Source: Eubacteriales bacterium
Lineage (GTDB): Bacteria > Bacillota > Clostridia > Oscillospirales > RGIG5299
Direction of reading: 5' to 3'
Length of the DNA: 64,000 bases
Assembly: GCA_045588575.1 (NCBI GenBank)
Contig: JAZNEJ010000008.1
Span: 197,492 to 261,491 of the forward strand
How positions within the stretch are numbered: position 1 is the stretch's first letter; each line of letters opens with the position of its first letter. The position numbers and the translations under genes were made by a program. Positions 1 to 64,000 of this stretch are shown here, in pieces. Below the pieces are notes generated by a model. It was not told where the DNA came from. It searched no databases and was given only the letters and a program-made list of their open reading frames with translations.

Positions 1-874
1 GATGATATTCTTCTTCAAAAAACTTTTGGGTTAACTGCTCGTAGACAAAAACGTTTTTATAATAGTTTTGAGCGTTATTAAAAAACGAATCGAAATCCAC
101 TTGCATTTCTTTAAGAATAACCTCTATGCCGCTTATTGTTTTAAGGCTATCCTTAATTGTTTCAAGATAAGCCGCCTGAGTGGTTAAATCGGCGTTTTTG
201 CCGTAAAGAAAGTTTATTCCGTAGTAAAGCGAGATTGCTTTAACGGTGTTTGCCTTGTTAAGAGCCACCGAAAAAGCGGTTGCCGCCAAATAAACCGATT
301 CAACGTCGTAAACTCCGTTTATGCTGCTCGTACCCGACGTTTTTATTGAAACCTCTTGCTTTTTTGCCTCCGCCTCAAGCGCTTCAATGTGGCGTGTTCT
401 TAAAATATCTTCGCTTTCCTCGGCGTTATCGGGCATTACGAAGGTGGAATTTGCATATTCGTAAAACGCTTTTCTCGCCGCAAGACAGCGTGAATAATAT
501 TTAAGAGAGGTCTTTAAAATATTATAATCTATTTTTGCCGAATTTGCAATCTCCAAATAGTCTTCCAACAAAGAATTTTCATAGAAATATTCTTTTTTTA
601 TTTCCAACTCGGCATTTTCAAACTGCTCGTTTGATATTTTAACGTTTTTGCTTTCCAAAAACGAAGCAAACCTTAAAGCGTCTAAAATATATTGCTTAAA
701 TTCTTCCTCGCAAAGCCTTGCGTTAAAATCAATTAACAAATTGTAATCCGAAAGCATTATTTTTTTGCCTCTGAACTCGGCAATAACGCCCTTTGAGGAA
801 CCGCAAGACGATAAAACAAGCGCCAAGACGGTTAAAATTACAACAAAAACCGTTAAAAATTTAAGCCGTTTCAC
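1..874 (-). CDS. putative lipoprotein (3' end runs off the window)
   Basis: Absent from the ORF track because it leaves the window. The minus strand from GTG (874-872) reads VKRLKFLTVFVVILTVLALVLSSCGSSKG... and stays open to position 1. It has a signal peptide plus lipobox (LSSC). The GTG overlaps the TGA stop of the upstream CotH gene (GTGA). Confidence 0.6.
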   Translation of the reverse strand, partial: MKRLKFLTVFVVILTVLALVLSSCGSSKGVIAEFRGKKIMLSDYNLLIDFNARLCEEEFKQYILDALRFASFLESKNVKISNEQFENAELEIKKEYFYENSLLEDYLEIANSAKIDYNILKTSLKYYSRCLAARKAFYEYANSTFVMPDNAEESEDILRTRHIEALEAEAKKQEVSIKTSGTSSINGVYDVESVYLAATAFSVALNKANTVKAISLYYGINFLYGKNADLTTQAAYLETIKDSLKTISGIEVILKEMQVDFDSFFNNAQNYYKNVFVYEQLTQKFFEEEYH

Positions 875-3800
875 GCTGTAACCTCGTTTCCGTAGATATC
901 GAGCTTTTTAAGAGGCTCGTCAAATTCGTCAACAGTTAAATAATGCTCAAGCTCTTCATCGGTTAACTTAAAGAACTTTTTAAATTCCTTAATTGCGTAG
1001 CTTTTTCTGTCCTCTATTTTATTTTTAAGACTCTTAACGCTGTTTTCCCAATAGGTAACGGAGGAAGGACAGCTTCCGTATTCGTTTTCGGGATTTTTCC
1101 AGCGTTTAATTTCGCTCGGAATTTCATCACGGATTAGCGCCGCAAGACTATCTACTATTGTTTCGGTTCTGTCTTTTTCAAAAACAACCTGAATTACGTA
1201 AGCAAAGCGGTGGCAGAAAAGGTCTTTAAACTCCTCGTTTTTAACCAATCCGCACATAAGCCACGTTTCAAAGCCGTTTCCAACTCCGTGCCCCTCGGGG
1301 TCGAAGCAGAATTTTCCGAGCATATCGTATTTCCCGTTTTTATAGTTGTTTCCGTTAAGCGACCAGTCGAGGTCAAACAAGAACCAACGCCATTTGCCGC
1401 TTTCACGGTCTCTGAAAAACTTAATGTTACCCGAATCGGTGTTAACCAAAAAGCTTTCAACACACCACCAGTTAATTAAGCTTTCAATGTCAACCTGCGA
1501 GCAAACGTAATCGTAATATTCCTTTTTGGAAAGGTCGTGAGTGAGAATATACGCCTTTAACGCTTTATAATCGGCGTTCGTACCGTGAAGCGGCACGCCG
1601 TTACCTTTTAAAATATCGGTGGTATCGGGATTATAGCCGTAGCGGTTTGCAAGATAATCGGCATCGAATCTTTCTCTTAAATTATAAACGCCCCAATATT
1701 CACCGTTTAAATAAACAACAACTGGAATACCGTCCATAACGTCGATGTCAAGCGAGGTTTTTGCAAGCTTTGCATATACGAGGTCGGCAAGGCGAGAGCG
1801 AGCTGCGTCGGGATAACCGCCGTTTCTCAAAACTATGCCGTTATAAAAATTAACCTCGTTGCCCGGAATTATGGGATAATCAAGCTCATCGCTTCCGTAG
1901 CTGCCTTTAAGCTCTATTTTCATTGATTTTTGGTCGGTAACCAAGCTATACTGACCGAAAAGGCTTATTTCGCCGTCGAAATCAACCGCAAGATTGCCGC
2001 CGTTTACGTAATATTCCACGCTTGCGGGGTGCTTGTAGTCTTTAAGCATTTTTCTTAATACAATCTGGTCGATATACTGTCCGTGAGTGGTTCCCTCGGG
2101 AGCGTCGTTTTTCTGATATCCGAACATGCCCGTGTCTTCATCGTAAACCGCATCGGGCCCCGTTGAAACCGAAAGAATGCCGAGCGTGTGGTTAACGCCG
2201 ACGAAAAAGGTTCTCGAAAGGTCAACCGACTGCAAACAGTCTTTTTCAATTGCAATGGCTCTTATAACCGTGGTTTTATCAATAATTATACTCTCTGTAT
2301 ATTTTTTCGAATTTTTGGTGGGCAAGCTGCCGTCGGTGGTGTAGTAAATCTCGGCATTTTTATCAGGATGCGAAAGAGTTACAGCCGTTCCTTCCGAAAC
2401 GAAGCCGCCGTCTTGCGAAAATTCGGGCATACGGCTAACTTTTGTTACGTAGCTTTCGGGATTTTTCTCACCGGGGGTTGCAGAAGTAAAAAAGCAGGTT
2501 TCCGTTACGGAAAAAGAGTTTTCCTTTCCTGCCGTGAGATAATCAAACTGCCTGCCGGTTTCCATATAATCCAAAACAGTGCCGTCGGTTTTCGAAACGA
2601 GCAAAACGGTATCGCCTGCGGCGTTTAATTTAACCGTGGTGCCTATTTCGCCCGATTTTTTCTGGTAGTAATCTTCTTTAAGTCCAACGAAAACAACCTT
2701 ATATTCGCCTGCCTTAATAACGTAGGCGGGGAGCTCGGAAAAACCGTTAACCTCGGAATTTCCGTCGGTTAACATATAATCGGAAAGATTTATATCTTCT
2801 TTGCCCGAATTATAAAGCTCAATCCAATCGGCATATCTTTTTTCGGTAAAGCTTATGCCGTATTTACTCAAATAGGTGGTGTTTGTGAGTTTAAGACCGC
2901 TTACGTTTGCGGTTGAAGCCTCGGTTATTTTAAGAGATGAAGAGGCAAGGCTCTCCTTTGCCGAAAGAGAAGAAAACTCCTCGGTTGTGTTTGCCTTGCC
3001 CGGTGTGGGTTTTGCAAAATAAACCCATTTATCTGTCGTTATGCTTCTGCCGTAGCTGTTGTTTTTTCTTAAATTCGAAGGAATTTCAACGCTATCGGCC
3101 TTGTTTCCGCTTATATGATAAAGCCCGATTGTTTTTTCATCGGCCGCTATTGAAAAATTGGAATGATATTCCTTTTTCTCCTCGTTTGAGGTAGCGTTGC
3201 CCGTTAAGAAAACCACCAAGACCTCGCCCGGCTCTAAATAAACCGAGGGCAAACGGTATTTTAAAGGCTTTTCCTCGTCCTCCGAAAGATAAAAATCGTC
3301 TGCTTTTACTCTCTCGTTTGATTTGTTTATAATTTCAATCCACTGCTCGAAAGCGCCCGTTTCGGTGTAGTGGCTGTATGCATCTCTCGGTGTGATTTCG
3401 TTTATTGCAAGAGGGAAGCTCTCACTTGTCAAAACGTTTCCAAGCTCAAAATAATCGCCTTTGTTTGCTTCACCCGGAGTTGCTTCGCGGAATTTTACTA
3501 TCTTTCTTTCGCCCTCAACCTCAATAACGCCGGTTGAAACGTCGGCATTCTGCGAAGGATAGTTTATTTTCGAAAGCGTTCTGCCCGTAACCGATGTTAA
3601 AATTACCGTTTCACCGTCTGCTGAAAGGGAGAAGTTTGTGTGAAGCTCGCCGTTAATTTCTTTGTTCTTGCCCGATGCAAAAACGATAATATATCCGTTT
3701 GCGGCAATTTCACAGCTCGGAAATTCCCATTTATCAGGCTTTTCGGGGTTGTCCGAAAGAGTGTAGCCCTCTAAATTTACGGGTGTATCGGTATTGTTGC

Positions 3801-3999
3801 GAATTTCAATCCAGTCGGAAGGCTCGCCATCCATATCTATAATCGTTTGGGTGTTTACCGCCATAAATTCGTTTACGTATATTTCCTTGTCAAGCTGCGC
3901 GCCCTCGATTATGCCGAGATTGCAGGCGGAAAGCAAAAACATAAGGCATGCTAAAACGAGCGCAACCGATGCTTTTGCAAATTTTTTTAACTTTTTCAA
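871..3999 (-). CDS. cotH: CotH-family kinase-like surface protein with three lamin-tail (LTD)-like repeats
   Basis: 1042-aa ORF with an N-terminal signal/lipobox (LLSAC). Three repeats follow the pattern W(I/V)E(I/L)xN...(Y/F)xLSD typical of LTD domains. There is an 'AEIYYTTDGSLPT' chitobiase-C-like segment. The C-terminal 'VVVYLNGEYWGVYNLRERFD...' region is typical of the CotH domain. Confidence 0.8.
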   Translation of the reverse strand: MKKLKKFAKASVALVLACLMFLLSACNLGIIEGAQLDKEIYVNEFMAVNTQTIIDMDGEPSDWIEIRNNTDTPVNLEGYTLSDNPEKPDKWEFPSCEIAANGYIIVFASGKNKEINGELHTNFSLSADGETVILTSVTGRTLSKINYPSQNADVSTGVIEVEGERKIVKFREATPGEANKGDYFELGNVLTSESFPLAINEITPRDAYSHYTETGAFEQWIEIINKSNERVKADDFYLSEDEEKPLKYRLPSVYLEPGEVLVVFLTGNATSNEEKKEYHSNFSIAADEKTIGLYHISGNKADSVEIPSNLRKNNSYGRSITTDKWVYFAKPTPGKANTTEEFSSLSAKESLASSSLKITEASTANVSGLKLTNTTYLSKYGISFTEKRYADWIELYNSGKEDINLSDYMLTDGNSEVNGFSELPAYVIKAGEYKVVFVGLKEDYYQKKSGEIGTTVKLNAAGDTVLLVSKTDGTVLDYMETGRQFDYLTAGKENSFSVTETCFFTSATPGEKNPESYVTKVSRMPEFSQDGGFVSEGTAVTLSHPDKNAEIYYTTDGSLPTKNSKKYTESIIIDKTTVIRAIAIEKDCLQSVDLSRTFFVGVNHTLGILSVSTGPDAVYDEDTGMFGYQKNDAPEGTTHGQYIDQIVLRKMLKDYKHPASVEYYVNGGNLAVDFDGEISLFGQYSLVTDQKSMKIELKGSYGSDELDYPIIPGNEVNFYNGIVLRNGGYPDAARSRLADLVYAKLAKTSLDIDVMDGIPVVVYLNGEYWGVYNLRERFDADYLANRYGYNPDTTDILKGNGVPLHGTNADYKALKAYILTHDLSKKEYYDYVCSQVDIESLINWWCVESFLVNTDSGNIKFFRDRESGKWRWFLFDLDWSLNGNNYKNGKYDMLGKFCFDPEGHGVGNGFETWLMCGLVKNEEFKDLFCHRFAYVIQVVFEKDRTETIVDSLAALIRDEIPSEIKRWKNPENEYGSCPSSVTYWENSVKSLKNKIEDRKSYAIKEFKKFFKLTDEELEHYLTVDEFDEPLKKLDIYGNEVTA

Positions 4000-4034
4000 G
4001 CGTTTACCCTCCTATCTTGCCGATTTTTTAAAAA

Positions 4035-4679
4035 TTAACCCGCATAATCGCCGTTAAAGCTTATGAGCGCGGCGCTTCTTACAAAGCCGAAACGCTTGAT
4101 TTCGGTTGCAAGTTTGGTGTTTGAATCGGGAAGACGGATTTCAAAGGTTATATCTGCACCGTTATCGGTGATTGTTTTGGTTTTAACGGTGAATTTCTTC
4201 GTGCGTGATTCCAAAAATGCGTTTAATTTGGCTTCGTCGAAATCTTCGGTAAGGCTTACAACCAAAACGTAGGGCTGAATATTGCTTTTTACGTTTGCGA
4301 AAATAAGAATTGCCGCAGCAATAACCGCAGAACCCAAAACCGCAATTCCGAACATTCCCGCACCGTTTACAATGCCAACCGCAATTGCCCAGAATAAAAA
4401 GGCAATGTCAACCGGCTCTTTTATTGCGGCACGGAATCTTACGATTGAAAGCGCACCGACCATACCTAACGAAAGCATTACGTTTGAGCTTACCGCCATA
4501 ATTACAAGCGTTGTTACAAGTGCAATTAAAACGAAGGAAAAAGCAAGGCTTTTTGAATATAACACGCCTGCGAAGGTGTGTTTGTAAACGAAAAAGATGC
4601 CAACTCCTATTGCGAGCGACAAGCAAAGCGCAATTATAAACTGTACCGGCTCAATGGGGCCAAAAATAAATTCTAACAT
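4035..4679 (-). CDS. DUF4956-family membrane protein
   Basis: 214-aa ORF with four or five TM helices and the 'LSIVRFRAAIKEPVDIAFLFWAI' motif characteristic of DUF4956. It lies directly downstream of a VTC-domain gene, the usual partner. Confidence 0.7.
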   Translation of the reverse strand: MLEFIFGPIEPVQFIIALCLSLAIGVGIFFVYKHTFAGVLYSKSLAFSFVLIALVTTLVIMAVSSNVMLSLGMVGALSIVRFRAAIKEPVDIAFLFWAIAVGIVNGAGMFGIAVLGSAVIAAAILIFANVKSNIQPYVLVVSLTEDFDEAKLNAFLESRTKKFTVKTKTITDNGADITFEIRLPDSNTKLATEIKRFGFVRSAALISFNGDYAG

Positions 4680-4703
4680 CGTTAATTTCCTCCCTAATGT
4701 CTA

Positions 4704-5399
4704 TCAATAATATATTCGGCACATTTCATATTTTGATGCCGAAATTCTTTCTCTGGAACCAACTTGAACAAATGTTCGTATTATGTCGGGTAAATACTCG
4801 TCGTATTTTATCTCCAAAATGGTTTTTCCGTTTTGCATAACGGGAACCGTGAGCAGCTCTTTATTAAAAAGCTCGGTTGAGTTAACACCCGTTTCCAAAT
4901 CGGAATCTATCGTTACTCTCACGTTTCCGTAGGGGTAGATATAAGGCTCTCGCTTATACTGCACTATTGTTTTGGGTTTAAGCCCCTTTGCCGACATATT
5001 AAAGTAAAGCTCGTTAAAAAGCGGCGATTCGGCATCTTTCAGCCAAGAGTAATCTCCCGCTATTATTGCCTCAACCTGCTCTCTCGTCATCTTCTCGGAA
5101 GCCTTGTGGGTGAGTCCGTTATGCTTCAGCTTCTTTTCAAGACGGATAAAGCTATCGGAATCGTTATAAATTCTTATTCTGAACTTTTCACGGTCGCAAA
5201 TTCCGTCTTCCTTCTCTTTAAGCGCCGTGTCATAAACGTTATCGAAATAAAGACTCCTTATTTTATAGGTTCCGTCGGGCAAAACGTTTTTGTCCTTTTT
5301 CATTATATAACGGAGCCGATTTTTAAGCGCCCATATATCTGAATTGTTCACAAAATATTTCAACTCGTTTCGGTATTTCACCTTTGGTGTAAGCGGCAC
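4704..5399 (-). CDS. VTC (polyphosphate polymerase / CYTH-like) domain protein
   Basis: 231-aa ORF starting '...YRNELKYFV', with overall resemblance to bacterial VTC-domain proteins. It is the first gene of the minus-strand operon. Confidence 0.7.
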   Translation of the reverse strand: MPLTPKVKYRNELKYFVNNSDIWALKNRLRYIMKKDKNVLPDGTYKIRSLYFDNVYDTALKEKEDGICDREKFRIRIYNDSDSFIRLEKKLKHNGLTHKASEKMTREQVEAIIAGDYSWLKDAESPLFNELYFNMSAKGLKPKTIVQYKREPYIYPYGNVRVTIDSDLETGVNSTELFNKELLTVPVMQNGKTILEIKYDEYLPDIIRTFVQVGSRERISASKYEMCRIYY

Positions 5400-5502
5400 T
5401 TTATCGCCTCCTTTTTTATTTATTCAGTATACCATATTATAGGATTAAAATCAAGTTTTATTATGTTATTTTATATATTAATTCTTTTTTATTTTTTGCC
5501 GA

Positions 5503-5518
5503 TGTTTCACGTGAAACA
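5503..5518. promoter_or_regulatory. parS: parS centromere-like site (perfect palindrome TGTTTCACGTGAAACA)
   Basis: Matches the Firmicute parS consensus TGTTNCACGTGAAACA at all defined positions. It sits about 90 bp upstream of parA. Confidence 0.8.
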
Positions 5519-5607
5519 TTATTTTTGAAAAAATCTCTTGTTTTGCGTCCGTTTATGTGTTAAAATAAATTAAAATGACATTTTCGTAGTGCGAAAGGAC
5601 TTTAAAA

Positions 5608-6372
5608 ATGGGCAAAATTATTGCAATAACAAATCAGAAGGGCGGAGTTGGAAAAACCACAACCTCGATGAATCTTGCCGCAGGAACGGCTCTTGCAGGC
5701 AAAAAAACCCTTTTAATAGACCTCGACCCTCAGGGAAACGCCACGACGGGACTCGGTGTGGCAAAAAAAGCGGGTGATAAAAACGTTTACGGACTTTTGG
5801 TTGGCAATGCCGATTTCGATTCGGCGGTCAGAAAAGGCGTTCGCAAAAATTTAGACATTTTGCCCTCGGGTTTGGAGCTTGCAGGCGCTGAAATTGAAAT
5901 GGTTGCAATGGAGGGAAGAGCCTCGCTCTTAAAAAAAGCGCTTGCGGGGGAAAGACATCTTTACGATTTCATTTTCATCGACTGTCCGCCTTCCTTGGGG
6001 CTTCTCACAATCGACGCTTTAACGGCAGCCGACAGCATTTTAATTCCCATTCAGAGCGAATTTTTCGCTTTGGAGGGCTTAACGCAGCTTATGGGCACCG
6101 TTAACGCCGTTAGAAAAAACTTTAATCCCTCTCTTTCGATTGAAGGCGTTATTTTAACGATGTACGACGCTCGCCGCAATTTAAGCTTGCAGGTTGCGAA
6201 AGAGGTTAAAAAATATTTTGCGCAAACTCTTTACAAAACGGTTATAACCCGAAACGTGCGTCTTTCGGAGGCTCCGAGCTACGGAAAGAGCATTTACGAA
6301 TACGATAAATACTCAAAAGGCGCCGAATGCTACAAAAACTTAACCGAAGAATTTTTAAGGAGGAACGGATAA
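5608..6372 (+). CDS. soj: chromosome partitioning ATPase ParA/Soj
   Basis: 254 aa with a deviant Walker A 'NQKGGVGKTTT' and full-length similarity to Soj/ParA. Confidence 0.93.
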   Translation: MGKIIAITNQKGGVGKTTTSMNLAAGTALAGKKTLLIDLDPQGNATTGLGVAKKAGDKNVYGLLVGNADFDSAVRKGVRKNLDILPSGLELAGAEIEMVAMEGRASLLKKALAGERHLYDFIFIDCPPSLGLLTIDALTAADSILIPIQSEFFALEGLTQLMGTVNAVRKNFNPSLSIEGVILTMYDARRNLSLQVAKEVKKYFAQTLYKTVITRNVRLSEAPSYGKSIYEYDKYSKGAECYKNLTEEFLRRNG

Positions 6373-7233
6373 ATGGCAGCAAGACAAAGTGGCTTAGGTA
6401 GGGGCCTTGACGCCCTTTTTGCCGACAGCGTTTTAAATGAAAACGAAGACAGAATTGTAAAAAGAGTTAGAATTTCGGAAATTGAGCCCGATAAAAACCA
6501 ACCCCGAAAGGTTTTCGACGAAGAAAAATTAAACGAGCTCACCGAATCCATAAAGAAAAACGGCGTTATAACGCCTTTAATCGTCCGCAAAGAAGAAAAC
6601 GGACGTTACCGCTTAATTGCCGGCGAGCGCCGTTGGAGAGCGGCAAGAAGAGCAGGGCTTGACGAGGTTGACGTTTACGTAAGAGAAATCGACGACGCCA
6701 CCGCCGACCTTTTTGCTTTGGTTGAAAATCTTCAAAGAGTTGACTTAAACCCTCTCGAAGAAGCAAACGGCTATAAGCTTTTAATGGAAAAATACAATCT
6801 CACGCAGGAATCGGTTGCTTTTGAGGTGGGCAAGGGCCGCTCGACCATAACCAACTCGTTAAGACTTCTCACTCTTCCCGACGAGGTTTATCCCATGCTT
6901 GAAAACGGCACGCTTTCGGCAGGTCAGGCAAGAACTCTCCTCGGCTACGACGATAAAGAGATGATAATTCGCATTGCAAGAGAAGCCGCCGTTAAAAAAA
7001 TGTCGGTAAGAGAGATGGAAAAGGCATTAAAATCTTATAAAAAATCGTTGGAAAAGCCTAAAAAAGAAATTATTCCCGAAAATTGCGATATAAAAGCCGT
7101 TGAAGCCGAGCTTTCTTCAATTTTAGGAAGAAGAGTTACCTTAACCGGCGGAAGCAAGGGCGGCGTTTTATCAATTCAATTTTACGGCTACGATGACCTT
7201 AATTCCTTTATTGACCGTCTTAAAACGATATAA
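6373..7233 (+). CDS. spo0J: chromosome partitioning protein ParB/Spo0J
   Basis: 286 aa with the ParB box 'GERRWRAARRAG' and an HTH segment. Its start abuts the parA stop. Confidence 0.93.
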   Translation: MAARQSGLGRGLDALFADSVLNENEDRIVKRVRISEIEPDKNQPRKVFDEEKLNELTESIKKNGVITPLIVRKEENGRYRLIAGERRWRAARRAGLDEVDVYVREIDDATADLFALVENLQRVDLNPLEEANGYKLLMEKYNLTQESVAFEVGKGRSTITNSLRLLTLPDEVYPMLENGTLSAGQARTLLGYDDKEMIIRIAREAAVKKMSVREMEKALKSYKKSLEKPKKEIIPENCDIKAVEAELSSILGRRVTLTGGSKGGVLSIQFYGYDDLNSFIDRLKTI

Positions 7234-7245
7234 AAGGAGCTTTTT

Positions 7246-7887
7246 ATGGCAAAATATATCCTTTTTGACCTCGACGGCACCTTAACCGACTCAGGCTTGG
7301 GCATCGTTAACTGCGTTAAATACGCTCTTGATAAATTAAACGTTTCCTATGTCGGTAAAGACCTTAATAAATTCGTCGGTCCTCCTTTGGTTGAAAGCTT
7401 TAAGGAAGAGTTTAATTTTTCTCAGGAGCAGGCTGAAAAATGCGTTGAAATTTACCGTGAACGCTTTAAAGATATAGGCATTTTCGAAAACGTTTTATAC
7501 GACGGCGTTGAGGAGTGCTTAAAAATCTTAAAGAAAAACGGCAAAAAAATCATTTTGGCAACCTCAAAGCCCGAGGTTTTTGCAAAAAGAATTTTAGAGC
7601 ATTTTAAAATCGACTGCTATTTCGATTTCGTGGTGGGCAGCCTTCTTAACCATACCCGCGACGATAAGGCGGAGGTTATCGAATACGCCGTTAAAGAATT
7701 TAACGTTAACGTTTCCGATGCCGTTATGGTGGGCGACAGAAAATTCGATGCCTTGGGCGCTGCAAAAAACAATCTTTCCACCGTCGGCGTTTTGTGGGGC
7801 TACGGAAGCGAAAAAGAGCTTTTGGAAGCAGGCGTTATTAAAAACTGCCGCACCGTTTCGGAATTAACCGAATTTTTGTTAAAATAA
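7246..7887 (+). CDS. HAD-superfamily hydrolase (phosphoglycolate phosphatase-like)
   Basis: 213 aa with HAD motif I 'LFDLDGTLTDS' and motif IV 'VGDRKFD'. Confidence 0.8.
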   Translation: MAKYILFDLDGTLTDSGLGIVNCVKYALDKLNVSYVGKDLNKFVGPPLVESFKEEFNFSQEQAEKCVEIYRERFKDIGIFENVLYDGVEECLKILKKNGKKIILATSKPEVFAKRILEHFKIDCYFDFVVGSLLNHTRDDKAEVIEYAVKEFNVNVSDAVMVGDRKFDALGAAKNNLSTVGVLWGYGSEKELLEAGVIKNCRTVSELTEFLLK

Positions 7888-7898
7888 TTCCTTTTTTA

Positions 7899-7914
7899 TG
7901 TTTCACGTGAAACA
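7899..7914. promoter_or_regulatory. parS: second perfect parS site (TGTTTCACGTGAAACA)
   Basis: The 16-mer is identical to the one at 5503-5518. It lies between the HAD stop codon and the terminator hairpin, upstream of dnaA. Confidence 0.8.
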
Positions 7915-7930
7915 TTTTTTAAGCTTAAAA

Positions 7931-7963
7931 GTTAAACGGGAATTTCCCCGTTTAACTTTTTTT
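7931..7963 (+). terminator. Rho-independent terminator of the parAB-HAD unit
   Basis: GTTAAACGGG / CCCGTTTAAC stem followed by a T-run. Confidence 0.65.
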
Positions 7964-8073
7964 ATTTTTAAAAAACGCTTTACAAATATAATGTATTTAT
8001 GTTATAATATAATATATTATAATAATATAATAGTGGGCGTCTGCGCCCTTTTATAAAAACGGAGGTAAAAAGA

Positions 8074-9447
8074 ATGCAATCATTTAAAAATGCTTGGAAT
8101 CAAGCGGTAGTAAAGCTTACAGAGTGTATTCCCGGAGCGGCGGTTAATCTTTGGATAAAGCCCATTTATCCGGTTGATATTTATAATAACGAAGCGGTAA
8201 TTTACGTTAAAAACAATTTCACGAGAGACGTAATAATTCAGCGTTACGCAACTCAAATTGAAGCGTCGCTCGAAGAGGTTTTGGGTTTTGAAATAAAGCT
8301 TTGCATTTACACTGCGGAAGATAATCCCAAAGACGTTCCCATAAAGCTTCCCAAGGTTTTTGATGACGATTACAGCGAAGATGAAGAAGCCGAGCAAGAA
8401 GAAATTTTCAAGCCCGAGACAAGTGAAAAATCCTACACCTACTACACCTTCGATAACTTCATAGTCGGAAGCTCCAACACCTTTGCGCACGCAGCTTGCG
8501 TTGCGGTTTCCAAAAGACCCGGCTCAATTTACAATCCGCTTTTCATTTACGGCGATAGCGGACTCGGCAAAACCCACCTTTTAAACGCAATAAGAAATAA
8601 ATTGGAATCCGATTACGAGGGCGCAAAAATAATTTATTTAAAATGCGACGATTTCGTAAACGATATGGTTCGCGCTCTTCAAAACGGCACGATGAACGAG
8701 TTTAAAGACAAATACCGTCAAGCAGACGTTTTGTTGGTTGACGATATTCAGTTTATAAGCAAATCCGAAAGCTTTCAGGAGGAATTTTTCCACACCTTTA
8801 ACGCGCTTTACGAATCGGGTAAGCAGATAATATTAACGTCCGACCGCACGCCTAAAGAAATTCCGCTTTTAACCGAAAGATTAAGAACTCGTTTCGAATC
8901 GGGCCTTATTGCCGACATTCAGTCGCCCGATTACGAGCTTAGAGTTGCAATTATCCGCAAAAAAATCGAGCCTTATAAAATGGCAATGAGTGAAGACATT
9001 GTTTTCTTCCTTGCCGAAAAGCTTAAAAACAACGTCCGTCAGCTTGAAGGCGTTATAAAGAAGCTCATGGCATTTTACGATTTAACAAACACCGTTCCGT
9101 CTCTCTCTCTTGCGCAGGACGCTTTAACCGAAATTATGAACGAAAACATTCCCGTTTCAATAATGATAGATAAGGTTTTAGTTGAAACGAGCCGCTATTT
9201 TGAAGTTTCGGTTGACGATTTAAAGAGCAAAAAGAGAACGGCAAAAATTGCAAATGCAAGACAAATCGGCATGTACGTTCTTTCGCAGGTTTCCGACCTT
9301 TCGCTCGGCGAAATCGGTAAGGAATTCGGCGATAAAGACCATTCAACAGTTCACCACTCAATTAAAGTTGTTGAAGATAATCGCAACACAAACAGCCGCA
9401 TAAAACAAAGCATTGAAGAAATAATTGCAAACGTAAGAAACCGTTAA
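8074..9447 (+). CDS. dnaA: chromosomal replication initiator DnaA
   Basis: 457 aa with AAA+ Walker A 'GDSGLGKTHL' and the C-terminal DNA-binding 'DHSTVHHSI' signature. The RBS GGAGG lies upstream. Confidence 0.96.
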   Translation: MQSFKNAWNQAVVKLTECIPGAAVNLWIKPIYPVDIYNNEAVIYVKNNFTRDVIIQRYATQIEASLEEVLGFEIKLCIYTAEDNPKDVPIKLPKVFDDDYSEDEEAEQEEIFKPETSEKSYTYYTFDNFIVGSSNTFAHAACVAVSKRPGSIYNPLFIYGDSGLGKTHLLNAIRNKLESDYEGAKIIYLKCDDFVNDMVRALQNGTMNEFKDKYRQADVLLVDDIQFISKSESFQEEFFHTFNALYESGKQIILTSDRTPKEIPLLTERLRTRFESGLIADIQSPDYELRVAIIRKKIEPYKMAMSEDIVFFLAEKLKNNVRQLEGVIKKLMAFYDLTNTVPSLSLAQDALTEIMNENIPVSIMIDKVLVETSRYFEVSVDDLKSKKRTAKIANARQIGMYVLSQVSDLSLGEIGKEFGDKDHSTVHHSIKVVEDNRNTNSRIKQSIEEIIANVRNR

Positions 9448-9454
9448 GTTATTA

Positions 9455-9660
9455 AAAAAATTATCAACACTGTTTATAACTTACTTTTGATAATTTACGA
9501 ACAAATATACAGTTTATTAAAATTATCAACAGAATTATCAACAACTATGTTTAATTTTATTTTAATTTCATTCAAAAACAAGTGAAGTAAAATGCAACGT
9601 TAGTTTTCAACATTTTAAATAACGTCTTCACAAAAATATTTCAACACCGAAACACCAAGA
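9455..9660. promoter_or_regulatory. oriC: oriC DnaA-box cluster in the dnaA-dnaN spacer
   Basis: TTATCAACA occurs three times (9461-9469, 9523-9531, 9535-9543). Relaxed boxes are TTATAAACA (reverse, 9471-9479), TTTTCAACA (9604-9612) and ATTTCAACA (9638-9646). They sit in a very AT-rich 320-bp spacer. Confidence 0.7.
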
Positions 9661-9767
9661 TAAATAAAGGGTTTCGTGAGTTTTAAACACATTTAACACC
9701 CATAAAAGAAGAAGTAAAACTTCTTTATTATATTACACTACATTACAATAAAAAGAGGAAGAGTAAA

Positions 9768-10874
9768 ATGAGATTTTCTTGTGAGAGAGATTCACTTTTA
9801 GAAGCGGTAAACGCCGCAATGAGAGCAGTTGCGGTTAAATCTGCAAATCCTGCTCTTGAAGGAATTTATTTATCGTGCGACGATAACAGCTTAAAGGTAA
9901 TAGGTTACGACGGAGATATCGCAGTTTCCGCAATAACCGACGCAATAGTAGCCGAAGCAGGTGCGGTAGTTTTAAACGCACACCTGTTTTATGAAATGAT
10001 AAGACGTTTAAATAACGGCACCGTTGATATTTCAACCGATAACGCATTTTTCACCGACATTAAGAATAATCTCACAAATTATAAAATAAACGGAATGAAT
10101 CCGCTCGATTATCCCACGCTTCCCGAAATGTCAACCGAAAATACTTTAAGATTTCCTCAAAATCTCTTAAAAAGTATGTTAAAACAAACTGTATTTTCAA
10201 TGTCTAGTTCCGAAACCAAGCCCATTTTAAACGGCTGTTATTTTTCCATTGAAGGCTCTATGGTTAAAATCGTTGCGGTAGACGGCTTCAGAGTTGCAAT
10301 AAGAGAAGAAATTATAGACACCGGCTCGAATGAAGAAACGTCGTTCATTGTTCCCGCAAAAACCGTTAACGAGGTTTTAAAGCTTCTTTCAGACGACGAA
10401 GGCAAGAACGTATATATCGAGCACACCAAGCGTCAAATAATCTTTAAAATAGGCAACGTAACGCTTATATCGCGTCTTATTGAAGGCGAATATATCGACT
10501 ATAAAGCGGTTGCAAGCAAAAAAACCTCAATTGATTGCAAAATCGACCCCAAAGAATTCCTTTCGGGCATTGAAAGAACTGCGCTTTTAACAAACGAAAA
10601 GCTCCGCATGCCCGTAAGAGCGGTTTTCGAAGGCGAAAGAGTAGTTTTAAATTGCAAGACCACTCAGGGCTGGGTTCACGATGAAATTAAATGCAAAACC
10701 GTCGGCGAGAGCTTGGAAATAGGTTTTTCCGATAAATTTATGTCCGACGCGCTTCGTGTTATCAGCGACGATGAGATTTATGTAAGATTAGATTCAAATC
10801 TTTCCCCCATTTTCCTCGAACCCGTTTCGGGAACGAGCTTTAAATTCATAATTTTACCCGTAAGACTTAAATAA
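9768..10874 (+). CDS. dnaN: DNA polymerase III beta sliding clamp
   Basis: 368 aa with full-length DnaN similarity and the canonical position after dnaA. Confidence 0.95.
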   Translation: MRFSCERDSLLEAVNAAMRAVAVKSANPALEGIYLSCDDNSLKVIGYDGDIAVSAITDAIVAEAGAVVLNAHLFYEMIRRLNNGTVDISTDNAFFTDIKNNLTNYKINGMNPLDYPTLPEMSTENTLRFPQNLLKSMLKQTVFSMSSSETKPILNGCYFSIEGSMVKIVAVDGFRVAIREEIIDTGSNEETSFIVPAKTVNEVLKLLSDDEGKNVYIEHTKRQIIFKIGNVTLISRLIEGEYIDYKAVASKKTSIDCKIDPKEFLSGIERTALLTNEKLRMPVRAVFEGERVVLNCKTTQGWVHDEIKCKTVGESLEIGFSDKFMSDALRVISDDEIYVRLDSNLSPIFLEPVSGTSFKFIILPVRLK

Positions 10875-10906
10875 AGCCAAAAAAACAGTTAAAGAGGAGG
10901 GGAGAT

Positions 10907-12085
10907 ATGAAGGCAAATTCAATAACCTTTAAAAATTTCAGAAACTTAAACACCTCTCTCTCTCTTAATGAAGGCGTTAACCTTTTAATAGGAAAAAACG
11001 GCGAGGGTAAAACCAATATTGCGGAGGCGCTTTGGTTAAACTGCGCAGGCAAAAGCTTCAAAAACGCCACCGATAAGGAAATGATACGCTTTGGCGAAAA
11101 CGAGGCTGAAATAAATTTAGATTATGAAACCGTAGGTCGCAGACATCATCTTCGCACGGTTTTGCACGGCGATAAAACCAGAGAAATTTATTTAAACGGC
11201 CTTAAAATTAAAAAAATATCCGATGCTGTCGGCTTTTTCTCCTCGGTGCTTTTCACACCGTCCGCTCTCGGCATTATTGAAGACGGGCCTTCTGAAAGAA
11301 GAAGATTCGTAGATATTGCAATAAGCCAGTTAAAGCCGGCGTATATGCGCTCGCTTATGACTTATAACAACGCTTTAGCTCAAAGAAACGCCTTTTTAAA
11401 GCTTTTTAAGAATAAAGAGGTAACGGAATATCAGCTTTTGGCGTGGGAATGTATGATGGCGCCCGACGGCGCAAGAGTTATAGGAGAAAGAAAAAAATAT
11501 TTAGAGCGAATAGATGAAATTGCATCGGCGGAATTTCAAAAAATAACCAAAGGCAAAGAAACCCTTTCAGTAAGATATATTTCGGGAAACGGTCAATTTG
11601 AAAAAGAGGTTTCCGAAACGGCGTTAAAATTAAAAAAGTGGAACAGGCTCGAACCCTACGGCGCAATAGACCGAATGGAGCTTTTTGAAATTGAAAACGC
11701 GCTTTTACATAAAATTTACGATAACCGTAAAAAAGATTTAAAGGAAGGCAGCTCTTCCATTGGCCCCCACCGCGACGATATTGAAATTTTAATAAACGGA
11801 AAATCGGCAAGAGATTACGCATCGCAGGGGCAAAAGCGTTCGGCGGTTTTGGCAATTAAGGCAGCCGAATGCAAAATAATTGAAGAAGAAACCGGTGAGC
11901 CTCCCGTGGTAATTTTAGACGACGTGCTTTCCGAGCTCGACGCCGTAAGAAGAAAATACGTTTTAGAAAATATAACAACGGGGCAAACGGTTATAACGTC
12001 TTGCGAAACGGCCCGCCACGGAAAAGCGGCGAAGGGCAAGGTTTTTGAAATAAAAGAAGGCGTTGCAACCGAGATAACCAAATAA
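10907..12085 (+). CDS. recF: DNA replication/repair protein RecF
   Basis: 392 aa with Walker A 'GKNGEGKTN' and a C-terminal 'LDDVLSELD' Walker B/signature. Confidence 0.92.
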   Translation: MKANSITFKNFRNLNTSLSLNEGVNLLIGKNGEGKTNIAEALWLNCAGKSFKNATDKEMIRFGENEAEINLDYETVGRRHHLRTVLHGDKTREIYLNGLKIKKISDAVGFFSSVLFTPSALGIIEDGPSERRRFVDIAISQLKPAYMRSLMTYNNALAQRNAFLKLFKNKEVTEYQLLAWECMMAPDGARVIGERKKYLERIDEIASAEFQKITKGKETLSVRYISGNGQFEKEVSETALKLKKWNRLEPYGAIDRMELFEIENALLHKIYDNRKKDLKEGSSSIGPHRDDIEILINGKSARDYASQGQKRSAVLAIKAAECKIIEEETGEPPVVILDDVLSELDAVRRKYVLENITTGQTVITSCETARHGKAAKGKVFEIKEGVATEITK

Positions 12086-12094
12086 GGAGAAAAA

Positions 12095-14331
<2,237 letters not shown>

Positions 14332-14355
14332 TTTAGAGTATAGGAGAAAGACGCT

Positions 14356-16890
14356 TTGGAACAGGATTTAATAAATTTAAGCGAAGACTCCGCCGGAAAA
14401 ATAATACCCGTTCCGGTAGAAAAGGAAATGAAAAGCGCATACATAGACTATGCCATGTCGGTTATAGTCGGCAGAGCGCTCCCTGATGTTCGCGACGGCT
14501 TAAAGCCGGTTCACAGAAGAATACTTTATACTATGTATGAAGCAAATTTGCTTCCCTCGAAGCCCTACCGCAAATCTGCCACCACGGTTGGCGACGTTTT
14601 GGGTAAATATCACCCCCACGGCGACCAGTCGGTTTACGATGCAATGGTCAGAATGGCGCAAACCTTCTCGCTTCGCTACCCGTTAATAGACGGTCAGGGT
14701 AACTTCGGCTCGGTGGACGGCGACCCGCCTGCCGCATACCGTTATACCGAGGCAAGAATGAGCAAAATGTCGGTTGAAATGCTCACCGATATTGAAAAAG
14801 AAACCGTTAAAATGGACCCCTCCTTCGACGAAAAGAACAAGGAGCCCTCGGTTTTGCCTTCAAGATTCCCCAATCTTTTGGTTAACGGCTCAAACGGTAT
14901 TGCCGTTGGTATGGCAACCTCAATTCCGCCCCATAACTTAAACGAGGTTATTGCGGCGATTGACTGCATTTTAGATAATCCCGAGGCAACCCTTGCCGAC
15001 GTTATGGAGCACTTAAAAGGCCCCGATTTCCCCACCGCAGGTATAATTATGGGCAGAAGCGGCATAAGAGCGGCTTATGCAACGGGCAGAGGCAAGGTTA
15101 GAGTTAGAGCAAGAGCCGAAATTGAAGAAGTAAAGGGACGTTTCCGCATAAACATAACCGAGCTTCCTTATCAGGTTAACAAGGCAAGACTCATTGAAAA
15201 TATTGCCGATTTGGTTAAAGAAAAGAGAATTGAAGGCATTTCTGACCTTCGCGACGAATCCGATATTAAGGGTATGTCGGTTATAGTTGAGCTTAAAAGA
15301 GACGCCAACCCGCAGGTTGTTTTAAATAATCTCTATTCAATGACTCAGCTTGAAGACACGCAGTCTATAATTCTCTTGGCGCTTGTTAACAATCAGCCCA
15401 AGGTAATGTCTATAAGAGAGGTTTTAGACCACTATATAGCATTCCAGAAAGAAATAATTACCAAAAGAACGCAGTTTGACCTTAAAAAAGCGGCTGCGAG
15501 AATGCACATCGTTGAAGGTCTTTGCAGAGCGCTCGATATTATCGACGATATTATCGCCTTAATACGCGCATCGAAAAATACCGCGTCTGCAAAAGAAGCC
15601 TTAATGGCAACCTACGGCTTTACCGAAATTCAGGCTGAAGAAATCGTTAATATGCGTCTTGCAAGATTAACCGGTCTTGCAAGAGAAGAGCTTGAAAACG
15701 AATATAACAACTTAAAGGCTCTTATTGAAGATTATAACGATATTTTGGCACGTCCCGAAAGAGTTGCCGAAATATTCAGAGAAGAGCTTCACGCAATAGG
15801 CAAGAAATTCGGCGATGAAAGACGCACCGAAATTTCGGCAATTGAGAACGAAATAGATATTGAAGACTTAATTGAAGAGCAGGATTGCGTTTACACCTAC
15901 ACTCATTTCGGCTATATTAAGCGTCAGCTTCAGGAAGCTTATAAGGCTCAGAGAAGAGGCGGCAGAGGCGTTTCGGGTATGAAAACCCGTGAAGAAGACT
16001 TTGCCGAAAAGATTTTCACCGGCTCAACTCACGATTACGTTCTTTTCTTCACCGATAAGGGCAGAGTTTTCAGAGTTAAGGGCTATGAAATTCCCGAATC
16101 GAGCAGAAACTCCAAGGGTATGAACATAGTAAACCTCATTCCGCTTGAAGCAGAGGAAAAGGTTTACACCATGATAACAATTAAGAGCTTTGAGGAAGAT
16201 AAATGTCTTCTCTTCGTTACCAAAAACGGAACCGTTAAGAGAACTGCGCTTAAAGAATACGTAAACGTAAGAAAAACGGGACTGATTGCAATCGGTCTTG
16301 ACGAGGGCGATGAGCTTGTAACCGTGCTTCTCACAAGCGGTAACGATAACGTTATGCTCGGCACTAAAAACGGTATGATGATTAAGTTTAACGAGGAAGA
16401 CGCCAGACTTATGGGCAGAACCGCTCACGGCGTTAGAGGCATTAAGCTTAAAGAGGACGACTGCGTTATAGATGCAGGCATTGAAACCGAGGGCTGCTCG
16501 GTATTAACCGTTACCGAAAACGGCTTCGGAAAGAGAACCGCATCCGATGAATACAGAATGCAAACCCGTGGCGGCACAGGCATTTTGAACTATAAGCTTG
16601 CCGAGAAAACAGGCCTTGTTTCAGGCTTTAAAATGGTAAACGGCGAAGAGGACGTAATTTTAATTGCCTCAAACGGCGTTATTATAAGAACCGACGTTGC
16701 AAGCATCTCGGTAATAGGCAGAGCCACCTCGGGCGTTAAGGTAATGCGCCTTGAAGGAACCGATGCAAAGCTTGTTGGCATTGCAACGGTTGAAAAGGAA
16801 GAGGAAGCTTCCGAAATTTCGGAAGAAAACCCCGAAACCGCTCCAGAAACCGTTGAAAACACAACCGAAAACACCGAAAAAGGAGAATAA
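14356..16890 (+). CDS. gyrA: DNA gyrase subunit A
   Basis: 844 aa with a TTG start preceded by AGGAGA. It carries the '[10 protein letters not shown]' active-site Tyr region and an acidic C-terminal tail. Confidence 0.95.
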
Positions 16891-16893
16891 ACA

Positions 16894-17763
16894 ATGAAAA
16901 AAATACTCTCCGTATTATTAGCATCAATTTTACTTGTTTCTTCCGCCTTTGTTTTATCGTCTTGCGCCGCTCCCGATGCAAGCGGAATAAGAGCAGCCGT
17001 TTTGGCGGCAAACGATAAAATCATGGCAGAAAAGAAATACAGCTTCGTTTCGGAGGAAATTGTTTCAATAACCGAAAACGGCGTGGCCACCTCGTTTAAA
17101 GATGCATATTCCTATATAAAAGCAACGGGCGCATTGGTTGAGGGCGCAAACGAGGTTACAAGATTTAACTATGAGCAAACCTCCTCAATAAAAATTCAAA
17201 ACGCCGAAAGCAAGGGCGAATATAAGGCAACCGCCGTTTTAAAGAAATTTTTAGACGAAACGGGCAAGCTTTATTACTCGCTTGAAGAAACCGGCGAGGA
17301 GAGCATTAAAACAATCTCTAAAACGTTCAGCGAGGGCGTTAGCTTTGAAAGCATAAAAGAAAACTACGAAAAGCTTGTAATGCACAACGTAACCGATTAC
17401 GCTCTTAAAAACGTTTCGAAATCGGTTGTTTCAAACGAAACCACCTATATTGCCGAAGTTGACGGAAACGTTTTAAATAACGAGTTTATTAAGGTTTATT
17501 TGGGCTCGCTCGGTATTTTGGGCGAAGAGTTTGCTTTCGAGCAGGAAAGAGCCAGTGTAATTTACGTTATAAATGCCGATGGCTATCTCGTTTACAGCTT
17601 CGTAATCGTTTCGGGCTCGCTTTCAATTACCGAAAACGGCGTTAACCGCACGGTTGAGTTTAACTATCAAAAGGGCTCGAAGGCAATAAAATGGGGCGAC
17701 GTAACCATTACCCCCGTTACCGACGTTGAAAGCTATCTTCCCGCAACACCCGACCAAGAGTAA
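16894..17763 (+). CDS. putative lipoprotein
   Basis: 289 aa with a signal peptide and lipobox (LSSC). The RBS AAAGGAG lies inside the gyrA end. No family recognised. Confidence 0.55.
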   Translation: MKKILSVLLASILLVSSAFVLSSCAAPDASGIRAAVLAANDKIMAEKKYSFVSEEIVSITENGVATSFKDAYSYIKATGALVEGANEVTRFNYEQTSSIKIQNAESKGEYKATAVLKKFLDETGKLYYSLEETGEESIKTISKTFSEGVSFESIKENYEKLVMHNVTDYALKNVSKSVVSNETTYIAEVDGNVLNNEFIKVYLGSLGILGEEFAFEQERASVIYVINADGYLVYSFVIVSGSLSITENGVNRTVEFNYQKGSKAIKWGDVTITPVTDVESYLPATPDQE

Positions 17764-17770
17764 AAAAAGA

Positions 17771-17796
17771 AAAACCGCAGTTTTCTGCGGTTTTTT
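17771..17796 (+). terminator. Rho-independent terminator
   Basis: AAAACCGCAG ttttc CTGCGGTTTTTT. Confidence 0.7.
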
Positions 17797-17818
17797 AATA
17801 CAAAAGGACTGACTTAAA

Positions 17819-18580
17819 ATGTATTTTGATACACACGCCCACTTAGACGACGAGCGCTTTAACGAAGAAAGAGAAGCTTTAATTGAAAGCTTTAAGGAAA
17901 ACGGAATTTCACTCGTTATGAATATAGGCGCCGATATGCAGGGCTGTATAGACGGCGTTTCTATGGCAGAGATGCACGATGAAATTTATGCGGCGGTTGG
18001 AATTCATCCCGAATTTGCCGAAACGGTAAATGAAAAAACGCTTGAAACACTTTCAATTCTCGCAATTTCTTCAAAAAAGGTTAAGGCAATAGGAGAAATA
18101 GGGTTAGATTATCATTACGATAACTTTGATAAGGAAGCGCAGAAAAAAGCGTTTCGCGCCCAAATGGAGCTTGCAAAAAAGCTTAATCTGCCCGTTATAA
18201 TCCATTCAAGAGATGCCTATGCCGATACTCTTGAAATAATAAAGGAATATCCCGATTTAAAAAAGGTTATTCACTGCTTTTCGGGAAATAACGAAAACGC
18301 CAAGGAGCTCTTCGGTTTGGGTTGCTACGTCTCGTTTACCGGCGTAATAACCTTTAAAAACGCAAAAAAATTCGAAGAAATTTTAAAAGAGGCGCCGCTT
18401 GACAGAATATTTTTTGAAACCGACTGTCCTTATATGGCTCCCGAACCCGTTAGAGGCACGGTGAATAACCCAATAAATGTCAAGCATATTGTTAAAAAAG
18501 CTGCGGAAACTATCGGTATTGAAGCCGAAAAGCTTGCGGAAATTTCAACCGAAACCGCAAGGAAATTTTTTGAAATATAA
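17819..18580 (+). CDS. tatD: TatD-family metal-dependent hydrolase (YabD-like)
   Basis: 253 aa with 'YFDTHAHLDD' and 'EIGLDYHY' motifs. Confidence 0.88.
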   Translation: MYFDTHAHLDDERFNEEREALIESFKENGISLVMNIGADMQGCIDGVSMAEMHDEIYAAVGIHPEFAETVNEKTLETLSILAISSKKVKAIGEIGLDYHYDNFDKEAQKKAFRAQMELAKKLNLPVIIHSRDAYADTLEIIKEYPDLKKVIHCFSGNNENAKELFGLGCYVSFTGVITFKNAKKFEEILKEAPLDRIFFETDCPYMAPEPVRGTVNNPINVKHIVKKAAETIGIEAEKLAEISTETARKFFEI

Positions 18581-18629
18581 TCTTTTAAACGGCTTTGCCA
18601 ACAGGCAAGGCCGTTTTTTTTGGAGTTTT

Positions 18630-19301
18630 ATGAAAAAAATAACGAAATGCCTGATAATATCTTTAACAGCAGTGTTGCTTTTTTCCTCTTTTAACGTGGG
18701 AAAGGCAGAAGAAAACAGAAAAGTTGATTTTTCAAAGCCGATGGTAGCTCTTACCTTCGACGACGGCCCCCGCAAAGGAACAACCGACGAGATTTTAAAA
18801 ATCTTGGAGGAAGAAAATGTAAGAGCCACCTTTTTCGTGCTCGGTGAAATGGCGGCGAAAAACCCCGAAATTTTAAGAAAAATTTATCTTTCGGGAAACG
18901 AAATAGCAAATCACACCTATAACCATCCCAATCTCAAAAAAATAAGCTTGGCAGAGGCCGAAAAAGAAATAAGAAAAACCGATGAAATTATTTTTGAAAT
19001 AACGGGAAGCACGCCAAGACTTCTTCGCGCCCCCGGCGGAAACGTAACCGCCGAGCTTAAAGAGCTTTTTTTAGACCGCCGCTTCGTTTTGTGGACGGTT
19101 GATTCGCTTGACTGGAAATACCGTTCAACCGAGCATTTGATAAGCTTTTTTAAAACCGCTTCGCTTAAAAACGGCGATATAATTTTAATGCACGATATAA
19201 GAGAAACCACAAAAGATGCATTAAGAGAGGTTATAAGAATTATAAAAAACAGAGGCTTTGAAATCGTAACCGTTTCGGAGCTTGAAATTTTCAACGGTTA
19301 A
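18630..19301 (+). CDS. polysaccharide deacetylase (NodB homology domain)
   Basis: The track ORF starts at 18477 and overlaps tatD. The ATG at 18630 (MKKITKCLIISL..., signal peptide) follows a terminator-like hairpin. NodB motifs 'TFDDGP' and 'HTYNHP' are present. Confidence 0.82.
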   Translation: MKKITKCLIISLTAVLLFSSFNVGKAEENRKVDFSKPMVALTFDDGPRKGTTDEILKILEEENVRATFFVLGEMAAKNPEILRKIYLSGNEIANHTYNHPNLKKISLAEAEKEIRKTDEIIFEITGSTPRLLRAPGGNVTAELKELFLDRRFVLWTVDSLDWKYRSTEHLISFFKTASLKNGDIILMHDIRETTKDALREVIRIIKNRGFEIVTVSELEIFNG

Positions 19302-19368
19302 AAGGAAATTATTGACAAAACGTTGAAAATTTGTTAAAATAATTAAAAAAATAAAAGGAGATATTATT

Positions 19369-19842
19369 ATGATTTCAAACGCAATAGTTTTAGTTATCGG
19401 CATTCTTTTGGCAATTGCCGCAACGGTCTTTCTTTTCATTAAGGTTCTTCCTTCCAAAAAAGACGGCACCTTCTCTAACAAGCTTTTACAGCACACTCAC
19501 GATTATTTTAATTTCAAAAAGCTTTACATAGAGAGCATTCTCAAAGCCGTTTTTGCCTTTGCAACCGTTGCCACCGTTTTAATAGGCGTTTTAACCTTAA
19601 CTCTCGGCAGCCTTATCGATTTTATTTCGCTCGTTTCAAGCGCAGTTCAATATAACGTTGAATTCGGCGAATTTATGCAGGTTTATTGGCCTTTCTTATG
19701 GCGCAATCTTTTAACCGGCTTATTCTATGCCGTTGTTGCTCCTCTTGCTTTGCGCTTGCTCTACGAGTTAATTATGATGTTCGTTTTACTCGTTAAAAAC
19801 GTTATTGAAATAAATAACAAAATGAAGAAAAAAGACGAATAA
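19369..19842 (+). CDS. hypothetical membrane protein
   Basis: 157 aa with three or four TM helices. It has its own TTGACA/TGTTAAAAT promoter and an AAGGAG RBS. No family recognised. Confidence 0.5.
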   Translation: MISNAIVLVIGILLAIAATVFLFIKVLPSKKDGTFSNKLLQHTHDYFNFKKLYIESILKAVFAFATVATVLIGVLTLTLGSLIDFISLVSSAVQYNVEFGEFMQVYWPFLWRNLLTGLFYAVVAPLALRLLYELIMMFVLLVKNVIEINNKMKKKDE

Positions 19843-19852
19843 TTAAAAAATT

Positions 19853-19883
19853 AAAAGACGGTGAATTTCACCGTCTTTTTTTT
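19853..19883. terminator. bidirectional terminator between convergent genes
   Basis: AAAAGACGGTGA attt TCACCGTCTTTTTTTT. Confidence 0.7.
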
Positions 19884-21978
19884 ATGCCGAAAAATAATCG
19901 AAAACCGAGCGCGCAAGAGAACGGGCAACAACGTCTATGTTTTCTTCTTTTAAAAATTTATCATATTCGCAAATATTCGTCATATAGCCGCACTCGATTA
20001 TAATTGAGGGTAAAAACGGAGTGTGGCAAATTATGTAGTCGCTTTTTGAAGATGCTTTTAAAGGCCAATGTGAATATTTTGAAACGTTTTCTGAAACGGT
20101 GTCGGAGAGTCGGCGGCTGTGCTCGTTTGCAAAAATGGTTAAAATTCCGCTTCTTCCCAGCGGGTTTGCCGCTTCGCTCACCGCGTTAAAATGAATTGAT
20201 ATTCCAATGTCGGCGTTTTCACGCTGATACCACGTTTTAACCACCGATGCGTAAAGCGTTTCGGTTGTTTTTTCATTTCTCGAAATAACAACCTCGGCAC
20301 CGAGCGATTCAAGATAATGCTTGGTTTTGAGCGCCACTAAATAGTTAAGGTCGCGTTCCTTGAAATCGAAAGGACAGTCGGGACCTTGAGAGCCGCCAAC
20401 GTTAACCGAGTGGCCCGCATCGAGCATTATTTTTATGTTTGAAAGAGGCTTATCACCCGAATTTGCCTTTTTGGGAATGCGAAATTTTATAATAACCGAA
20501 TCGTTTTCAAAATAAGCATACCAACCCGAAAAATCGGTTTTTTCAAAGCATTTGAGGGTTATAGAGGTGTTAACGGACTCTTTTTTAATTTCAAAACCCT
20601 CAAAAAGAGGATTTTCAGATATGGCAAAACCATCTTTAAGCTCGGTGTTTTTCAGAACAATTTCAGCCCCGTTTTCCTTTTGCGAAACAGTGAAAAAAGG
20701 ATTTCCCTCGGCGCTGAATTTTAAAACAAAAAAGGTGTCTTCAATAAAAGAGTCTTGTAAAGAAAGAGAGGGAGGCGGAAGCTCTTCGGTTTCGGTAACG
20801 GTTACGTATTCCGTTTGAACGTAATAGCCTGAGGCAAGCAAAAAAACCTCAATTTCGGTGTCGTTTATTTTGTTTTGGGTTACAATTTTATCAACTATAA
20901 CGTCTTTAAGACCGTCGGGGGCATATTTGGAATTTTCGTTTGAGGTAACGGGAATTTTTTCAAATAAAAGGGGATATCCCGTGCCGTTTATTACCGCCGT
21001 TTTACCAATTTCACTCGGTTTTTCCGAGGCTTTGTTTTTTTCGGTTGTCTTTGCACCGAGCCTCGTTATTTTAAAGGTAAGCTCGTTTTCTCCGTTTTGC
21101 AAAACCACGGTGTTTTCACCGTAATTTAATTCTATTTTGGCGGTGAAAAGTCCGTTTGCGGTGCGTAAAACCTTGTTTCCGCCTGCGGTTAACGGAAAAT
21201 TCGGGTTGCTTCCGCCCGTTAAATAGACAACGGAATATTTCGTTTCAAAATTTCTCGATGATGGAATTCCAACGGTTAAATCGGTCATATTTTTTCTTAA
21301 AGCAGGCGCAAAAACCGATGAAACGGCATCGGATACCGCATTTTCATTAGAAAGAATTCTTAAATTATCATAAAAAATTATTCCGTTTGAATTTTCCGAA
21401 AGCGTCTCGGCGTAACATTCCAAAACCTTTTCACAGTTTTCGGTTTTTTCGGAATTTGCCCTGTAAAACGAAAAAAAGCTTTCGCCTTTTACGGCAAAAA
21501 TTTCATCTTCTTCTAAATAAAAAAAGGTTTTATGAGGGTATTTTGCTGCCAAAAAATCAGCGGTTTCGCGTGGAAGTGAAAAGTTAAAAAATATGCCCGA
21601 ATTTAACTCGCTTTCGGCGTAAAAGGCGGTGTTTTCCAAATTTTCAAGAGTAACGAAAAAGGAAAAACCGTCTTTGTTTCCCTTAAAATCGTTAATGCCG
21701 TTTGGCAAGGTTATAATGCCCGAAAGACCGATTGATTTATAAATTGAAACCGATTTTTCGGTTGGAGATGCATCAAAAACGAAGCCGAAAAAGCTTTTAT
21801 TCGGCTCGTAAAGCGTTTTAAATTGAGTGTAAAGATAGGGAAAAGCATCACGCTCGGGGGCAAAATCGCAAAACGGAAGAGAGGGCGCCGACAGACTTTT
21901 TTCGGGCGCTTTTTCACAGGATGAAAAAATAAAAAACGGGAAAATCAAGAAAATTAAAAATAAAAATGCCTTTTGCAT
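19882..21978 (-). CDS. N-acetylmuramoyl-L-alanine amidase (Amidase_3 C-terminal domain), lipoprotein-like
   Basis: The ATG at 21978 (MQKAFLFL...FSSC) follows a GAGGTGA RBS. The C-terminal 'IMLDAGHS...GISIHFNA...IIECGYM' region is typical of the CwlC/AmiC-type amidase fold. Confidence 0.78.
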   Translation of the reverse strand: MQKAFLFLIFLIFPFFIFSSCEKAPEKSLSAPSLPFCDFAPERDAFPYLYTQFKTLYEPNKSFFGFVFDASPTEKSVSIYKSIGLSGIITLPNGINDFKGNKDGFSFFVTLENLENTAFYAESELNSGIFFNFSLPRETADFLAAKYPHKTFFYLEEDEIFAVKGESFFSFYRANSEKTENCEKVLECYAETLSENSNGIIFYDNLRILSNENAVSDAVSSVFAPALRKNMTDLTVGIPSSRNFETKYSVVYLTGGSNPNFPLTAGGNKVLRTANGLFTAKIELNYGENTVVLQNGENELTFKITRLGAKTTEKNKASEKPSEIGKTAVINGTGYPLLFEKIPVTSNENSKYAPDGLKDVIVDKIVTQNKINDTEIEVFLLASGYYVQTEYVTVTETEELPPPSLSLQDSFIEDTFFVLKFSAEGNPFFTVSQKENGAEIVLKNTELKDGFAISENPLFEGFEIKKESVNTSITLKCFEKTDFSGWYAYFENDSVIIKFRIPKKANSGDKPLSNIKIMLDAGHSVNVGGSQGPDCPFDFKERDLNYLVALKTKHYLESLGAEVVISRNEKTTETLYASVVKTWYQRENADIGISIHFNAVSEAANPLGRSGILTIFANEHSRRLSDTVSENVSKYSHWPLKASSKSDYIICHTPFLPSIIIECGYMTNICEYDKFLKEENIDVVARSLARSVFDYFSA

Positions 21979-22036
21979 AAACTTCACCTCGTAAAACATT
22001 ATGCACAAGGCATAAAAACAATTCGGTTATAAAAAA

Positions 22037-23092
22037 TTATTGATAAAAATTTAAAAATTTAGGCGACCGGGTAAGGTTTACGGCTTCGTTTTGCGTTGTG
22101 AAAACAATATCTTCAATTCTAACGCCGAACCTGCCTTTAAGATAAATTCCCGGCTCAACGCTTAAAACCGCATTTGCGGAAATGGGGTAATCTGCTCGGG
22201 GGGCAAAATTGGGCCATTCGTGAATTTCGTAGCCGACGCCGTGGCCGAGAGAATGAGTGAAGAGGTTTTCAAAATCACCCGAATTTATAATTTCTCTTGC
22301 AAACGAATCGCATTCCTTGCCGGTTAACCCCGCTTTAATTGAGGAAAGGGCGGCATTTTGAGCCTTTAAAACCGTTTCGTGCGCATCTTTGTAAATTTCG
22401 GGCGCTTTTTCGCCGAAAAAGAAGCTTCGGGACATATCAGAGCAAAGACCGTTTATTTTTGCGCCGAAATCGAAAAGCACGGGCATATTCGCTTTTAATT
22501 TATTATTCGAAGGCTCGCCGTGAGGAATTGAGGTTTTTGAGCCGAATAAAACGATGGTATTAAATGCGGTTTCCGCTTGGTTTTTCTTCATAAAATATTC
22601 AAGCTCGGAGACAATATCAATCTCCGAAACGCCTTCTTTTAAGTAAGAAAGAATGTGCGAGAAGGCGGCATCAGTAATTTTTTGCGCCTTTTTTATTAAA
22701 TTCAGGTCGCTTTCGTCTTTGTAAGCGCGAAGAGCGTTAATTTCAGCCTCCCCGTTTTTAACGCTGACGAGCGAAGAAAGCTTTCCGTGCTCTTTAAGCG
22801 TTATTTTCCCCTCGTTAACGGCGCAAGTCCTTATGCCCTCGGCCGAAAAAATCTCTTCGAGAGATTTGAAAACACCTTCGGTGTTTTTTAAAACGGCAAC
22901 GCCGTTTAACCTTTCGGCCGCCTCGAAATAGCGCATATCGGCGGTTAGGAAAATGCCGTTTTCGCTAATAACGCAGGCGTTATCGGAAATTTTAAGACCT
23001 GTGAAATAAAAAATGGAAGGCTCGTCGAAAAAAACGAAGGCGTCAACACCGAGTTTGTTGAGAAAATTGAGAGCAAGCTCTTTTTTAGTCAT
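22037..23092 (-). CDS. M24-family Xaa-Pro aminopeptidase
   Basis: Metal-ligand pattern FDFG...DMSR...HGVGYEIHE...SVEPG...IEDIV. The start is chosen at MTKKEL (23092) to avoid overlap with the upstream gene; the ORF is open to 23122. Confidence 0.82.
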   Translation of the reverse strand: MTKKELALNFLNKLGVDAFVFFDEPSIFYFTGLKISDNACVISENGIFLTADMRYFEAAERLNGVAVLKNTEGVFKSLEEIFSAEGIRTCAVNEGKITLKEHGKLSSLVSVKNGEAEINALRAYKDESDLNLIKKAQKITDAAFSHILSYLKEGVSEIDIVSELEYFMKKNQAETAFNTIVLFGSKTSIPHGEPSNNKLKANMPVLFDFGAKINGLCSDMSRSFFFGEKAPEIYKDAHETVLKAQNAALSSIKAGLTGKECDSFAREIINSGDFENLFTHSLGHGVGYEIHEWPNFAPRADYPISANAVLSVEPGIYLKGRFGVRIEDIVFTTQNEAVNLTRSPKFLNFYQ

Positions 23093-23096
23093 AAAA

Positions 23097-24095
23097 TCAC
23101 TCTTCTTTTTGAGCTTCGGCATCTTTTGCGGCTTTTAACTTTTTCTTTCCCGAAATCAAATAAAGAATATAAGAAAAAGGAATTAAAACCACATAATAAA
23201 GAAGATGCACCAAAAGACCTGCCTGCAAGCCCTGCTCCTTGGTTAAACCTTCGGCGAGAAACGCCAAAACAACTGCAAGCTCGAAAATACCGAGCTGTCC
23301 GGGAGTTGAGGGAATTAAAATTGCAAGATTTATAAAGCAGATAACTGAAACGGCAAGCTTAAAGCAGGTAACGAAATCGAGATTTGAGAAAGCCATGAGA
23401 ACAAGAATTATTGAAGCAAAGGTAGAAAGCCAGCAAAGAGCGGAGGTGATGAGCGAAATATACCAGCCGCTTGAAGAGAGCATTGTTTTAACAACAGAGC
23501 GCGATTTTTTAAAGATGAGCAACACTAAAACCGCAAGCATTAACACCAAAAGAAGCGCAATAATTGCAGGCACCCAAAAATCCAAAAAGGTTAAGGTATC
23601 GGTTATGTAGTTATTTTGGGAAAACTGCAAAATACCACAAAGGAAAAGGAAAGAAAAGAGCATAACGCCATCGAAAATAACTCCGGTGCCGAAAAAGCGA
23701 AAACGCTTTTTAAGGGGCATACCCTCGGGGTAGAAGGAAAGACGAATTCCCTCGCCGAGCTTAAAGGGTAAAACGAGATTTAATCCGTTGCCTATAACGG
23801 TAACGTTAAGAGCGTCTTTAAAAGAAACCTCACCCTTTGCATAACCCATTGAAGCGCAAAGCGACTTAAAAACGGGGTTAATTGCAAAAACGGGAATTGC
23901 AATTAAAAAATATTTCCAGTCAATAGTTATGTGTTTGATGAGCGAAAAATTCATATCTTTAATTGTAAGATATGAAAGAATAAGGACGACGACCGTTAAA
24001 ACGATTGAAATTATAAGCCTTGTTAAATTGTAAACCTTTTTGTTTTCTTTAAACGCTTTGTAGCTTTCGGAAACAGAAGAAAAAATATTTTTCAT
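23097..24095 (-). CDS. lysylphosphatidylglycerol-synthase-TM-region (UPF0104/flippase-like) membrane protein
   Basis: 332 aa with about 8 TM helices and overall resemblance to the UPF0104 family. The family call is from memory only. Confidence 0.6.
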   Translation of the reverse strand: MKNIFSSVSESYKAFKENKKVYNLTRLIISIVLTVVVLILSYLTIKDMNFSLIKHITIDWKYFLIAIPVFAINPVFKSLCASMGYAKGEVSFKDALNVTVIGNGLNLVLPFKLGEGIRLSFYPEGMPLKKRFRFFGTGVIFDGVMLFSFLFLCGILQFSQNNYITDTLTFLDFWVPAIIALLLVLMLAVLVLLIFKKSRSVVKTMLSSSGWYISLITSALCWLSTFASIILVLMAFSNLDFVTCFKLAVSVICFINLAILIPSTPGQLGIFELAVVLAFLAEGLTKEQGLQAGLLVHLLYYVVLIPFSYILYLISGKKKLKAAKDAEAQKEE

Positions 24096-24113
24096 TTTTT
24101 CACATCTCCCATT

Positions 24114-25064
24114 TTAAATTTTTGCCGGCGGATAAGAAATAGAGTTAAGCGAGCCGAGCGGAGTGTTATCGAATGCGGAATTTTTAAGAGAAATAAGCGA
24201 ATCTATTTCCTTAACGGGCCTGTCGCAATCCTTGGGCCTGAAAAAGCCTTCGCCCGAAAACTTTTCGGGAAGTGAGGGAATAGAGGTGGAAAGCGAAGCA
24301 AATTCAATGTTAAATTTGTTGTAAGCCTTTGAAATATAGCGCGCGGCGGGACAAATAAGCATAACGGGAAGCTTTTTGCCGAGCATTGCGGCGGCAGCGG
24401 CGCGGGCGTGGCCGTCTATTAAAACGGTGAATCCGTTGCCGAGATAAAGAGCAACTGCAAGACCTTGCTTGTTTTTGCCGAAATCAAGCATTTTTTTATT
24501 TAAAACCGAAACGTTTTCAAGCTCGGGCTTTAAGGGCGTTAAATAGTTAAAGCAGTGGTCGATGCTTGAAGATTTTTCAAAAAGCGAAACCGAAGAAGGC
24601 TCCTTTTTGTAATCGGTGTTAAGCGACTGAAAATAGCTTCCGTCGCCCGAGGCGGGATAAAAATCCTTTTTAATAACGAAATAAAGAGAGGGATAAAGCG
24701 AATTTATAAGGTTGTGCGAGGTGTAAAGAAGCGTTTCGAGATTGTTTTCCGAAATGTTTTCGGGAAGAAAGCTCTTGTTTTTCAAAACCGAATCAAGCCC
24801 AAGACCTGCCGAAACCTCTTTTTCTGTTTCTTCGTCGAAAAGAGTTTTAACGGAGCGGATTTTTAAAAGCGGCTTGTTTTTATAAACCAAAATTTCGTGC
24901 GAATGCCTGTCGGACGCGGTTCCGCCTATAAGCTTCAAATCAGCCGAGCCCTTGGGGTTAAAAATGAGAAAACCGTTTTCAAAATCAATCGATTCGGCGG
25001 CGTTGAAGGTTTTCAATATTGAAATTTTCGATTTTTTCTTAATTTTGTCTAATTCCGAACGCAT
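24114..25064 (-). CDS. hypothetical protein with a ParB/Srx-like 'LIDGHARAAAA' motif
   Basis: 316-aa ORF, first gene of a four-gene minus-strand block. Only a short motif resemblance was seen. Confidence 0.45.
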   Translation of the reverse strand: MRSELDKIKKKSKISILKTFNAAESIDFENGFLIFNPKGSADLKLIGGTASDRHSHEILVYKNKPLLKIRSVKTLFDEETEKEVSAGLGLDSVLKNKSFLPENISENNLETLLYTSHNLINSLYPSLYFVIKKDFYPASGDGSYFQSLNTDYKKEPSSVSLFEKSSSIDHCFNYLTPLKPELENVSVLNKKMLDFGKNKQGLAVALYLGNGFTVLIDGHARAAAAAMLGKKLPVMLICPAARYISKAYNKFNIEFASLSTSIPSLPEKFSGEGFFRPKDCDRPVKEIDSLISLKNSAFDNTPLGSLNSISYPPAKI

Positions 25065-25136
25065 TTAACATCAAGTCCTAACTTAAAATGAATGTGAATT
25101 CTTGACAAAGAGATATAAATAATATATTATAATATA

Positions 25137-25484
25137 GCGAGTAAATCGAGCAGTCGCGGCAGAAAAGGGCCGAAAGGCTTTCTGCTGAGGAAAGTCCGAG
25201 CTTCACAGGGCAGGATAACGGATAACGTCCGCCGGAGGCAACTCCCGGGAAAGTGCAACAGAGATATACCGCCTTCTTTAAGAAGGTAAGGGTGGAAAGG
25301 CGAGGTAAGAGCTCACCGAAGCCTATGGTAACATAAGCTTCCTGTAAACCCTATCCGAAGCAACATCGCTGCGGAACAAATGAAGCGGCCCGCTTCGTTC
25401 CCATGATGGCTTGAGGCAGTCGGCAACGGCTGTTCGAGATAGATGACTGCATAGAACAGAACTCGGCTTACGGATTTACTCGCA
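25137..25484 (+). ncRNA. rnpB: RNase P RNA (bacterial type A)
   Basis: Universally conserved 'GAGGAAAGTCCG' and 'ACAGAACTCGGCTTA' segments. P1 pairing is GCGAGTAAATC (25137-25147) with GATTTACTCGC (25473-25483). The 'GGTAAGGGTGGAAAGGCGAGGTAAGAGCTCACC' region is type-A-like. TTGACA lies at 25102-25107 and TATTATAAT at 25125-25133 upstream. Confidence 0.9.
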
Positions 25485-25569
25485 TTTTTCTTATACCTTA
25501 TATAATACTATAAAATAGACAAAAGTGCAATATTTATTTAAAGAAATCTCCTTGGGAGGAAAAAGCAAT

Positions 25570-26601
25570 ATGGAAGAGAAAATCATTTTAAATAGCTCCG
25601 TTCCGCCGAAAAAGCGCTTATTTTCGGCAATTCAGCCCAGCGGCAACTTAACCTTGGGAAACTATCTCGGAGCAATAAAAAATTGGCAGGTTTTACAAAA
25701 CGATTACGACAGTATCTTTGCCGTTGCCGACCTTCACGCCTTAACGGTAAGGCAAAATCCTAATGAGCTTCGCAAAAAAACGCTTGAAATGGCGGCATCT
25801 CTCATTGCCTGCGGAATAGACGTTGAAGGAAGCACTCTTTTCATTCAGAGCCACGTTCACGAGCACGCCGAGCTTTCGTGGATTCTTTCCTGCTACACAA
25901 TGTTCGGCGAGCTTTCAAGAATGACACAGTTTAAAGATAAATCGAAGAAAAACGCCGATAATATAAACGCAGGTCTTTTCACCTATCCCACGCTTATGGC
26001 AGCCGACATTTTGCTTTATAACACCGAGGTTGTTCCCGTTGGAGAGGACCAGCGTCAGCACGTTGAAATAGCAAGAGATATTGCGGTTAGATTTAACTCC
26101 GTTTACGGCGACGTTTTTAAAATTCCCGAAAGCTTCGTGCCCAAATACGGTGCAAGAGTAAAATCGCTTGCCGAGCCCACCAAAAAAATGAGCAAATCGG
26201 ACGATAACGTTAACGCCTACGTGCTTATTTCCGACGATAAAGATACCATAATGAGAAAATTCAAAAGAGCGGTAACCGACTCCGAGGCGGAGGTTGTTTT
26301 CCGCGAAGGAAAAGACGGCATAAATAACCTTTTAACAATTATGTCGGCATTCACGGGCAAAGCCGTTTCCGAGCTTGAAAACGAGTTTGCGGGCAAAGGC
26401 TACGGCGACTTTAAAGCGGCTGTCGGCGAAACGGTTGCCGATGCGCTTAATCCCATCAGAGAAAAATTAAACGAGCTTATGAAAGATAAAGATTACCTCG
26501 AAAGCATATTAAAGGAAGGCTCCGAAAAGGCTTCCTACACCGCCATGCGAGTTCTTTCAAAGGTCTATAAAAAAGTGGGCTTATACCCCAAAATAAGATA
26601 A
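25570..26601 (+). CDS. trpS: tryptophan--tRNA ligase
   Basis: The ATG at 25570 follows GGGAGG. The protein has a class I HIGH-like 'GNLTLGNY' and a 'KMSKS' motif. Confidence 0.93.
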   Translation: MEEKIILNSSVPPKKRLFSAIQPSGNLTLGNYLGAIKNWQVLQNDYDSIFAVADLHALTVRQNPNELRKKTLEMAASLIACGIDVEGSTLFIQSHVHEHAELSWILSCYTMFGELSRMTQFKDKSKKNADNINAGLFTYPTLMAADILLYNTEVVPVGEDQRQHVEIARDIAVRFNSVYGDVFKIPESFVPKYGARVKSLAEPTKKMSKSDDNVNAYVLISDDKDTIMRKFKRAVTDSEAEVVFREGKDGINNLLTIMSAFTGKAVSELENEFAGKGYGDFKAAVGETVADALNPIREKLNELMKDKDYLESILKEGSEKASYTAMRVLSKVYKKVGLYPKIR

Positions 26602-26652
26602 AAATAAGGTGTCGGCAAATATTGCCGACACCTATGTTAAAGGGAAATAATT

Positions 26653-27789
26653 ATGATAAATAAAATTGAAAAAGTTAAAAATGCAATAAATGCCGCAGGG
26701 GCCGACGGAGCTTTAATCGTTTCAAAGGTAAACCTTTTTTACTTAACCCAAAGAATTTTCGACGGATTTATCTATATTTCCGCTGAGGGTGAAACGCTCG
26801 TTTTTGCAAAAAAAGCGGCAAATGCGCCCGAAAACTGCATTTTCGTCAGAAAATATGAGGAAATGCCCGAAATTTTTGCAAATAAGGGCTTAAAGGCTCC
26901 CAAAAAGCTTATGGTTGAGGCCGACAGACTTTCTTATTTGGAAATAACCCGAATTTTAAAGGTTTTCACGAGTGAAATGCTTATTTCGCCCGTCGATGCG
27001 CTTCGAGTTATTAAGAGCGAGGATGAAATTGAAAAAATAAAAAACTCCTGCTCGCTTCATAAGCTTACCTATGAAAAAATCCCTTATCTTTACGAAAAGG
27101 GAATGACCGACAAAGCCATTCAGGCAAGAGTTGAATACGAGATGGCGAAAAACGGAATGCAGGGCGTTAACCGAATTAAAGGCGAGAGTATGGAATGCGC
27201 CGGCGGAATGGTTATTGCGGGCGATAACGCTTTAACCGCATCTCCCTACGATTTCGGAATGGGCGGCGGCGGAACTCAAAGCTACCCCATGGGCGCAAAC
27301 GGAACCGAAATTAAAAGAGGCAACACCGTTTCGTTTGATATGTCGGGCTTTTATAACGGCTGGTGGTGCGATATAACCCGAGTTTTCTCGCTCGGCGAGG
27401 TTAGCGAAGAAGCAAAAAAGGTTCACGCCGTTTCTGAAAAAATTCACGAGTTTATAATGGAAAACGCCGTGCCGGGCGCAAACTGCGGCGAGCTTTTCGA
27501 TAAAATAACCGAAATAGTTTCCGAAGCAGGTTATCAGGATATTTTTATGAACAACGTTCAAAAAAACAGCTTCGTTGGCCACGGAATAGGTCTTGAACTA
27601 AACGAAAGACCCGTTATTGCAAGAAAATCGAGAGACGTTTTGCAAAACGGAATGGTTTTTGCGCTTGAACCGAAATTTGCCGTTAAGGGAGTAGGCCCCG
27701 TTGGCAATGAGGATTCCTATGCAATAATAAACGGCAAGTGCGAGCGCCTTTCGAATGTTTCACGTGAAATTGTCCCCTTTAAAGAATAA
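26653..27789 (+). CDS. M24-family peptidase (Xaa-Pro dipeptidase-like)
   Basis: 378 aa with a creatinase-like N-domain plus the ligand pattern FDMS...CDITR...HGIGLELNE...ALEP...NEDS. Confidence 0.8.
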   Translation: MINKIEKVKNAINAAGADGALIVSKVNLFYLTQRIFDGFIYISAEGETLVFAKKAANAPENCIFVRKYEEMPEIFANKGLKAPKKLMVEADRLSYLEITRILKVFTSEMLISPVDALRVIKSEDEIEKIKNSCSLHKLTYEKIPYLYEKGMTDKAIQARVEYEMAKNGMQGVNRIKGESMECAGGMVIAGDNALTASPYDFGMGGGGTQSYPMGANGTEIKRGNTVSFDMSGFYNGWWCDITRVFSLGEVSEEAKKVHAVSEKIHEFIMENAVPGANCGELFDKITEIVSEAGYQDIFMNNVQKNSFVGHGIGLELNERPVIARKSRDVLQNGMVFALEPKFAVKGVGPVGNEDSYAIINGKCERLSNVSREIVPFKE

Positions 27790-27790
27790 T

Positions 27791-27817
27791 AAAAAAGCCC
27801 TTGCAATAAGGGCTTTT
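27791..27817. terminator. bidirectional terminator
   Basis: AAAAAAGCCCTT gcaat AAGGGCTTTT. Confidence 0.7.
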
Positions 27818-28274
27818 ATTTTTTTTCAATAATTCGAGTCCAGTTTTCCGCAAATTTTTTAACCGCTTTTTTGTGAAGATAATAGGTTTGACGGTCGGAA
27901 TAAATTAACTTATCGGCAACGTAAAACCACGGCCGCCCCTCAATATATCTTAATCTTAAAAGCTTCTCGCAAACTTCGGGAAGGCTTGAAAAAACCTTTT
28001 CGGCATCTTCTCTTTCTTTAACGGTTTTTTCCAAATCGGAAGTTAGGCTATCTAAAATATTTGAAAAGCAAAACGACGTTTTTTCAAGCTTTTCAAGCGT
28101 TTTCTTAACCATCTCCTCGTTACCCCTGTAACGTTCGAGCATTTCCTCATATCGCAACGTTTCAACAAATTCACGGCTTGTTAAAACCCGTTTTATTTCA
28201 TAACTTTTAGCCTCTATTTTAGCAGTAACTCCTTTAATATTTTTTAAAAAAATAAGTGCCTCGTTTTCGGTCAT
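27816..28274 (-). CDS. sigma-70 region-4-like / phage ArpU-RinA-DUF1492-like transcriptional regulator
   Basis: 152 aa. The C-terminal 'LLRLRYIEGRPWFYVADKLIYSDRQTYYLHKKAVKKF' looks like a sigma region 4 HTH. No region 2 was seen. Confidence 0.45.
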   Translation of the reverse strand: MTENEALIFLKNIKGVTAKIEAKSYEIKRVLTSREFVETLRYEEMLERYRGNEEMVKKTLEKLEKTSFCFSNILDSLTSDLEKTVKEREDAEKVFSSLPEVCEKLLRLRYIEGRPWFYVADKLIYSDRQTYYLHKKAVKKFAENWTRIIEKK

Positions 28275-28621
28275 TTTAATCCCTTCCTTCCACGGTCCCG
28301 CGAGTCAAAAAACGACACGAAAAACCAATTTTTTCCATTTAATGACAATAGAATACCATTTTTTGTAAATCGTGTCAATAACCTTTATTAAATTTCTTGA
28401 TTTTTAAAACCGTTTATATTATACTATAATAAACGGCGGAAGCTTTCTCGGCGGAAAGAGGAAAGCCCCGCCTCGTGTGATACGAAAAGCCCGAAAGCGC
28501 AGACGGAATTTTTGGCGCCTTCGTTAAGAGGAGCGGCGTTTTTCATATCACGAAAAAATTATAACTCGGCATAACTGCAATGAACTGCAATTTTAAAAAG
28601 AAGTTGAAAAGGGGAAGAAAA

Positions 28622-29560
28622 GTGAAAAAAACGTTTAAAATACTAATTGGTGCGTGCATTGTAATTTTACTGGTGGTAATTGCTTTTATTTTAGGATTAA
28701 ACGGACTGAAATTTTTAATTTATTCCGATTATTACAAAATTGAGTCCGACGTTTGCATAAATCCCGGACTTAACGACGGCTTTGTTTGTCAGGGAATTTG
28801 CGAGTTTGACGCAAACGGAAAAATTCTCGTTTCGGGCTATATGTCAGACCACTCCGCAAGCCGAATTTACGTAACCGACGAGCAGAATAATTCCTATTAC
28901 GTTTCGATAACCAAAAACGGAAAAGCGTTTACCGGCCACGCAGGCGGTATTGCATCGCACGGTGATAAGGTTTATATAGTAGGCGATAATTCAATTTACG
29001 TTATTAACGCCGACGATATTTTTAACGCGCAAAACGGCGATATCGTTGAAATTCTCGAAGTAATTAACACCGATAATGCAGGCTCGTCCGCTTTTGCCGA
29101 TGAAAATTATCTCTACGTGGGTGAGTTCCACAACGGCACCAACTACGTAACCGAACATACCTATACCACTCCCGACGGCGAATATAATGCGGTAATTTAC
29201 CGTTACAGCTTTGATAATCTCACCGCTCCCGATAAAATTTATTCAATAAGAAACGAGGTTCAGGGAATATGCTTTGCCGAGGGCAAGATTGTTCTTTCCA
29301 CGTCCTACGGATTGGCAGACAGCTACTATTACGTTTATAACGAAGCCGATGCAATAGAGTCGGGATTAACCCATCTCGGCGCACCCGTTTATTACGTTTG
29401 CTCGCCCGAAAAGGTTGTAAAAGGTCCCGCTATGGCGGAGGGCCTTGACTATTACGACGGTAAAGTTATAACTCTAACCGAAAGCGCCTCAAATAAATAT
29501 ATCTTCGGAAAATTCTTCTTCGCCGATAAAATAGTGGCACTCGACCTTTTGAAAGACTGA
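28622..29560 (+). CDS. hypothetical membrane-anchored extracytoplasmic protein
   Basis: The GTG at 28622 follows AGGGGA; the track ATG at 28580 has no RBS. The protein has one N-terminal TM helix and then a beta-rich domain. No family recognised. Confidence 0.5.
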   Translation: MKKTFKILIGACIVILLVVIAFILGLNGLKFLIYSDYYKIESDVCINPGLNDGFVCQGICEFDANGKILVSGYMSDHSASRIYVTDEQNNSYYVSITKNGKAFTGHAGGIASHGDKVYIVGDNSIYVINADDIFNAQNGDIVEILEVINTDNAGSSAFADENYLYVGEFHNGTNYVTEHTYTTPDGEYNAVIYRYSFDNLTAPDKIYSIRNEVQGICFAEGKIVLSTSYGLADSYYYVYNEADAIESGLTHLGAPVYYVCSPEKVVKGPAMAEGLDYYDGKVITLTESASNKYIFGKFFFADKIVALDLLKD

Positions 29561-29571
29561 AAAATCGCAAA

Positions 29572-29608
29572 CAAATCAAAAACCGCAGAGAATTCTCTGC
29601 GGTTTTTT
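29572..29608. repeat. direct repeat copy 1 (terminator hairpin) flanking the R-M cassette
   Basis: CAAATCAAAAACCGCAGAGAATTCTCTGCGGTTTTTTG. It is identical to 31350-31387 except for one G/T. Confidence 0.9.
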
Positions 29609-29694
29609 GTATAAGCAAAACTTATAAAATTTCTTTTACTTGAAAATATGCGGTTGTTGTGATATAATTTTAAAAAATATTTTGGAGGCTTTAT

Positions 29695-30459
29695 ATGATT
29701 ACTAAAATTGTAAAAGGGTGTCCCAAAGAAATTGTTGATAAAAGGAAAAATAGGATTAACGAAGCTCTAAATATCAGCTTTATAGATCCTGAAAATCCTA
29801 CAAAATATATAGTTGATGTTTTGCCCGATGGAACGGAAGTTTTCTTTTTAAAACCCGGAAAAGAATTTTTTAGAAAAAATCAAAATTTAAATGATATGAC
29901 ACCAAATGTAGGCGACCTTTTTACTCGTTTTGCTTTTTCTGATATTTGGAATTTATTATGCAAGTTGAGAAACAGTATTTCTGTTGATAATTATAAAAAA
30001 CTATCTGTTATTTTATATAGAGTGGCCTATTTGCTTGATTATACTTATGTTGAAGGGAAACTTCGTTTTAATCCTTCTAAAGAAATACTAGCCGAAATAG
30101 AAGACATACAAAAAGAGATTGATTCCAAAGGCTTAAATGTAAATGTTCTTGGATTTATTCATTTTATGGACATTTTAGGTTGGAATGACGAAATGAAAAC
30201 ACATGCTGATAATCAAGGCTTAAACTATATATCAAAAAAGCCAAGAATGGGTAGAATTAACACCATTCTTAGCTGTATTTCTGTTCCTCTTCTTTTTCAA
30301 GATTTTGTTGAAGAAGTTATCATGAACAAAGATAATAAATCAAATATCGATTTTAGTGTTGTAATTGATGTGGCGCAAACTTTTTCAAGAACAAGAGGAG
30401 TTTGCCCGTTGACAAACGCTAAGCTAATTAATTATTTGTCTCCGTATTTAGTCCCGTGA
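29695..30459 (+). CDS. putative type II restriction endonuclease (assigned by context only)
   Basis: 254 aa with its own TTGAAA / TGTGATATAAT promoter and a GGAGG RBS. It converges on the methyltransferase and overlaps it tail-to-tail by 12 nt. No nuclease motif recognised by eye. Confidence 0.4.
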   Translation: MITKIVKGCPKEIVDKRKNRINEALNISFIDPENPTKYIVDVLPDGTEVFFLKPGKEFFRKNQNLNDMTPNVGDLFTRFAFSDIWNLLCKLRNSISVDNYKKLSVILYRVAYLLDYTYVEGKLRFNPSKEILAEIEDIQKEIDSKGLNVNVLGFIHFMDILGWNDEMKTHADNQGLNYISKKPRMGRINTILSCISVPLLFQDFVEEVIMNKDNKSNIDFSVVIDVAQTFSRTRGVCPLTNAKLINYLSPYLVP

Positions 30460-31233
30460 TTTGTGGCTAACTTTCAATTTGTATTCTTCAGAAATTTCAC
30501 CATTGTGTTCTAATCTATAGTTAATCATTTCTACATATTCTTTTACCAACTCGGCGCTTATAAAATTTCTGCCGAGTTGTTTTGTTTGAATTATTTCTCC
30601 GCCCGAACCGCCAAAATGAATTAAAACTGTATCGCCTTCTTGTGTTGAAGCTTTAATTAATTTTTCTACGAGCCCTTTTGGAATTTGGCAAGAATGCATA
30701 GTTTTATCTTTTGAAACGTTTTTAACTAAATCAAAATATTGCCAAGAATAAGGCATTCTTCCTAAACTTCCGTTTTTTAAGTTTTCTAATATTCTTTTAT
30801 CTGTTGGGTTTTTATAAGGCTCGGCAACTTGGTTTTTGTACCAATTGTTATCTTTGCTTTTTGTGCAATGCAAAATACTTCTGTGTGCAGTTGTAAATTT
30901 TTTTGGAGAATGTCCAACATTAGAATTATAAACCCAAACATAATCAAAAACATCAAAACAGTTTTCATCTAAAAATTTAACTCGTAAGTAAGCGTTTTGT
31001 TTTGGGTAGTTAATAAAAAACATATTTCCGGTTGGCTTTAAAACTCGTAAAGATTCTTTGGCAAGTTCAATATACCAATCTATATATTCATTAAATTTCT
31101 TTGTGTATGCTGTACCGTTATATTTGATTCCGACGTTATAATCAGGATCGCTGTAAACCATATCTATAGAATTGTCGGGAAGTTGTTTTAATATATTAAG
31201 AATATCATCGTTATAAACTTTATTGAGTTCCAT
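30448..31233 (-). CDS. beta-class N6A/N4C DNA methyltransferase (N6_N4_Mtase family)
   Basis: The ATG at 31233 follows GGAGG. Motif IV variant 'SDPDY' lies near the N-terminus and motif I 'IHFGGSGGE' near the C-terminus, which is the beta-class order. An 'HSCQIP' segment is also present. Confidence 0.82.
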   Translation of the reverse strand: MELNKVYNDDILNILKQLPDNSIDMVYSDPDYNVGIKYNGTAYTKKFNEYIDWYIELAKESLRVLKPTGNMFFINYPKQNAYLRVKFLDENCFDVFDYVWVYNSNVGHSPKKFTTAHRSILHCTKSKDNNWYKNQVAEPYKNPTDKRILENLKNGSLGRMPYSWQYFDLVKNVSKDKTMHSCQIPKGLVEKLIKASTQEGDTVLIHFGGSGGEIIQTKQLGRNFISAELVKEYVEMINYRLEHNGEISEEYKLKVSHKSRD

Positions 31234-31349
31234 TATAATCCTCCACAATTCTTTTTACTATTGAAACAATTATAACATATATTTTAGAAAAGATCAAGTA
31301 TAAATTTGCTTTTTTTAAAATATTTTTTAAAAAATATTTATATTAACTC

Positions 31350-31387
31350 CAAATCAAAAACCGCAGAGAATTCTCTGCGTTTTTTTG
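31350..31387. repeat. direct repeat copy 2 (terminator hairpin)
   Basis: CAAATCAAAAACCGCAGAGAATTCTCTGCGTTTTTTTG. It lies 13 nt beyond the stop of the collagen-like gene. Confidence 0.9.
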
Positions 31388-31400
31388 CGCTTAATTTAGG

Positions 31401-32087
31401 TTAACTTTCCAAAAGCCCTGCGGCGCGAAGGTTTGCAAGAAGAAGGTTAAACTGTGTTACGACGTCGGTTGTATCGGTTGCGTCGGCAACGGCGGCGGCA
31501 GGAGTAACGGTTCCGGGCTCACCCTGCGGACCCTGAGGACCTGCGGGACCGATTTCACCCTGAGGACCTGCGGGACCGACTTCGCCTTGAGGACCTGCGG
31601 GACCGACTTCGCCCTGAGGACCTGCGGGACCAACCTCACCCTGCGGACCTGCGGGGCCGACCTCACCCTGCGGACCTGCGGGGCCAATCTCGCCCTGCGG
31701 ACCTGCGGGACCAATCTCACCCTGCGGGCCAACGGGGCCGACTTCGCCCTGAGGACCTGCGGGGCCAACCTCGCCCTGAGGACCTGCGGGACCAATCTCA
31801 CCCTGCGGACCTACGGGGCCTTGCGGACCAATGGGGCCAACAGGGCCTGTCGCACCGGTTGCACCCTGCGGACCTTGAGCGCCTTGCGGACCTTGGGGAC
31901 CTTGTGGACCAATCGGGCCGATAGGACCTATGGGGCCTCTCGGACCAACCGCACCCTGCGGTCCCTCGGGACCGACGGGGCCTTCCGGTCCTTGCACAAC
32001 ACAGCACGACTGTACACATCCCGAGCAGTTGTTGCATCTGCAACCGTTATTATAGGAATTATAAGGACGGGTAATTTTCATATTCAT
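31401..32087 (-). CDS. collagen-like triple-helix repeat protein with a Cys-rich N-terminus
   Basis: The ATG at 32087 follows GAGAGGAAG. About 165 residues form an uninterrupted G-X-Y run ([14 protein letters not shown]...). The N-terminus reads '[14 protein letters not shown]' and the C-terminus is a short amphipathic tail, '[20 protein letters not shown]'. Confidence 0.85.
31543..31812. repeat. ten tandem 27-bp repeats encoding (GPAGPQGE[V/I])n
   Basis: Units start at 31543, 31570, 31597 and so on up to 31786, with only wobble-type differences between them. Confidence 0.9.
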
Positions 32088-32375
32088 TAAACTTCCTCTC
32101 AATAAAAAGTGAAAGATATCTTTCGGTTAATATTATATGCAAAAGGAGAAGAAGGGGTGAAAAAACATTACTTGCGGCCTCTTTGAAATAAGGTATTTTA
32201 GTATATAGATAAACTGCTACAGTTCCATATTCGCGAAAATTACAAATTCTTTTCTGAACAGATTTCTTTTGTTTGGAAAGGAGCTTTTTATGAGCAAAAA
32301 ATTAAATTGTCATATTGTTACTGCCATATGCAAAGACAATGTCATTTGTTATATTGGTGCGGAGGTGGTATTATA

Positions 32376-32672
32376 TTGAGGAACTCAACTTTAATAAAAC
32401 CGTGGGAAGTGAAATTTTTGCGAGATGATTTTAGCGGGCTTAATGATATATATCGTGAAATTGCCGGCGAAATAGGCATTGAAAAAACAATTGCTGTTTT
32501 TGAATTATTCCACGGCACACAAATATCATTTCCAAATAGACTGTTCTCAAGGGAATATATCTATAAAGCTATACAAAAAGAATATAACGGCAAAAATGCG
32601 CTTCAACTTGCAAAAAAATATAATTATTCTGAACGTACAATATGGCGAATTGTTAAAGCAAGCAAAAAATAA
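32376..32672 (+). CDS. Mor-family-like transcriptional activator
   Basis: The frame is open from 32307. The TTG at 32376 follows GGAGGTG. The C-terminal 'LAKKYNYSERTIWRIVK' HTH and overall layout resemble phage Mu Mor-like proteins of Firmicutes. Confidence 0.55.
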   Translation: MRNSTLIKPWEVKFLRDDFSGLNDIYREIAGEIGIEKTIAVFELFHGTQISFPNRLFSREYIYKAIQKEYNGKNALQLAKKYNYSERTIWRIVKASKK

Positions 32673-32767
32673 TACAAGAAATGTTTTGCAAATGTTTAGC
32701 GGGGATTGTGCTATTTTAAAAAATATGATATAATTAAAAAATCTATAGTGCAGTAAAGGAGAATAAT

Positions 32768-33922
32768 ATGGCAAAATGTGATGTGTGCGGTAAAAATTCT
32801 TTATTACCGGAAAAATTTGGAGAGGTCAATATTTGCAAAGTATGCTTTATGAAAGCAAATGGCCTTTTTTGGAAACATCAATATGATAGACAAGAGGATG
32901 CAGAAAAATATCGTTGCAAGGCTTTAGAAGCTGCTAATAAGCAAAGTTTTTCTCAACATGTTGTGACGGCTATTAATGAGTTTTTTGCAAATCAAATGAA
33001 AACCATGATTGCTTGTGATGCGTGTGGTATGCCTGTTCAGCATCGTCAACTGTTAGGAAAGGCTAGTGTTTGTAAAGATTGTTATAGCAAGATAAACATA
33101 TCTTCTTGGAGGGAAACTGAATATGAAGATAATGAAGAGGTTGAAAAAAACAGAGAAAAAGTTTTAAAAATTGCAATCAAGAATGGATTTACACCTATTG
33201 TCATAGAAGATATTAATAAACATTTTGACAGTAAAATTCAAAAAGGTCTATTGTTTTCTATTAATAGTGAAATGGGGCAGAAAATAAAGGTTTTTGTTGA
33301 TCATTGTGTGCTTATTACAAATGAGGATGAGTTTGATGTTGACACGGTTTCTGTTGAGTATGCCAAGGCTTTGAAAAGTGGTCAGCCTAAAGAAAGATTA
33401 ATATCCAATAGTGAAGCAAAATCTTTAGCTCGTAGCGTTTTGTCTGGAGGGATTGTTAAGACCGGAATAGGATTAGCAACTTCTGTAGCAATTAATGCGG
33501 CTGCTGACAAATATGCGCCTGAAAAAGCATCTTTTAAAGTTACAATGGGTAATTTTAAAATTGATTATAAAACATATACATATGTAGAACGCCAAAAGGC
33601 TAGAGATGGGGGTGTTGGCTTTATAAGATTTGTAAACGGAAAAACTGGAGGAAGAGAGCGTGATGACATAGTTTTCTTCTTTGGTGAAGATACAGATAAA
33701 TTAGACAAGGCTTACAAAGCCATTTGTGAAGGAATTGAAGAGGCATCAGCATCTGCAATTTATGAAACACCTGGTTCAATACAACCGTCTGCTTCTCAAC
33801 AAGCATCGACAACTTCTGTTGCAGATGAAATACTTAAATTTAAGCAGCTGTTAGATATGGGAGCAATAACACAAGAAGAATACAATGAAAAAAAAGAAGA
33901 ACTTTTAGCTAAGAATTACTAA
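32768..33922 (+). CDS. zinc-ribbon (x2) / PH-like / SHOCT-domain protein
   Basis: 384 aa with two paralogous N-terminal CxxC...CxxC modules. The C-terminal 'ADEILKFKQLLDMGAITQEEYNEKKEELL' matches the SHOCT motif. The RBS is AAGGAG. Confidence 0.6.
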   Translation: MAKCDVCGKNSLLPEKFGEVNICKVCFMKANGLFWKHQYDRQEDAEKYRCKALEAANKQSFSQHVVTAINEFFANQMKTMIACDACGMPVQHRQLLGKASVCKDCYSKINISSWRETEYEDNEEVEKNREKVLKIAIKNGFTPIVIEDINKHFDSKIQKGLLFSINSEMGQKIKVFVDHCVLITNEDEFDVDTVSVEYAKALKSGQPKERLISNSEAKSLARSVLSGGIVKTGIGLATSVAINAAADKYAPEKASFKVTMGNFKIDYKTYTYVERQKARDGGVGFIRFVNGKTGGRERDDIVFFFGEDTDKLDKAYKAICEGIEEASASAIYETPGSIQPSASQQASTTSVADEILKFKQLLDMGAITQEEYNEKKEELLAKNY

Positions 33923-33974
33923 CATAAACTCCGCTGTCGCAGATTGAACTCTAAGGCGGCGGAGTTTATGTTTT
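33923..33974 (+). terminator. hairpin terminator
   Basis: 12-bp stem CATAAACTCCGC / GCGGAGTTTATG followed by TTTT. Confidence 0.55.
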
Positions 33975-34075
33975 GTATTAATTTGCGTTTTGTAGCAATT
34001 TTGCACATCTAAAACAATCGCGAAAAACGACCTCAAACAAAAAAGACACTCGAAAAATCGAATGCCTTTTTTATC

Positions 34076-34095
34076 TTGGTGGAGACGGAGGGGAT
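34076..34095. repeat. 20-nt duplicate of the 3' end of tRNA-Ala (att-like)
   Basis: TTGGTGGAGACGGAGGGGAT is identical to 34252-34271, which is the 3' end of the intact tRNA-Ala on the minus strand. The upstream part of a tRNA is absent here. Confidence 0.8.
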
Positions 34096-34252
34096 TTCTC
34101 GCAGTCGCAAGCTCCTTTGGGTGAATTTCGCAACAGTTCACCGAACTGTTGCTCTGTCGCATCTTGCTTTGCAATCTGCTCCAATTCACAGTTCGCTCCC
34201 CAACTTTTACAAAACAAAAAAACCACCCTCAGAAGAGGATGGTTTTTTTCTT

Positions 34253-34328
34253 TGGTGGAGACGGAGGGGATCGAACCCTTGACCCCTACACTGCCAGTGT
34301 AGTGCTCTCCCAGCTGAGCTACGCCCCC
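34253..34328 (-). tRNA. tRNA-Ala (anticodon GGC), CCA encoded
   Basis: The reverse complement GGGGGCGTAGCTCAGCTGGGAGAGCACTACACTGGCAGTGTAGGGGTCAAGGGTTCGATCCCCTCCGTCTCCACCA folds as a cloverleaf. It has the G3:U70 Ala identity pair and one A/C mismatch at the base of the T stem. Confidence 0.9.
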
Positions 34329-34470
34329 GTATTTTAACAGTAATATTATATACGATTTTTTGGTTTTGTCAATATTTTCAATAAAAAAACACAAAATAAA
34401 GTTCAAAATGAGCAAAATCCACTTGACTCTTTTCCTTTTTTAAGATATTATAATATAGCAAATTCAAAGT

Positions 34471-34546
34471 GCTGGTATAGCACAGTCGGTAGTGCAGCTG
34501 ATTCGTAATCAGCAGGTCGTGCGTTCGAGTCGCATTACCAGCTCCA
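34471..34546 (+). tRNA. tRNA-Thr (anticodon CGU), CCA encoded
   Basis: GCTGGTATAGCACAGTCGGTAGTGCAGCTGATTCGTAATCAGCAGGTCGTGCGTTCGAGTCGCATTACCAGCTCCA forms a clean cloverleaf. The promoter is TTGACT (34423-34428) with TATTATAAT. A terminator lies at 34547-34580. Confidence 0.92.
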
Positions 34547-34708
34547 AAAGCCCCGTTCTTTCGAGCGGGGCTTAATTTTTGCTTTTTACACACTTGCAAA
34601 AAGAGCTTATGTGTGTTACAATGACAGTATCTCATATAGCTTTTATAAGCTGAAAGGTTGTGATGCTCTACGGTTGAGCTTTTTAATTTTTGGTATTTCT
34701 TTTTCATT

Positions 34709-35524
34709 TTGCTTTTTGCGGGCATTATCGTGGGACTTTACTTTTTGTTAAAGGATAAGCCCGAAAAAACTCAAAAAATCGTCCTCGGCGCGATATTGTT
34801 TTTCAATCTTGCGCTTCACTTTTTGAAGCTCACCTTTCCGCCTTACAGCACGAATCCCGATATTGCAATGCGAGAGGTTTGGTTTGTAAACGTTTGCGCC
34901 ACGAGCGTGCTGTTTTTCCCGTTTATATTCATCTCCAAAAGCAAAACGGCGAAGGATTATATGGTGTTTTTGGGAATTATAAGCGGATTTTTAGCGTTGC
35001 TTTACCCCACCGAAGCCATAGGCAAAAGCGTGCTCACGTTGGATTTATGGCGTTTTTATATTTGCCACGGCATTCTCATTGCCGTCCCGATGCTCACCGT
35101 TTTGCTTGGAGTTCATAAGCTCGACGTTAAGCGAATTTGGAAGATGCCTCTTTGCGTTTCGGCTATGTTGCTCTTTATAATTTGCAATCAGGTTCTTCAA
35201 AGCGAGCTTGGAATAATTCCGCTTCGAAACGACGATATGTTTAACGTAAATTTCCGAAATCCCTCGTTGATTTGGGGCCCCACCGATAGCGTTGCGGTGC
35301 TGTTTTCGTGGTTAACGCCGTCGTTTATGAAAACAATACCGTTTGGAGCTTATGCAGGGCAGGAAAAATTCTGGCCGTTTTTCTGGATGCTTCCCGGCGT
35401 TATAGTTTATTTCATTTTAATACCGCTTGCGCTTTGCTTTATTTTCGATTTCAAAAACACCAAAAACACCTTTGCAGCATTCTTTAAAAGGTTTAACTTT
35501 AAAAGGAAAGACCAACGGAGGTAA
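34709..35524 (+). CDS. integral membrane protein (YwaF/TIGR02206-like)
   Basis: 271 aa with about 7 TM helices. The TTG start has no obvious RBS. The frame is open from 34664 without a canonical start, so the N-terminus is uncertain. Confidence 0.55.
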   Translation: MLFAGIIVGLYFLLKDKPEKTQKIVLGAILFFNLALHFLKLTFPPYSTNPDIAMREVWFVNVCATSVLFFPFIFISKSKTAKDYMVFLGIISGFLALLYPTEAIGKSVLTLDLWRFYICHGILIAVPMLTVLLGVHKLDVKRIWKMPLCVSAMLLFIICNQVLQSELGIIPLRNDDMFNVNFRNPSLIWGPTDSVAVLFSWLTPSFMKTIPFGAYAGQEKFWPFFWMLPGVIVYFILIPLALCFIFDFKNTKNTFAAFFKRFNFKRKDQRR

Positions 35525-35527
35525 GAT

Positions 35528-36046
35528 ATGGATTTTGAAAAAATCATTTCGGAGCGTTTTTCGGTTAGAAGCTTCAAGCCGAAGCATTTGTCCGCCGACG
35601 TTTTGAATAAAATTTTAGAAGCGGGACATAAAGCGCCCACCGGCTGCAACTATCAGCCGCAGAGAATTTTGGTTTTAAACACCGACGAAGCGATGGAAAA
35701 GCTTAAAATCTGCACGAAATGCCACTTTAACGCTCCTGCGGCGCTTGTAATTTGCCATAACGAAGAGGAAAGCTGGAAAAGAGTTTACGACGGTGCGCTT
35801 TCATCGCCCGTTGACGCCGTAATCGTTGCAACTTATATGATGCTTGCGGCGCAAAACGAGGGTGTGGGCTGTTGTTGGGTTATGCATTTTAACCCCGAAA
35901 AGCTTTGCAAGGAGTTTAAAATTCCCGAAAATATCAAGCCCGTTTCCATTCTTATTATGGGGGAACCCGATGATGACGCCAAGCCGTTTGAGATGCATTA
36001 CAAATTCCGTCCCATAGAGGAAACGGTGGTTTTCGATAGCTTTTAA
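35528..36046 (+). CDS. nitroreductase-family protein
   Basis: 172 aa with 'ERFSVRSF' and 'KAPTGCNYQP' motifs typical of NADH/FMN nitroreductases. Confidence 0.85.
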   Translation: MDFEKIISERFSVRSFKPKHLSADVLNKILEAGHKAPTGCNYQPQRILVLNTDEAMEKLKICTKCHFNAPAALVICHNEEESWKRVYDGALSSPVDAVIVATYMMLAAQNEGVGCCWVMHFNPEKLCKEFKIPENIKPVSILIMGEPDDDAKPFEMHYKFRPIEETVVFDSF

Positions 36047-36173
36047 AGATTAAAGACTAACGAATTTTCGTTAGTCTTTTATTATGGATAATTGTTTATA
36101 TAAATTAGAAACTTTCTTTTTCTTCAACGGTTTTATGTCCTATAAAGCAAACTTCCATAAATTAACTCGCTTT

Positions 36174-36299
36174 TCGTGGAATTCCGCAAAATATTAGAAC
36201 AAAAAGCTGTTGCAAAGTCAATATCGTGGAATACCACGAGATAAAAAATTAAAAATTCATATAATAATTTCGTGGAACACCTATAAGGAAAACCACGAA
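36174..36299. promoter_or_regulatory. operator-like TCGTGGAA repeat array upstream of an XRE regulator
   Basis: TCGTGGAA occurs at 36174, 36224 and 36270. There is a perfect 16-bp palindrome TCGTGGAATACCACGA (36224-36239) and a TTCGTGG-N17-CCACGAA inverted repeat (36269-36299). Confidence 0.45.
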
Positions 36300-36311
36300 A
36301 GGCGGATTTAT

Positions 36312-36545
36312 ATGAATATAAACGATGCAATAATCAAGCGAATTGAGGAAATTTGCGAAGAAAAGAATATAAATATTTGCGAAGCAACGCTCGGCGGAGG
36401 GAAATCGCCTTCGGCAATTTACGATTTGATTAAAGGCAGAACAAAATGTTCAAAGGTTTCAACGATTAAAGCTTTTTGTCAGGGCGCAGGTATAAGCTTA
36501 TCGGAGTTTTTTGACAAGGAGTATTTTAACGATTTTGAGGATTAA
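36312..36545 (+). CDS. XRE-family HTH transcriptional regulator
   Basis: The ATG at 36312 (MNINDAIIKRIEEI...) gives 77 aa with an HTH-like 'STIKAFCQGAGISLSEFF' segment. The track ORF from 36210 would run through the operator repeats. Confidence 0.65.
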   Translation: MNINDAIIKRIEEICEEKNINICEATLGGGKSPSAIYDLIKGRTKCSKVSTIKAFCQGAGISLSEFFDKEYFNDFED

Positions 36546-36548
36546 AAA

Positions 36549-36576
36549 AAGAGGTGCAAAATGCATCTCTTTTTTT
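36549..36576 (+). terminator. Rho-independent terminator
   Basis: AGAGGTGCA aaa TGCATCTCT followed by TTTTTT. Confidence 0.7.
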
Positions 36577-36841
36577 CTTCCGCTCGTGCCGTGGGGCTTT
36601 TTTCTTCCGCTCGTGCCGCGGAGGCACGTCCTTTCTTCAAGCGAAAAGAAAGGACGCAAAGATTCGCTTTAAAGGGGGAATTTCGGTTTCCCCCTTAGTC
36701 GCCGATTTAAAGCAAACAAAAAAGCCGCCGAGAAAAAATTCGGCGGCAATATTTATTGAATTTTAAAAATAATATTCGGCGACTTTATCCCCCATAAACG
36801 ACAAGGGCAATGCCCTTGACCTTTTTGGTGTGAGAGGGAAA

Positions 36842-37042
36842 TCAGCTTTCTTTTTCAAGCAAGTCCTCAACCGTACAATCCAATGCTTTTGCCATTTTAT
36901 AAACCGTTAAAGCGGAGGCACTGTTTATATCTTTTGCCCCTTGCTCATAATACTGAATCATTCGAAGATTGATTCCCGAAAGCTCGGACAATTGATTTTG
37001 TGTAAATCCCTTTTCTTTACGTATTCTTTTTAAATTAGTCAT
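36842..37042 (-). CDS. XRE-family HTH transcriptional regulator
   Basis: 66 aa with the classic Cro/C1 HTH 'KGFTQNQLSELSGINLRMIQYYEQG'. It overlaps the end of the upstream gene by 8 nt. Confidence 0.8.
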   Translation of the reverse strand: MTNLKRIRKEKGFTQNQLSELSGINLRMIQYYEQGAKDINSASALTVYKMAKALDCTVEDLLEKES

Positions 37043-37757
37043 TTATTTGTTCCTCTTTTTTCTCCTCGGAAACACCGAATTTTTTAAGAATTTTCTCGCT
37101 TAAAAAGAAGCAGATAATTGCAATTAAAGCGGTTGCCGCAAAGAGCAGGGCGGCGGTTAAATAGTCGCCGCTTAAAAGGAAATCGGCTGCCAACGTGGAA
37201 GAAATTATTGAAGGAATTCTTGCAATTGCGGTTATTCCAACGAATTTCCAAAGGCTTATATTAAAGAATGCGGCGCAGTAGCAAAGAAGGTCCTTCGGGA
37301 GTGCGGGAATTAAAAAAATGAAGAAAATGAAGGCGTCTCTTTTGGGATGATTATTAAGCTTATCATAAAATTTCAGCTTATTTCCAACGAAAATTTCAGC
37401 AAATCCCTTGCCGAATTTACGGCAAACGAAAATAATTAAAGCGGTGCCGAGAGCGGCGCCGATTTCGGCAAGAACAAAGCCCCAAAACCAGCCGAAAGCA
37501 AAGCCTGCGCCAAGCTCTAAAGCTTCGCCGGGAATTAAAGCGGCAACAACCTGAAGTATTTGCAAAAAGAGATAAAGAGGGATTGCCAAAAGCCCGTTTT
37601 GCGAAACGAAATCCTGAAAAGCTTTGGGATTTTCGATAAAATTTCCAATGTATGGCCATGCTAAAAAGCAAAGCAAAAAAAGCACGAGCGCAAAAATAAA
37701 AATGCCTATTGAATTAACGAAAACGTTTAAAATTTTAGATTTTTTCTCTTTTTTCAT
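37035..37757 (-). CDS. TVP38/TMEM64 (DedA-related, SNARE-associated) membrane protein
   Basis: 240 aa, multi-TM, with a 'PGEALELGAGFAFG' signature. Confidence 0.72.
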   Translation of the reverse strand: MKKEKKSKILNVFVNSIGIFIFALVLFLLCFLAWPYIGNFIENPKAFQDFVSQNGLLAIPLYLFLQILQVVAALIPGEALELGAGFAFGWFWGFVLAEIGAALGTALIIFVCRKFGKGFAEIFVGNKLKFYDKLNNHPKRDAFIFFIFLIPALPKDLLCYCAAFFNISLWKFVGITAIARIPSIISSTLAADFLLSGDYLTAALLFAATALIAIICFFLSEKILKKFGVSEEKKEEQIND

Positions 37758-37772
37758 CTTTAAATCCTTCCG

Positions 37773-38711
37773 TTAAAAAATGAAAGAAAGGGCATAGATG
37801 AGATAACCCAAAGCAAGCCCGAATCCGAACAAAAGAAGAGTGATTAAAAGGTTTTGTTTCAGGCTTTTATTCGACTTAAAAAGCACGAAAAGACCGATTC
37901 CCGCGCCGCTTGCAAGACCTGCCGAAACGGCGGCAAGAGAGAGCAGACCGTCGAAATAAAGCTCGGTTAGCAAAACCGAAACGGCGCAGCTCGGAATTAA
38001 ACCCAAGGCCGCCGAAAAAAGCGGAGTGAGCGCCGAATTTTCAATTAAAATCGCTCTTAAAATTTCTTCTTTTATAATGAAAATTATAATCGAAATAATT
38101 AAATTAACGGCGAACAAAAACACCGTTATTTTAGCGGTATGTTTAACTGCGGGAAAGAAAATCTCGTTAATTTTTCCCTCGTTTTTGCCGCTGTGATGAC
38201 ATCCGCATTCGCCGTGATGATTACCGCAGTCGGCGTGCTCCGAGCAGTCCTCGGCAGAGTTGAAATGCTCACATTTTTCGGCGTGATTTTTTTGTTTTTT
38301 ACGCATTATAAAATCAACCGAAAAGCCAATCAAAAAGCCGTAAACGAGCTTAATTCCCAAAATCACCAAAATACCGGATAAGGCTTTAAGGGGCTCGTCG
38401 GCAATATGCGAAAGGAGCACGGGAACAGCCTCGTCGGAGGTGGTTAAAAATACTGCAAGAAGGGTGCCGAGCGTTATAAAACGGTGCGAAAAAAGCTCGG
38501 AGGCAATACCCGAAAAACCGCACTGGGGAATACAGCCGAAAAGGCTTCCCCAAAAGGAAGAAAAACGGTTTTCGCCGCTTATTTTTTTCAAAAAAGCAAG
38601 CTGACGTCTGTGTTCAACGTATTCAATTAACAAATAAACCGCAAAAAGAGGCAAGATGAGTTTTAAAGTATCGAGCGTTACCTCGACGAGTAATTCCAAA
38701 AATTCAGGCAA
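37773..38711 (-). CDS. putative 10-TM metal exporter (ArsP_2-like) with a His/Cys-rich loop
   Basis: 312 aa with a TTG start after AAGGAG. Segments 'GCIPQCGFS' and 'TTSDEAVPVLL' are present. The central loop reads 'HAEKCEHFNSAEDCSEHADCGNHHGECGCHHSG'. Confidence 0.55.
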   Translation of the reverse strand: MPEFLELLVEVTLDTLKLILPLFAVYLLIEYVEHRRQLAFLKKISGENRFSSFWGSLFGCIPQCGFSGIASELFSHRFITLGTLLAVFLTTSDEAVPVLLSHIADEPLKALSGILVILGIKLVYGFLIGFSVDFIMRKKQKNHAEKCEHFNSAEDCSEHADCGNHHGECGCHHSGKNEGKINEIFFPAVKHTAKITVFLFAVNLIISIIIFIIKEEILRAILIENSALTPLFSAALGLIPSCAVSVLLTELYFDGLLSLAAVSAGLASGAGIGLFVLFKSNKSLKQNLLITLLLFGFGLALGYLIYALSFIF

Positions 38712-38848
38712 GAAAAAGGCTCCTTTTAATAAAAACTCGGTAAAAAATAAATAAATATACGAATAAGGGTTGACCTTATAAGAAAAAAGATGTAAAATAG
38801 TTGATAATCAGTAAATATATTATAACAACAAAATAGGGAGTTGTAAAG

Positions 38849-39934
38849 ATGAGAAAGGTATATAATTTTTCGGCAGGACCTTCTATGTTACCCGAGAAGG
38901 TATTAACCGCCGCAGCAGCAGAAATGACAGACTATAAAGGCACCGGCGAATCGGTTATGGAAATGAGCCACCGCTCAGCCGAATACGATGCCATAATCAA
39001 GGAATGCGAAGCACTTCTCAGAGAGGTTATGAACATTCCCGATAACTACAAGGTTTTATTCATTCAGGGCGGCGCATCGGCGCAGTTCTCAATGGTTCCG
39101 TTAAACCTTATGAAGAACAAAAAGGCAAACTACATAGTTTCGGGACAGTTCTCCAACAAGGCATATAAAGAAGGCACTCTTTTCGGCGATTGCAAGGTAA
39201 TTGCATCTTCAAAAGAGGCAAACTTCTCTTACGTTCCCGTTATAACCAAAGATATGGTTGACGAGGATGCCGACTATCTCCACGTTTGCTTTAATAACAC
39301 CATCTACGGCACGAAATATCCCTACATTCCCGAAACGGGCAACGTTCCGCTCGTTGCGGATATGTCTTCCTGCATTCTTTCCGAGCCGGTAGACGTTTCC
39401 AAATTCGGCTTAATTTACGCAGGCGTTCAGAAAAATATGGGCCCCGCAGGCATGGCAGTTGCAATAATCCGCGAGGACCTTCTTGAAGTTAAAAACGATT
39501 TCGTAATTCCCACTATGTATAAGTATTCCACCTATGCGGAAAACGATTCGATGTATAACACTCCTCCCACATACTGCATTTATATCGTTAAATTGGTTCT
39601 CGAATGGATTAAAAACGATATAGGCGGCCTTGAAAAAATGAAGGAATTAAACGAGAAAAAAGCGGCAATTCTTTACGATTATCTCGATAACTCCAAGCTT
39701 TTCAAAGCACCCGCACAGAAGGAAAGCCGTTCTCTCATGAACGTAACCTTCGTAACCGGCAACGAGGATTTAGATAAAAAATTCTGCAAAGAAGCGGCAG
39801 CCGCAGGCTTCCTTAACATTAAAGGACATCGCTCGGTTGGCGGCATGAGAGCTTCTATCTATAACGCAATGCCCATTGAAGGCGTTGAAAAGCTCGTTGA
39901 GTTTATGAAAGCTTTCGAGCAGGCAAACGGCTGA
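38849..39934 (+). CDS. serC: phosphoserine aminotransferase
   Basis: 361 aa with full-length SerC similarity ('FSAGPSMLP', PLP Lys region 'GVQKNMGPAG'). Confidence 0.93.
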   Translation: MRKVYNFSAGPSMLPEKVLTAAAAEMTDYKGTGESVMEMSHRSAEYDAIIKECEALLREVMNIPDNYKVLFIQGGASAQFSMVPLNLMKNKKANYIVSGQFSNKAYKEGTLFGDCKVIASSKEANFSYVPVITKDMVDEDADYLHVCFNNTIYGTKYPYIPETGNVPLVADMSSCILSEPVDVSKFGLIYAGVQKNMGPAGMAVAIIREDLLEVKNDFVIPTMYKYSTYAENDSMYNTPPTYCIYIVKLVLEWIKNDIGGLEKMKELNEKKAAILYDYLDNSKLFKAPAQKESRSLMNVTFVTGNEDLDKKFCKEAAAAGFLNIKGHRSVGGMRASIYNAMPIEGVEKLVEFMKAFEQANG

Positions 39935-39952
39935 TTTTTTGGAGGAAACAAG

Positions 39953-41131
39953 ATGTATAACATAAAAACAATGAATAAAATAGCAAAAATCGGTTTGGCA
40001 AACTTTAACGCCGACTTTGCTGTTTCAGACGAATTTGACAATCCCGACGGCATTTTGGTTCGTTCGGCATCTCTTCACGAAATGCCCGTTAACGAAAATT
40101 TAATGGCAATTGCAAGAGCGGGCGCAGGCACCAACAACATTCCCGTTGATGCAATGGCAGATAAGGGCGTTGTTGTTTTCAACACTCCCGGCGCAAACGC
40201 AAACGCAGTTAAAGAGCTCGTTATTTGCGGTATGCTTCTCGCATCGAGAGACGTTGTGGGCGGCATAAACTGGGCAAAGGCAAACGCCGACGACCCCGAT
40301 ATTGCAAAATCGGTTGAGAAAAACAAAGCGCAGTTTGCGGGCTACGAATTAAAGGGCAAAACCCTCGGCGTAATCGGCCTCGGAGCAATCGGCGGCCCTC
40401 TCGCAAACGCCGCAATTCATCTCGGAATGACCGTTTACGGCTTCGACCCCTATCTTTCCGTTGAAGCTGCTTGGAACCTTTCGAGAGATATAATTCACGC
40501 AAAATCGAGAGAAGAAATCTATGAAAAATGCGATTTCATCTCAATTCACGTTCCGCTTATAGTAAGCGACGACGCTTCCAAAAACACCAAGGGTATGATT
40601 GGCGAGGCAGAAATCGCAATGATGAAGGACGGTGTTACCGTTCTTAACTTCGCAAGAGACGCTTTGGTTAACGACGTTGCTATGGAAGCGGCTTTGGAAT
40701 CGGGCAAGGTAAGAAGATACGTAACCGATTTCCCCAATGCTGCATCAGTTAAAATGAAGAATGCAATTGCAATTCCTCACCTTGGCGCATCCACCGAGGA
40801 AAGTGAAGATAACTGTGCTATTATGGCTGTTAAAGAGCTTTCCGATTACATTCTCACCGGCAACATCAAAAACTCGGTTAACTATCCCGACGTTGAAATG
40901 TCCAGAACCGGCGTTGCAAGAATTTGCGTGCTTCACAAAAACATTGCAAATATGATAGCAAAATTCACCGGCGTTATGGGCGAAAACGGCATAAACATTG
41001 AAAATATGACTAACCGCAGCAAGAAAGAAAACGCTTATACCGTTATGGACGCTTCCACCGACGTAAGCGATAAGATTGTTGAACAATTAAAAGCAATCGA
41101 CGGCGTTATAAGAGTAAGAGTAATCAAATAA
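39953..41131 (+). CDS. serA: D-3-phosphoglycerate dehydrogenase (with C-terminal ACT domain)
   Basis: 392 aa with a 'GVIGLGAIGG' NAD fold and the 2-hydroxyacid dehydrogenase catalytic region. It is adjacent to serC. Confidence 0.9.
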   Translation: MYNIKTMNKIAKIGLANFNADFAVSDEFDNPDGILVRSASLHEMPVNENLMAIARAGAGTNNIPVDAMADKGVVVFNTPGANANAVKELVICGMLLASRDVVGGINWAKANADDPDIAKSVEKNKAQFAGYELKGKTLGVIGLGAIGGPLANAAIHLGMTVYGFDPYLSVEAAWNLSRDIIHAKSREEIYEKCDFISIHVPLIVSDDASKNTKGMIGEAEIAMMKDGVTVLNFARDALVNDVAMEAALESGKVRRYVTDFPNAASVKMKNAIAIPHLGASTEESEDNCAIMAVKELSDYILTGNIKNSVNYPDVEMSRTGVARICVLHKNIANMIAKFTGVMGENGINIENMTNRSKKENAYTVMDASTDVSDKIVEQLKAIDGVIRVRVIK

Positions 41132-41265
41132 ATTTGATTTAAAAAAGGCCTTTAAGAAATTAAAGGTCTTTTTCTTTTTTGTAAAATAATATATATTTAC
41201 TTGCAAAAATAAATAAAAGAGATTATAATATAATAAATATTTGTTTTTTGTCATTGGAGGACACC

Positions 41266-42219
41266 GTGAAAGAACCTTTTGCATTTGCAAGAAATTTGAA
41301 AATTTTTATAATAGTGCTTTGTTGCTTGCCTCTCGTTGGAATTGCAATGCACATTTTTCTTCCCGAGCCGCTTAACGGAGTGAGATTAACTCTCGTTCCC
41401 AATCAGCTTGAGGCAAAGGGCGATTACGAATATCTTTTAAATTCCGCCAAAGAGGGAAGCTCGGACGATAGCGAAAAAATAAAAGAAGCAATGAACGAGC
41501 TTTTGGGAAGCGACGTTAAGTTAACCCTTTCAATTGCTCCGAATATGGTTTTTTCGGGCAATAAGGTTTATCTTGCAAACCCCTTTAATGCAGGAGAGGG
41601 AACAAAAAGGCTCGGCGTTGAGCTTTACGTTTTTGAATTCGGCTACGCTCATTACGACGTTGATACCGCGGGAAGCGTGTTAAACGCTTTGCCCGAAACG
41701 GAAAAACTTCCGGAGTTACCCGAAAACACACATTTCGGCGCAATGAATTTCACGTTAAAGCTTTGCGAAAGAGTGGTTTTCGGTTACGATTACGAAAATT
41801 ACGTTATTGAAGAATATTCGGGCGAGGAAAAGCCCATTTTAATTAAAAGGCTTGAAATAAACTTTTCGGAGGATAGCGAAACCAAGCGTCTTGTAAACAC
41901 CGTTTTTTCGGAGCTTTCGCTTAAAACCAACGGCAAAGATTTCTTTAAGCCCGAAGATATGTTCATAGTTTCAAGAGGAAGTCCCAGCGGCTTTGCCGAA
42001 AAGGGCGAAAATGCTTTGGCAACTCTTTTAACGAAATACGCTTATGCGGGGCTCGGCGTTGAAAAGGGAGCCTTCTTTAAGCTCAACACCGATGAAAAGC
42101 TTAACGATTTTAACGAAATGTCGGTAACGCTTTACAACATAGAAGAAGACAGAGATGAGGAAATTCCTTATCCCGCGTTTAACGTTGAAATGAGAGTTTA
42201 TTTCAACGTTGAAAAATAA
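41266..42219 (+). CDS. hypothetical membrane-anchored protein
   Basis: The GTG at 41266 follows GGAGGA. The protein has one N-terminal TM helix. No family recognised. It lies immediately upstream of PBP1A. Confidence 0.5.
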   Translation: MKEPFAFARNLKIFIIVLCCLPLVGIAMHIFLPEPLNGVRLTLVPNQLEAKGDYEYLLNSAKEGSSDDSEKIKEAMNELLGSDVKLTLSIAPNMVFSGNKVYLANPFNAGEGTKRLGVELYVFEFGYAHYDVDTAGSVLNALPETEKLPELPENTHFGAMNFTLKLCERVVFGYDYENYVIEEYSGEEKPILIKRLEINFSEDSETKRLVNTVFSELSLKTNGKDFFKPEDMFIVSRGSPSGFAEKGENALATLLTKYAYAGLGVEKGAFFKLNTDEKLNDFNEMSVTLYNIEEDRDEEIPYPAFNVEMRVYFNVEK

Positions 42220-42235
42220 TTAAGGGGAGAAAGAA

Positions 42236-45199
42236 ATGGCGAATAAAAAATTTCCTAATATAAAATTCCCGAAGATTTTCAAAATTCTCAAAAAAGACAA
42301 AATTAAAAAAGCCGAGGTAGATAAAGAGGGCAAGCCCGTGGCTAAAGGCGAAAAAGGCAAAAAGGTGCGCAGAATAATTCTCCACACCCTAATCGCGCTT
42401 ATGCTTTTCGGAATTGCAATGGGCGTTGCCGGCGGCGTTTGCTTTACCTATATTTTGAATAACTATGAAAATATTGAAATGGCAGATGCGTTCAGAACTC
42501 TTAATATGAACGAAACTTCATATATCTACGCCTACGACGAGGAAATGGGAATTTACGTTGAGGTGGAATCGCTCTTCTTAAACGAAGACAGAAAATGGAT
42601 TGGTTACGACGATATTCCCAAATATTTCATAGATGCCACCGTTGCAATAGAGGACGAAAATTTCTACGAGCACAAGGGCGTTGACTGGCGCAGATTTATT
42701 TTGGCAACGGCAAACCAGTTTTTAAAATTAAGAAGCTCGTTTGGCGCATCCACAATAACCATGCAGCTCGTTAAAAACATCACGGGTGCCGACGACAGAA
42801 CGTGGCAGAGAAAGGCGCAAGAGGTTTTTAACGCCACCTATATCGAAACGCTTTATTCAAAAGAAGATATTTTGGAGCTTTACCTTAACTATATAAACTA
42901 CGGCGGTCAGCGTCAGGGCATTTCGTCTGCCGCGCGCTTCTATTTCGGTAAAGACCCCTCCTCTTTAAAGCTTATTGAGGTTGCAAGCATAGTGGGCATA
43001 ACCAATAACCCCTCGATGTACGACCCATATTATTCCTCTAACCGAGAGGCAAACCTTAGAAGAGCGAGACTTATAGTTCAAAAAATGTTTGAACTCGGTA
43101 TGCTTGGCGAGGAAGAATATAACGAGGCAATGGCGGTTAAAGAGCTTGAATTTGCCTTCTCAAATACCTCAACCGAGGACGCAGACGATAAAAACGTTCA
43201 GTCATATTACGTTGATACCGTTATACAAAAGGTTTTGGCAGATTTAAAATCAACCTATAACGTAAGCCACGAAATAGCAACGAAAATGCTTTATCAGGGC
43301 GGCTATAAAATTTATATTCCCATGGACATAACCGTTCAAAACGTTATGGACAGCTACTATGAAAACCGCGATAATTTCCCCAATGCAACGGTTAAAGACC
43401 CCGAAACCGGCAAGGTTGAGCAAATTCAAAGCGCAATGGTAATAATGGATTTCACAACCGGCGACGTTGTGGGAATGACGGGCGGCATAGGCAAAAAAGA
43501 GCATAACCTCGGCTTTAACAGAGCAACCTCGGCATTCCGTCAGGTCGGCTCGGTTATTAAGCCCATTGCCGTTTACGGCCCCGCAGTTGAATTTAACGTT
43601 ATGGACGGTAACGGCGCTCTTTCCGATATGCCCAATGAAAAAGACGGAAAATGGCCCGTAAACTACGAGGATTATTACAGAGGTCTTATGCCTTTGAGAA
43701 GAGCGCTTGCAATGTCGCTTAACGGCCCCACCGTTGAGCTTGCAACACTCATAGGTCCCGAAAGAAGCTATAACTTCTTGGAGCAGGCCTGCAACTTTAA
43801 AACCTTAACGCCAAACGGCCCCGGCAGCGATAAAACTCTTTCGCTTTCGCTCGGCGGCGTAACCAAGGGACTTACGGTAACCGATATTTGCGCATCCTAC
43901 CAGATGTTTGCAAACGACGGTATTTACAGCGAGCCGAGATATTACACCAAGGTTTTGGATAACCTCGGAAACGTGGTTTTGGAAAAACCGGTAAAATCGA
44001 AGGTTGCAATTTCAACTCAAACCGCTTTCATAATGAGAGACCTTTTATACGAGCTCGTTTATAACGGTTACAGCTCGGCATCACGCTTCTCAACCTCGGC
44101 AGGCGAAAAAATAACCTGCTACGGCAAAACGGGAACCTCCGCGCGAGACCACGACCTTTGGTTCTGCGGCTTTACGAGCGAATACGTTGGCTGCGTTTGG
44201 ATGGGATTCGACAGTAACGCGGTTATAAAAACCAGCCAGTCGGTTGCATCCGCAACGCTTTGGTCTAAGATTTTCCGCTCAATTTACAATGAAAAAGACC
44301 TTCACGACGGAAGCTTTAACACCCCCACAGGCGTTGAGCAGGTTGAATATTGCAAATACAGCGGCAAAATTGCCACCGACGCCTGCAAATTAGACCCCAG
44401 AAATTCAGCCGATAATCCCGTTGTTATGACGAACTGGGTTAAGAGCGAAAACGTTCCCACCGAGCAGTGCGACGTGCATATTCCCGTTTATATCTGTGAG
44501 GATTCGGGCAAAATTGCGCACGATAACTGCCCTAACGGCAAGGTTTACGCAGTTTCGCTTCTTAACGTATTCAGAGATTTCATAAGAACCGACTTATATA
44601 TTGAAGATTCGCAGTACACAATGCCGAAATCGGCGTTAACTCCCGAAACGGTGCTTTACGTTGATAACCGCTTGCCCGCTTACTTCAATATTTATCAAAA
44701 CAATCTTGAGCTTCTTCCTTATCTCCACAAAACCGAGGCGCAGATTTTTGCAGAGTTTGGCGTTGAGGTTCCTGCGGGAGCAACGAGAGAAGAGGTTAAC
44801 AAGCTGTTTGAGGAAACGGGCGTAATAATTCATCACCCCGGACTCGTAATGAAAAAATTTGCCGACGAAGACGTTATGAACGCCGTTTGTCAGGCGCACA
44901 CTCCGCTTGAAGAACCGCACTTCCACCCCTATAACTTCGCAGGCGGCCCCCTCATTACAACTCCCACTCACGAGCCTGAGCCCGAGCCCGAAGAGCCTGA
45001 AAATCCCGACCTTCCCGATAATCCCGAAAACTCGGACGTTCCAGATAACCCCGAAAGCTCGGACGTTCCCGATAACCCCGAAAGCTCCGAGGTAAATTCA
45101 GATAACCCCGAAAGCTCGGAGGTAAATTCAGAGGAAACCTCAAGCACCGCACCTGCAAACGAATCGGAAAATGAATCGGAAAACGTTGCATCAAATTAA
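42236..45199 (+). CDS. class A penicillin-binding protein (PBP1A: glycosyltransferase + transpeptidase)
   Basis: 987 aa with GT51 motifs 'EDENFYEHKGVD' and 'STITMQLVKN', and transpeptidase motifs 'SVIKP' and 'KTGTS'. The C-terminal tail is acidic and rich in PDNPE repeats. Confidence 0.9.
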   Translation: MANKKFPNIKFPKIFKILKKDKIKKAEVDKEGKPVAKGEKGKKVRRIILHTLIALMLFGIAMGVAGGVCFTYILNNYENIEMADAFRTLNMNETSYIYAYDEEMGIYVEVESLFLNEDRKWIGYDDIPKYFIDATVAIEDENFYEHKGVDWRRFILATANQFLKLRSSFGASTITMQLVKNITGADDRTWQRKAQEVFNATYIETLYSKEDILELYLNYINYGGQRQGISSAARFYFGKDPSSLKLIEVASIVGITNNPSMYDPYYSSNREANLRRARLIVQKMFELGMLGEEEYNEAMAVKELEFAFSNTSTEDADDKNVQSYYVDTVIQKVLADLKSTYNVSHEIATKMLYQGGYKIYIPMDITVQNVMDSYYENRDNFPNATVKDPETGKVEQIQSAMVIMDFTTGDVVGMTGGIGKKEHNLGFNRATSAFRQVGSVIKPIAVYGPAVEFNVMDGNGALSDMPNEKDGKWPVNYEDYYRGLMPLRRALAMSLNGPTVELATLIGPERSYNFLEQACNFKTLTPNGPGSDKTLSLSLGGVTKGLTVTDICASYQMFANDGIYSEPRYYTKVLDNLGNVVLEKPVKSKVAISTQTAFIMRDLLYELVYNGYSSASRFSTSAGEKITCYGKTGTSARDHDLWFCGFTSEYVGCVWMGFDSNAVIKTSQSVASATLWSKIFRSIYNEKDLHDGSFNTPTGVEQVEYCKYSGKIATDACKLDPRNSADNPVVMTNWVKSENVPTEQCDVHIPVYICEDSGKIAHDNCPNGKVYAVSLLNVFRDFIRTDLYIEDSQYTMPKSALTPETVLYVDNRLPAYFNIYQNNLELLPYLHKTEAQIFAEFGVEVPAGATREEVNKLFEETGVIIHHPGLVMKKFADEDVMNAVCQAHTPLEEPHFHPYNFAGGPLITTPTHEPEPEPEEPENPDLPDNPENSDVPDNPESSDVPDNPESSEVNSDNPESSEVNSEETSSTAPANESENESENVASN

Positions 45200-45303
45200 A
45201 AAATCGCAAAAAACGCATTGACTTTGCCGTTTTAAGTGATATAATTTAATTAGAATAAAAACAAATTAAATGAGTAAAATATATAAAAAGGAGTGTCATT
45301 TTA

Positions 45304-45489
45304 ATGGATAAAAAATTGTTTTTGGTTGCCGCAGTATCAGCAGCGGTAGGAGCGGCAGCAGCCGTAGGTGTTATGGCACTTATAGCAAAAAAGAGTGCCG
45401 GAAAATATAATCTTTGCATGGAAAATAACTGCGAAGAGCCCTGCGAATGCGATTGTGAATGCGATTGCACTTGCGAAGACGATGAATAA
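45304..45489 (+). CDS. small membrane protein with a CxC-repeat acidic tail
   Basis: 61 aa. It has its own promoter (TTGACT 45218-45223, TGaTATAAT ending at 45245), an AAAGGAG RBS and a strong terminator (45505-45541). The layout is a TM helix followed by 'CMENNCEEPCECDCECDCTCEDDE'. Confidence 0.6.
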   Translation: MDKKLFLVAAVSAAVGAAAAVGVMALIAKKSAGKYNLCMENNCEEPCECDCECDCTCEDDE

Positions 45490-45504
45490 TTAAACCGAAA
45501 AACG

Positions 45505-45541
45505 AAATTATCTCCTGCGGTAAAAGCAGGAGATAATTTTT
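45505..45541 (+). terminator. Rho-independent terminator
   Basis: AAATTATCTCCTGC ggtaaaa GCAGGAGATAATTTTT. Confidence 0.8.
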
Positions 45542-45553
45542 GGAGAAAAGAAA

Positions 45554-46342
45554 ATGATAACAGACGTTCACTGCCATATATTTCCCGAAAAAATCGCTCA
45601 AAAGGCAAGCGACTCAATAGGCGGCTTTTACGGCGTTAAAATGGCTTATAACGGAACCGAAAACGAGCTTATTCCCAATTTAAAGGTTGCGGGAATAACC
45701 AGAGCGCTCGTTCATTCGGTTGCATCAACCGCAAAACAGGTTGAAACCATAAACAAATATATTGCCGAAAGCGTAAAGGTAAACAGCGAGCTTTTCACGG
45801 GATTTTTAACGCTGCATCCCGACTATGAAAAAATAGGCGAGGAAACCGAAAGAAGCGTTAAAATGGGGCTTAAAGGAATTAAAATTCATCCCGATATGCA
45901 AAAATTCGCAATCGACGATAAACAAGCCTACCCCATCTACGAGGCGGCGGTAGCCTTTAATATTCCGATTCAGGTACATACGGGCGACAAACGCTATAAC
46001 TATTCAAATCCCGCAAGAATGGCAAAGGTAATGAAGGATTTTCCCAAGCTCAAGGTAATAGGCGCTCATTTCGGCGGCTATTCCGAGTGGGAAAGCGCAA
46101 TGGAGGTTTATAAGGGGCTCGATATTTTGGTAGATACGTCCAGCACCTTCTGGGCCGTTTCGCCCGAAAAAATAGTTGAACTCATTCGCTTTTTCGGCGT
46201 TGAAAGAGTAATGTTTGGCACCGATTATCCTATGTGGGATGCCAAAACCGAGGTAGAAAAGCTAATAGCTCTTCCGTTAACCGACGGAGAAAAAGAAAAA
46301 ATTCTTTGGCAAAACGCCAAGGAGCAGCTTAATATCTTTTAA
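45554..46342 (+). CDS. amidohydrolase-family (TIM-barrel metal-dependent hydrolase) protein
   Basis: 262 aa with an N-terminal 'DVHCH' metal motif and a C-terminal 'FGTDYP' motif. Confidence 0.75.
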   Translation: MITDVHCHIFPEKIAQKASDSIGGFYGVKMAYNGTENELIPNLKVAGITRALVHSVASTAKQVETINKYIAESVKVNSELFTGFLTLHPDYEKIGEETERSVKMGLKGIKIHPDMQKFAIDDKQAYPIYEAAVAFNIPIQVHTGDKRYNYSNPARMAKVMKDFPKLKVIGAHFGGYSEWESAMEVYKGLDILVDTSSTFWAVSPEKIVELIRFFGVERVMFGTDYPMWDAKTEVEKLIALPLTDGEKEKILWQNAKEQLNIF

Positions 46343-46466
46343 AAAATCACCTCTCGAAGTCATTCGGGAGGTGTTCTTATTAAAAAACTCTTGCGTTTGG
46401 TATGAAAATAAGGTAAAATATAGAATAATATATATTTAGATAAATATTCTGTTTAGGAGAAAAACA

Positions 46467-47588
46467 ATGGTAGAATTCGACGAATACAAAGTTAAGCTTG
46501 TAAACGCCAAGGAGGAGCTTACCATGCTCGGCGTTTCAATAGGCATTGAAAAGCTCAAAAGCGAGGTTGCCCGTTTGGAAAAGGAAACCGCCGACGAAAG
46601 CTTTTGGCAGAATATGGAGAACGGTCAAAAAACCTTAAAGCTTCTCAAAAATATGAAGGATAAGGTTGCGGAATACGAGCGCCTTTGCAAAATGTACGAC
46701 GATGCTTTCGCACTCGTTGAGCTTTGCATTGAGTTTGACGATGAAAGCGAGCTTCCCGCTCTTAAAGAGGCGGTTGAAGCTTATGAAGCGGAGTTTGAAA
46801 AGCAAAAGCTTTCCACTCTTCTTTCGGGAGAATACGATGCAAATAACGTAATTTTAACCTTCCACGCAGGCGCAGGCGGCACCGAAGCGCAGGACTGGGC
46901 GGAAATGCTTTACAGAATGTATACGAGATATGCCGAAAGAACCGGCTTTACCTACAAAATTCTCGATTATAACGATGGCGACGAGGCAGGCATTAAAAGC
47001 GCCAGCATTTTAATCGAGGGAATTAACGCCTACGGCTTTTTGAAGAGCGAGGCGGGCATTCACCGCTTGGTTAGAGTTTCGCCGTTTGACGCATCGGGAA
47101 GAAGACATACTTCCTTTGCATCGGTTGACGTTATGCCCGAAATCGACGATTCGGTTGAAATAGACATTAAGCCCGACGATATTAAGGTAGATACCTACCG
47201 TTCAAGCGGCGCAGGCGGCCAAAAGGTTAACAAAACCGACTCGGCAGTTAGAATTACACATATTCCCACCGGCATAGTTTGCGCCTGTCAGGTTGAGCGA
47301 AGCCAGCACCAAAACCGTGAGGTTGCAATGAGAATGCTCCGCTCCAAGCTCATTGAAATTAAAGAAAGAGAACATCTTGAAAAAATAAGCGATATAAGAG
47401 GCGCGCATAAAGATATTGCGTGGGGCAGCCAAATTCGTTCCTACGTCTTTATGCCCTACACCCTCGTTAAAGACCACAGAACCGATTTTGAAATGGGTAA
47501 TATCGGAGCCGTTATGGACGGCGAGCTCGAAGGATTTATAAACGCTTATTTGCGTTTGGAAAACCACAAGAAAATAGGCAGGGAGTAA
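46467..47588 (+). CDS. prfB: peptide chain release factor 2 (single uninterrupted frame)
   Basis: 373 aa with SPF ('VSPFD') and GGQ ('SGAGGQKVN') motifs. The RBS is AGGAGA. Confidence 0.93.
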   Translation: MVEFDEYKVKLVNAKEELTMLGVSIGIEKLKSEVARLEKETADESFWQNMENGQKTLKLLKNMKDKVAEYERLCKMYDDAFALVELCIEFDDESELPALKEAVEAYEAEFEKQKLSTLLSGEYDANNVILTFHAGAGGTEAQDWAEMLYRMYTRYAERTGFTYKILDYNDGDEAGIKSASILIEGINAYGFLKSEAGIHRLVRVSPFDASGRRHTSFASVDVMPEIDDSVEIDIKPDDIKVDTYRSSGAGGQKVNKTDSAVRITHIPTGIVCACQVERSQHQNREVAMRMLRSKLIEIKEREHLEKISDIRGAHKDIAWGSQIRSYVFMPYTLVKDHRTDFEMGNIGAVMDGELEGFINAYLRLENHKKIGRE

Positions 47589-47589
47589 G

Positions 47590-48492
47590 ATGGAAATTGG
47601 AAGCAAAACGCTTCTGAGACTTATAAAAACGGCGAAGGGAACACTTTCGTCAATAGACCTTGACGAAATGCGAAAAGGGCAAGAAACGCTCGGAAAGCTC
47701 GGAGTAAGGCTTTTCAAAAAATCGGTTGATTTTTCAAATGCCGATATTTTAAACGTTTCAAGCTTTTACGCCGTTTCAAAAAAGAAAGAAAGAGAAGACG
47801 TTTTATTTCTTTATCTTCACGGCGGCGCCTACGTTTCGGGTGAAGAAAACTATTCCAAAAGCTTCGGCGGCGTTATAGCTGAGCGCTATAATGCGAGAGT
47901 GGTTTGCTTAAACTATAAGCTTGCCCCCGAAAACCCTTTTCCTGCGGCGCTTAACGAAGCTGTGGCGACATATCTTTTTTTAAAAGAAAAATATTCAAAG
48001 CGAAAGCTTTGCGTTATAGGTGAATCGGCAGGAGGCGGTCTTGCCCTTTCGCTCGCGCTCAAATTGAGAGAATTAAAAAAACCGCTTCCCGATGCAATTT
48101 TTGCAATTTCACCGTGGGCAGACCTTGAAATGACGGGTGTTTCTTTAAGAACCAACAAAAATGAAGACCCGCTTCTTTTTGAAGAAAAATTAAGAATAAA
48201 CGCCGAGATGTATGCTCAAAACAACCTTAAAAATCCGCTTGTTTCACCTGTTTTTGCGAATTTCAAGGGCTTTCCGCCCGTTTTCATAACGGTTGGCGGT
48301 AAGGAGATTTTGGAATCCGATTCTTTAAAGGTTTGCTCAAAACTTTTAGATGCAGGCGTTAAATTCACCCTTTTAAGAGAAGAAAAAATGTGGCACGTTT
48401 ATCCGCTTTTCCCAATTGCCGAGGCGGAAACGGCGCTTAATAAATTCGAAGAATTTTTAGTTGAAAACGGCATAATGAAAGAGGAAAAATGA
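47590..48492 (+). CDS. alpha/beta hydrolase (HSL-type esterase/lipase)
   Basis: 300 aa with an 'HGGAY' oxyanion motif and a 'GESAGG' nucleophile elbow. Confidence 0.85.
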   Translation: MEIGSKTLLRLIKTAKGTLSSIDLDEMRKGQETLGKLGVRLFKKSVDFSNADILNVSSFYAVSKKKEREDVLFLYLHGGAYVSGEENYSKSFGGVIAERYNARVVCLNYKLAPENPFPAALNEAVATYLFLKEKYSKRKLCVIGESAGGGLALSLALKLRELKKPLPDAIFAISPWADLEMTGVSLRTNKNEDPLLFEEKLRINAEMYAQNNLKNPLVSPVFANFKGFPPVFITVGGKEILESDSLKVCSKLLDAGVKFTLLREEKMWHVYPLFPIAEAETALNKFEEFLVENGIMKEEK

Positions 48493-49775
48493 GAGAAAAA
48501 AAGCCAATCAAAAAGTGGATGAAGCTCGATAACGCCGCAAAAATCTATCCTGCCGCTCGCTCGGTTGGCTGGATGTCGGTTTTCAGGCTTTCCGCAATTT
48601 TAACTGAAAAAATCGACCCCGAAATATTAAAAGAGGCGGAGAGAAGAACAGCTCTTCGCTTTCCTTCAATGTGCCAAAAATTAAAAAAAGGCCTTTTTTG
48701 GTATTATCTTGAAGAAATAACAGAGAGTCCCGTTCCGGAAAAGGACGTTAAAAATCCTTGCGCAAGCTTCGATTTCAGAGAGCGAAACGGTTATATGTTT
48801 CGCGTGAGATATCACGAAAACCGAATAGCTTTAGAGGTTTTTCACGTTTTAACCGACGGCACGGGCGGTCTTGTTTTTTTAAAAACGCTTATAGCGGAAT
48901 ATTTAGAGCTTAAATACGGCGTTAAAATTCCGAGAGACGACTCGATTTTAGACGTTAACGAAAAGCCGAAAAAGGAAGAAATTGAAGATAGCCACGTGCG
49001 TTATGCAAGAGGCAAAACGCTCAAAAGAGATATGGAAAAGGCATATCGCCAAAAGGGCGAGAGAGAAGAAAAGGGCTATACCAACGTGGTAACCGCCATT
49101 ATGGATACCGAAAACTTGCGAAACACCGCCAAAAAATACGGCGCAACGGTAACCGAATATTTAACGGCGGCGCTCGTTTTATCGTTTCACGAAATTCAAA
49201 CCCGAGAAAAAAAGGCAAAAGAAAAAGTGCTTCCCGTTAGAATTTGCGTGCCGGTTAATTTAAGAAAGTTTTATAACTCCAAAACCATGCGAAATTTTGC
49301 GCAATTCGTTAACGTCGGCGTGGATTATTCCCTCGGCGAAGCAAGCTTTGAGGAAATTTTAAAGCAGGTAAAATGCGAAATGGGATTACTCGCATCGGAA
49401 CGAATGCTAAACGCCAAATTCAGCGCAAACGTAAGGGACGAGAAGAATAAATTTATGCGTCTTGTTCCTCTCTTTATAAAAAATCCCGTTATGAAAACCA
49501 TCTTCAAGCTAAACGGCGACAGAACGTCCTCAACAACGCTTTCGAACTTGGGACTCGTAACGCTTCCCGACGAAATGTCGAAATATATCACCCGTTTTGA
49601 TTTTATGCTGGGCGCGCTTTCAAGAAATCCCTCGGCGTTTGCCTCAATTTCATATAACGGCGTTACCACCGTTAATATGGTGAGGTCTATTAAAAATTCC
49701 GAGGCGGAAAAGAATTTTTGCCGCTTTCTCGTTAAAGACGGCGTGCACGTTAAGGTTGAAAGCAACAGCTTATAA
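48489..49775 (+). CDS. condensation/alcohol-acetyltransferase-like acyltransferase (HxxxDG)
   Basis: 428 aa with 'FHVLTDGTGG', which matches the HxxxDG catalytic motif. It overlaps the upstream stop by 4 nt. Confidence 0.55.
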   Translation: MREKKPIKKWMKLDNAAKIYPAARSVGWMSVFRLSAILTEKIDPEILKEAERRTALRFPSMCQKLKKGLFWYYLEEITESPVPEKDVKNPCASFDFRERNGYMFRVRYHENRIALEVFHVLTDGTGGLVFLKTLIAEYLELKYGVKIPRDDSILDVNEKPKKEEIEDSHVRYARGKTLKRDMEKAYRQKGEREEKGYTNVVTAIMDTENLRNTAKKYGATVTEYLTAALVLSFHEIQTREKKAKEKVLPVRICVPVNLRKFYNSKTMRNFAQFVNVGVDYSLGEASFEEILKQVKCEMGLLASERMLNAKFSANVRDEKNKFMRLVPLFIKNPVMKTIFKLNGDRTSSTTLSNLGLVTLPDEMSKYITRFDFMLGALSRNPSAFASISYNGVTTVNMVRSIKNSEAEKNFCRFLVKDGVHVKVESNSL

Positions 49776-49789
49776 AGGAAGGTGTTTTA

Positions 49790-50497
49790 ATGTCTTACTG
49801 TGTCAACTGCGGCGTTGAGCTCGGCGATGCCGAAAAGGCCTGCCCCTTGTGCCAAACGCCCGTTATAAATCCCGTATCTCCGTGGAAAGAGCCGCAAAAA
49901 AAGCCCTACCCCGACAGAGTAGATAAGCTTATGAGGGTGGTGGATTATAAATTCGGCGTGCGTCTTGCCGCGCTTTTGCTTATAATTCCCGTTTTTGTAA
50001 CGCTGCTTTGCAATATTGCGGTTAATAAGGAAATAAGCTGGTCGATTTACGTAATCGGCGGCGTAACCTGCTTTTTCGTTTGGGTTTTCCTGCCGCTTCT
50101 TTTCAAAAAAAGAAGACCTTACGTTTTCGTTTTGTTAGACGGTATTTCAACAGCCGCCTATCTTGCGGTAATAGCGCTTATGACGGGCGGATTGAATTGG
50201 TTTTTAACACTCGCTTTGCCGCTCGTTTCGGTAACGCTCCTTACAATAATGTTATTTATATTTATAGGACGTCGCAAAAAAATCTCACCGCTTCATAAAA
50301 TGGCTGCCTTTTCGCTCGGCATTGGAATTTTGTCTGTTGCAATTGAGCTGATAATAGACCTTTTCCTCTACTCTGCAATCGTTCCCGTTTGGTCGCTTTA
50401 CGTTTTAACGGTAACGGCGGTTTTTGCCGCGGTGTTTGCTCTCGTTGAAAGCAAAAAACGCTGGAAAGAGGAAATTATCCGCAAGCTTTTTTATTAA
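49790..50497 (+). CDS. zinc-ribbon membrane protein
   Basis: 235 aa with an N-terminal 'YCVNCGVEL...CPLCQTPV' zinc ribbon followed by five or six TM helices. Confidence 0.6.
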   Translation: MSYCVNCGVELGDAEKACPLCQTPVINPVSPWKEPQKKPYPDRVDKLMRVVDYKFGVRLAALLLIIPVFVTLLCNIAVNKEISWSIYVIGGVTCFFVWVFLPLLFKKRRPYVFVLLDGISTAAYLAVIALMTGGLNWFLTLALPLVSVTLLTIMLFIFIGRRKKISPLHKMAAFSLGIGILSVAIELIIDLFLYSAIVPVWSLYVLTVTAVFAAVFALVESKKRWKEEIIRKLFY

Positions 50498-50839
50498 AAA
50501 CTTTTCAAAAGAGTCTTTTTAAGACTCTTTTTTGTTTTCATAAAAACGCCTTGTTTTTGGCAAAAAATGCAAGAAAAGCTGCAAAATCAGCCTAAAAATT
50601 GCCGATTTTAATAAAAAATAAAAAATATTTAAAAAATGAAAACAAAATCAAAAAAGAGAGAGAAAACGAGCAAATAAGAGCAAATAAGAGAGAATAGAGG
50701 AAATAAATTGATTTTTTTGGTTTTAAGGTCTTGACAAGGTAAAAAATATAGTGTAATATATTGCAGTCGAAACGTAATAAATTCGTTTTAAAAAAAAGAA
50801 TAAGCGGTGTTAAAAACCGCACAGAGAGGAATAAAAAAC

Positions 50840-51265
50840 ATGAAAACCTTTATGGCAAGTGCAGAGAAGACCGAACGCAAATGGTTTATCATTGATGCAA
50901 AAGGTCAGCCTGTCGGCAAGGTAGCCGTTTTGGCAGCCGACATTTTAAGAGGCAAAGTTAAGCCTGAATTCACTCCTCATGCAGACTGCGGCGATTTCGT
51001 AATCGTAATCAACGCTAAAGAGGCAATTTTAACAGGCAAAAAAGCAGAACAGAAAGTTTACCGTCATCACACCGGTTGGGTTGGCGGCCTTAAAGAAATA
51101 AGCTACAAAAAGCTTATGGAAACATCTCCCGAAACCGTCATTGAAAAGGCAGTTAAAGGCATGATTCCCTCAACCACCATCGGCAGAGCTGCATTTTTAA
51201 GACTTAAAGTCTATGCAGGCGCAGAGCATCCCCATGCAGCACAGCAGCCTGAGCTTTGGAAGTAA
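50840..51265 (+). CDS. rplM: 50S ribosomal protein L13
   Basis: The ATG at 50840 (MKTFMASAEKTERKWFIIDA...) follows AGAGAGGA. Full-length L13 similarity. Confidence 0.95.
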   Translation: MKTFMASAEKTERKWFIIDAKGQPVGKVAVLAADILRGKVKPEFTPHADCGDFVIVINAKEAILTGKKAEQKVYRHHTGWVGGLKEISYKKLMETSPETVIEKAVKGMIPSTTIGRAAFLRLKVYAGAEHPHAAQQPELWK

Positions 51266-51280
51266 CGGAGGATTTGAAGA

Positions 51281-51682
51281 ATGTATACAGCTAAAAAAGA
51301 GTATTTTTACGGCACCGGCAGAAGAAAGAGCTCGGTAGCAAGAGTTAGAATTATGCCCGGCACAGGCGTAATCACCATCAACAACAGAGATATCGACGAT
51401 TATTTCGGTCTTGAAACCTTAAAGCTCGTCGTTCGTCAGGCATTCGAAGTAACCGAAACCCTCGGCAAATTCGACGTTATTGCAACCGTTTGCGGCGGCG
51501 GCGTTACCGGTCAGGCAGGCGCAATCCGTCACGGCACTGCAAGAGCATTGCTCCGCTACGATGCAGAGCTTCGTCTTCCCTTGAAAAAGGCAGGCCTCTT
51601 AACCAGAGACCCCAGAATGAAGGAAAGAAAGAAGTATGGCTTAAAGGCTGCACGTCGCGCACCTCAGTTCTCAAAGAGATAA
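51281..51682 (+). CDS. rpsI: 30S ribosomal protein S9
   Basis: 133 aa ending in the canonical '...RRAPQFSKR'. Confidence 0.95.
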
Positions 51683-51792
51683 TTTCGGCTTATGCCGTTT
51701 ACACAAAATGCTTCGCTTTATGCGGAGCATTTTTGTTTTTAAAAAATAATGAAAGCTCACAATTTTACTTGTGAGCTTTGTTCTTTTATGAT

Positions 51793-52245
51793 TTATAAAT
51801 TTGTGTGAAAATAATAGAGAATGTTGGTTTGAGTATCAAAAATGTAAAGATCTAAACGGTAAACGGTGGTAATACCGCCTCCCCAAATTTCTTCATCGGA
51901 GAAAAGAACGTAATAGTCCTCGGTGTCTATAATTGTTTTATCAAAATCATAGTCTTCAACAAATTCTTCACCGCTCGCTTTAAGAGCGCTCTCAAACTCC
52001 GCAAAATATACCTCTAAACCAGATATCGCAGAAGCGTCAAGTCTAACAAAAAGCTTATTTTTAGAAAGGTCTACGGAGTCGAAGTAATATTTTTTGTATT
52101 CGGTGTAATCACCCAGTCCGTAACGATACTGCTCTTCATATCCGTGATGACCACCTAAAGAGGTTAAAACCATTGTTGTATAATTGCAGGAGCTGAAAGA
52201 GAAAATCATCAAGATTAAAATCAAAACAGCGATAACCTTTTTCAT
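51793..52245 (-). CDS. putative lipoprotein
   Basis: The ATG at 52245 (MKKVIAVLILILMIFSFSSC...) gives a signal peptide plus lipobox. The longer track ORF adds an implausible leader. Confidence 0.55.
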   Translation of the reverse strand: MKKVIAVLILILMIFSFSSCNYTTMVLTSLGGHHGYEEQYRYGLGDYTEYKKYYFDSVDLSKNKLFVRLDASAISGLEVYFAEFESALKASGEEFVEDYDFDKTIIDTEDYYVLFSDEEIWGGGITTVYRLDLYIFDTQTNILYYFHTNL

Positions 52246-52602
52246 AAAACAACACCACGCTTTTTTCTTATTATAGCATAGAAATATAAAATTTTCAATA
52301 TTTTTTAAATTGCCGCTTTTTTTAAAAAATATAGACAAATTCAAAACATTGTGGTAAAATATAAAAAATTCACACAACGTTATAATCGGCGTATAATATT
52401 ATACGCGCTGAATAATTAAGGATTTTTTTGGCAATAGTGTTGTTAAAATCTTGAAAAAGGAGGCGTTTTTCTGAATAAGAATAACCTCGTTTCAAGCCTT
52501 TTTGAGAAGGTAAAAAACAAAGTTAAAACCGCATTCGAGCAAATTAAACTGTTTAAAAAAGCGGTTTTTGAAGAAAGAAGAGAAGATGCCGTTAAAAAAG
52601 CG

Positions 52603-53607
52603 GTGTCGCTTTTAATAGTGCTTTTTTCGGTTTGCGTAACGGGCTTTTTAACCGTTTTTCAGGCTGTAAACACAAATTCCGTGCCTGAATACGAGATTGA
52701 AGACGAGATGCTCGACGCAGGCCTTTATATGCAGCAATACACCTATAATCTTTTTAAATTAGACAGTCTTTTTTTATCGCGCGATTTGGAAACGGAGGAA
52801 GAAACAACCGAGCCGCTTCGCGAGGTAACGGTTATAGATGCAGGTGAAAAGCTCACTTTTTACAGCAAAGATATGACTGTAAAGCAGTTTTTAGAGGAAA
52901 ATTATATCGTTTTGGGCGAGCAAGACAGTTTAAACGTTTCGGAAGAGCTGCTTTTATCAGAGGTTGAAAAAATTGAAATCAACCGCGTTGGCGTATCGCT
53001 TCAAACCGAAATTCAATACACCGATTTTAAAACCAAAACCAGCCGAGTTTATTTTTTGGCGGCAATAAACCAAATTCCCGCAAACGTTGAGGGAGTTAAG
53101 GGTAAAACGAAATTAACCTACCGCTGCACCTATGAAAACGGCAAGCTGGTTGATAAGCAGTTGGTTAGCAAAAATAAAATTTCCAACCCCGTTGACGCTA
53201 TAAACTACGTCGTTTACACTCCCGAATGGGAACGCTACGGGTTAGATATGAGCTACGTTGTGGGCACGGCGCAATACCGCTCAACCGCATATTCCTCCGA
53301 GCAGAAGAATTTAAGCTACTGTACCGCAATGGGCTATCACACCGACTACGGAATAGCGGCGGTAAGCTATAAAAATCCGGGCGCGGTAAGAATGGGAATG
53401 TGGGTTTACGTTTCTTGTCCGGGGCTTAATTTCGATTACGGCTACGCCTACGTTTGCGATACTTCGCACAGCAGCAGTAACGACTGGATGGACCTTCATT
53501 TTGAAACTGTTCGCGAGGCAAAAAAATGGGGACGCCGCAATATAACCGTTTATATTCTTTCGGGCAAGCCGCCCTTTGTTGACGAGCCCGAGCGTTTTAA
53601 AAGATAA
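52603..53607 (+). CDS. YabE-like cell-wall protein (DUF348 - G5 - 3D/RlpA-like domains)
   Basis: An N-terminal TM helix, a 'KQFLEENYIVLGEQDSL' DUF348-like segment, a G5-like 'VKGKTKLTYRCTYENGK' segment and a C-terminal 3D domain ('AYVCDTSHSSSNDWMDLHF'). The true start may lie upstream (see findings). Confidence 0.72.
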   Translation: MSLLIVLFSVCVTGFLTVFQAVNTNSVPEYEIEDEMLDAGLYMQQYTYNLFKLDSLFLSRDLETEEETTEPLREVTVIDAGEKLTFYSKDMTVKQFLEENYIVLGEQDSLNVSEELLLSEVEKIEINRVGVSLQTEIQYTDFKTKTSRVYFLAAINQIPANVEGVKGKTKLTYRCTYENGKLVDKQLVSKNKISNPVDAINYVVYTPEWERYGLDMSYVVGTAQYRSTAYSSEQKNLSYCTAMGYHTDYGIAAVSYKNPGAVRMGMWVYVSCPGLNFDYGYAYVCDTSHSSSNDWMDLHFETVREAKKWGRRNITVYILSGKPPFVDEPERFKR

Positions 53608-53612
53608 ACAGT

Positions 53613-53641
53613 AAAAGACCGCTTTATTTGCGGTCTTTTTT
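53613..53641 (+). terminator. Rho-independent terminator
   Basis: AAAAGACCGC tttattt GCGGTCTTTTTT. Confidence 0.75.
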
Positions 53642-53653
53642 ATTTAATATCTA

Positions 53654-53682
53654 TTGACAAAACAGGGGTTTTATAGTATAAT
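53654..53682 (+). promoter_or_regulatory. purA sigma-A-type promoter
   Basis: TTGACA (53654-53659), a 17-nt spacer, then TATAAT (53677-53682). Confidence 0.6.
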
Positions 53683-53782
53683 CTTTTAGGTAAATACAAA
53701 GAAAACCAAGCTTTTCGTCGGTATTGCCGTCGGAAAGCTTTTTTTGTGCAAAAAACAGGTAATAAAACGGAGGAAACAAGCA

Positions 53783-55057
53783 ATGTTAACAGCTATCGTT
53801 GGAATTAACTGGGGCGATGAAGGAAAAGGCAGAATGGTTGACCTTCTTTCCGAACAGCAAGATATTGTCGTTCGCTATCAAGGCGGCAACAATGCAGGCC
53901 ACACCGTAATAAACCATCTCGGAAAATTCATTTTAAATCTTCTCCCGAGCGGCATTTTAAGACCCGAAATAGTAAACGTTATGGGTAACGGAATGGTTAT
54001 CGACATTGAGCATCTCACAAAAGAGATGAAAAATCTCACCGATGCAGGCGTTAAAATCACTCCCGATAATTTAAAAATAAGCGATAAGGCAGTTATTTGT
54101 ATGCCTTACCACGTAATGCAGGACTGCTTGGAGGAGGAGCGTCTTAAAGACGGTAAATACGGCTCCACCCGCAGAGGCATTGCTCCCGTTTACGGCGATA
54201 AATATTTGAAAAAAGCAATCAGAATAGGCGACCTTTTGGACGAAGAATATTTAAAGAAAATTCTTCCCGGAATAGTTGAGTGGAAAAACCTCACAATCGA
54301 AAAGGGCTACGGCGCAAAGAAAATTGAGGTTGAAGATATGTTTAACTGGCTTAAAACATACGGCGACCATTTAAAACCCTTTATAGTTAACACCACCGAA
54401 TATCTTTACGATGCCGTTAAAGCCGGCAAAAGAATTATGTTCGAGGCTCAGCTCGGCGCTCTTCGCGATATTGATTTCGGCATTTATCCCTACACCTCTT
54501 CTTCTTCGATGATTGCGGCATACGCTCCCATCGGCGCAGGTATTCCCGGCGTTAAGGTTGATAATACCGTTGGTATAGTTAAAGCATACTCCTCTTGCGT
54601 GGGCGAAGGTCCCTTTACTGCCGAAATGTTCGGCGATGAAGCAAAAGAGCTTCGCGATGCGGGCGGTGAATACGGCGCCGCAACCGGCAGACCGAGAAGA
54701 GTCGGCGGCTTTGATGCAGTTGCAACCGCATACGGCGTTAAAATTCAGGGCGCAAATGAAATTGCCCTCACCAAACTCGACGTTCTTTCCTACATGAAGG
54801 AAATTCCCGTTGTTGTCGGCTACGACTATAACGGCAAGGTTTTAACCGATTTCCCTGTTGGCGACGTTTTGAACAAATCCAAACCTATAATTGAATATAA
54901 AAAAGGCTGGCAGTGCGATATTTCCGCTTGCCGCAAAATGTCCGACCTTCCCAAAGAAGCCGTTGATTACGTCAATTTCATTGAAAAATCAATAGGAGCT
55001 CACATTAAATACGTTTCTGTCGGCGCTGAAAGAGAAGCCTATATTATCAACGACTAA
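53783..55057 (+). CDS. purA: adenylosuccinate synthase
   Basis: The ATG at 53783 follows GGAGGA. The protein has the 'GINWGDEGKGRMVD' P-loop and 'GGNNAGHTV' motifs. Confidence 0.95.
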   Translation: MLTAIVGINWGDEGKGRMVDLLSEQQDIVVRYQGGNNAGHTVINHLGKFILNLLPSGILRPEIVNVMGNGMVIDIEHLTKEMKNLTDAGVKITPDNLKISDKAVICMPYHVMQDCLEEERLKDGKYGSTRRGIAPVYGDKYLKKAIRIGDLLDEEYLKKILPGIVEWKNLTIEKGYGAKKIEVEDMFNWLKTYGDHLKPFIVNTTEYLYDAVKAGKRIMFEAQLGALRDIDFGIYPYTSSSSMIAAYAPIGAGIPGVKVDNTVGIVKAYSSCVGEGPFTAEMFGDEAKELRDAGGEYGAATGRPRRVGGFDAVATAYGVKIQGANEIALTKLDVLSYMKEIPVVVGYDYNGKVLTDFPVGDVLNKSKPIIEYKKGWQCDISACRKMSDLPKEAVDYVNFIEKSIGAHIKYVSVGAEREAYIIND

Positions 55058-55062
55058 CAACA

Positions 55063-55093
55063 AAAGAGCCGAGCAACCCTCGACTCTTTTTTT
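55063..55093 (+). terminator. terminator-like hairpin between purA and carB
   Basis: AAAGAGcCGAG caacc CTCGaCTCTTT followed by TTTT. It ends about 20 nt before the carB start. Confidence 0.55.
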
Positions 55094-55116
55094 AGAAAAA
55101 TAACGGAGGAAAAATT

Positions 55117-58100
55117 ATGCCTATCAATCCCAACATAAAGAAAACAGTTGTAATCGGCTCGGGCCCCATCGTTATAGGTCAAGCGGCGGAGTTTGACTAT
55201 GCGGGCGCTCAGGCTTGCCGTGTTTTAAAAGAAGACGGCGTTGAGGTTGTTTTAATAAACTCAAACCCCGCAACGATAATGACCGATGAAAAGATGGCGG
55301 CAAAGGTTTACATTGAGCCGCTCACCACAACCGTTGTTAAGAGAATAATTGAGAAGGAAAAGCCCGATTCAATTCTTTCAACTCTCGGCGGACAAACGGG
55401 ATTAACCCTTTCGATGCAGCTTGCCAAGGAAGGCTTTTTAGATAAAATGGGCGTGCGTCTTTTGGGCGCCGACCCCGAAACCATAGATAAAGCAGAAGAC
55501 CGCCAAAGCTTTAAAGATACCCTTGCTTCAATAGGAGAGCCCTTCGTTCCTTCAAAGGTTGTTAACACTCTCGAGGATGGCAAGACATTCGTTGATAACG
55601 AGGTGGGATATCCCGTTGTTATCCGTCCCGCATTTACCTTGGGCGGCACGGGCGGCGGCATTTGCTATAACGAAGACGATATGAACGAAATTTGCCAGAA
55701 CGGCTTAAAGCTTTCACCCATCACTCAGGTTTTGGTTGAAAAGTGCATAAGCGGCTGGAAGGAAATTGAGTTTGAGGTTATAAGAGACAGAGTCGGCAAC
55801 GCCATTGTTGTTTGCAGCATGGAAAATATCGACCCCGTTGGTGTTCACACCGGCGACTCAATCGTTGCCGCGCCCGCATTGACTCTTAACGAAAAAGATT
55901 TCAATATGCTCAAAACCTCGGCAATAAACATTGTTCAGGCATTAAAGGTTGAGGGCGGCTGTAACGTTCAGTTTGCACTTAATCCCGTAAATTCCGAATA
56001 TGCGGTAATTGAGGTTAACCCCAGAGTTTCCCGTTCTTCCGCACTTGCTTCTAAAGCAACGGGCTACCCCATTGCGAGAGTTGCAACCAAAATCGCAATA
56101 GGCTACACTCTCGATGAAATTACCGAAAACACCGAAAGATGCAAAAACGGCATCTTCGAGCCTGCGGTAGATTACATAGTTTTAAAATTCCCCAAATGGC
56201 CCTTCGATAAATTCGTTTACGCCAATAAAACGCTCGGAACTCAAATGAAGGCAACGGGCGAGGTTATGTCTATCGGCTCCTCCTTCGAGGAAGCGTTGAT
56301 GAAGGCGGTCAGAGGCGCCGAAATAAAGAAAAGCTCAATGAACACGCCTGCTTACGCATCTTGGAGCGTGGATGAGCTGATTGCCGAAATTAAAAAATGC
56401 ACCGACGAGCGCATTTTCTTGGTTTGGGAAGCGTTAAAAAGAGGCGTAACTCACGAGGAAATTTACGAAATCACCAAAATAGACTGGTGGTTCTTGGATA
56501 AGCTTCAGGGAATGCTCGATTTTGAAAGAGAAATGGCAGAAAGCGAGCTTACCGACGAGATTTACTTAAAAGCCAAAAAGCTTGGATATCCCGATAAGGT
56601 TATTGAAGAAATTTCGGGCAAAAAGATAAAGAACAGAAAGCTTGCAACCTATAAGGTTGTTGATACCTGCGCCAAGGAATTCAGAGTAACCTCTCCTTAT
56701 TTCTATTCGAGCTTCGACGGCGAGCCCTGCGAGGCAACCGACTTTATTAAAAATAACAAAACCGATAAAAAGACGGTTATAGTTTTCGGCTCGGGTCCCA
56801 TAAGAATAGGTCAGGGCATTGAGTTTGACTATGCTTCGGTTCACTGCGTTTGGGCGCTTAAAGAAGCAGGCTACGACGTGGTTATAGTAAATAATAACCC
56901 CGAAACCGTTTCAACCGACTTCGATACTGCCGACCGACTCTATTTCGAGCCGCTCACAACCGAGGACGTTGAGAGCATTTTAGAGGTTGAAAAGCCCTAC
57001 GGCGTTGTTGTTGCATTTGGCGGTCAAACCGCAATTAAGCTCACCAAATTCCTCTCTGAAAGAGGCGAAAATATTTTAGGCACTCCCGCCGATTCCATTG
57101 ATGCGGCTGAAGACAGAGAGCGCTTCGACGCGCTTTTGGAGCGTTATAAAATTTGCCGTCCCGCAGGACATACCGTAATGACCGAGGAAGAGGCAATTAA
57201 AGCCGCAACCCAGCTCGGCTACCCCGTTTTAATGCGTCCGTCTTACGTTTTGGGCGGTCAGAATATGATAATCGCATTCAGCGAGGCCGACATCAAGGAG
57301 TATATGAAAATTATACTCGCGCAAAACATTGAAAACCCCGTTTTAATAGACAAATATTTGGGCGGCACCGAAATTGAGGTAGACGCCATCTGCGACGGCG
57401 AGGATATTTTAATCCCCGGCATAATGGAGCATATCGAAAGAGCGGGCATTCACTCGGGCGACTCTATTGCGGTTTACCCCGCTTGGAACGTTTCCGACAA
57501 AATGAGAGAAAGAATAGTTGACGTTACCAAAAACCTTGCGCTTGAGCTTAACACCAAGGGACTTATAAATATCCAGTATCTCATTTATCAGGGCGAGCTT
57601 TACGTAATTGAGGTTAACCCCCGTTCTTCAAGAACCGTTCCCTATATAAGCAAGGTTACCAAAATTCCCATGGTAGACCTCGCAACAAGAGCAATGCTCG
57701 GCGAAAAAATTAAAGATATGGGTTACGGCACCGGTCTTTATAAGGTTTCACCCTACGTTGCAATTAAGGTTCCCGTTTTCTCCTTTGAAAAGCTTCAGAA
57801 TTTAGATACGCATCTCGGCCCCGAAATGAAATCAACGGGCGAGGTTTTGGGCATTGCGGCAACAATGGAGGAGGCTCTTTATAAAGGCCTTTCAGCCGCA
57901 GGATATACCCTCAAAAAAGAGGGCGGCGTTTTCATAACCGTCAGAAACAGCGATAAGCACGAGGTTTATGAGGTTGCCAAAAACTTCTATGAGCTTGGCT
58001 TTAAGCTCTACGCAACCGAAGGCACCGCAAAGGTTATAAGAGATGCAGGTATGGAGGTTGAGGTTGTTGCAAAAATTCACGAGGGCAACAATAACACCAT

Positions 58101-59163
58101 AAGCCTCATTGAAAGCGGAAAATTAAGCTATGTTGTTTCCACCTCAACCAAGGGAAGAATGCCCGAAAGAGACAGCGTTAAAATTCGTCGCAAGGCAGTT
58201 GAAAGAGCAATTCCGTGCCTCACATCAATTGACACGGCAAATGCGGTTGCCGCTTGCTTAAAGAGCAAATACAGTCAGCACTCCACCGAGCTCGTTAACA
58301 TCAACGAGATGAGAAAAGAGCGTCAGTGCCTTAACTTCATAAAATATCAAACCGCAGGAAACGACTTTATTTATTTCGATTGCTTTAACCAAAAAATAAA
58401 CAATCCCGAAGGCTTGGCGGTAAGACTTTGCGACAGACATTTCGGCATAGGCGGCGACGGTATAGTTTTGATATTCCCCTCCGATAAAGCAGACGCCGAA
58501 ATGAAAATGTATAACTTAGACGGCTCCGAGGGCAAAATGAGCGGCAACGCTTTAAGAGGTGTTGCAAGATATCTTTACGACAGCAAGAGAGTAAACAAAA
58601 CCGAAATGTTAATCGCCACGGCGGCAGGCGAAAGAAAGGTAACGCTTCATAAAATGTACGATGAGGTTTCCTCGGCGTCGGTTGAAATGGGCAAAGCCGA
58701 GCTTAGCCCCGCAAAAATCCCCGTTCTTTTAGACGATGAAAGAGTAATTGCAAAAACCGTTAAATTCGGCGGCAAGGATTACGATATAACCTGCCTTGCA
58801 ATAGGAAATCCGCACTGCGTAATTTTCACCGATAACGTTATGAACGTTGATATTGAAAAGGTTGGTCCTCTCTTTGAAAACGACCGTCTTTTCCCTGAAA
58901 GAGTTAACACCGAATTCGTTCAGGTGCTCGATTCCGAAACGCTCAAAATGCGAGTTTGGGAAAGAGGAAGCGGCGAAACGTGGTCTTGCGGCACGGGTGC
59001 GGCGGCAGCTGCGGTTGCAGCCGTTTTAAACGGACACGCCGAAAAAGGAAAAGATATTAAGGTTAAAATTGTTGGCGGCGAAATAACGGTAAATTATACC
59101 GATGAGGGAATAACTCTTGCAGGAAACTGCGCAAAAATATTCGAAGGCACCGCAATAATATAA
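55117..59163 (+). CDS. carB: carbamoyl-phosphate synthase large subunit fused to a C-terminal DapF-like (diaminopimelate epimerase fold) domain
   Basis: A single 1348-aa ORF. Residues 1 to about 1070 are a complete CarB, with two ATP-grasp halves and an MGS-like domain. From about nt 58330 the sequence reads 'LNFIKYQTAGNDF...MSGNALRG...GNPHCVIF...ERGSGETWSCGTGAAA', which are DapF hallmarks. Confidence 0.88.
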   Translation: MPINPNIKKTVVIGSGPIVIGQAAEFDYAGAQACRVLKEDGVEVVLINSNPATIMTDEKMAAKVYIEPLTTTVVKRIIEKEKPDSILSTLGGQTGLTLSMQLAKEGFLDKMGVRLLGADPETIDKAEDRQSFKDTLASIGEPFVPSKVVNTLEDGKTFVDNEVGYPVVIRPAFTLGGTGGGICYNEDDMNEICQNGLKLSPITQVLVEKCISGWKEIEFEVIRDRVGNAIVVCSMENIDPVGVHTGDSIVAAPALTLNEKDFNMLKTSAINIVQALKVEGGCNVQFALNPVNSEYAVIEVNPRVSRSSALASKATGYPIARVATKIAIGYTLDEITENTERCKNGIFEPAVDYIVLKFPKWPFDKFVYANKTLGTQMKATGEVMSIGSSFEEALMKAVRGAEIKKSSMNTPAYASWSVDELIAEIKKCTDERIFLVWEALKRGVTHEEIYEITKIDWWFLDKLQGMLDFEREMAESELTDEIYLKAKKLGYPDKVIEEISGKKIKNRKLATYKVVDTCAKEFRVTSPYFYSSFDGEPCEATDFIKNNKTDKKTVIVFGSGPIRIGQGIEFDYASVHCVWALKEAGYDVVIVNNNPETVSTDFDTADRLYFEPLTTEDVESILEVEKPYGVVVAFGGQTAIKLTKFLSERGENILGTPADSIDAAEDRERFDALLERYKICRPAGHTVMTEEEAIKAATQLGYPVLMRPSYVLGGQNMIIAFSEADIKEYMKIILAQNIENPVLIDKYLGGTEIEVDAICDGEDILIPGIMEHIERAGIHSGDSIAVYPAWNVSDKMRERIVDVTKNLALELNTKGLINIQYLIYQGELYVIEVNPRSSRTVPYISKVTKIPMVDLATRAMLGEKIKDMGYGTGLYKVSPYVAIKVPVFSFEKLQNLDTHLGPEMKSTGEVLGIAATMEEALYKGLSAAGYTLKKEGGVFITVRNSDKHEVYEVAKNFYELGFKLYATEGTAKVIRDAGMEVEVVAKIHEGNNNTISLIESGKLSYVVSTSTKGRMPERDSVKIRRKAVERAIPCLTSIDTANAVAACLKSKYSQHSTELVNINEMRKERQCLNFIKYQTAGNDFIYFDCFNQKINNPEGLAVRLCDRHFGIGGDGIVLIFPSDKADAEMKMYNLDGSEGKMSGNALRGVARYLYDSKRVNKTEMLIATAAGERKVTLHKMYDEVSSASVEMGKAELSPAKIPVLLDDERVIAKTVKFGGKDYDITCLAIGNPHCVIFTDNVMNVDIEKVGPLFENDRLFPERVNTEFVQVLDSETLKMRVWERGSGETWSCGTGAAAAAVAAVLNGHAEKGKDIKVKIVGGEITVNYTDEGITLAGNCAKIFEGTAII

Positions 59164-59170
59164 CCGAAAT

Positions 59171-59210
59171 AAAAAGGCTCACACGAAATTCGTGTGAGCC
59201 TTTATTTTTT
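59171..59210. terminator. bidirectional terminator
   Basis: AAAAAGGCTCACACGAA att TTCGTGTGAGCCTTT followed by ATTTTTT. Confidence 0.8.
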
Positions 59211-59220
59211 TAACTCTAAA

Positions 59221-59454
59221 TTAGTCGAGCCACCAGATGTTGCCCTTTAAGATGATGAAGATAAGGTCGATGAGCCAAACGAAAGGTGCGCCTATAACGA
59301 GCAAAGCGCCTGCAATAACGATGCCCACGATGTTTTTCTTCTCAATGCTCTTTAAAAGACGGGTTACGTTCCAAATAACGTCGAGCACCGGAATGCAAAG
59401 AATTATTTTTGCAATAAAGGGGAGGTTATCCATGGTTTCAATAAATTTTCTCAT
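59221..59454 (-). CDS. small hypothetical membrane protein
   Basis: 77 aa with two TM helices. No family recognised. Confidence 0.45.
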   Translation of the reverse strand: MRKFIETMDNLPFIAKIILCIPVLDVIWNVTRLLKSIEKKNIVGIVIAGALLVIGAPFVWLIDLIFIILKGNIWWLD

Positions 59455-59570
59455 AATTTTTCTCCGTTTCGTAGATTTATTTTAGAATAGCATAAAACGG
59501 CGAATGTGTCAATATTTTAGCAAAAAAATCGGTATATTTTTGTCTTTGAGGCGCAAAATATGAGCGGAGG

Positions 59571-59945
59571 GTGATTAAAACGGAAATTTTTTTAACTTGT
59601 GCAAAAGCTTTTTTGGTGGGCGGCTTAATTTGTATGCTCTCGCAAATTTTAATAGATAAAACCGCGCTTACTCCCGCAAAAATTCTTGTAATTTTGCTTG
59701 GCTTCGGAATGCTTTTGGGAGCTTTCGGCATTTACGACTATATAATTGATTTTGCCTCTTCAGGTGCAACCGTGCCCATTTCGGGCTTTGGAAACGTTGT
59801 TAGTCAGGGCGTTATAAAGGCTGTTTCGGAAAAGGGATTTTTGGGAATTTTCACGGGCGGATTAACCGCGGCTTCGGGCGGAATTGCCGCCGCAATAGGC
59901 TTTGCTTTTTTAATGGCTGTTATTTTTAAGGCAAAAAGAAAATAA
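59571..59945 (+). CDS. spoVAEB: stage V sporulation protein AE-B (SpoVAC/SpoVAEB family)
   Basis: 124 aa. 'LVGGLICMLSQILID...LTPA' and 'GATVPISGFGN' match the SpoVAEB pattern. Confidence 0.78.
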   Translation: MIKTEIFLTCAKAFLVGGLICMLSQILIDKTALTPAKILVILLGFGMLLGAFGIYDYIIDFASSGATVPISGFGNVVSQGVIKAVSEKGFLGIFTGGLTAASGGIAAAIGFAFLMAVIFKAKRK

Positions 59946-60094
59946 CAACTCAAAATAAGACGGAAAAAAGTTAAACTCCGTCTTATTTTTTTGTAAAAAA
60001 GGTTGAAAAAAGCTTATAAAAATGCTATTATAATATAATAGCATAATATTATATAATAGGCTAAATATAAAGAAAAGAGGAAGGACAGTTAAAA

Positions 60095-63000
60095 ATGCGT
60101 TTAAATTCGTTAACCATTCAGGGTTTTAAATCCTTTCCCGATAAAATAAATATAGATTTTACCGATGGCCTTACCGCCATAGTCGGCCCCAACGGAAGCG
60201 GAAAAAGTAACATTTCCGATTCTATTCGCTGGGTTTTGGGCGAGATGAGCGCCAAGTCGCTTCGAGGCGGCAAAATGGAGGACGTTATCTTTAACGGCAC
60301 CAAAATAAGAAAGCCCTACGGCTTTGCAGAGGTATCGCTCACGTTAGATAACTCCGACCGCCACTTTAACTACGACTTCAACGAAATAACCGTTACCAGA
60401 AGGTATTTCCGCTCGGGCGAGAGTGAATATTTCATAAACAGGCAGCAGGTTCGTCTTAAAGATATAAACGAGCTGTTTATGGACACGGGCCTCGGCAAAG
60501 ACGGCTATTCGATGATAGGTCAGGGAAAGATAAGCGAAATTCTTTCGTCAAAGAGCGATGACCGCCGTCAAATCTTTGAGGAAGCGGCGGGCATTTCGAA
60601 ATTCCGCTATAAGAAAAACGAAGCCGAGCGAAAACTTGCGGCAGCCGAGGATAATCTTCTTCGCTTAAACGATATAATCACCGAGCTTGAAGCAAGAGTA
60701 GGCCCTCTTAAAGCCGAAAGCGAAAAGGCAAAGAGATATTTAACCCTTTTTGAAGAGCGCAAGGGCTTGGAGGTTAACGTTTGGTTAGACGCTATCGACA
60801 GAATGACCGAAACCGTGAGAATTGCCGAGGAAAAATACCGCATTGCAAAATTAGACCTTGAATCAGCAGAGGCGGCAAGCGAAAAGACCAACGAAACCAT
60901 TAACGCTCTTTTTGCCAAAACGGCGGAAATAAACGTTGAAACCGACGAGATTTTACATAAAATCGAAGAGCTTAAAGCAAGACTTTCGGAGGGCGACGGC
61001 AGAGCAATTGAAATTAAGGCAAATTCCGAAAGAAACTTAAACGATATTGAAAGAATTAAAAACGAAATCGGCGGCGGCGACGAAAGAAAGGCCGAGCTTT
61101 TAAAAGAGCGCGACGAGCGTCTTTTGAAGGTTAAGGAAAACGAAGAAAAAATCGCCGCTTTAAAGGCCGAAATGGAAAATCATCTTTTGCAAGACGCTCT
61201 TTTCTCACGTCAAACAGGCGAAAACAGCGAAAAAGCGGAGTTAATTAAAAATAAAATTTCCGAAAATCAGAGCCTTTACACATCGCTCTTGGTTGAGGCG
61301 GGAAGCGTTGGCACCGAAATTTCGGTTGCCGCAAGCGACATTGAGAGAATGAAGCTTCAAGTCAGCACGCAAGAGGCTGAGGTTCTCCGCCGTAAAAAGA
61401 TAAAGGAAGATTTCGAAAGAAAGCTAACGGAGATTGCTTCGAGAAGAGATAGCCTTAAAAACGTTTTAAACGGTTGGGCAATTAAAACCGCAACCAAAGA
61501 GTCGGCGGCAAAAGAAGCAGGTGAAAAACTTAACGCTTTTATCTCGAAGGTAACCGCGCAAAAAGACCGCTTAAATCTTTTAAGCGATATGGAGAAAAAT
61601 TACGTTGGATTCTATAACAGCATAAAAGCAGTTATGGACGCCTCTTCAAAGGGTGCGCTCCGAGGAATTAAAACCACCGTTGCCGAGGCTATTAAAACCG
61701 ATAACCGTTATGCGCTTGCAATGGAAACCCTTTTGGGTAATGCGCTCCAAAACATAATCACCGACAGTGAGGAGTCGGCAAAGGCCGCCGTTGAATATTT
61801 AAAAGCAAACGATTTGGGCAGAGCCACCTTTCTTCCTCAAACCTCGGTTAGAGGCGGAATGTTAAACGAAGCCGAAATAAAGAATTTCAAGGGATATGTC
61901 GGCATTGCGTCCGACCTTGCAAAATGCGCTCCCGAATATAAAAACGTTATTGAATTTTTGCTTGGCAGAAGCGCCGTAACCGAAACAATCGGCGATGCCA
62001 TTAAGCTTGCAAAGGCGTTTAACTACCGTTTCAGAGTGGTAACGCTCGACGGTCAGCTCATAAATGCGGGCGGCTCCATTACCGGCGGCTCATCAATCAA
62101 GCGCGTTGGCGTTTTCACGAGAGCAAACGAAATTGAAGATATTAAGAGCTCGCTTAAAAATGCCGAGGCGGAGGAAGCAAAGCTTAATGAGGCGTTAAAA
62201 GCCGCCGAATCGGAATATAACGAGCTTAAAGCAAAAAGCGAGGGCGCCGAGGCGGAATTAAGAACCGCAGAGGAAGAATTCATTAAAGCCGAGGCCGATT
62301 CCAAACACGCAAACCTTGTTTTTGAAGCGGCAGAGGAAGCTTTTTCGGCTCTTATGCTTTCGGTTTCTTCCAAGGAAAGCTTCAAGGCGGAGCAGGAAAG
62401 AAAGCGTTTGGATAACGCAAAGCGTGCCGCCGAGTGCGAAGAAATTTCCAAAAAGCTTAACGCCGAACTTTCAACTCTTTTGGGAGAGGGAAGCGATATT
62501 GAAGCAAAGAAAAAAGAGCTTAACGATAAAATTAACGAGGGCAGACTTGAAATATCGGGCGTGTTAAAAGATATTGAAGCCCAAAAAATGATGATTTCCG
62601 AAACCGAAAGCCGCATTTTCGAGCAAGAGAAATTTGCAGGCGAAAAGGAAGAAGAAATAAAGGCAATTTTAGAAAGAGAAGAGCTTTTAAAGAAAGAGCT
62701 TTCGGAAATAATAAACGGCAAAAAGCTTCTTGAAGACGGAATTGAGGCAGGCCACGAGGAAATAAGACGTCTCAGAGTTGAAAGAGACGAGGCGGAAAAG
62801 AAGGCAACCGAGCTTCGTCAGAAGGAAAAGGCAGATACCGACCTTATTGCCGCATTAAAGGCCGAAACCGCAAAGCTTGAAAACAAGAGCGAAAGCGCAA
62901 GAAACGAATACGACGTAATCGTAACGAAAATGTGGGACGAATATGAGCTCACCTTAACCGAGGCGGAATCGCTTCGAAACGCCGAAACCGATTTGGCTTA

Positions 63001-63661
63001 TGCAAACAAGAGAATTACCGAAATCAAAAAAGAGGTTAAGTCGCTCGGAAACGTAAACGTTGCGGCAATTGAAGAATATGCCGAGGTAAGCGAGCGTTAC
63101 GAAACTTTAAGCACGCAGTATAAAGACGTTACAACCGCAAAAACCGAGCTTGAAAAGATAATAGGAGAACTCACCAAGGAGATGCGTCAAATTTTCGAGG
63201 TTCAGTTTGCCGTTATCAACAAGCATTTCGATGCGGTGTTCAAGGAGCTTTTCGGCGGCGGCGAGGCATCGCTCGTTTTGGAAGAGCCGAACGACGTGTT
63301 AAATTCGGGCATTGATTTCAGAGTTGCCCCTCCCGGAAAGGTTATAAGAAATATGAGCTCGCTTTCGGGCGGTGAGCAAGCGCTCGTTGCCATTGCGCTC
63401 TATTTTGCAATTTTAAAGGTTCGTCCCGCACCGTTTTGCGTGCTTGACGAAATTGAGGCGGCGCTTGACGACGTTAACGTAGTCCGCTTTGCCGAATATT
63501 TAAAAACCGTAAACGATAAAACTCAGTTTATAGTAATCACTCACCGTCGAGGCACCATGGAGGCTGCCGACGTTCTTTACGGCGTAACGATGCAGGAAAA
63601 GGGCGTTTCGAAGCTTTTGGTTATTAACATTAACGACGTTGAGAAGAAATTTTTAAACTAA
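60095..63661 (+). CDS. smc: chromosome segregation protein SMC
   Basis: 1188 aa with Walker A 'GPNGSGKSN', long coiled coils, a hinge, the 'LSGGE' signature and Walker B 'FCVLDEIEAALD'. Confidence 0.96.
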   Translation: MRLNSLTIQGFKSFPDKINIDFTDGLTAIVGPNGSGKSNISDSIRWVLGEMSAKSLRGGKMEDVIFNGTKIRKPYGFAEVSLTLDNSDRHFNYDFNEITVTRRYFRSGESEYFINRQQVRLKDINELFMDTGLGKDGYSMIGQGKISEILSSKSDDRRQIFEEAAGISKFRYKKNEAERKLAAAEDNLLRLNDIITELEARVGPLKAESEKAKRYLTLFEERKGLEVNVWLDAIDRMTETVRIAEEKYRIAKLDLESAEAASEKTNETINALFAKTAEINVETDEILHKIEELKARLSEGDGRAIEIKANSERNLNDIERIKNEIGGGDERKAELLKERDERLLKVKENEEKIAALKAEMENHLLQDALFSRQTGENSEKAELIKNKISENQSLYTSLLVEAGSVGTEISVAASDIERMKLQVSTQEAEVLRRKKIKEDFERKLTEIASRRDSLKNVLNGWAIKTATKESAAKEAGEKLNAFISKVTAQKDRLNLLSDMEKNYVGFYNSIKAVMDASSKGALRGIKTTVAEAIKTDNRYALAMETLLGNALQNIITDSEESAKAAVEYLKANDLGRATFLPQTSVRGGMLNEAEIKNFKGYVGIASDLAKCAPEYKNVIEFLLGRSAVTETIGDAIKLAKAFNYRFRVVTLDGQLINAGGSITGGSSIKRVGVFTRANEIEDIKSSLKNAEAEEAKLNEALKAAESEYNELKAKSEGAEAELRTAEEEFIKAEADSKHANLVFEAAEEAFSALMLSVSSKESFKAEQERKRLDNAKRAAECEEISKKLNAELSTLLGEGSDIEAKKKELNDKINEGRLEISGVLKDIEAQKMMISETESRIFEQEKFAGEKEEEIKAILEREELLKKELSEIINGKKLLEDGIEAGHEEIRRLRVERDEAEKKATELRQKEKADTDLIAALKAETAKLENKSESARNEYDVIVTKMWDEYELTLTEAESLRNAETDLAYANKRITEIKKEVKSLGNVNVAAIEEYAEVSERYETLSTQYKDVTTAKTELEKIIGELTKEMRQIFEVQFAVINKHFDAVFKELFGGGEASLVLEEPNDVLNSGIDFRVAPPGKVIRNMSSLSGGEQALVAIALYFAILKVRPAPFCVLDEIEAALDDVNVVRFAEYLKTVNDKTQFIVITHRRGTMEAADVLYGVTMQEKGVSKLLVININDVEKKFLN

Positions 63662-63675
63662 AAGGGTAAGATTTA

Positions 63676-64000
63676 ATGAGCTTTTTTGAAAAAATAAAAA
63701 ACGGTCTTTCAAAAACAACGCAGTCGCTCGGCAGAGCTTTTTCAATAAGCAAGCTAAACGACGAAACGCTTGAAGAGCTTTTGGAAGCGTTAATAATGGC
63801 CGATTGCGGCATTGAAACGGCAGAGGAGATAATTGAACGTCTTAAAGCCGAGGCGAAAGCCAAAAATGCAAAGAGCGAGCAAGAAATTAAAGAAGTGCTT
63901 TGCGAAATTATTGCATCTGAAATGCAAAGCGGCAGCTTCGACTTTTCAAAAAGTCCTTCGGTTATTTTGGTTGTTGGCGTTAACGGCGCAGGCAAAACCA
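63676..64000 (+). CDS. ftsY: signal recognition particle receptor FtsY (5' part; runs off the window)
   Basis: The ATG at 63676 gives MSFFEKIKNGLSKTTQSL... and ends in the P-loop 'VVGVNGAGKT'. It is in the canonical smc-ftsY position. Confidence 0.9.
   Translation, partial: MSFFEKIKNGLSKTTQSLGRAFSISKLNDETLEELLEALIMADCGIETAEEIIERLKAEAKAKNAKSEQEIKEVLCEIIASEMQSGSFDFSKSPSVILVVGVNGAGKT

Follow-up and report, generated by a model that had tools for sequence, protein, structure and literature searches.

This study revealed that a single polypeptide encoded in the window, the 64-kb stretch of DNA that was analysed, joins a complete carbamoyl-phosphate synthase (CPSase) large subunit, CarB, to a full-length diaminopimelate (DAP) epimerase module, DapF, in which the first catalytic cysteine is a serine. 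As judged from related sequences, selection on the fused module most likely acts on DAP binding rather than fast turnover. Our best reading, which we hold tentatively, is that selection has favoured the module for putative DAP binding, with a role as a CPSase sensor or scaffold. The main rival to this reading is a slow Ser/Cys epimerase.

The fused gene and its locus

The fusion gene carB::dapF occupies 55117..59163 of the forward strand as a single uninterrupted frame with an ATG start, which encodes 1348 aa and contains no internal stops. The features of the locus are the following:

53654..53682, + strand: promoter-like site TTGACA-17-TATAAT upstream of purA (motif match, 12/12)
53744..55057, + strand: purA, adenylosuccinate synthase (NF002223, 474.6 bits)
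55062..55096, + strand: moderate terminator-like hairpin (55062-55090) with one bulge, then a T-run, between purA and carB (-10.8 kcal/mol, z = -2.58)
55105..55109, + strand: Shine-Dalgarno GGAGG, 7 nt 5' of the ATG (from sequence)
55117..59163, + strand: carB::dapF fusion ORF, 1348 codons + TAA
55117..58272, + strand: complete CarB, residues 1-1052, with two pre-ATP-grasp + ATP-grasp halves, oligomerisation domain and MGS-like allosteric domain (residues 950-1036)
58273..58332, + strand: C-terminal tail of CarB with the junction (residues 1053-1072, ...STELVNINEMRKERQCL), conserved throughout the family of fusions; linker of 2-3 residues
58333..59160, + strand: DapF module, residues 1073-1348, both DAP_epimerase half-domains (TIGR00652; AF2 model superposes on solved DapFs)
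58540..58542, + strand: Ser1142 (AGC), where the first catalytic Cys would stand (Cys73 by E. coli / H. influenzae numbering), aligned to solved DapFs
58558..58560, + strand: Gly1148 (GGT), in place of the second Cys of CGNGxRC, where Cys is >=95% conserved in the family
58987..58989, + strand: Cys1291 (TGC), the retained second catalytic Cys (Cys217 equivalent), by alignment
59173..59210, + strand: strong intrinsic terminator, 14-bp stem (to 59203) + T-run, 10 nt past the stop codon (from sequence)

The NCBIfam CarB equivalog NF003671 spans residues 1-1052 of the fusion protein with 1450 bits (cut-off 599), and the Pfam domains CPSase_L_D1 (twice), CPSase_L_D2 (twice), CPSase_L_D3 and MGS were found in this half. 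In comparison with CarB (NF003671 / TIGR01369; E. coli structure 1bxr), the protein matches over the full length, including both ATP-grasp halves and the oligomerisation and MGS-like allosteric domains, and differs in carrying about 276 additional C-terminal residues, which constitute DapF.

In the alignment to E. coli CarB (1073 aa), 'NINEM' of the window protein pairs with 'SVQEM' at 1064-1068, which places the natural CarB end near residue 1070 and leaves a linker of about 2-3 residues. Conservation in the fusion family extends to the junction, ELVNINEMRKE. The DapF part has no start of its own: codon 1072 is CTT, and no Shine-Dalgarno motif accompanies the nearest in-frame ATG (M1065, 58309-58311). 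The sequence-only reading had described a continuous frame of 1348 codons, a complete CarB, a linker of about three residues and a DapF part without its own start or ribosome-binding site. All four points were borne out by the frame, profile and alignment analyses, and the profile searches place the domain borders at residues 1-1052 for CarB and 1073-1346/1348 for DapF. The same alignment shows that the CarB half keeps the equivalents of K954, T974, T977 and K993, which we take to be the phosphate-binding effector residues of the E. coli allosteric domain. As these canonical nucleotide-effector residues look intact, there is no regulatory gap to fill, which counts against a sensor function of the module.

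With regard to the flanking genes, carA lies directly upstream of carB::dapF in all five related genome loci (L001-L005), and family relatives have it overlapping the carB start, whereas in the window this place is taken by purA followed by a terminator. The purA-carB hairpin ends about 9 nt before GGAGG and leaves no space for a promoter between hairpin and ribosome-binding site; the site at 53654..53682 is the only strong candidate promoter able to drive carB::dapF too, via read-through. No carA, second carB, second dapF, pyrG or dapL was found within the 64-kb window. The upstream purA, the terminator-like hairpin and the lack of a nearby carA had been noticed earlier and are confirmed here, and the search for a separate dapF or carA within the window yielded neither. 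The absence of carA is a peculiarity of this genome.

The DapF module and the fusion family

The TIGR00652 DapF equivalog covers residues 1073-1346 with 251-254 bits (cut-off 114.65 bits). The fold of the module is intact (AF2 pLDDT 88.8; Foldseek matches to DapF structures with TM 0.84-0.92), and the inter-domain confidence of the model is moderate (pTM 0.74, junction pLDDT 69-75). Like the solved DapFs (TIGR00652 / PF01678; 2otn, 9mro, 3ejx, 1gqz, 4ijz), the module exhibits the two-half-domain fold, an equivalog-level score, every DAP-contacting residue, the GNPH and ERG.GET motifs and the second catalytic Cys. It differs from them in the Ser at the first catalytic Cys, the Gly at the conserved Cys1148, the missing start codon and the attachment to the CarB C-terminus. 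Ser1142 aligns with the catalytic Cys of the solved enzymes ('SCGNGLRC' in 2otn), so that the earlier assignment of AGC at 58540-58542 to this position, with the second Cys kept, proved correct. The usual 'GTGACA' is 'GTGAAA' in the window, and His1233, Glu1282, Cys1291 and all pocket residues are intact. No natural DapF with a Ser/Cys pair was found described; the laboratory mutants C73S and C217S are slowed variants prepared for crystallisation (PDB 2q9h, 2q9j).

More than 100 independent assemblies, which come from gut Clostridia of the Oscillospiraceae/Ruminococcaceae type, carry the junction in the same frame; with junction plus DapF as the query, MGS+DAP_epimerase proteins of independent assemblies make up most of the best 120 matches listed. 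In GTDB genomes, five full-length fused genes of 1346-1350 aa were found, and no frameshifts or truncations were observed among full-length members. An artefact in which two genes were joined during assembly and TGC was misread as AGC is effectively refuted. The AGC codon is indeed one substitution from TGC, but the junction recurs in all these assemblies and in the five GTDB genomes, and the exact protein has been deposited in NCBI on a 336-kb contig. Moreover, the closest relative, P0003 (contig L019), an independently assembled fragment of a fused gene with 71% identity, has AGC, R-G and GTGAAA in common with the window, and thereby Cys1148Gly and Cys1296Ala. The serine is thus inherited rather than a base-call error.

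The annotations given to family members are limited to 'carbamoyl-phosphate synthase large subunit' and 'diaminopimelate epimerase, partial'. The sequence-only reading had held that the finding would lose interest if AGC proved to be a base-call error for TGC and the fusion were common and already annotated as bifunctional; the serine is inherited, and as to the fusion, it is common, but was never seen annotated as bifunctional. Its remark that the architecture is uncharacterised agrees with our literature search, which found no publication on a CarB–DapF fusion.

The conserved junction suggests a single origin of the family. The gene order is carA-carB::dapF-pyrG in the relatives and dapF-pyrG-dapL around free-standing relatives, and read-through joining neighbouring carB and dapF is the probable origin of the fusion. 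Read-through within a carA-carB-dapF-pyrG cluster is a simpler account than the earlier idea of a link between carbamoyl-phosphate and DAP metabolism. Most fusion members (~78%) keep both Cys, which makes the serine of the window a lineage trait; as these members are probably ordinary bifunctional enzymes, the fusion per se needs no regulatory rationale. In P0163 and P0215, which belong to other lineages, decay has affected the CarB half and DapF is still Cys/Cys, which counts against an obligate functional coupling of the halves.

Loss of the first catalytic cysteine

The first Cys is replaced by S, G, A or F, sometimes with loss of both Cys, in 30 of 134 fused DapFs compared with 4 of 133 free-standing-like ones (Fisher p = 1.5e-6, phylogeny ignored), and at least nine state changes were counted at this position on an NJ tree. 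Serine is encoded by TCG/TCC in the L001-L003 clade and by AGC in the window; the TCN codons indicate that the serine of this second clade arose independently, giving two Ser origins, and it was kept there through a synonymous TCG/TCC change.

The pocket has been preserved throughout. The window keeps 43 of the 46 invariant columns (those with at least 95% conservation across 232 Cys/Cys DapFs). Of the Cys-less fused variants, nearly all retain the ten ligand-contact columns NNGNNNERGT, and the G/S and S/A double-loss clades are among them. The window and P0003 are identical at 45/46 invariant columns versus 150/230 others (p = 6.6e-7), with similar retention in six further Cys-less sequence pairs. 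Inside several Cys-less clades, 45-46 of the 46 columns, all ligand contacts included, remain constant over 12-45% divergence. The DapF module of the related Ser clade L001-L003 is under strong purifying selection (dN/dS 0.03-0.06). The repeated replacement of Cys, the invariant pocket and the rarity of such loss in free-standing DapF together argue that binding, not fast turnover, is most likely under selection.

These data make it very improbable that the module is a decaying relic, i.e. an epimerase made redundant by a second dapF, Ddh or lysine/DAP uptake, drifting to loss and kept as its deletion would damage CarB. The branches of Cys-less variants are somewhat longer, the DapF/CarB distance ratio is 1.6-2.4 within the Ser clade versus 1.24 for one Cys/Cys pair, and Ddh, which bypasses DapF, is known in related Clostridia, one member of the same broad group having both routes (PMC4176475). 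However, the low dN/dS, the retained invariant columns and the absence of frameshifts and truncations in full-length members speak against decay.

A quite possible alternative is an ordinary bifunctional enzyme, in which the module would be the cell's working epimerase with a Ser/Cys dyad and the fusion a neutral outcome of gene adjacency. This would fit the DapF equivalog score (254 bits), the intact pocket and catalytic residues under strong purifying selection, and a serine that arose twice and was held across a codon change. In addition, dapL adjoins the free-standing relatives, from which a need for DapF activity in the group would be expected. A natural Ser93/Cys255 enzyme of the proline-racemase superfamily (UniProt B9K4G4, Avi_7022; PMC4113996) has a cofactor-independent two-base epimerase fold related to that of DapF, with one Cys naturally replaced by Ser, and is a working 4-hydroxyproline 2-epimerase. 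Ser is the only one of the replacements that could still take part in acid/base chemistry, which counts against pure binding. The proline-racemase-type epimerase is a stand-alone enzyme of another superfamily branch (13-19% identity, Foldseek) with another substrate, and demonstrates that a dyad of this kind can function, without showing it for the window dyad. Against the bifunctional alternative, laboratory Cys-to-Ser mutation of a DapF-family racemase removes most of the turnover and shifts the enzyme towards the open form (PMC11602996), C73S and C217S DapF are slowed variants, and Cys1148, which is nearly invariant, is missing from the window lineage too. Sister clades with Gly, Ala or Phe, or without both Cys, keep the module equally well, which implies that there it is held by something other than catalysis.

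An unlikely explanation is a neofunctionalised enzyme using only Cys1291 as base for a different reaction on DAP or a DAP-like compound, e.g. elimination/dehydration or an effectively one-directional stereo-inversion. Replacement of Cys by Thr turns racemases of the proline-racemase superfamily, of the same fold class by Foldseek, into trans-3-hydroxy-L-proline dehydratases (PMC4113996). These enzymes (Cys/Thr or Ser/Thr; 6r76) likewise lost one acid/base residue of the pair within a DapF-like fold and use one-base chemistry in a retained pocket, and strong pocket conservation after the loss would suit such a role. In the dehydratases, however, the new chemistry was accompanied by changes in substrate pocket and genome context, whereas the DAP-specific contacts of the window module are unchanged, so that nothing points to a new substrate, and no neighbouring genes suggesting a new pathway were seen. 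Clades without both Cys also conserve the module.

A putative DAP-binding module on CPSase

Both options offered by the sequence-only reading, a bifunctional enzyme and a ligand-binding module, still lead; the family data lean towards the second without deciding between them. A precedent for regulation by contact is E. coli DapF, which activates RppH (PMC6061791; 6d13). Its epimerase rate is unchanged by RppH binding, and the monomeric Y268A variant, with undetectable epimerase activity, still stimulates RppH (PMC6061791). There, DapF keeps both Cys and contacts its partner, an RNA pyrophosphohydrolase, non-covalently, whereas here CPSase would be the partner and the attachment is covalent.

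In the DAP-binding reading, the module would be a dimer-forming domain that opens and closes depending on DAP occupancy and, situated 2-3 residues past the CarB allosteric domain, could modulate or scaffold CPSase. Bulk LL-to-meso epimerisation would be carried out elsewhere, by a second DapF or the Ddh bypass, or be dispensable, and the Ser/Cys version may keep a slow or direction-biased epimerase activity. The fusion is common yet unstudied within one group of gut Clostridia; through such a module CPSase, and hence the supply of pyrimidine and arginine precursors, could be tuned to the DAP, cell-wall and lysine precursor status.

Architecture of the fused gene

This analysis revealed that carB::dapF is a single ATG-initiated frame of 1348 codons, in which a complete CarB is followed directly by a DapF-family module, as the sequence-only reading had proposed. 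The gene and its codons at the two catalytic cysteine positions are:

55117-59163 (+), carB::dapF
58540-58542, AGC, Ser1142, at the column of the first catalytic Cys (Cys73 equivalent, CGNG motif)
58987-58989, TGC, Cys1291, the second catalytic Cys (Cys217 equivalent, CG[TS]G motif)

Residues 1-1052 match the NCBIfam equivalog NF003671 with 1450.3 bits (cut-off 599), and the CarB part matches TIGR01369 with 1394.6 bits (cut-off 1027). Pfam places in this part two CPSase_L_D1 domains, two CPSase_L_D2 domains, CPSase_L_D3 (424-499) and MGS (950-1036), that is, both pre-ATP-grasp/ATP-grasp halves, the oligomerisation domain and the MGS-like allosteric domain. In an alignment with E. coli CarB, the residues which we take to form the nucleotide-effector site look intact. 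Judged by sequence, the protein is a CarB in every available respect except carA adjacency.

The motif 'SVQEM' of E. coli CarB (1073 aa; residues 1064-1068) pairs with 'NINEM', which puts the natural CarB end at about residue 1070, two to three residues before the first DapF strand. TIGR00652 then matches residues 1073-1346 with 251-254 bits (cut-off 114.65; model positions 3-268 of 270). PF01678 matches in two stretches, corresponding to the two pseudo-symmetric DAP_epimerase half-domains, and the best PDB sequence matches of the module are all DapF. An AF2 model of residues 930-1348 (pLDDT 88.8, pTM 0.74) gave Foldseek TM scores of 0.84-0.92 to the DapF crystal structures 2otn, 9mro and 3ejx; as regards packing between the CarB and DapF domains, this pTM is suggestive at most. 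The module indeed lacks its own start codon and RBS: CTT stands at codon 1072, and the closest in-frame ATG, M1065, is not preceded by a Shine-Dalgarno motif.

Alignment to solved DapFs pairs Ser1142 with their first catalytic Cys, a residue that is Cys in 232 of 232 reference DapFs, and the second catalytic Cys is kept, both as first described. Two more cysteines of the active-site region are gone, Cys1148 being replaced by Gly and the Cys of 'GTGACA' by Ala. The ten DAP-contact columns read N1082, N1133, G1143, N1144, N1231, N1264, E1282, R1283, G1292 and T1293 (NNGNNNERGT), a pattern also found in 210 of the 232 Cys/Cys DapFs; we take these columns to correspond to Asn11, Asn64, Gly74, Asn75, Asn157, Asn190, Glu208, Arg209, Gly218 and Ser/Thr219 of the H. 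influenzae enzyme. Of the 46 columns with at least 95% conservation among the Cys/Cys DapFs, the window protein retains the residue at 43, the sole differences being C1142S, C1148G and L1323I. Apart from the first catalytic Cys, the module appears to have every available feature of a DapF. The protein should accordingly be named, from its residues, a CarB fused to a DapF-family module with a Ser/Cys dyad, rather than an established bifunctional CPSase/DAP epimerase.

The fusion family and its gene order

When the C-terminal 333 residues, covering the CarB tail and DapF, served as query, the best 120 of thousands of matches were mostly MGS plus DAP_epimerase proteins from independent ENA, JGI, NCBI and Logan assemblies. 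Named among the matches listed are Oscillospiraceae, Ruminococcaceae, Acutalibacteraceae, Christensenellales, Ruminococcus bicirculans and R. difficilis. The finding had been expected to lose interest if AGC were a base-call error and the fusion proved common and already annotated as bifunctional; the fusion is common, but the named matches bear solely the labels 'carbamoyl-phosphate synthase large subunit' or 'diaminopimelate epimerase, partial'. Clustering at 50% identity confines the fusion to a handful of clusters, the other top matches being free-standing DapFs of 270-295 aa. The search of related genomes for long CarB proteins recovered full-length fused genes (1346-1350 aa) in five GTDB species representatives (loci L001-L005). 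Among the matches listed, these relatives from the genome-contig scan are at most 59% identical to the window protein, and the metagenome scan gave nothing closer. The exact window protein is deposited in NCBI, from a contig of 336 kb, and forms a singleton cluster at 90% identity.

The junction ...TELV(N/D)IN.MR.E... is kept in the window protein, in L001-L005 and in the relative P0122, and the CarB tail ELV(N/D)IN.MR of the window protein runs straight into the DapF N-terminal strand within a single ORF. In a 60-sequence alignment (A1), E1058, L1059, I1062, N1063 and R1066 are each at least 90% conserved. This shared junction suggests that the fusion arose once.

In all five genome loci carA lies directly upstream and overlaps the carB start, and pyrG follows the fusion in L001 and L002. 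The fusion of L005 ends an arg gene cluster, in which the five upstream genes were named from size and N-terminal sequence only. The closest free-standing relatives, at loci L006 (10010-13624) and L007 (9989-13826), show the order dapF-pyrG followed by a putative dapL (392-395 aa, read as such from its N-terminal sequence); no carB was found within 10 kb in either locus. A mixed pyrimidine/DAP cluster of this kind (dapF-pyrG-putative dapL) probably preceded the fusion. From the gene order of the relatives we infer that the simplest origin is read-through between neighbours in such a cluster. A carB beside a free-standing dapF was considered as direct proof of origin and dropped, as no unfused neighbour pair was recovered.

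The window does not fit the carA-carB::dapF(-pyrG) arrangement, its order being purA, terminator, carB::dapF, terminator. As had been seen, the upstream gene is purA rather than carA, and the spacer holds a hairpin of moderate strength (-10.8 kcal/mol) followed by a T-run, some 9 nt from the GGAGG. This hairpin is the sole content of the purA-carB spacer, in which no regulatory RNA was matched in Rfam. A strong terminator lies 3' of the carB::dapF stop codon, and a perfect consensus promoter is located upstream of purA (53654-53682). Since only about 20 nt separate the hairpin from the RBS, transcription must pass the purA terminator or start inside purA. The reported lack of a nearby carA was borne out for all 64 kb of the window: none was detected with three CarA proteins of the family as tblastn queries, in a scan for GATase motifs or in Pfam searches of ten mid-size ORFs. 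A second carB, a second dapF, pyrG and dapL are likewise absent from the window. The gene order of the window is derived relative to the family, and its absent carA is an exception within the fusion family.

Several further observations concern the surroundings of the gene and its relatives. A conserved protein of about 190 aa (MNNILLATGS... / MDSALVISCSEKG...) is encoded directly upstream of carA in L001 (5241-5816), L003 (5195-5770) and L004 (5390-5959), following in L004 a gene whose N-terminal sequence looks like that of glutamine synthetase; this protein may regulate the carA-carB::dapF operon. Two 558-aa ENA proteins, P0099 and P0104, begin with the N-terminal 250 residues of a serine hydroxymethyltransferase, which run in frame into the final ~35 residues of the CarB tail (CLTSIDTANALADCLKSKYSQISTELVDINDMRDEKMKL) and then a Cys/Cys DapF module; they reflect either genuine deletion or recombination in a carB::dapF gene or an assembly chimera. 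P0237 (776 aa) carries an N-terminal DapF module that keeps the first Cys (motif CGNALRS), with the middle and C-terminal domains of a MurE-like Mur ligase behind it, and would unite the enzyme that produces meso-DAP with the one that adds it. The distant fused relatives P0163 (1046 aa), which keeps the CarB tail ...LITLNDMRKSKQEL, and P0215 (692 aa) have partial ATP-grasp matches, no MGS domain and a Cys/Cys DapF, a decay pattern opposite to that of the window lineage.

Other features of the window are:

871-3999 (-), ORF of 1042 aa
8074-16890, replication-origin-type cluster with dnaA (8074), dnaN (9768), recF-like (10907), gyrB (12382) and gyrA (14356)
19882-22008 (-), ORF of 708 aa
25138-25486 (+), bacterial RNase P RNA class A, 277.7 bits
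25525, class-I (Trp/Tyr-type) tRNA synthetase gene, directly downstream of the RNase P RNA
59571-59945, spoVAE, downstream of carB::dapF, 132.8 bits
60095-63661, smc, downstream of carB::dapF

The two large minus-strand ORFs had no NCBIfam match at E <= 1e-40. The fusion gene and dnaA share a strand and are about 47 kb apart, and cumulative GC skew is positive throughout. With spoVAE and smc downstream of carB::dapF, the organism is probably an endospore-forming Firmicute. Five ENA metagenome contigs of 0.6-4 kb (L014-L018; samples ERZ28594747, ERZ27318230, ERZ27318224, ERZ28594442 and ERZ28594829) are 98.8-99.8% identical to window 50221-54911 (rplM-rpsI-purA), none reaching carB, which indicates that the same species recurs in other metagenomes.

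A conserved DAP pocket without the canonical first base

The sequence-only reading had allowed for AGC being a misread TGC. This was set aside, since the nearest relative, P0003 (71% identical), shares with the window protein the AGC codon, the R-G change and GTGAAA, which excludes a base-call error; an artefact has only a negligible probability. P0003 had been regarded as a free-standing Ser-DapF, a view that was rejected: its frame on contig L019 is open to the contig edge and encodes a CarB tail, so P0003 is one piece of a fused gene. A second clade with Ser (L001-L003 and the relative P0059), whose CarB part is the closest to that of the window protein (70.8% identity), uses TCG or TCC. 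TGC can give rise to either AGC or TCN in one step, whereas no single synonymous step interconverts those two, so that Ser most likely arose twice independently. Within L001-L003 it was held despite a synonymous codon change.

Replacement of the first catalytic Cys is a recurrent property of the family. In an alignment of 279 DapF modules, 30 of the 134 proteins with an N-terminal extension (fused) had Gly, Ser, Ala or, in one case, Phe at this position, and several of them lacked the second Cys as well; among free-standing-like proteins the first Cys was replaced in 4 of 133, at least one of the four really being a fragment of a fused gene. The difference is significant when proteins are counted without phylogenetic correction (Fisher p = 1.5e-6), and parsimony on an NJ tree requires at least nine state changes at this column. 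The cultured Ruminococcus species carry the Cys/Cys form.

Nearly all Cys-less fused variants, the G/S and S/A double-loss clades among them, preserve the ten contact columns NNGNNNERGT. Between the window protein and P0003, 45 of 46 invariant columns are identical as against 150 of 230 others (p = 6.6e-7); in the S/A pair all 46 are identical, and in L005 and its relative P0087 46 of 46 as against 127 of 229 others. In each Cys-less clade, the DapF-invariant columns thus stayed fixed while the remainder diverged. Among L001-L003, dN/dS is 0.03-0.06 for the DapF part and 0.02-0.03 for CarB, values that are approximate as dS is saturated. The module is folded and under selection, and keeps its DAP pocket while lacking the canonical first base. 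A decaying relic is very improbable for such a module. It has the hallmarks of a pseudoenzyme, a lost catalytic residue together with a fold and ligand pocket under purifying selection, although Ser may support some chemistry.

The columns that co-vary with loss of the first Cys show only conservative changes (S1285N, I1146L and similar), with no new Cys, His, Asp or Lys as a compensating catalytic residue. One-base chemistry of a new kind, for which the retained Cys1291 would be available, is judged improbable.

Possible roles of the module

We tentatively favour, at slightly less than an even chance, a module that binds DAP and is non-catalytic or weakly catalytic, because its conservation is as strong in the Gly, Ala, Phe and double-loss clades as in the Ser clades. 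In the DapF enzyme family, mutants with Ser in place of Cys lose most turnover and favour the open state (PMC11602996), which predicts a large rate loss for the Ser1142 module. On the same side, engineered C73S and C217S DapFs exist in the PDB, E. coli DapF has a protein-regulating role independent of catalysis (PMC6061791), and in the same broad group of Clostridia DapF is known to be bypassed by a Ddh route (PMC4176475). A working Ser/Cys epimerase is a distinct possibility, if a doubtful one: Ser was chosen convergently and maintained, and a natural Ser93/Cys255 4-hydroxyproline 2-epimerase occurs in the related proline-racemase superfamily (PMC4113996). In keeping with the earlier impression that the architecture was uncharacterised, no paper on the fusion was found, and searches for C73S data, a DapF pseudoenzyme or a natural Cys-less DapF returned nothing relevant.

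For the family as a whole, the DapF fold may have been taken over as a DAP-sensing allosteric or oligomerisation module of CPSase, which would link the supply of pyrimidine/arginine precursors to the status of cell-wall/lysine precursors. The catalytic Cys would be dispensable in such a role and could be lost repeatedly, the window protein being one such case. We regard this proposal as plausible but, on balance, unlikely. Three observations speak against a strict functional coupling of the halves: both Cys persist in most members, the residues presumed to form the CarB nucleotide-effector site look intact, and P0163 and P0215 combine an apparently degenerate CarB half with a Cys/Cys DapF.

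CPSase and DapF are textbook enzymes and antibacterial targets. Their covalent fusion, hitherto unstudied, is abundant in gut and rumen Clostridia, including the cultured R. bicirculans and R. difficilis, and lends itself readily to experiment. Repeated Cys loss with full retention of the DAP pocket constitutes a natural experiment on how two-base racemases become Ser/Cys enzymes or ligand-binding pseudoenzymes. It also calls for caution in the reconstruction of lysine and peptidoglycan pathways from metagenomes, where such proteins should not be labelled active DapF. If the module regulates CPSase, it would represent a new tie of a cell-wall precursor to nucleotide metabolism, and the DAP-sensing role, if true, would make it the first pseudo-epimerase known from nature in the DapF family, as well as a new class of CPSase effector.
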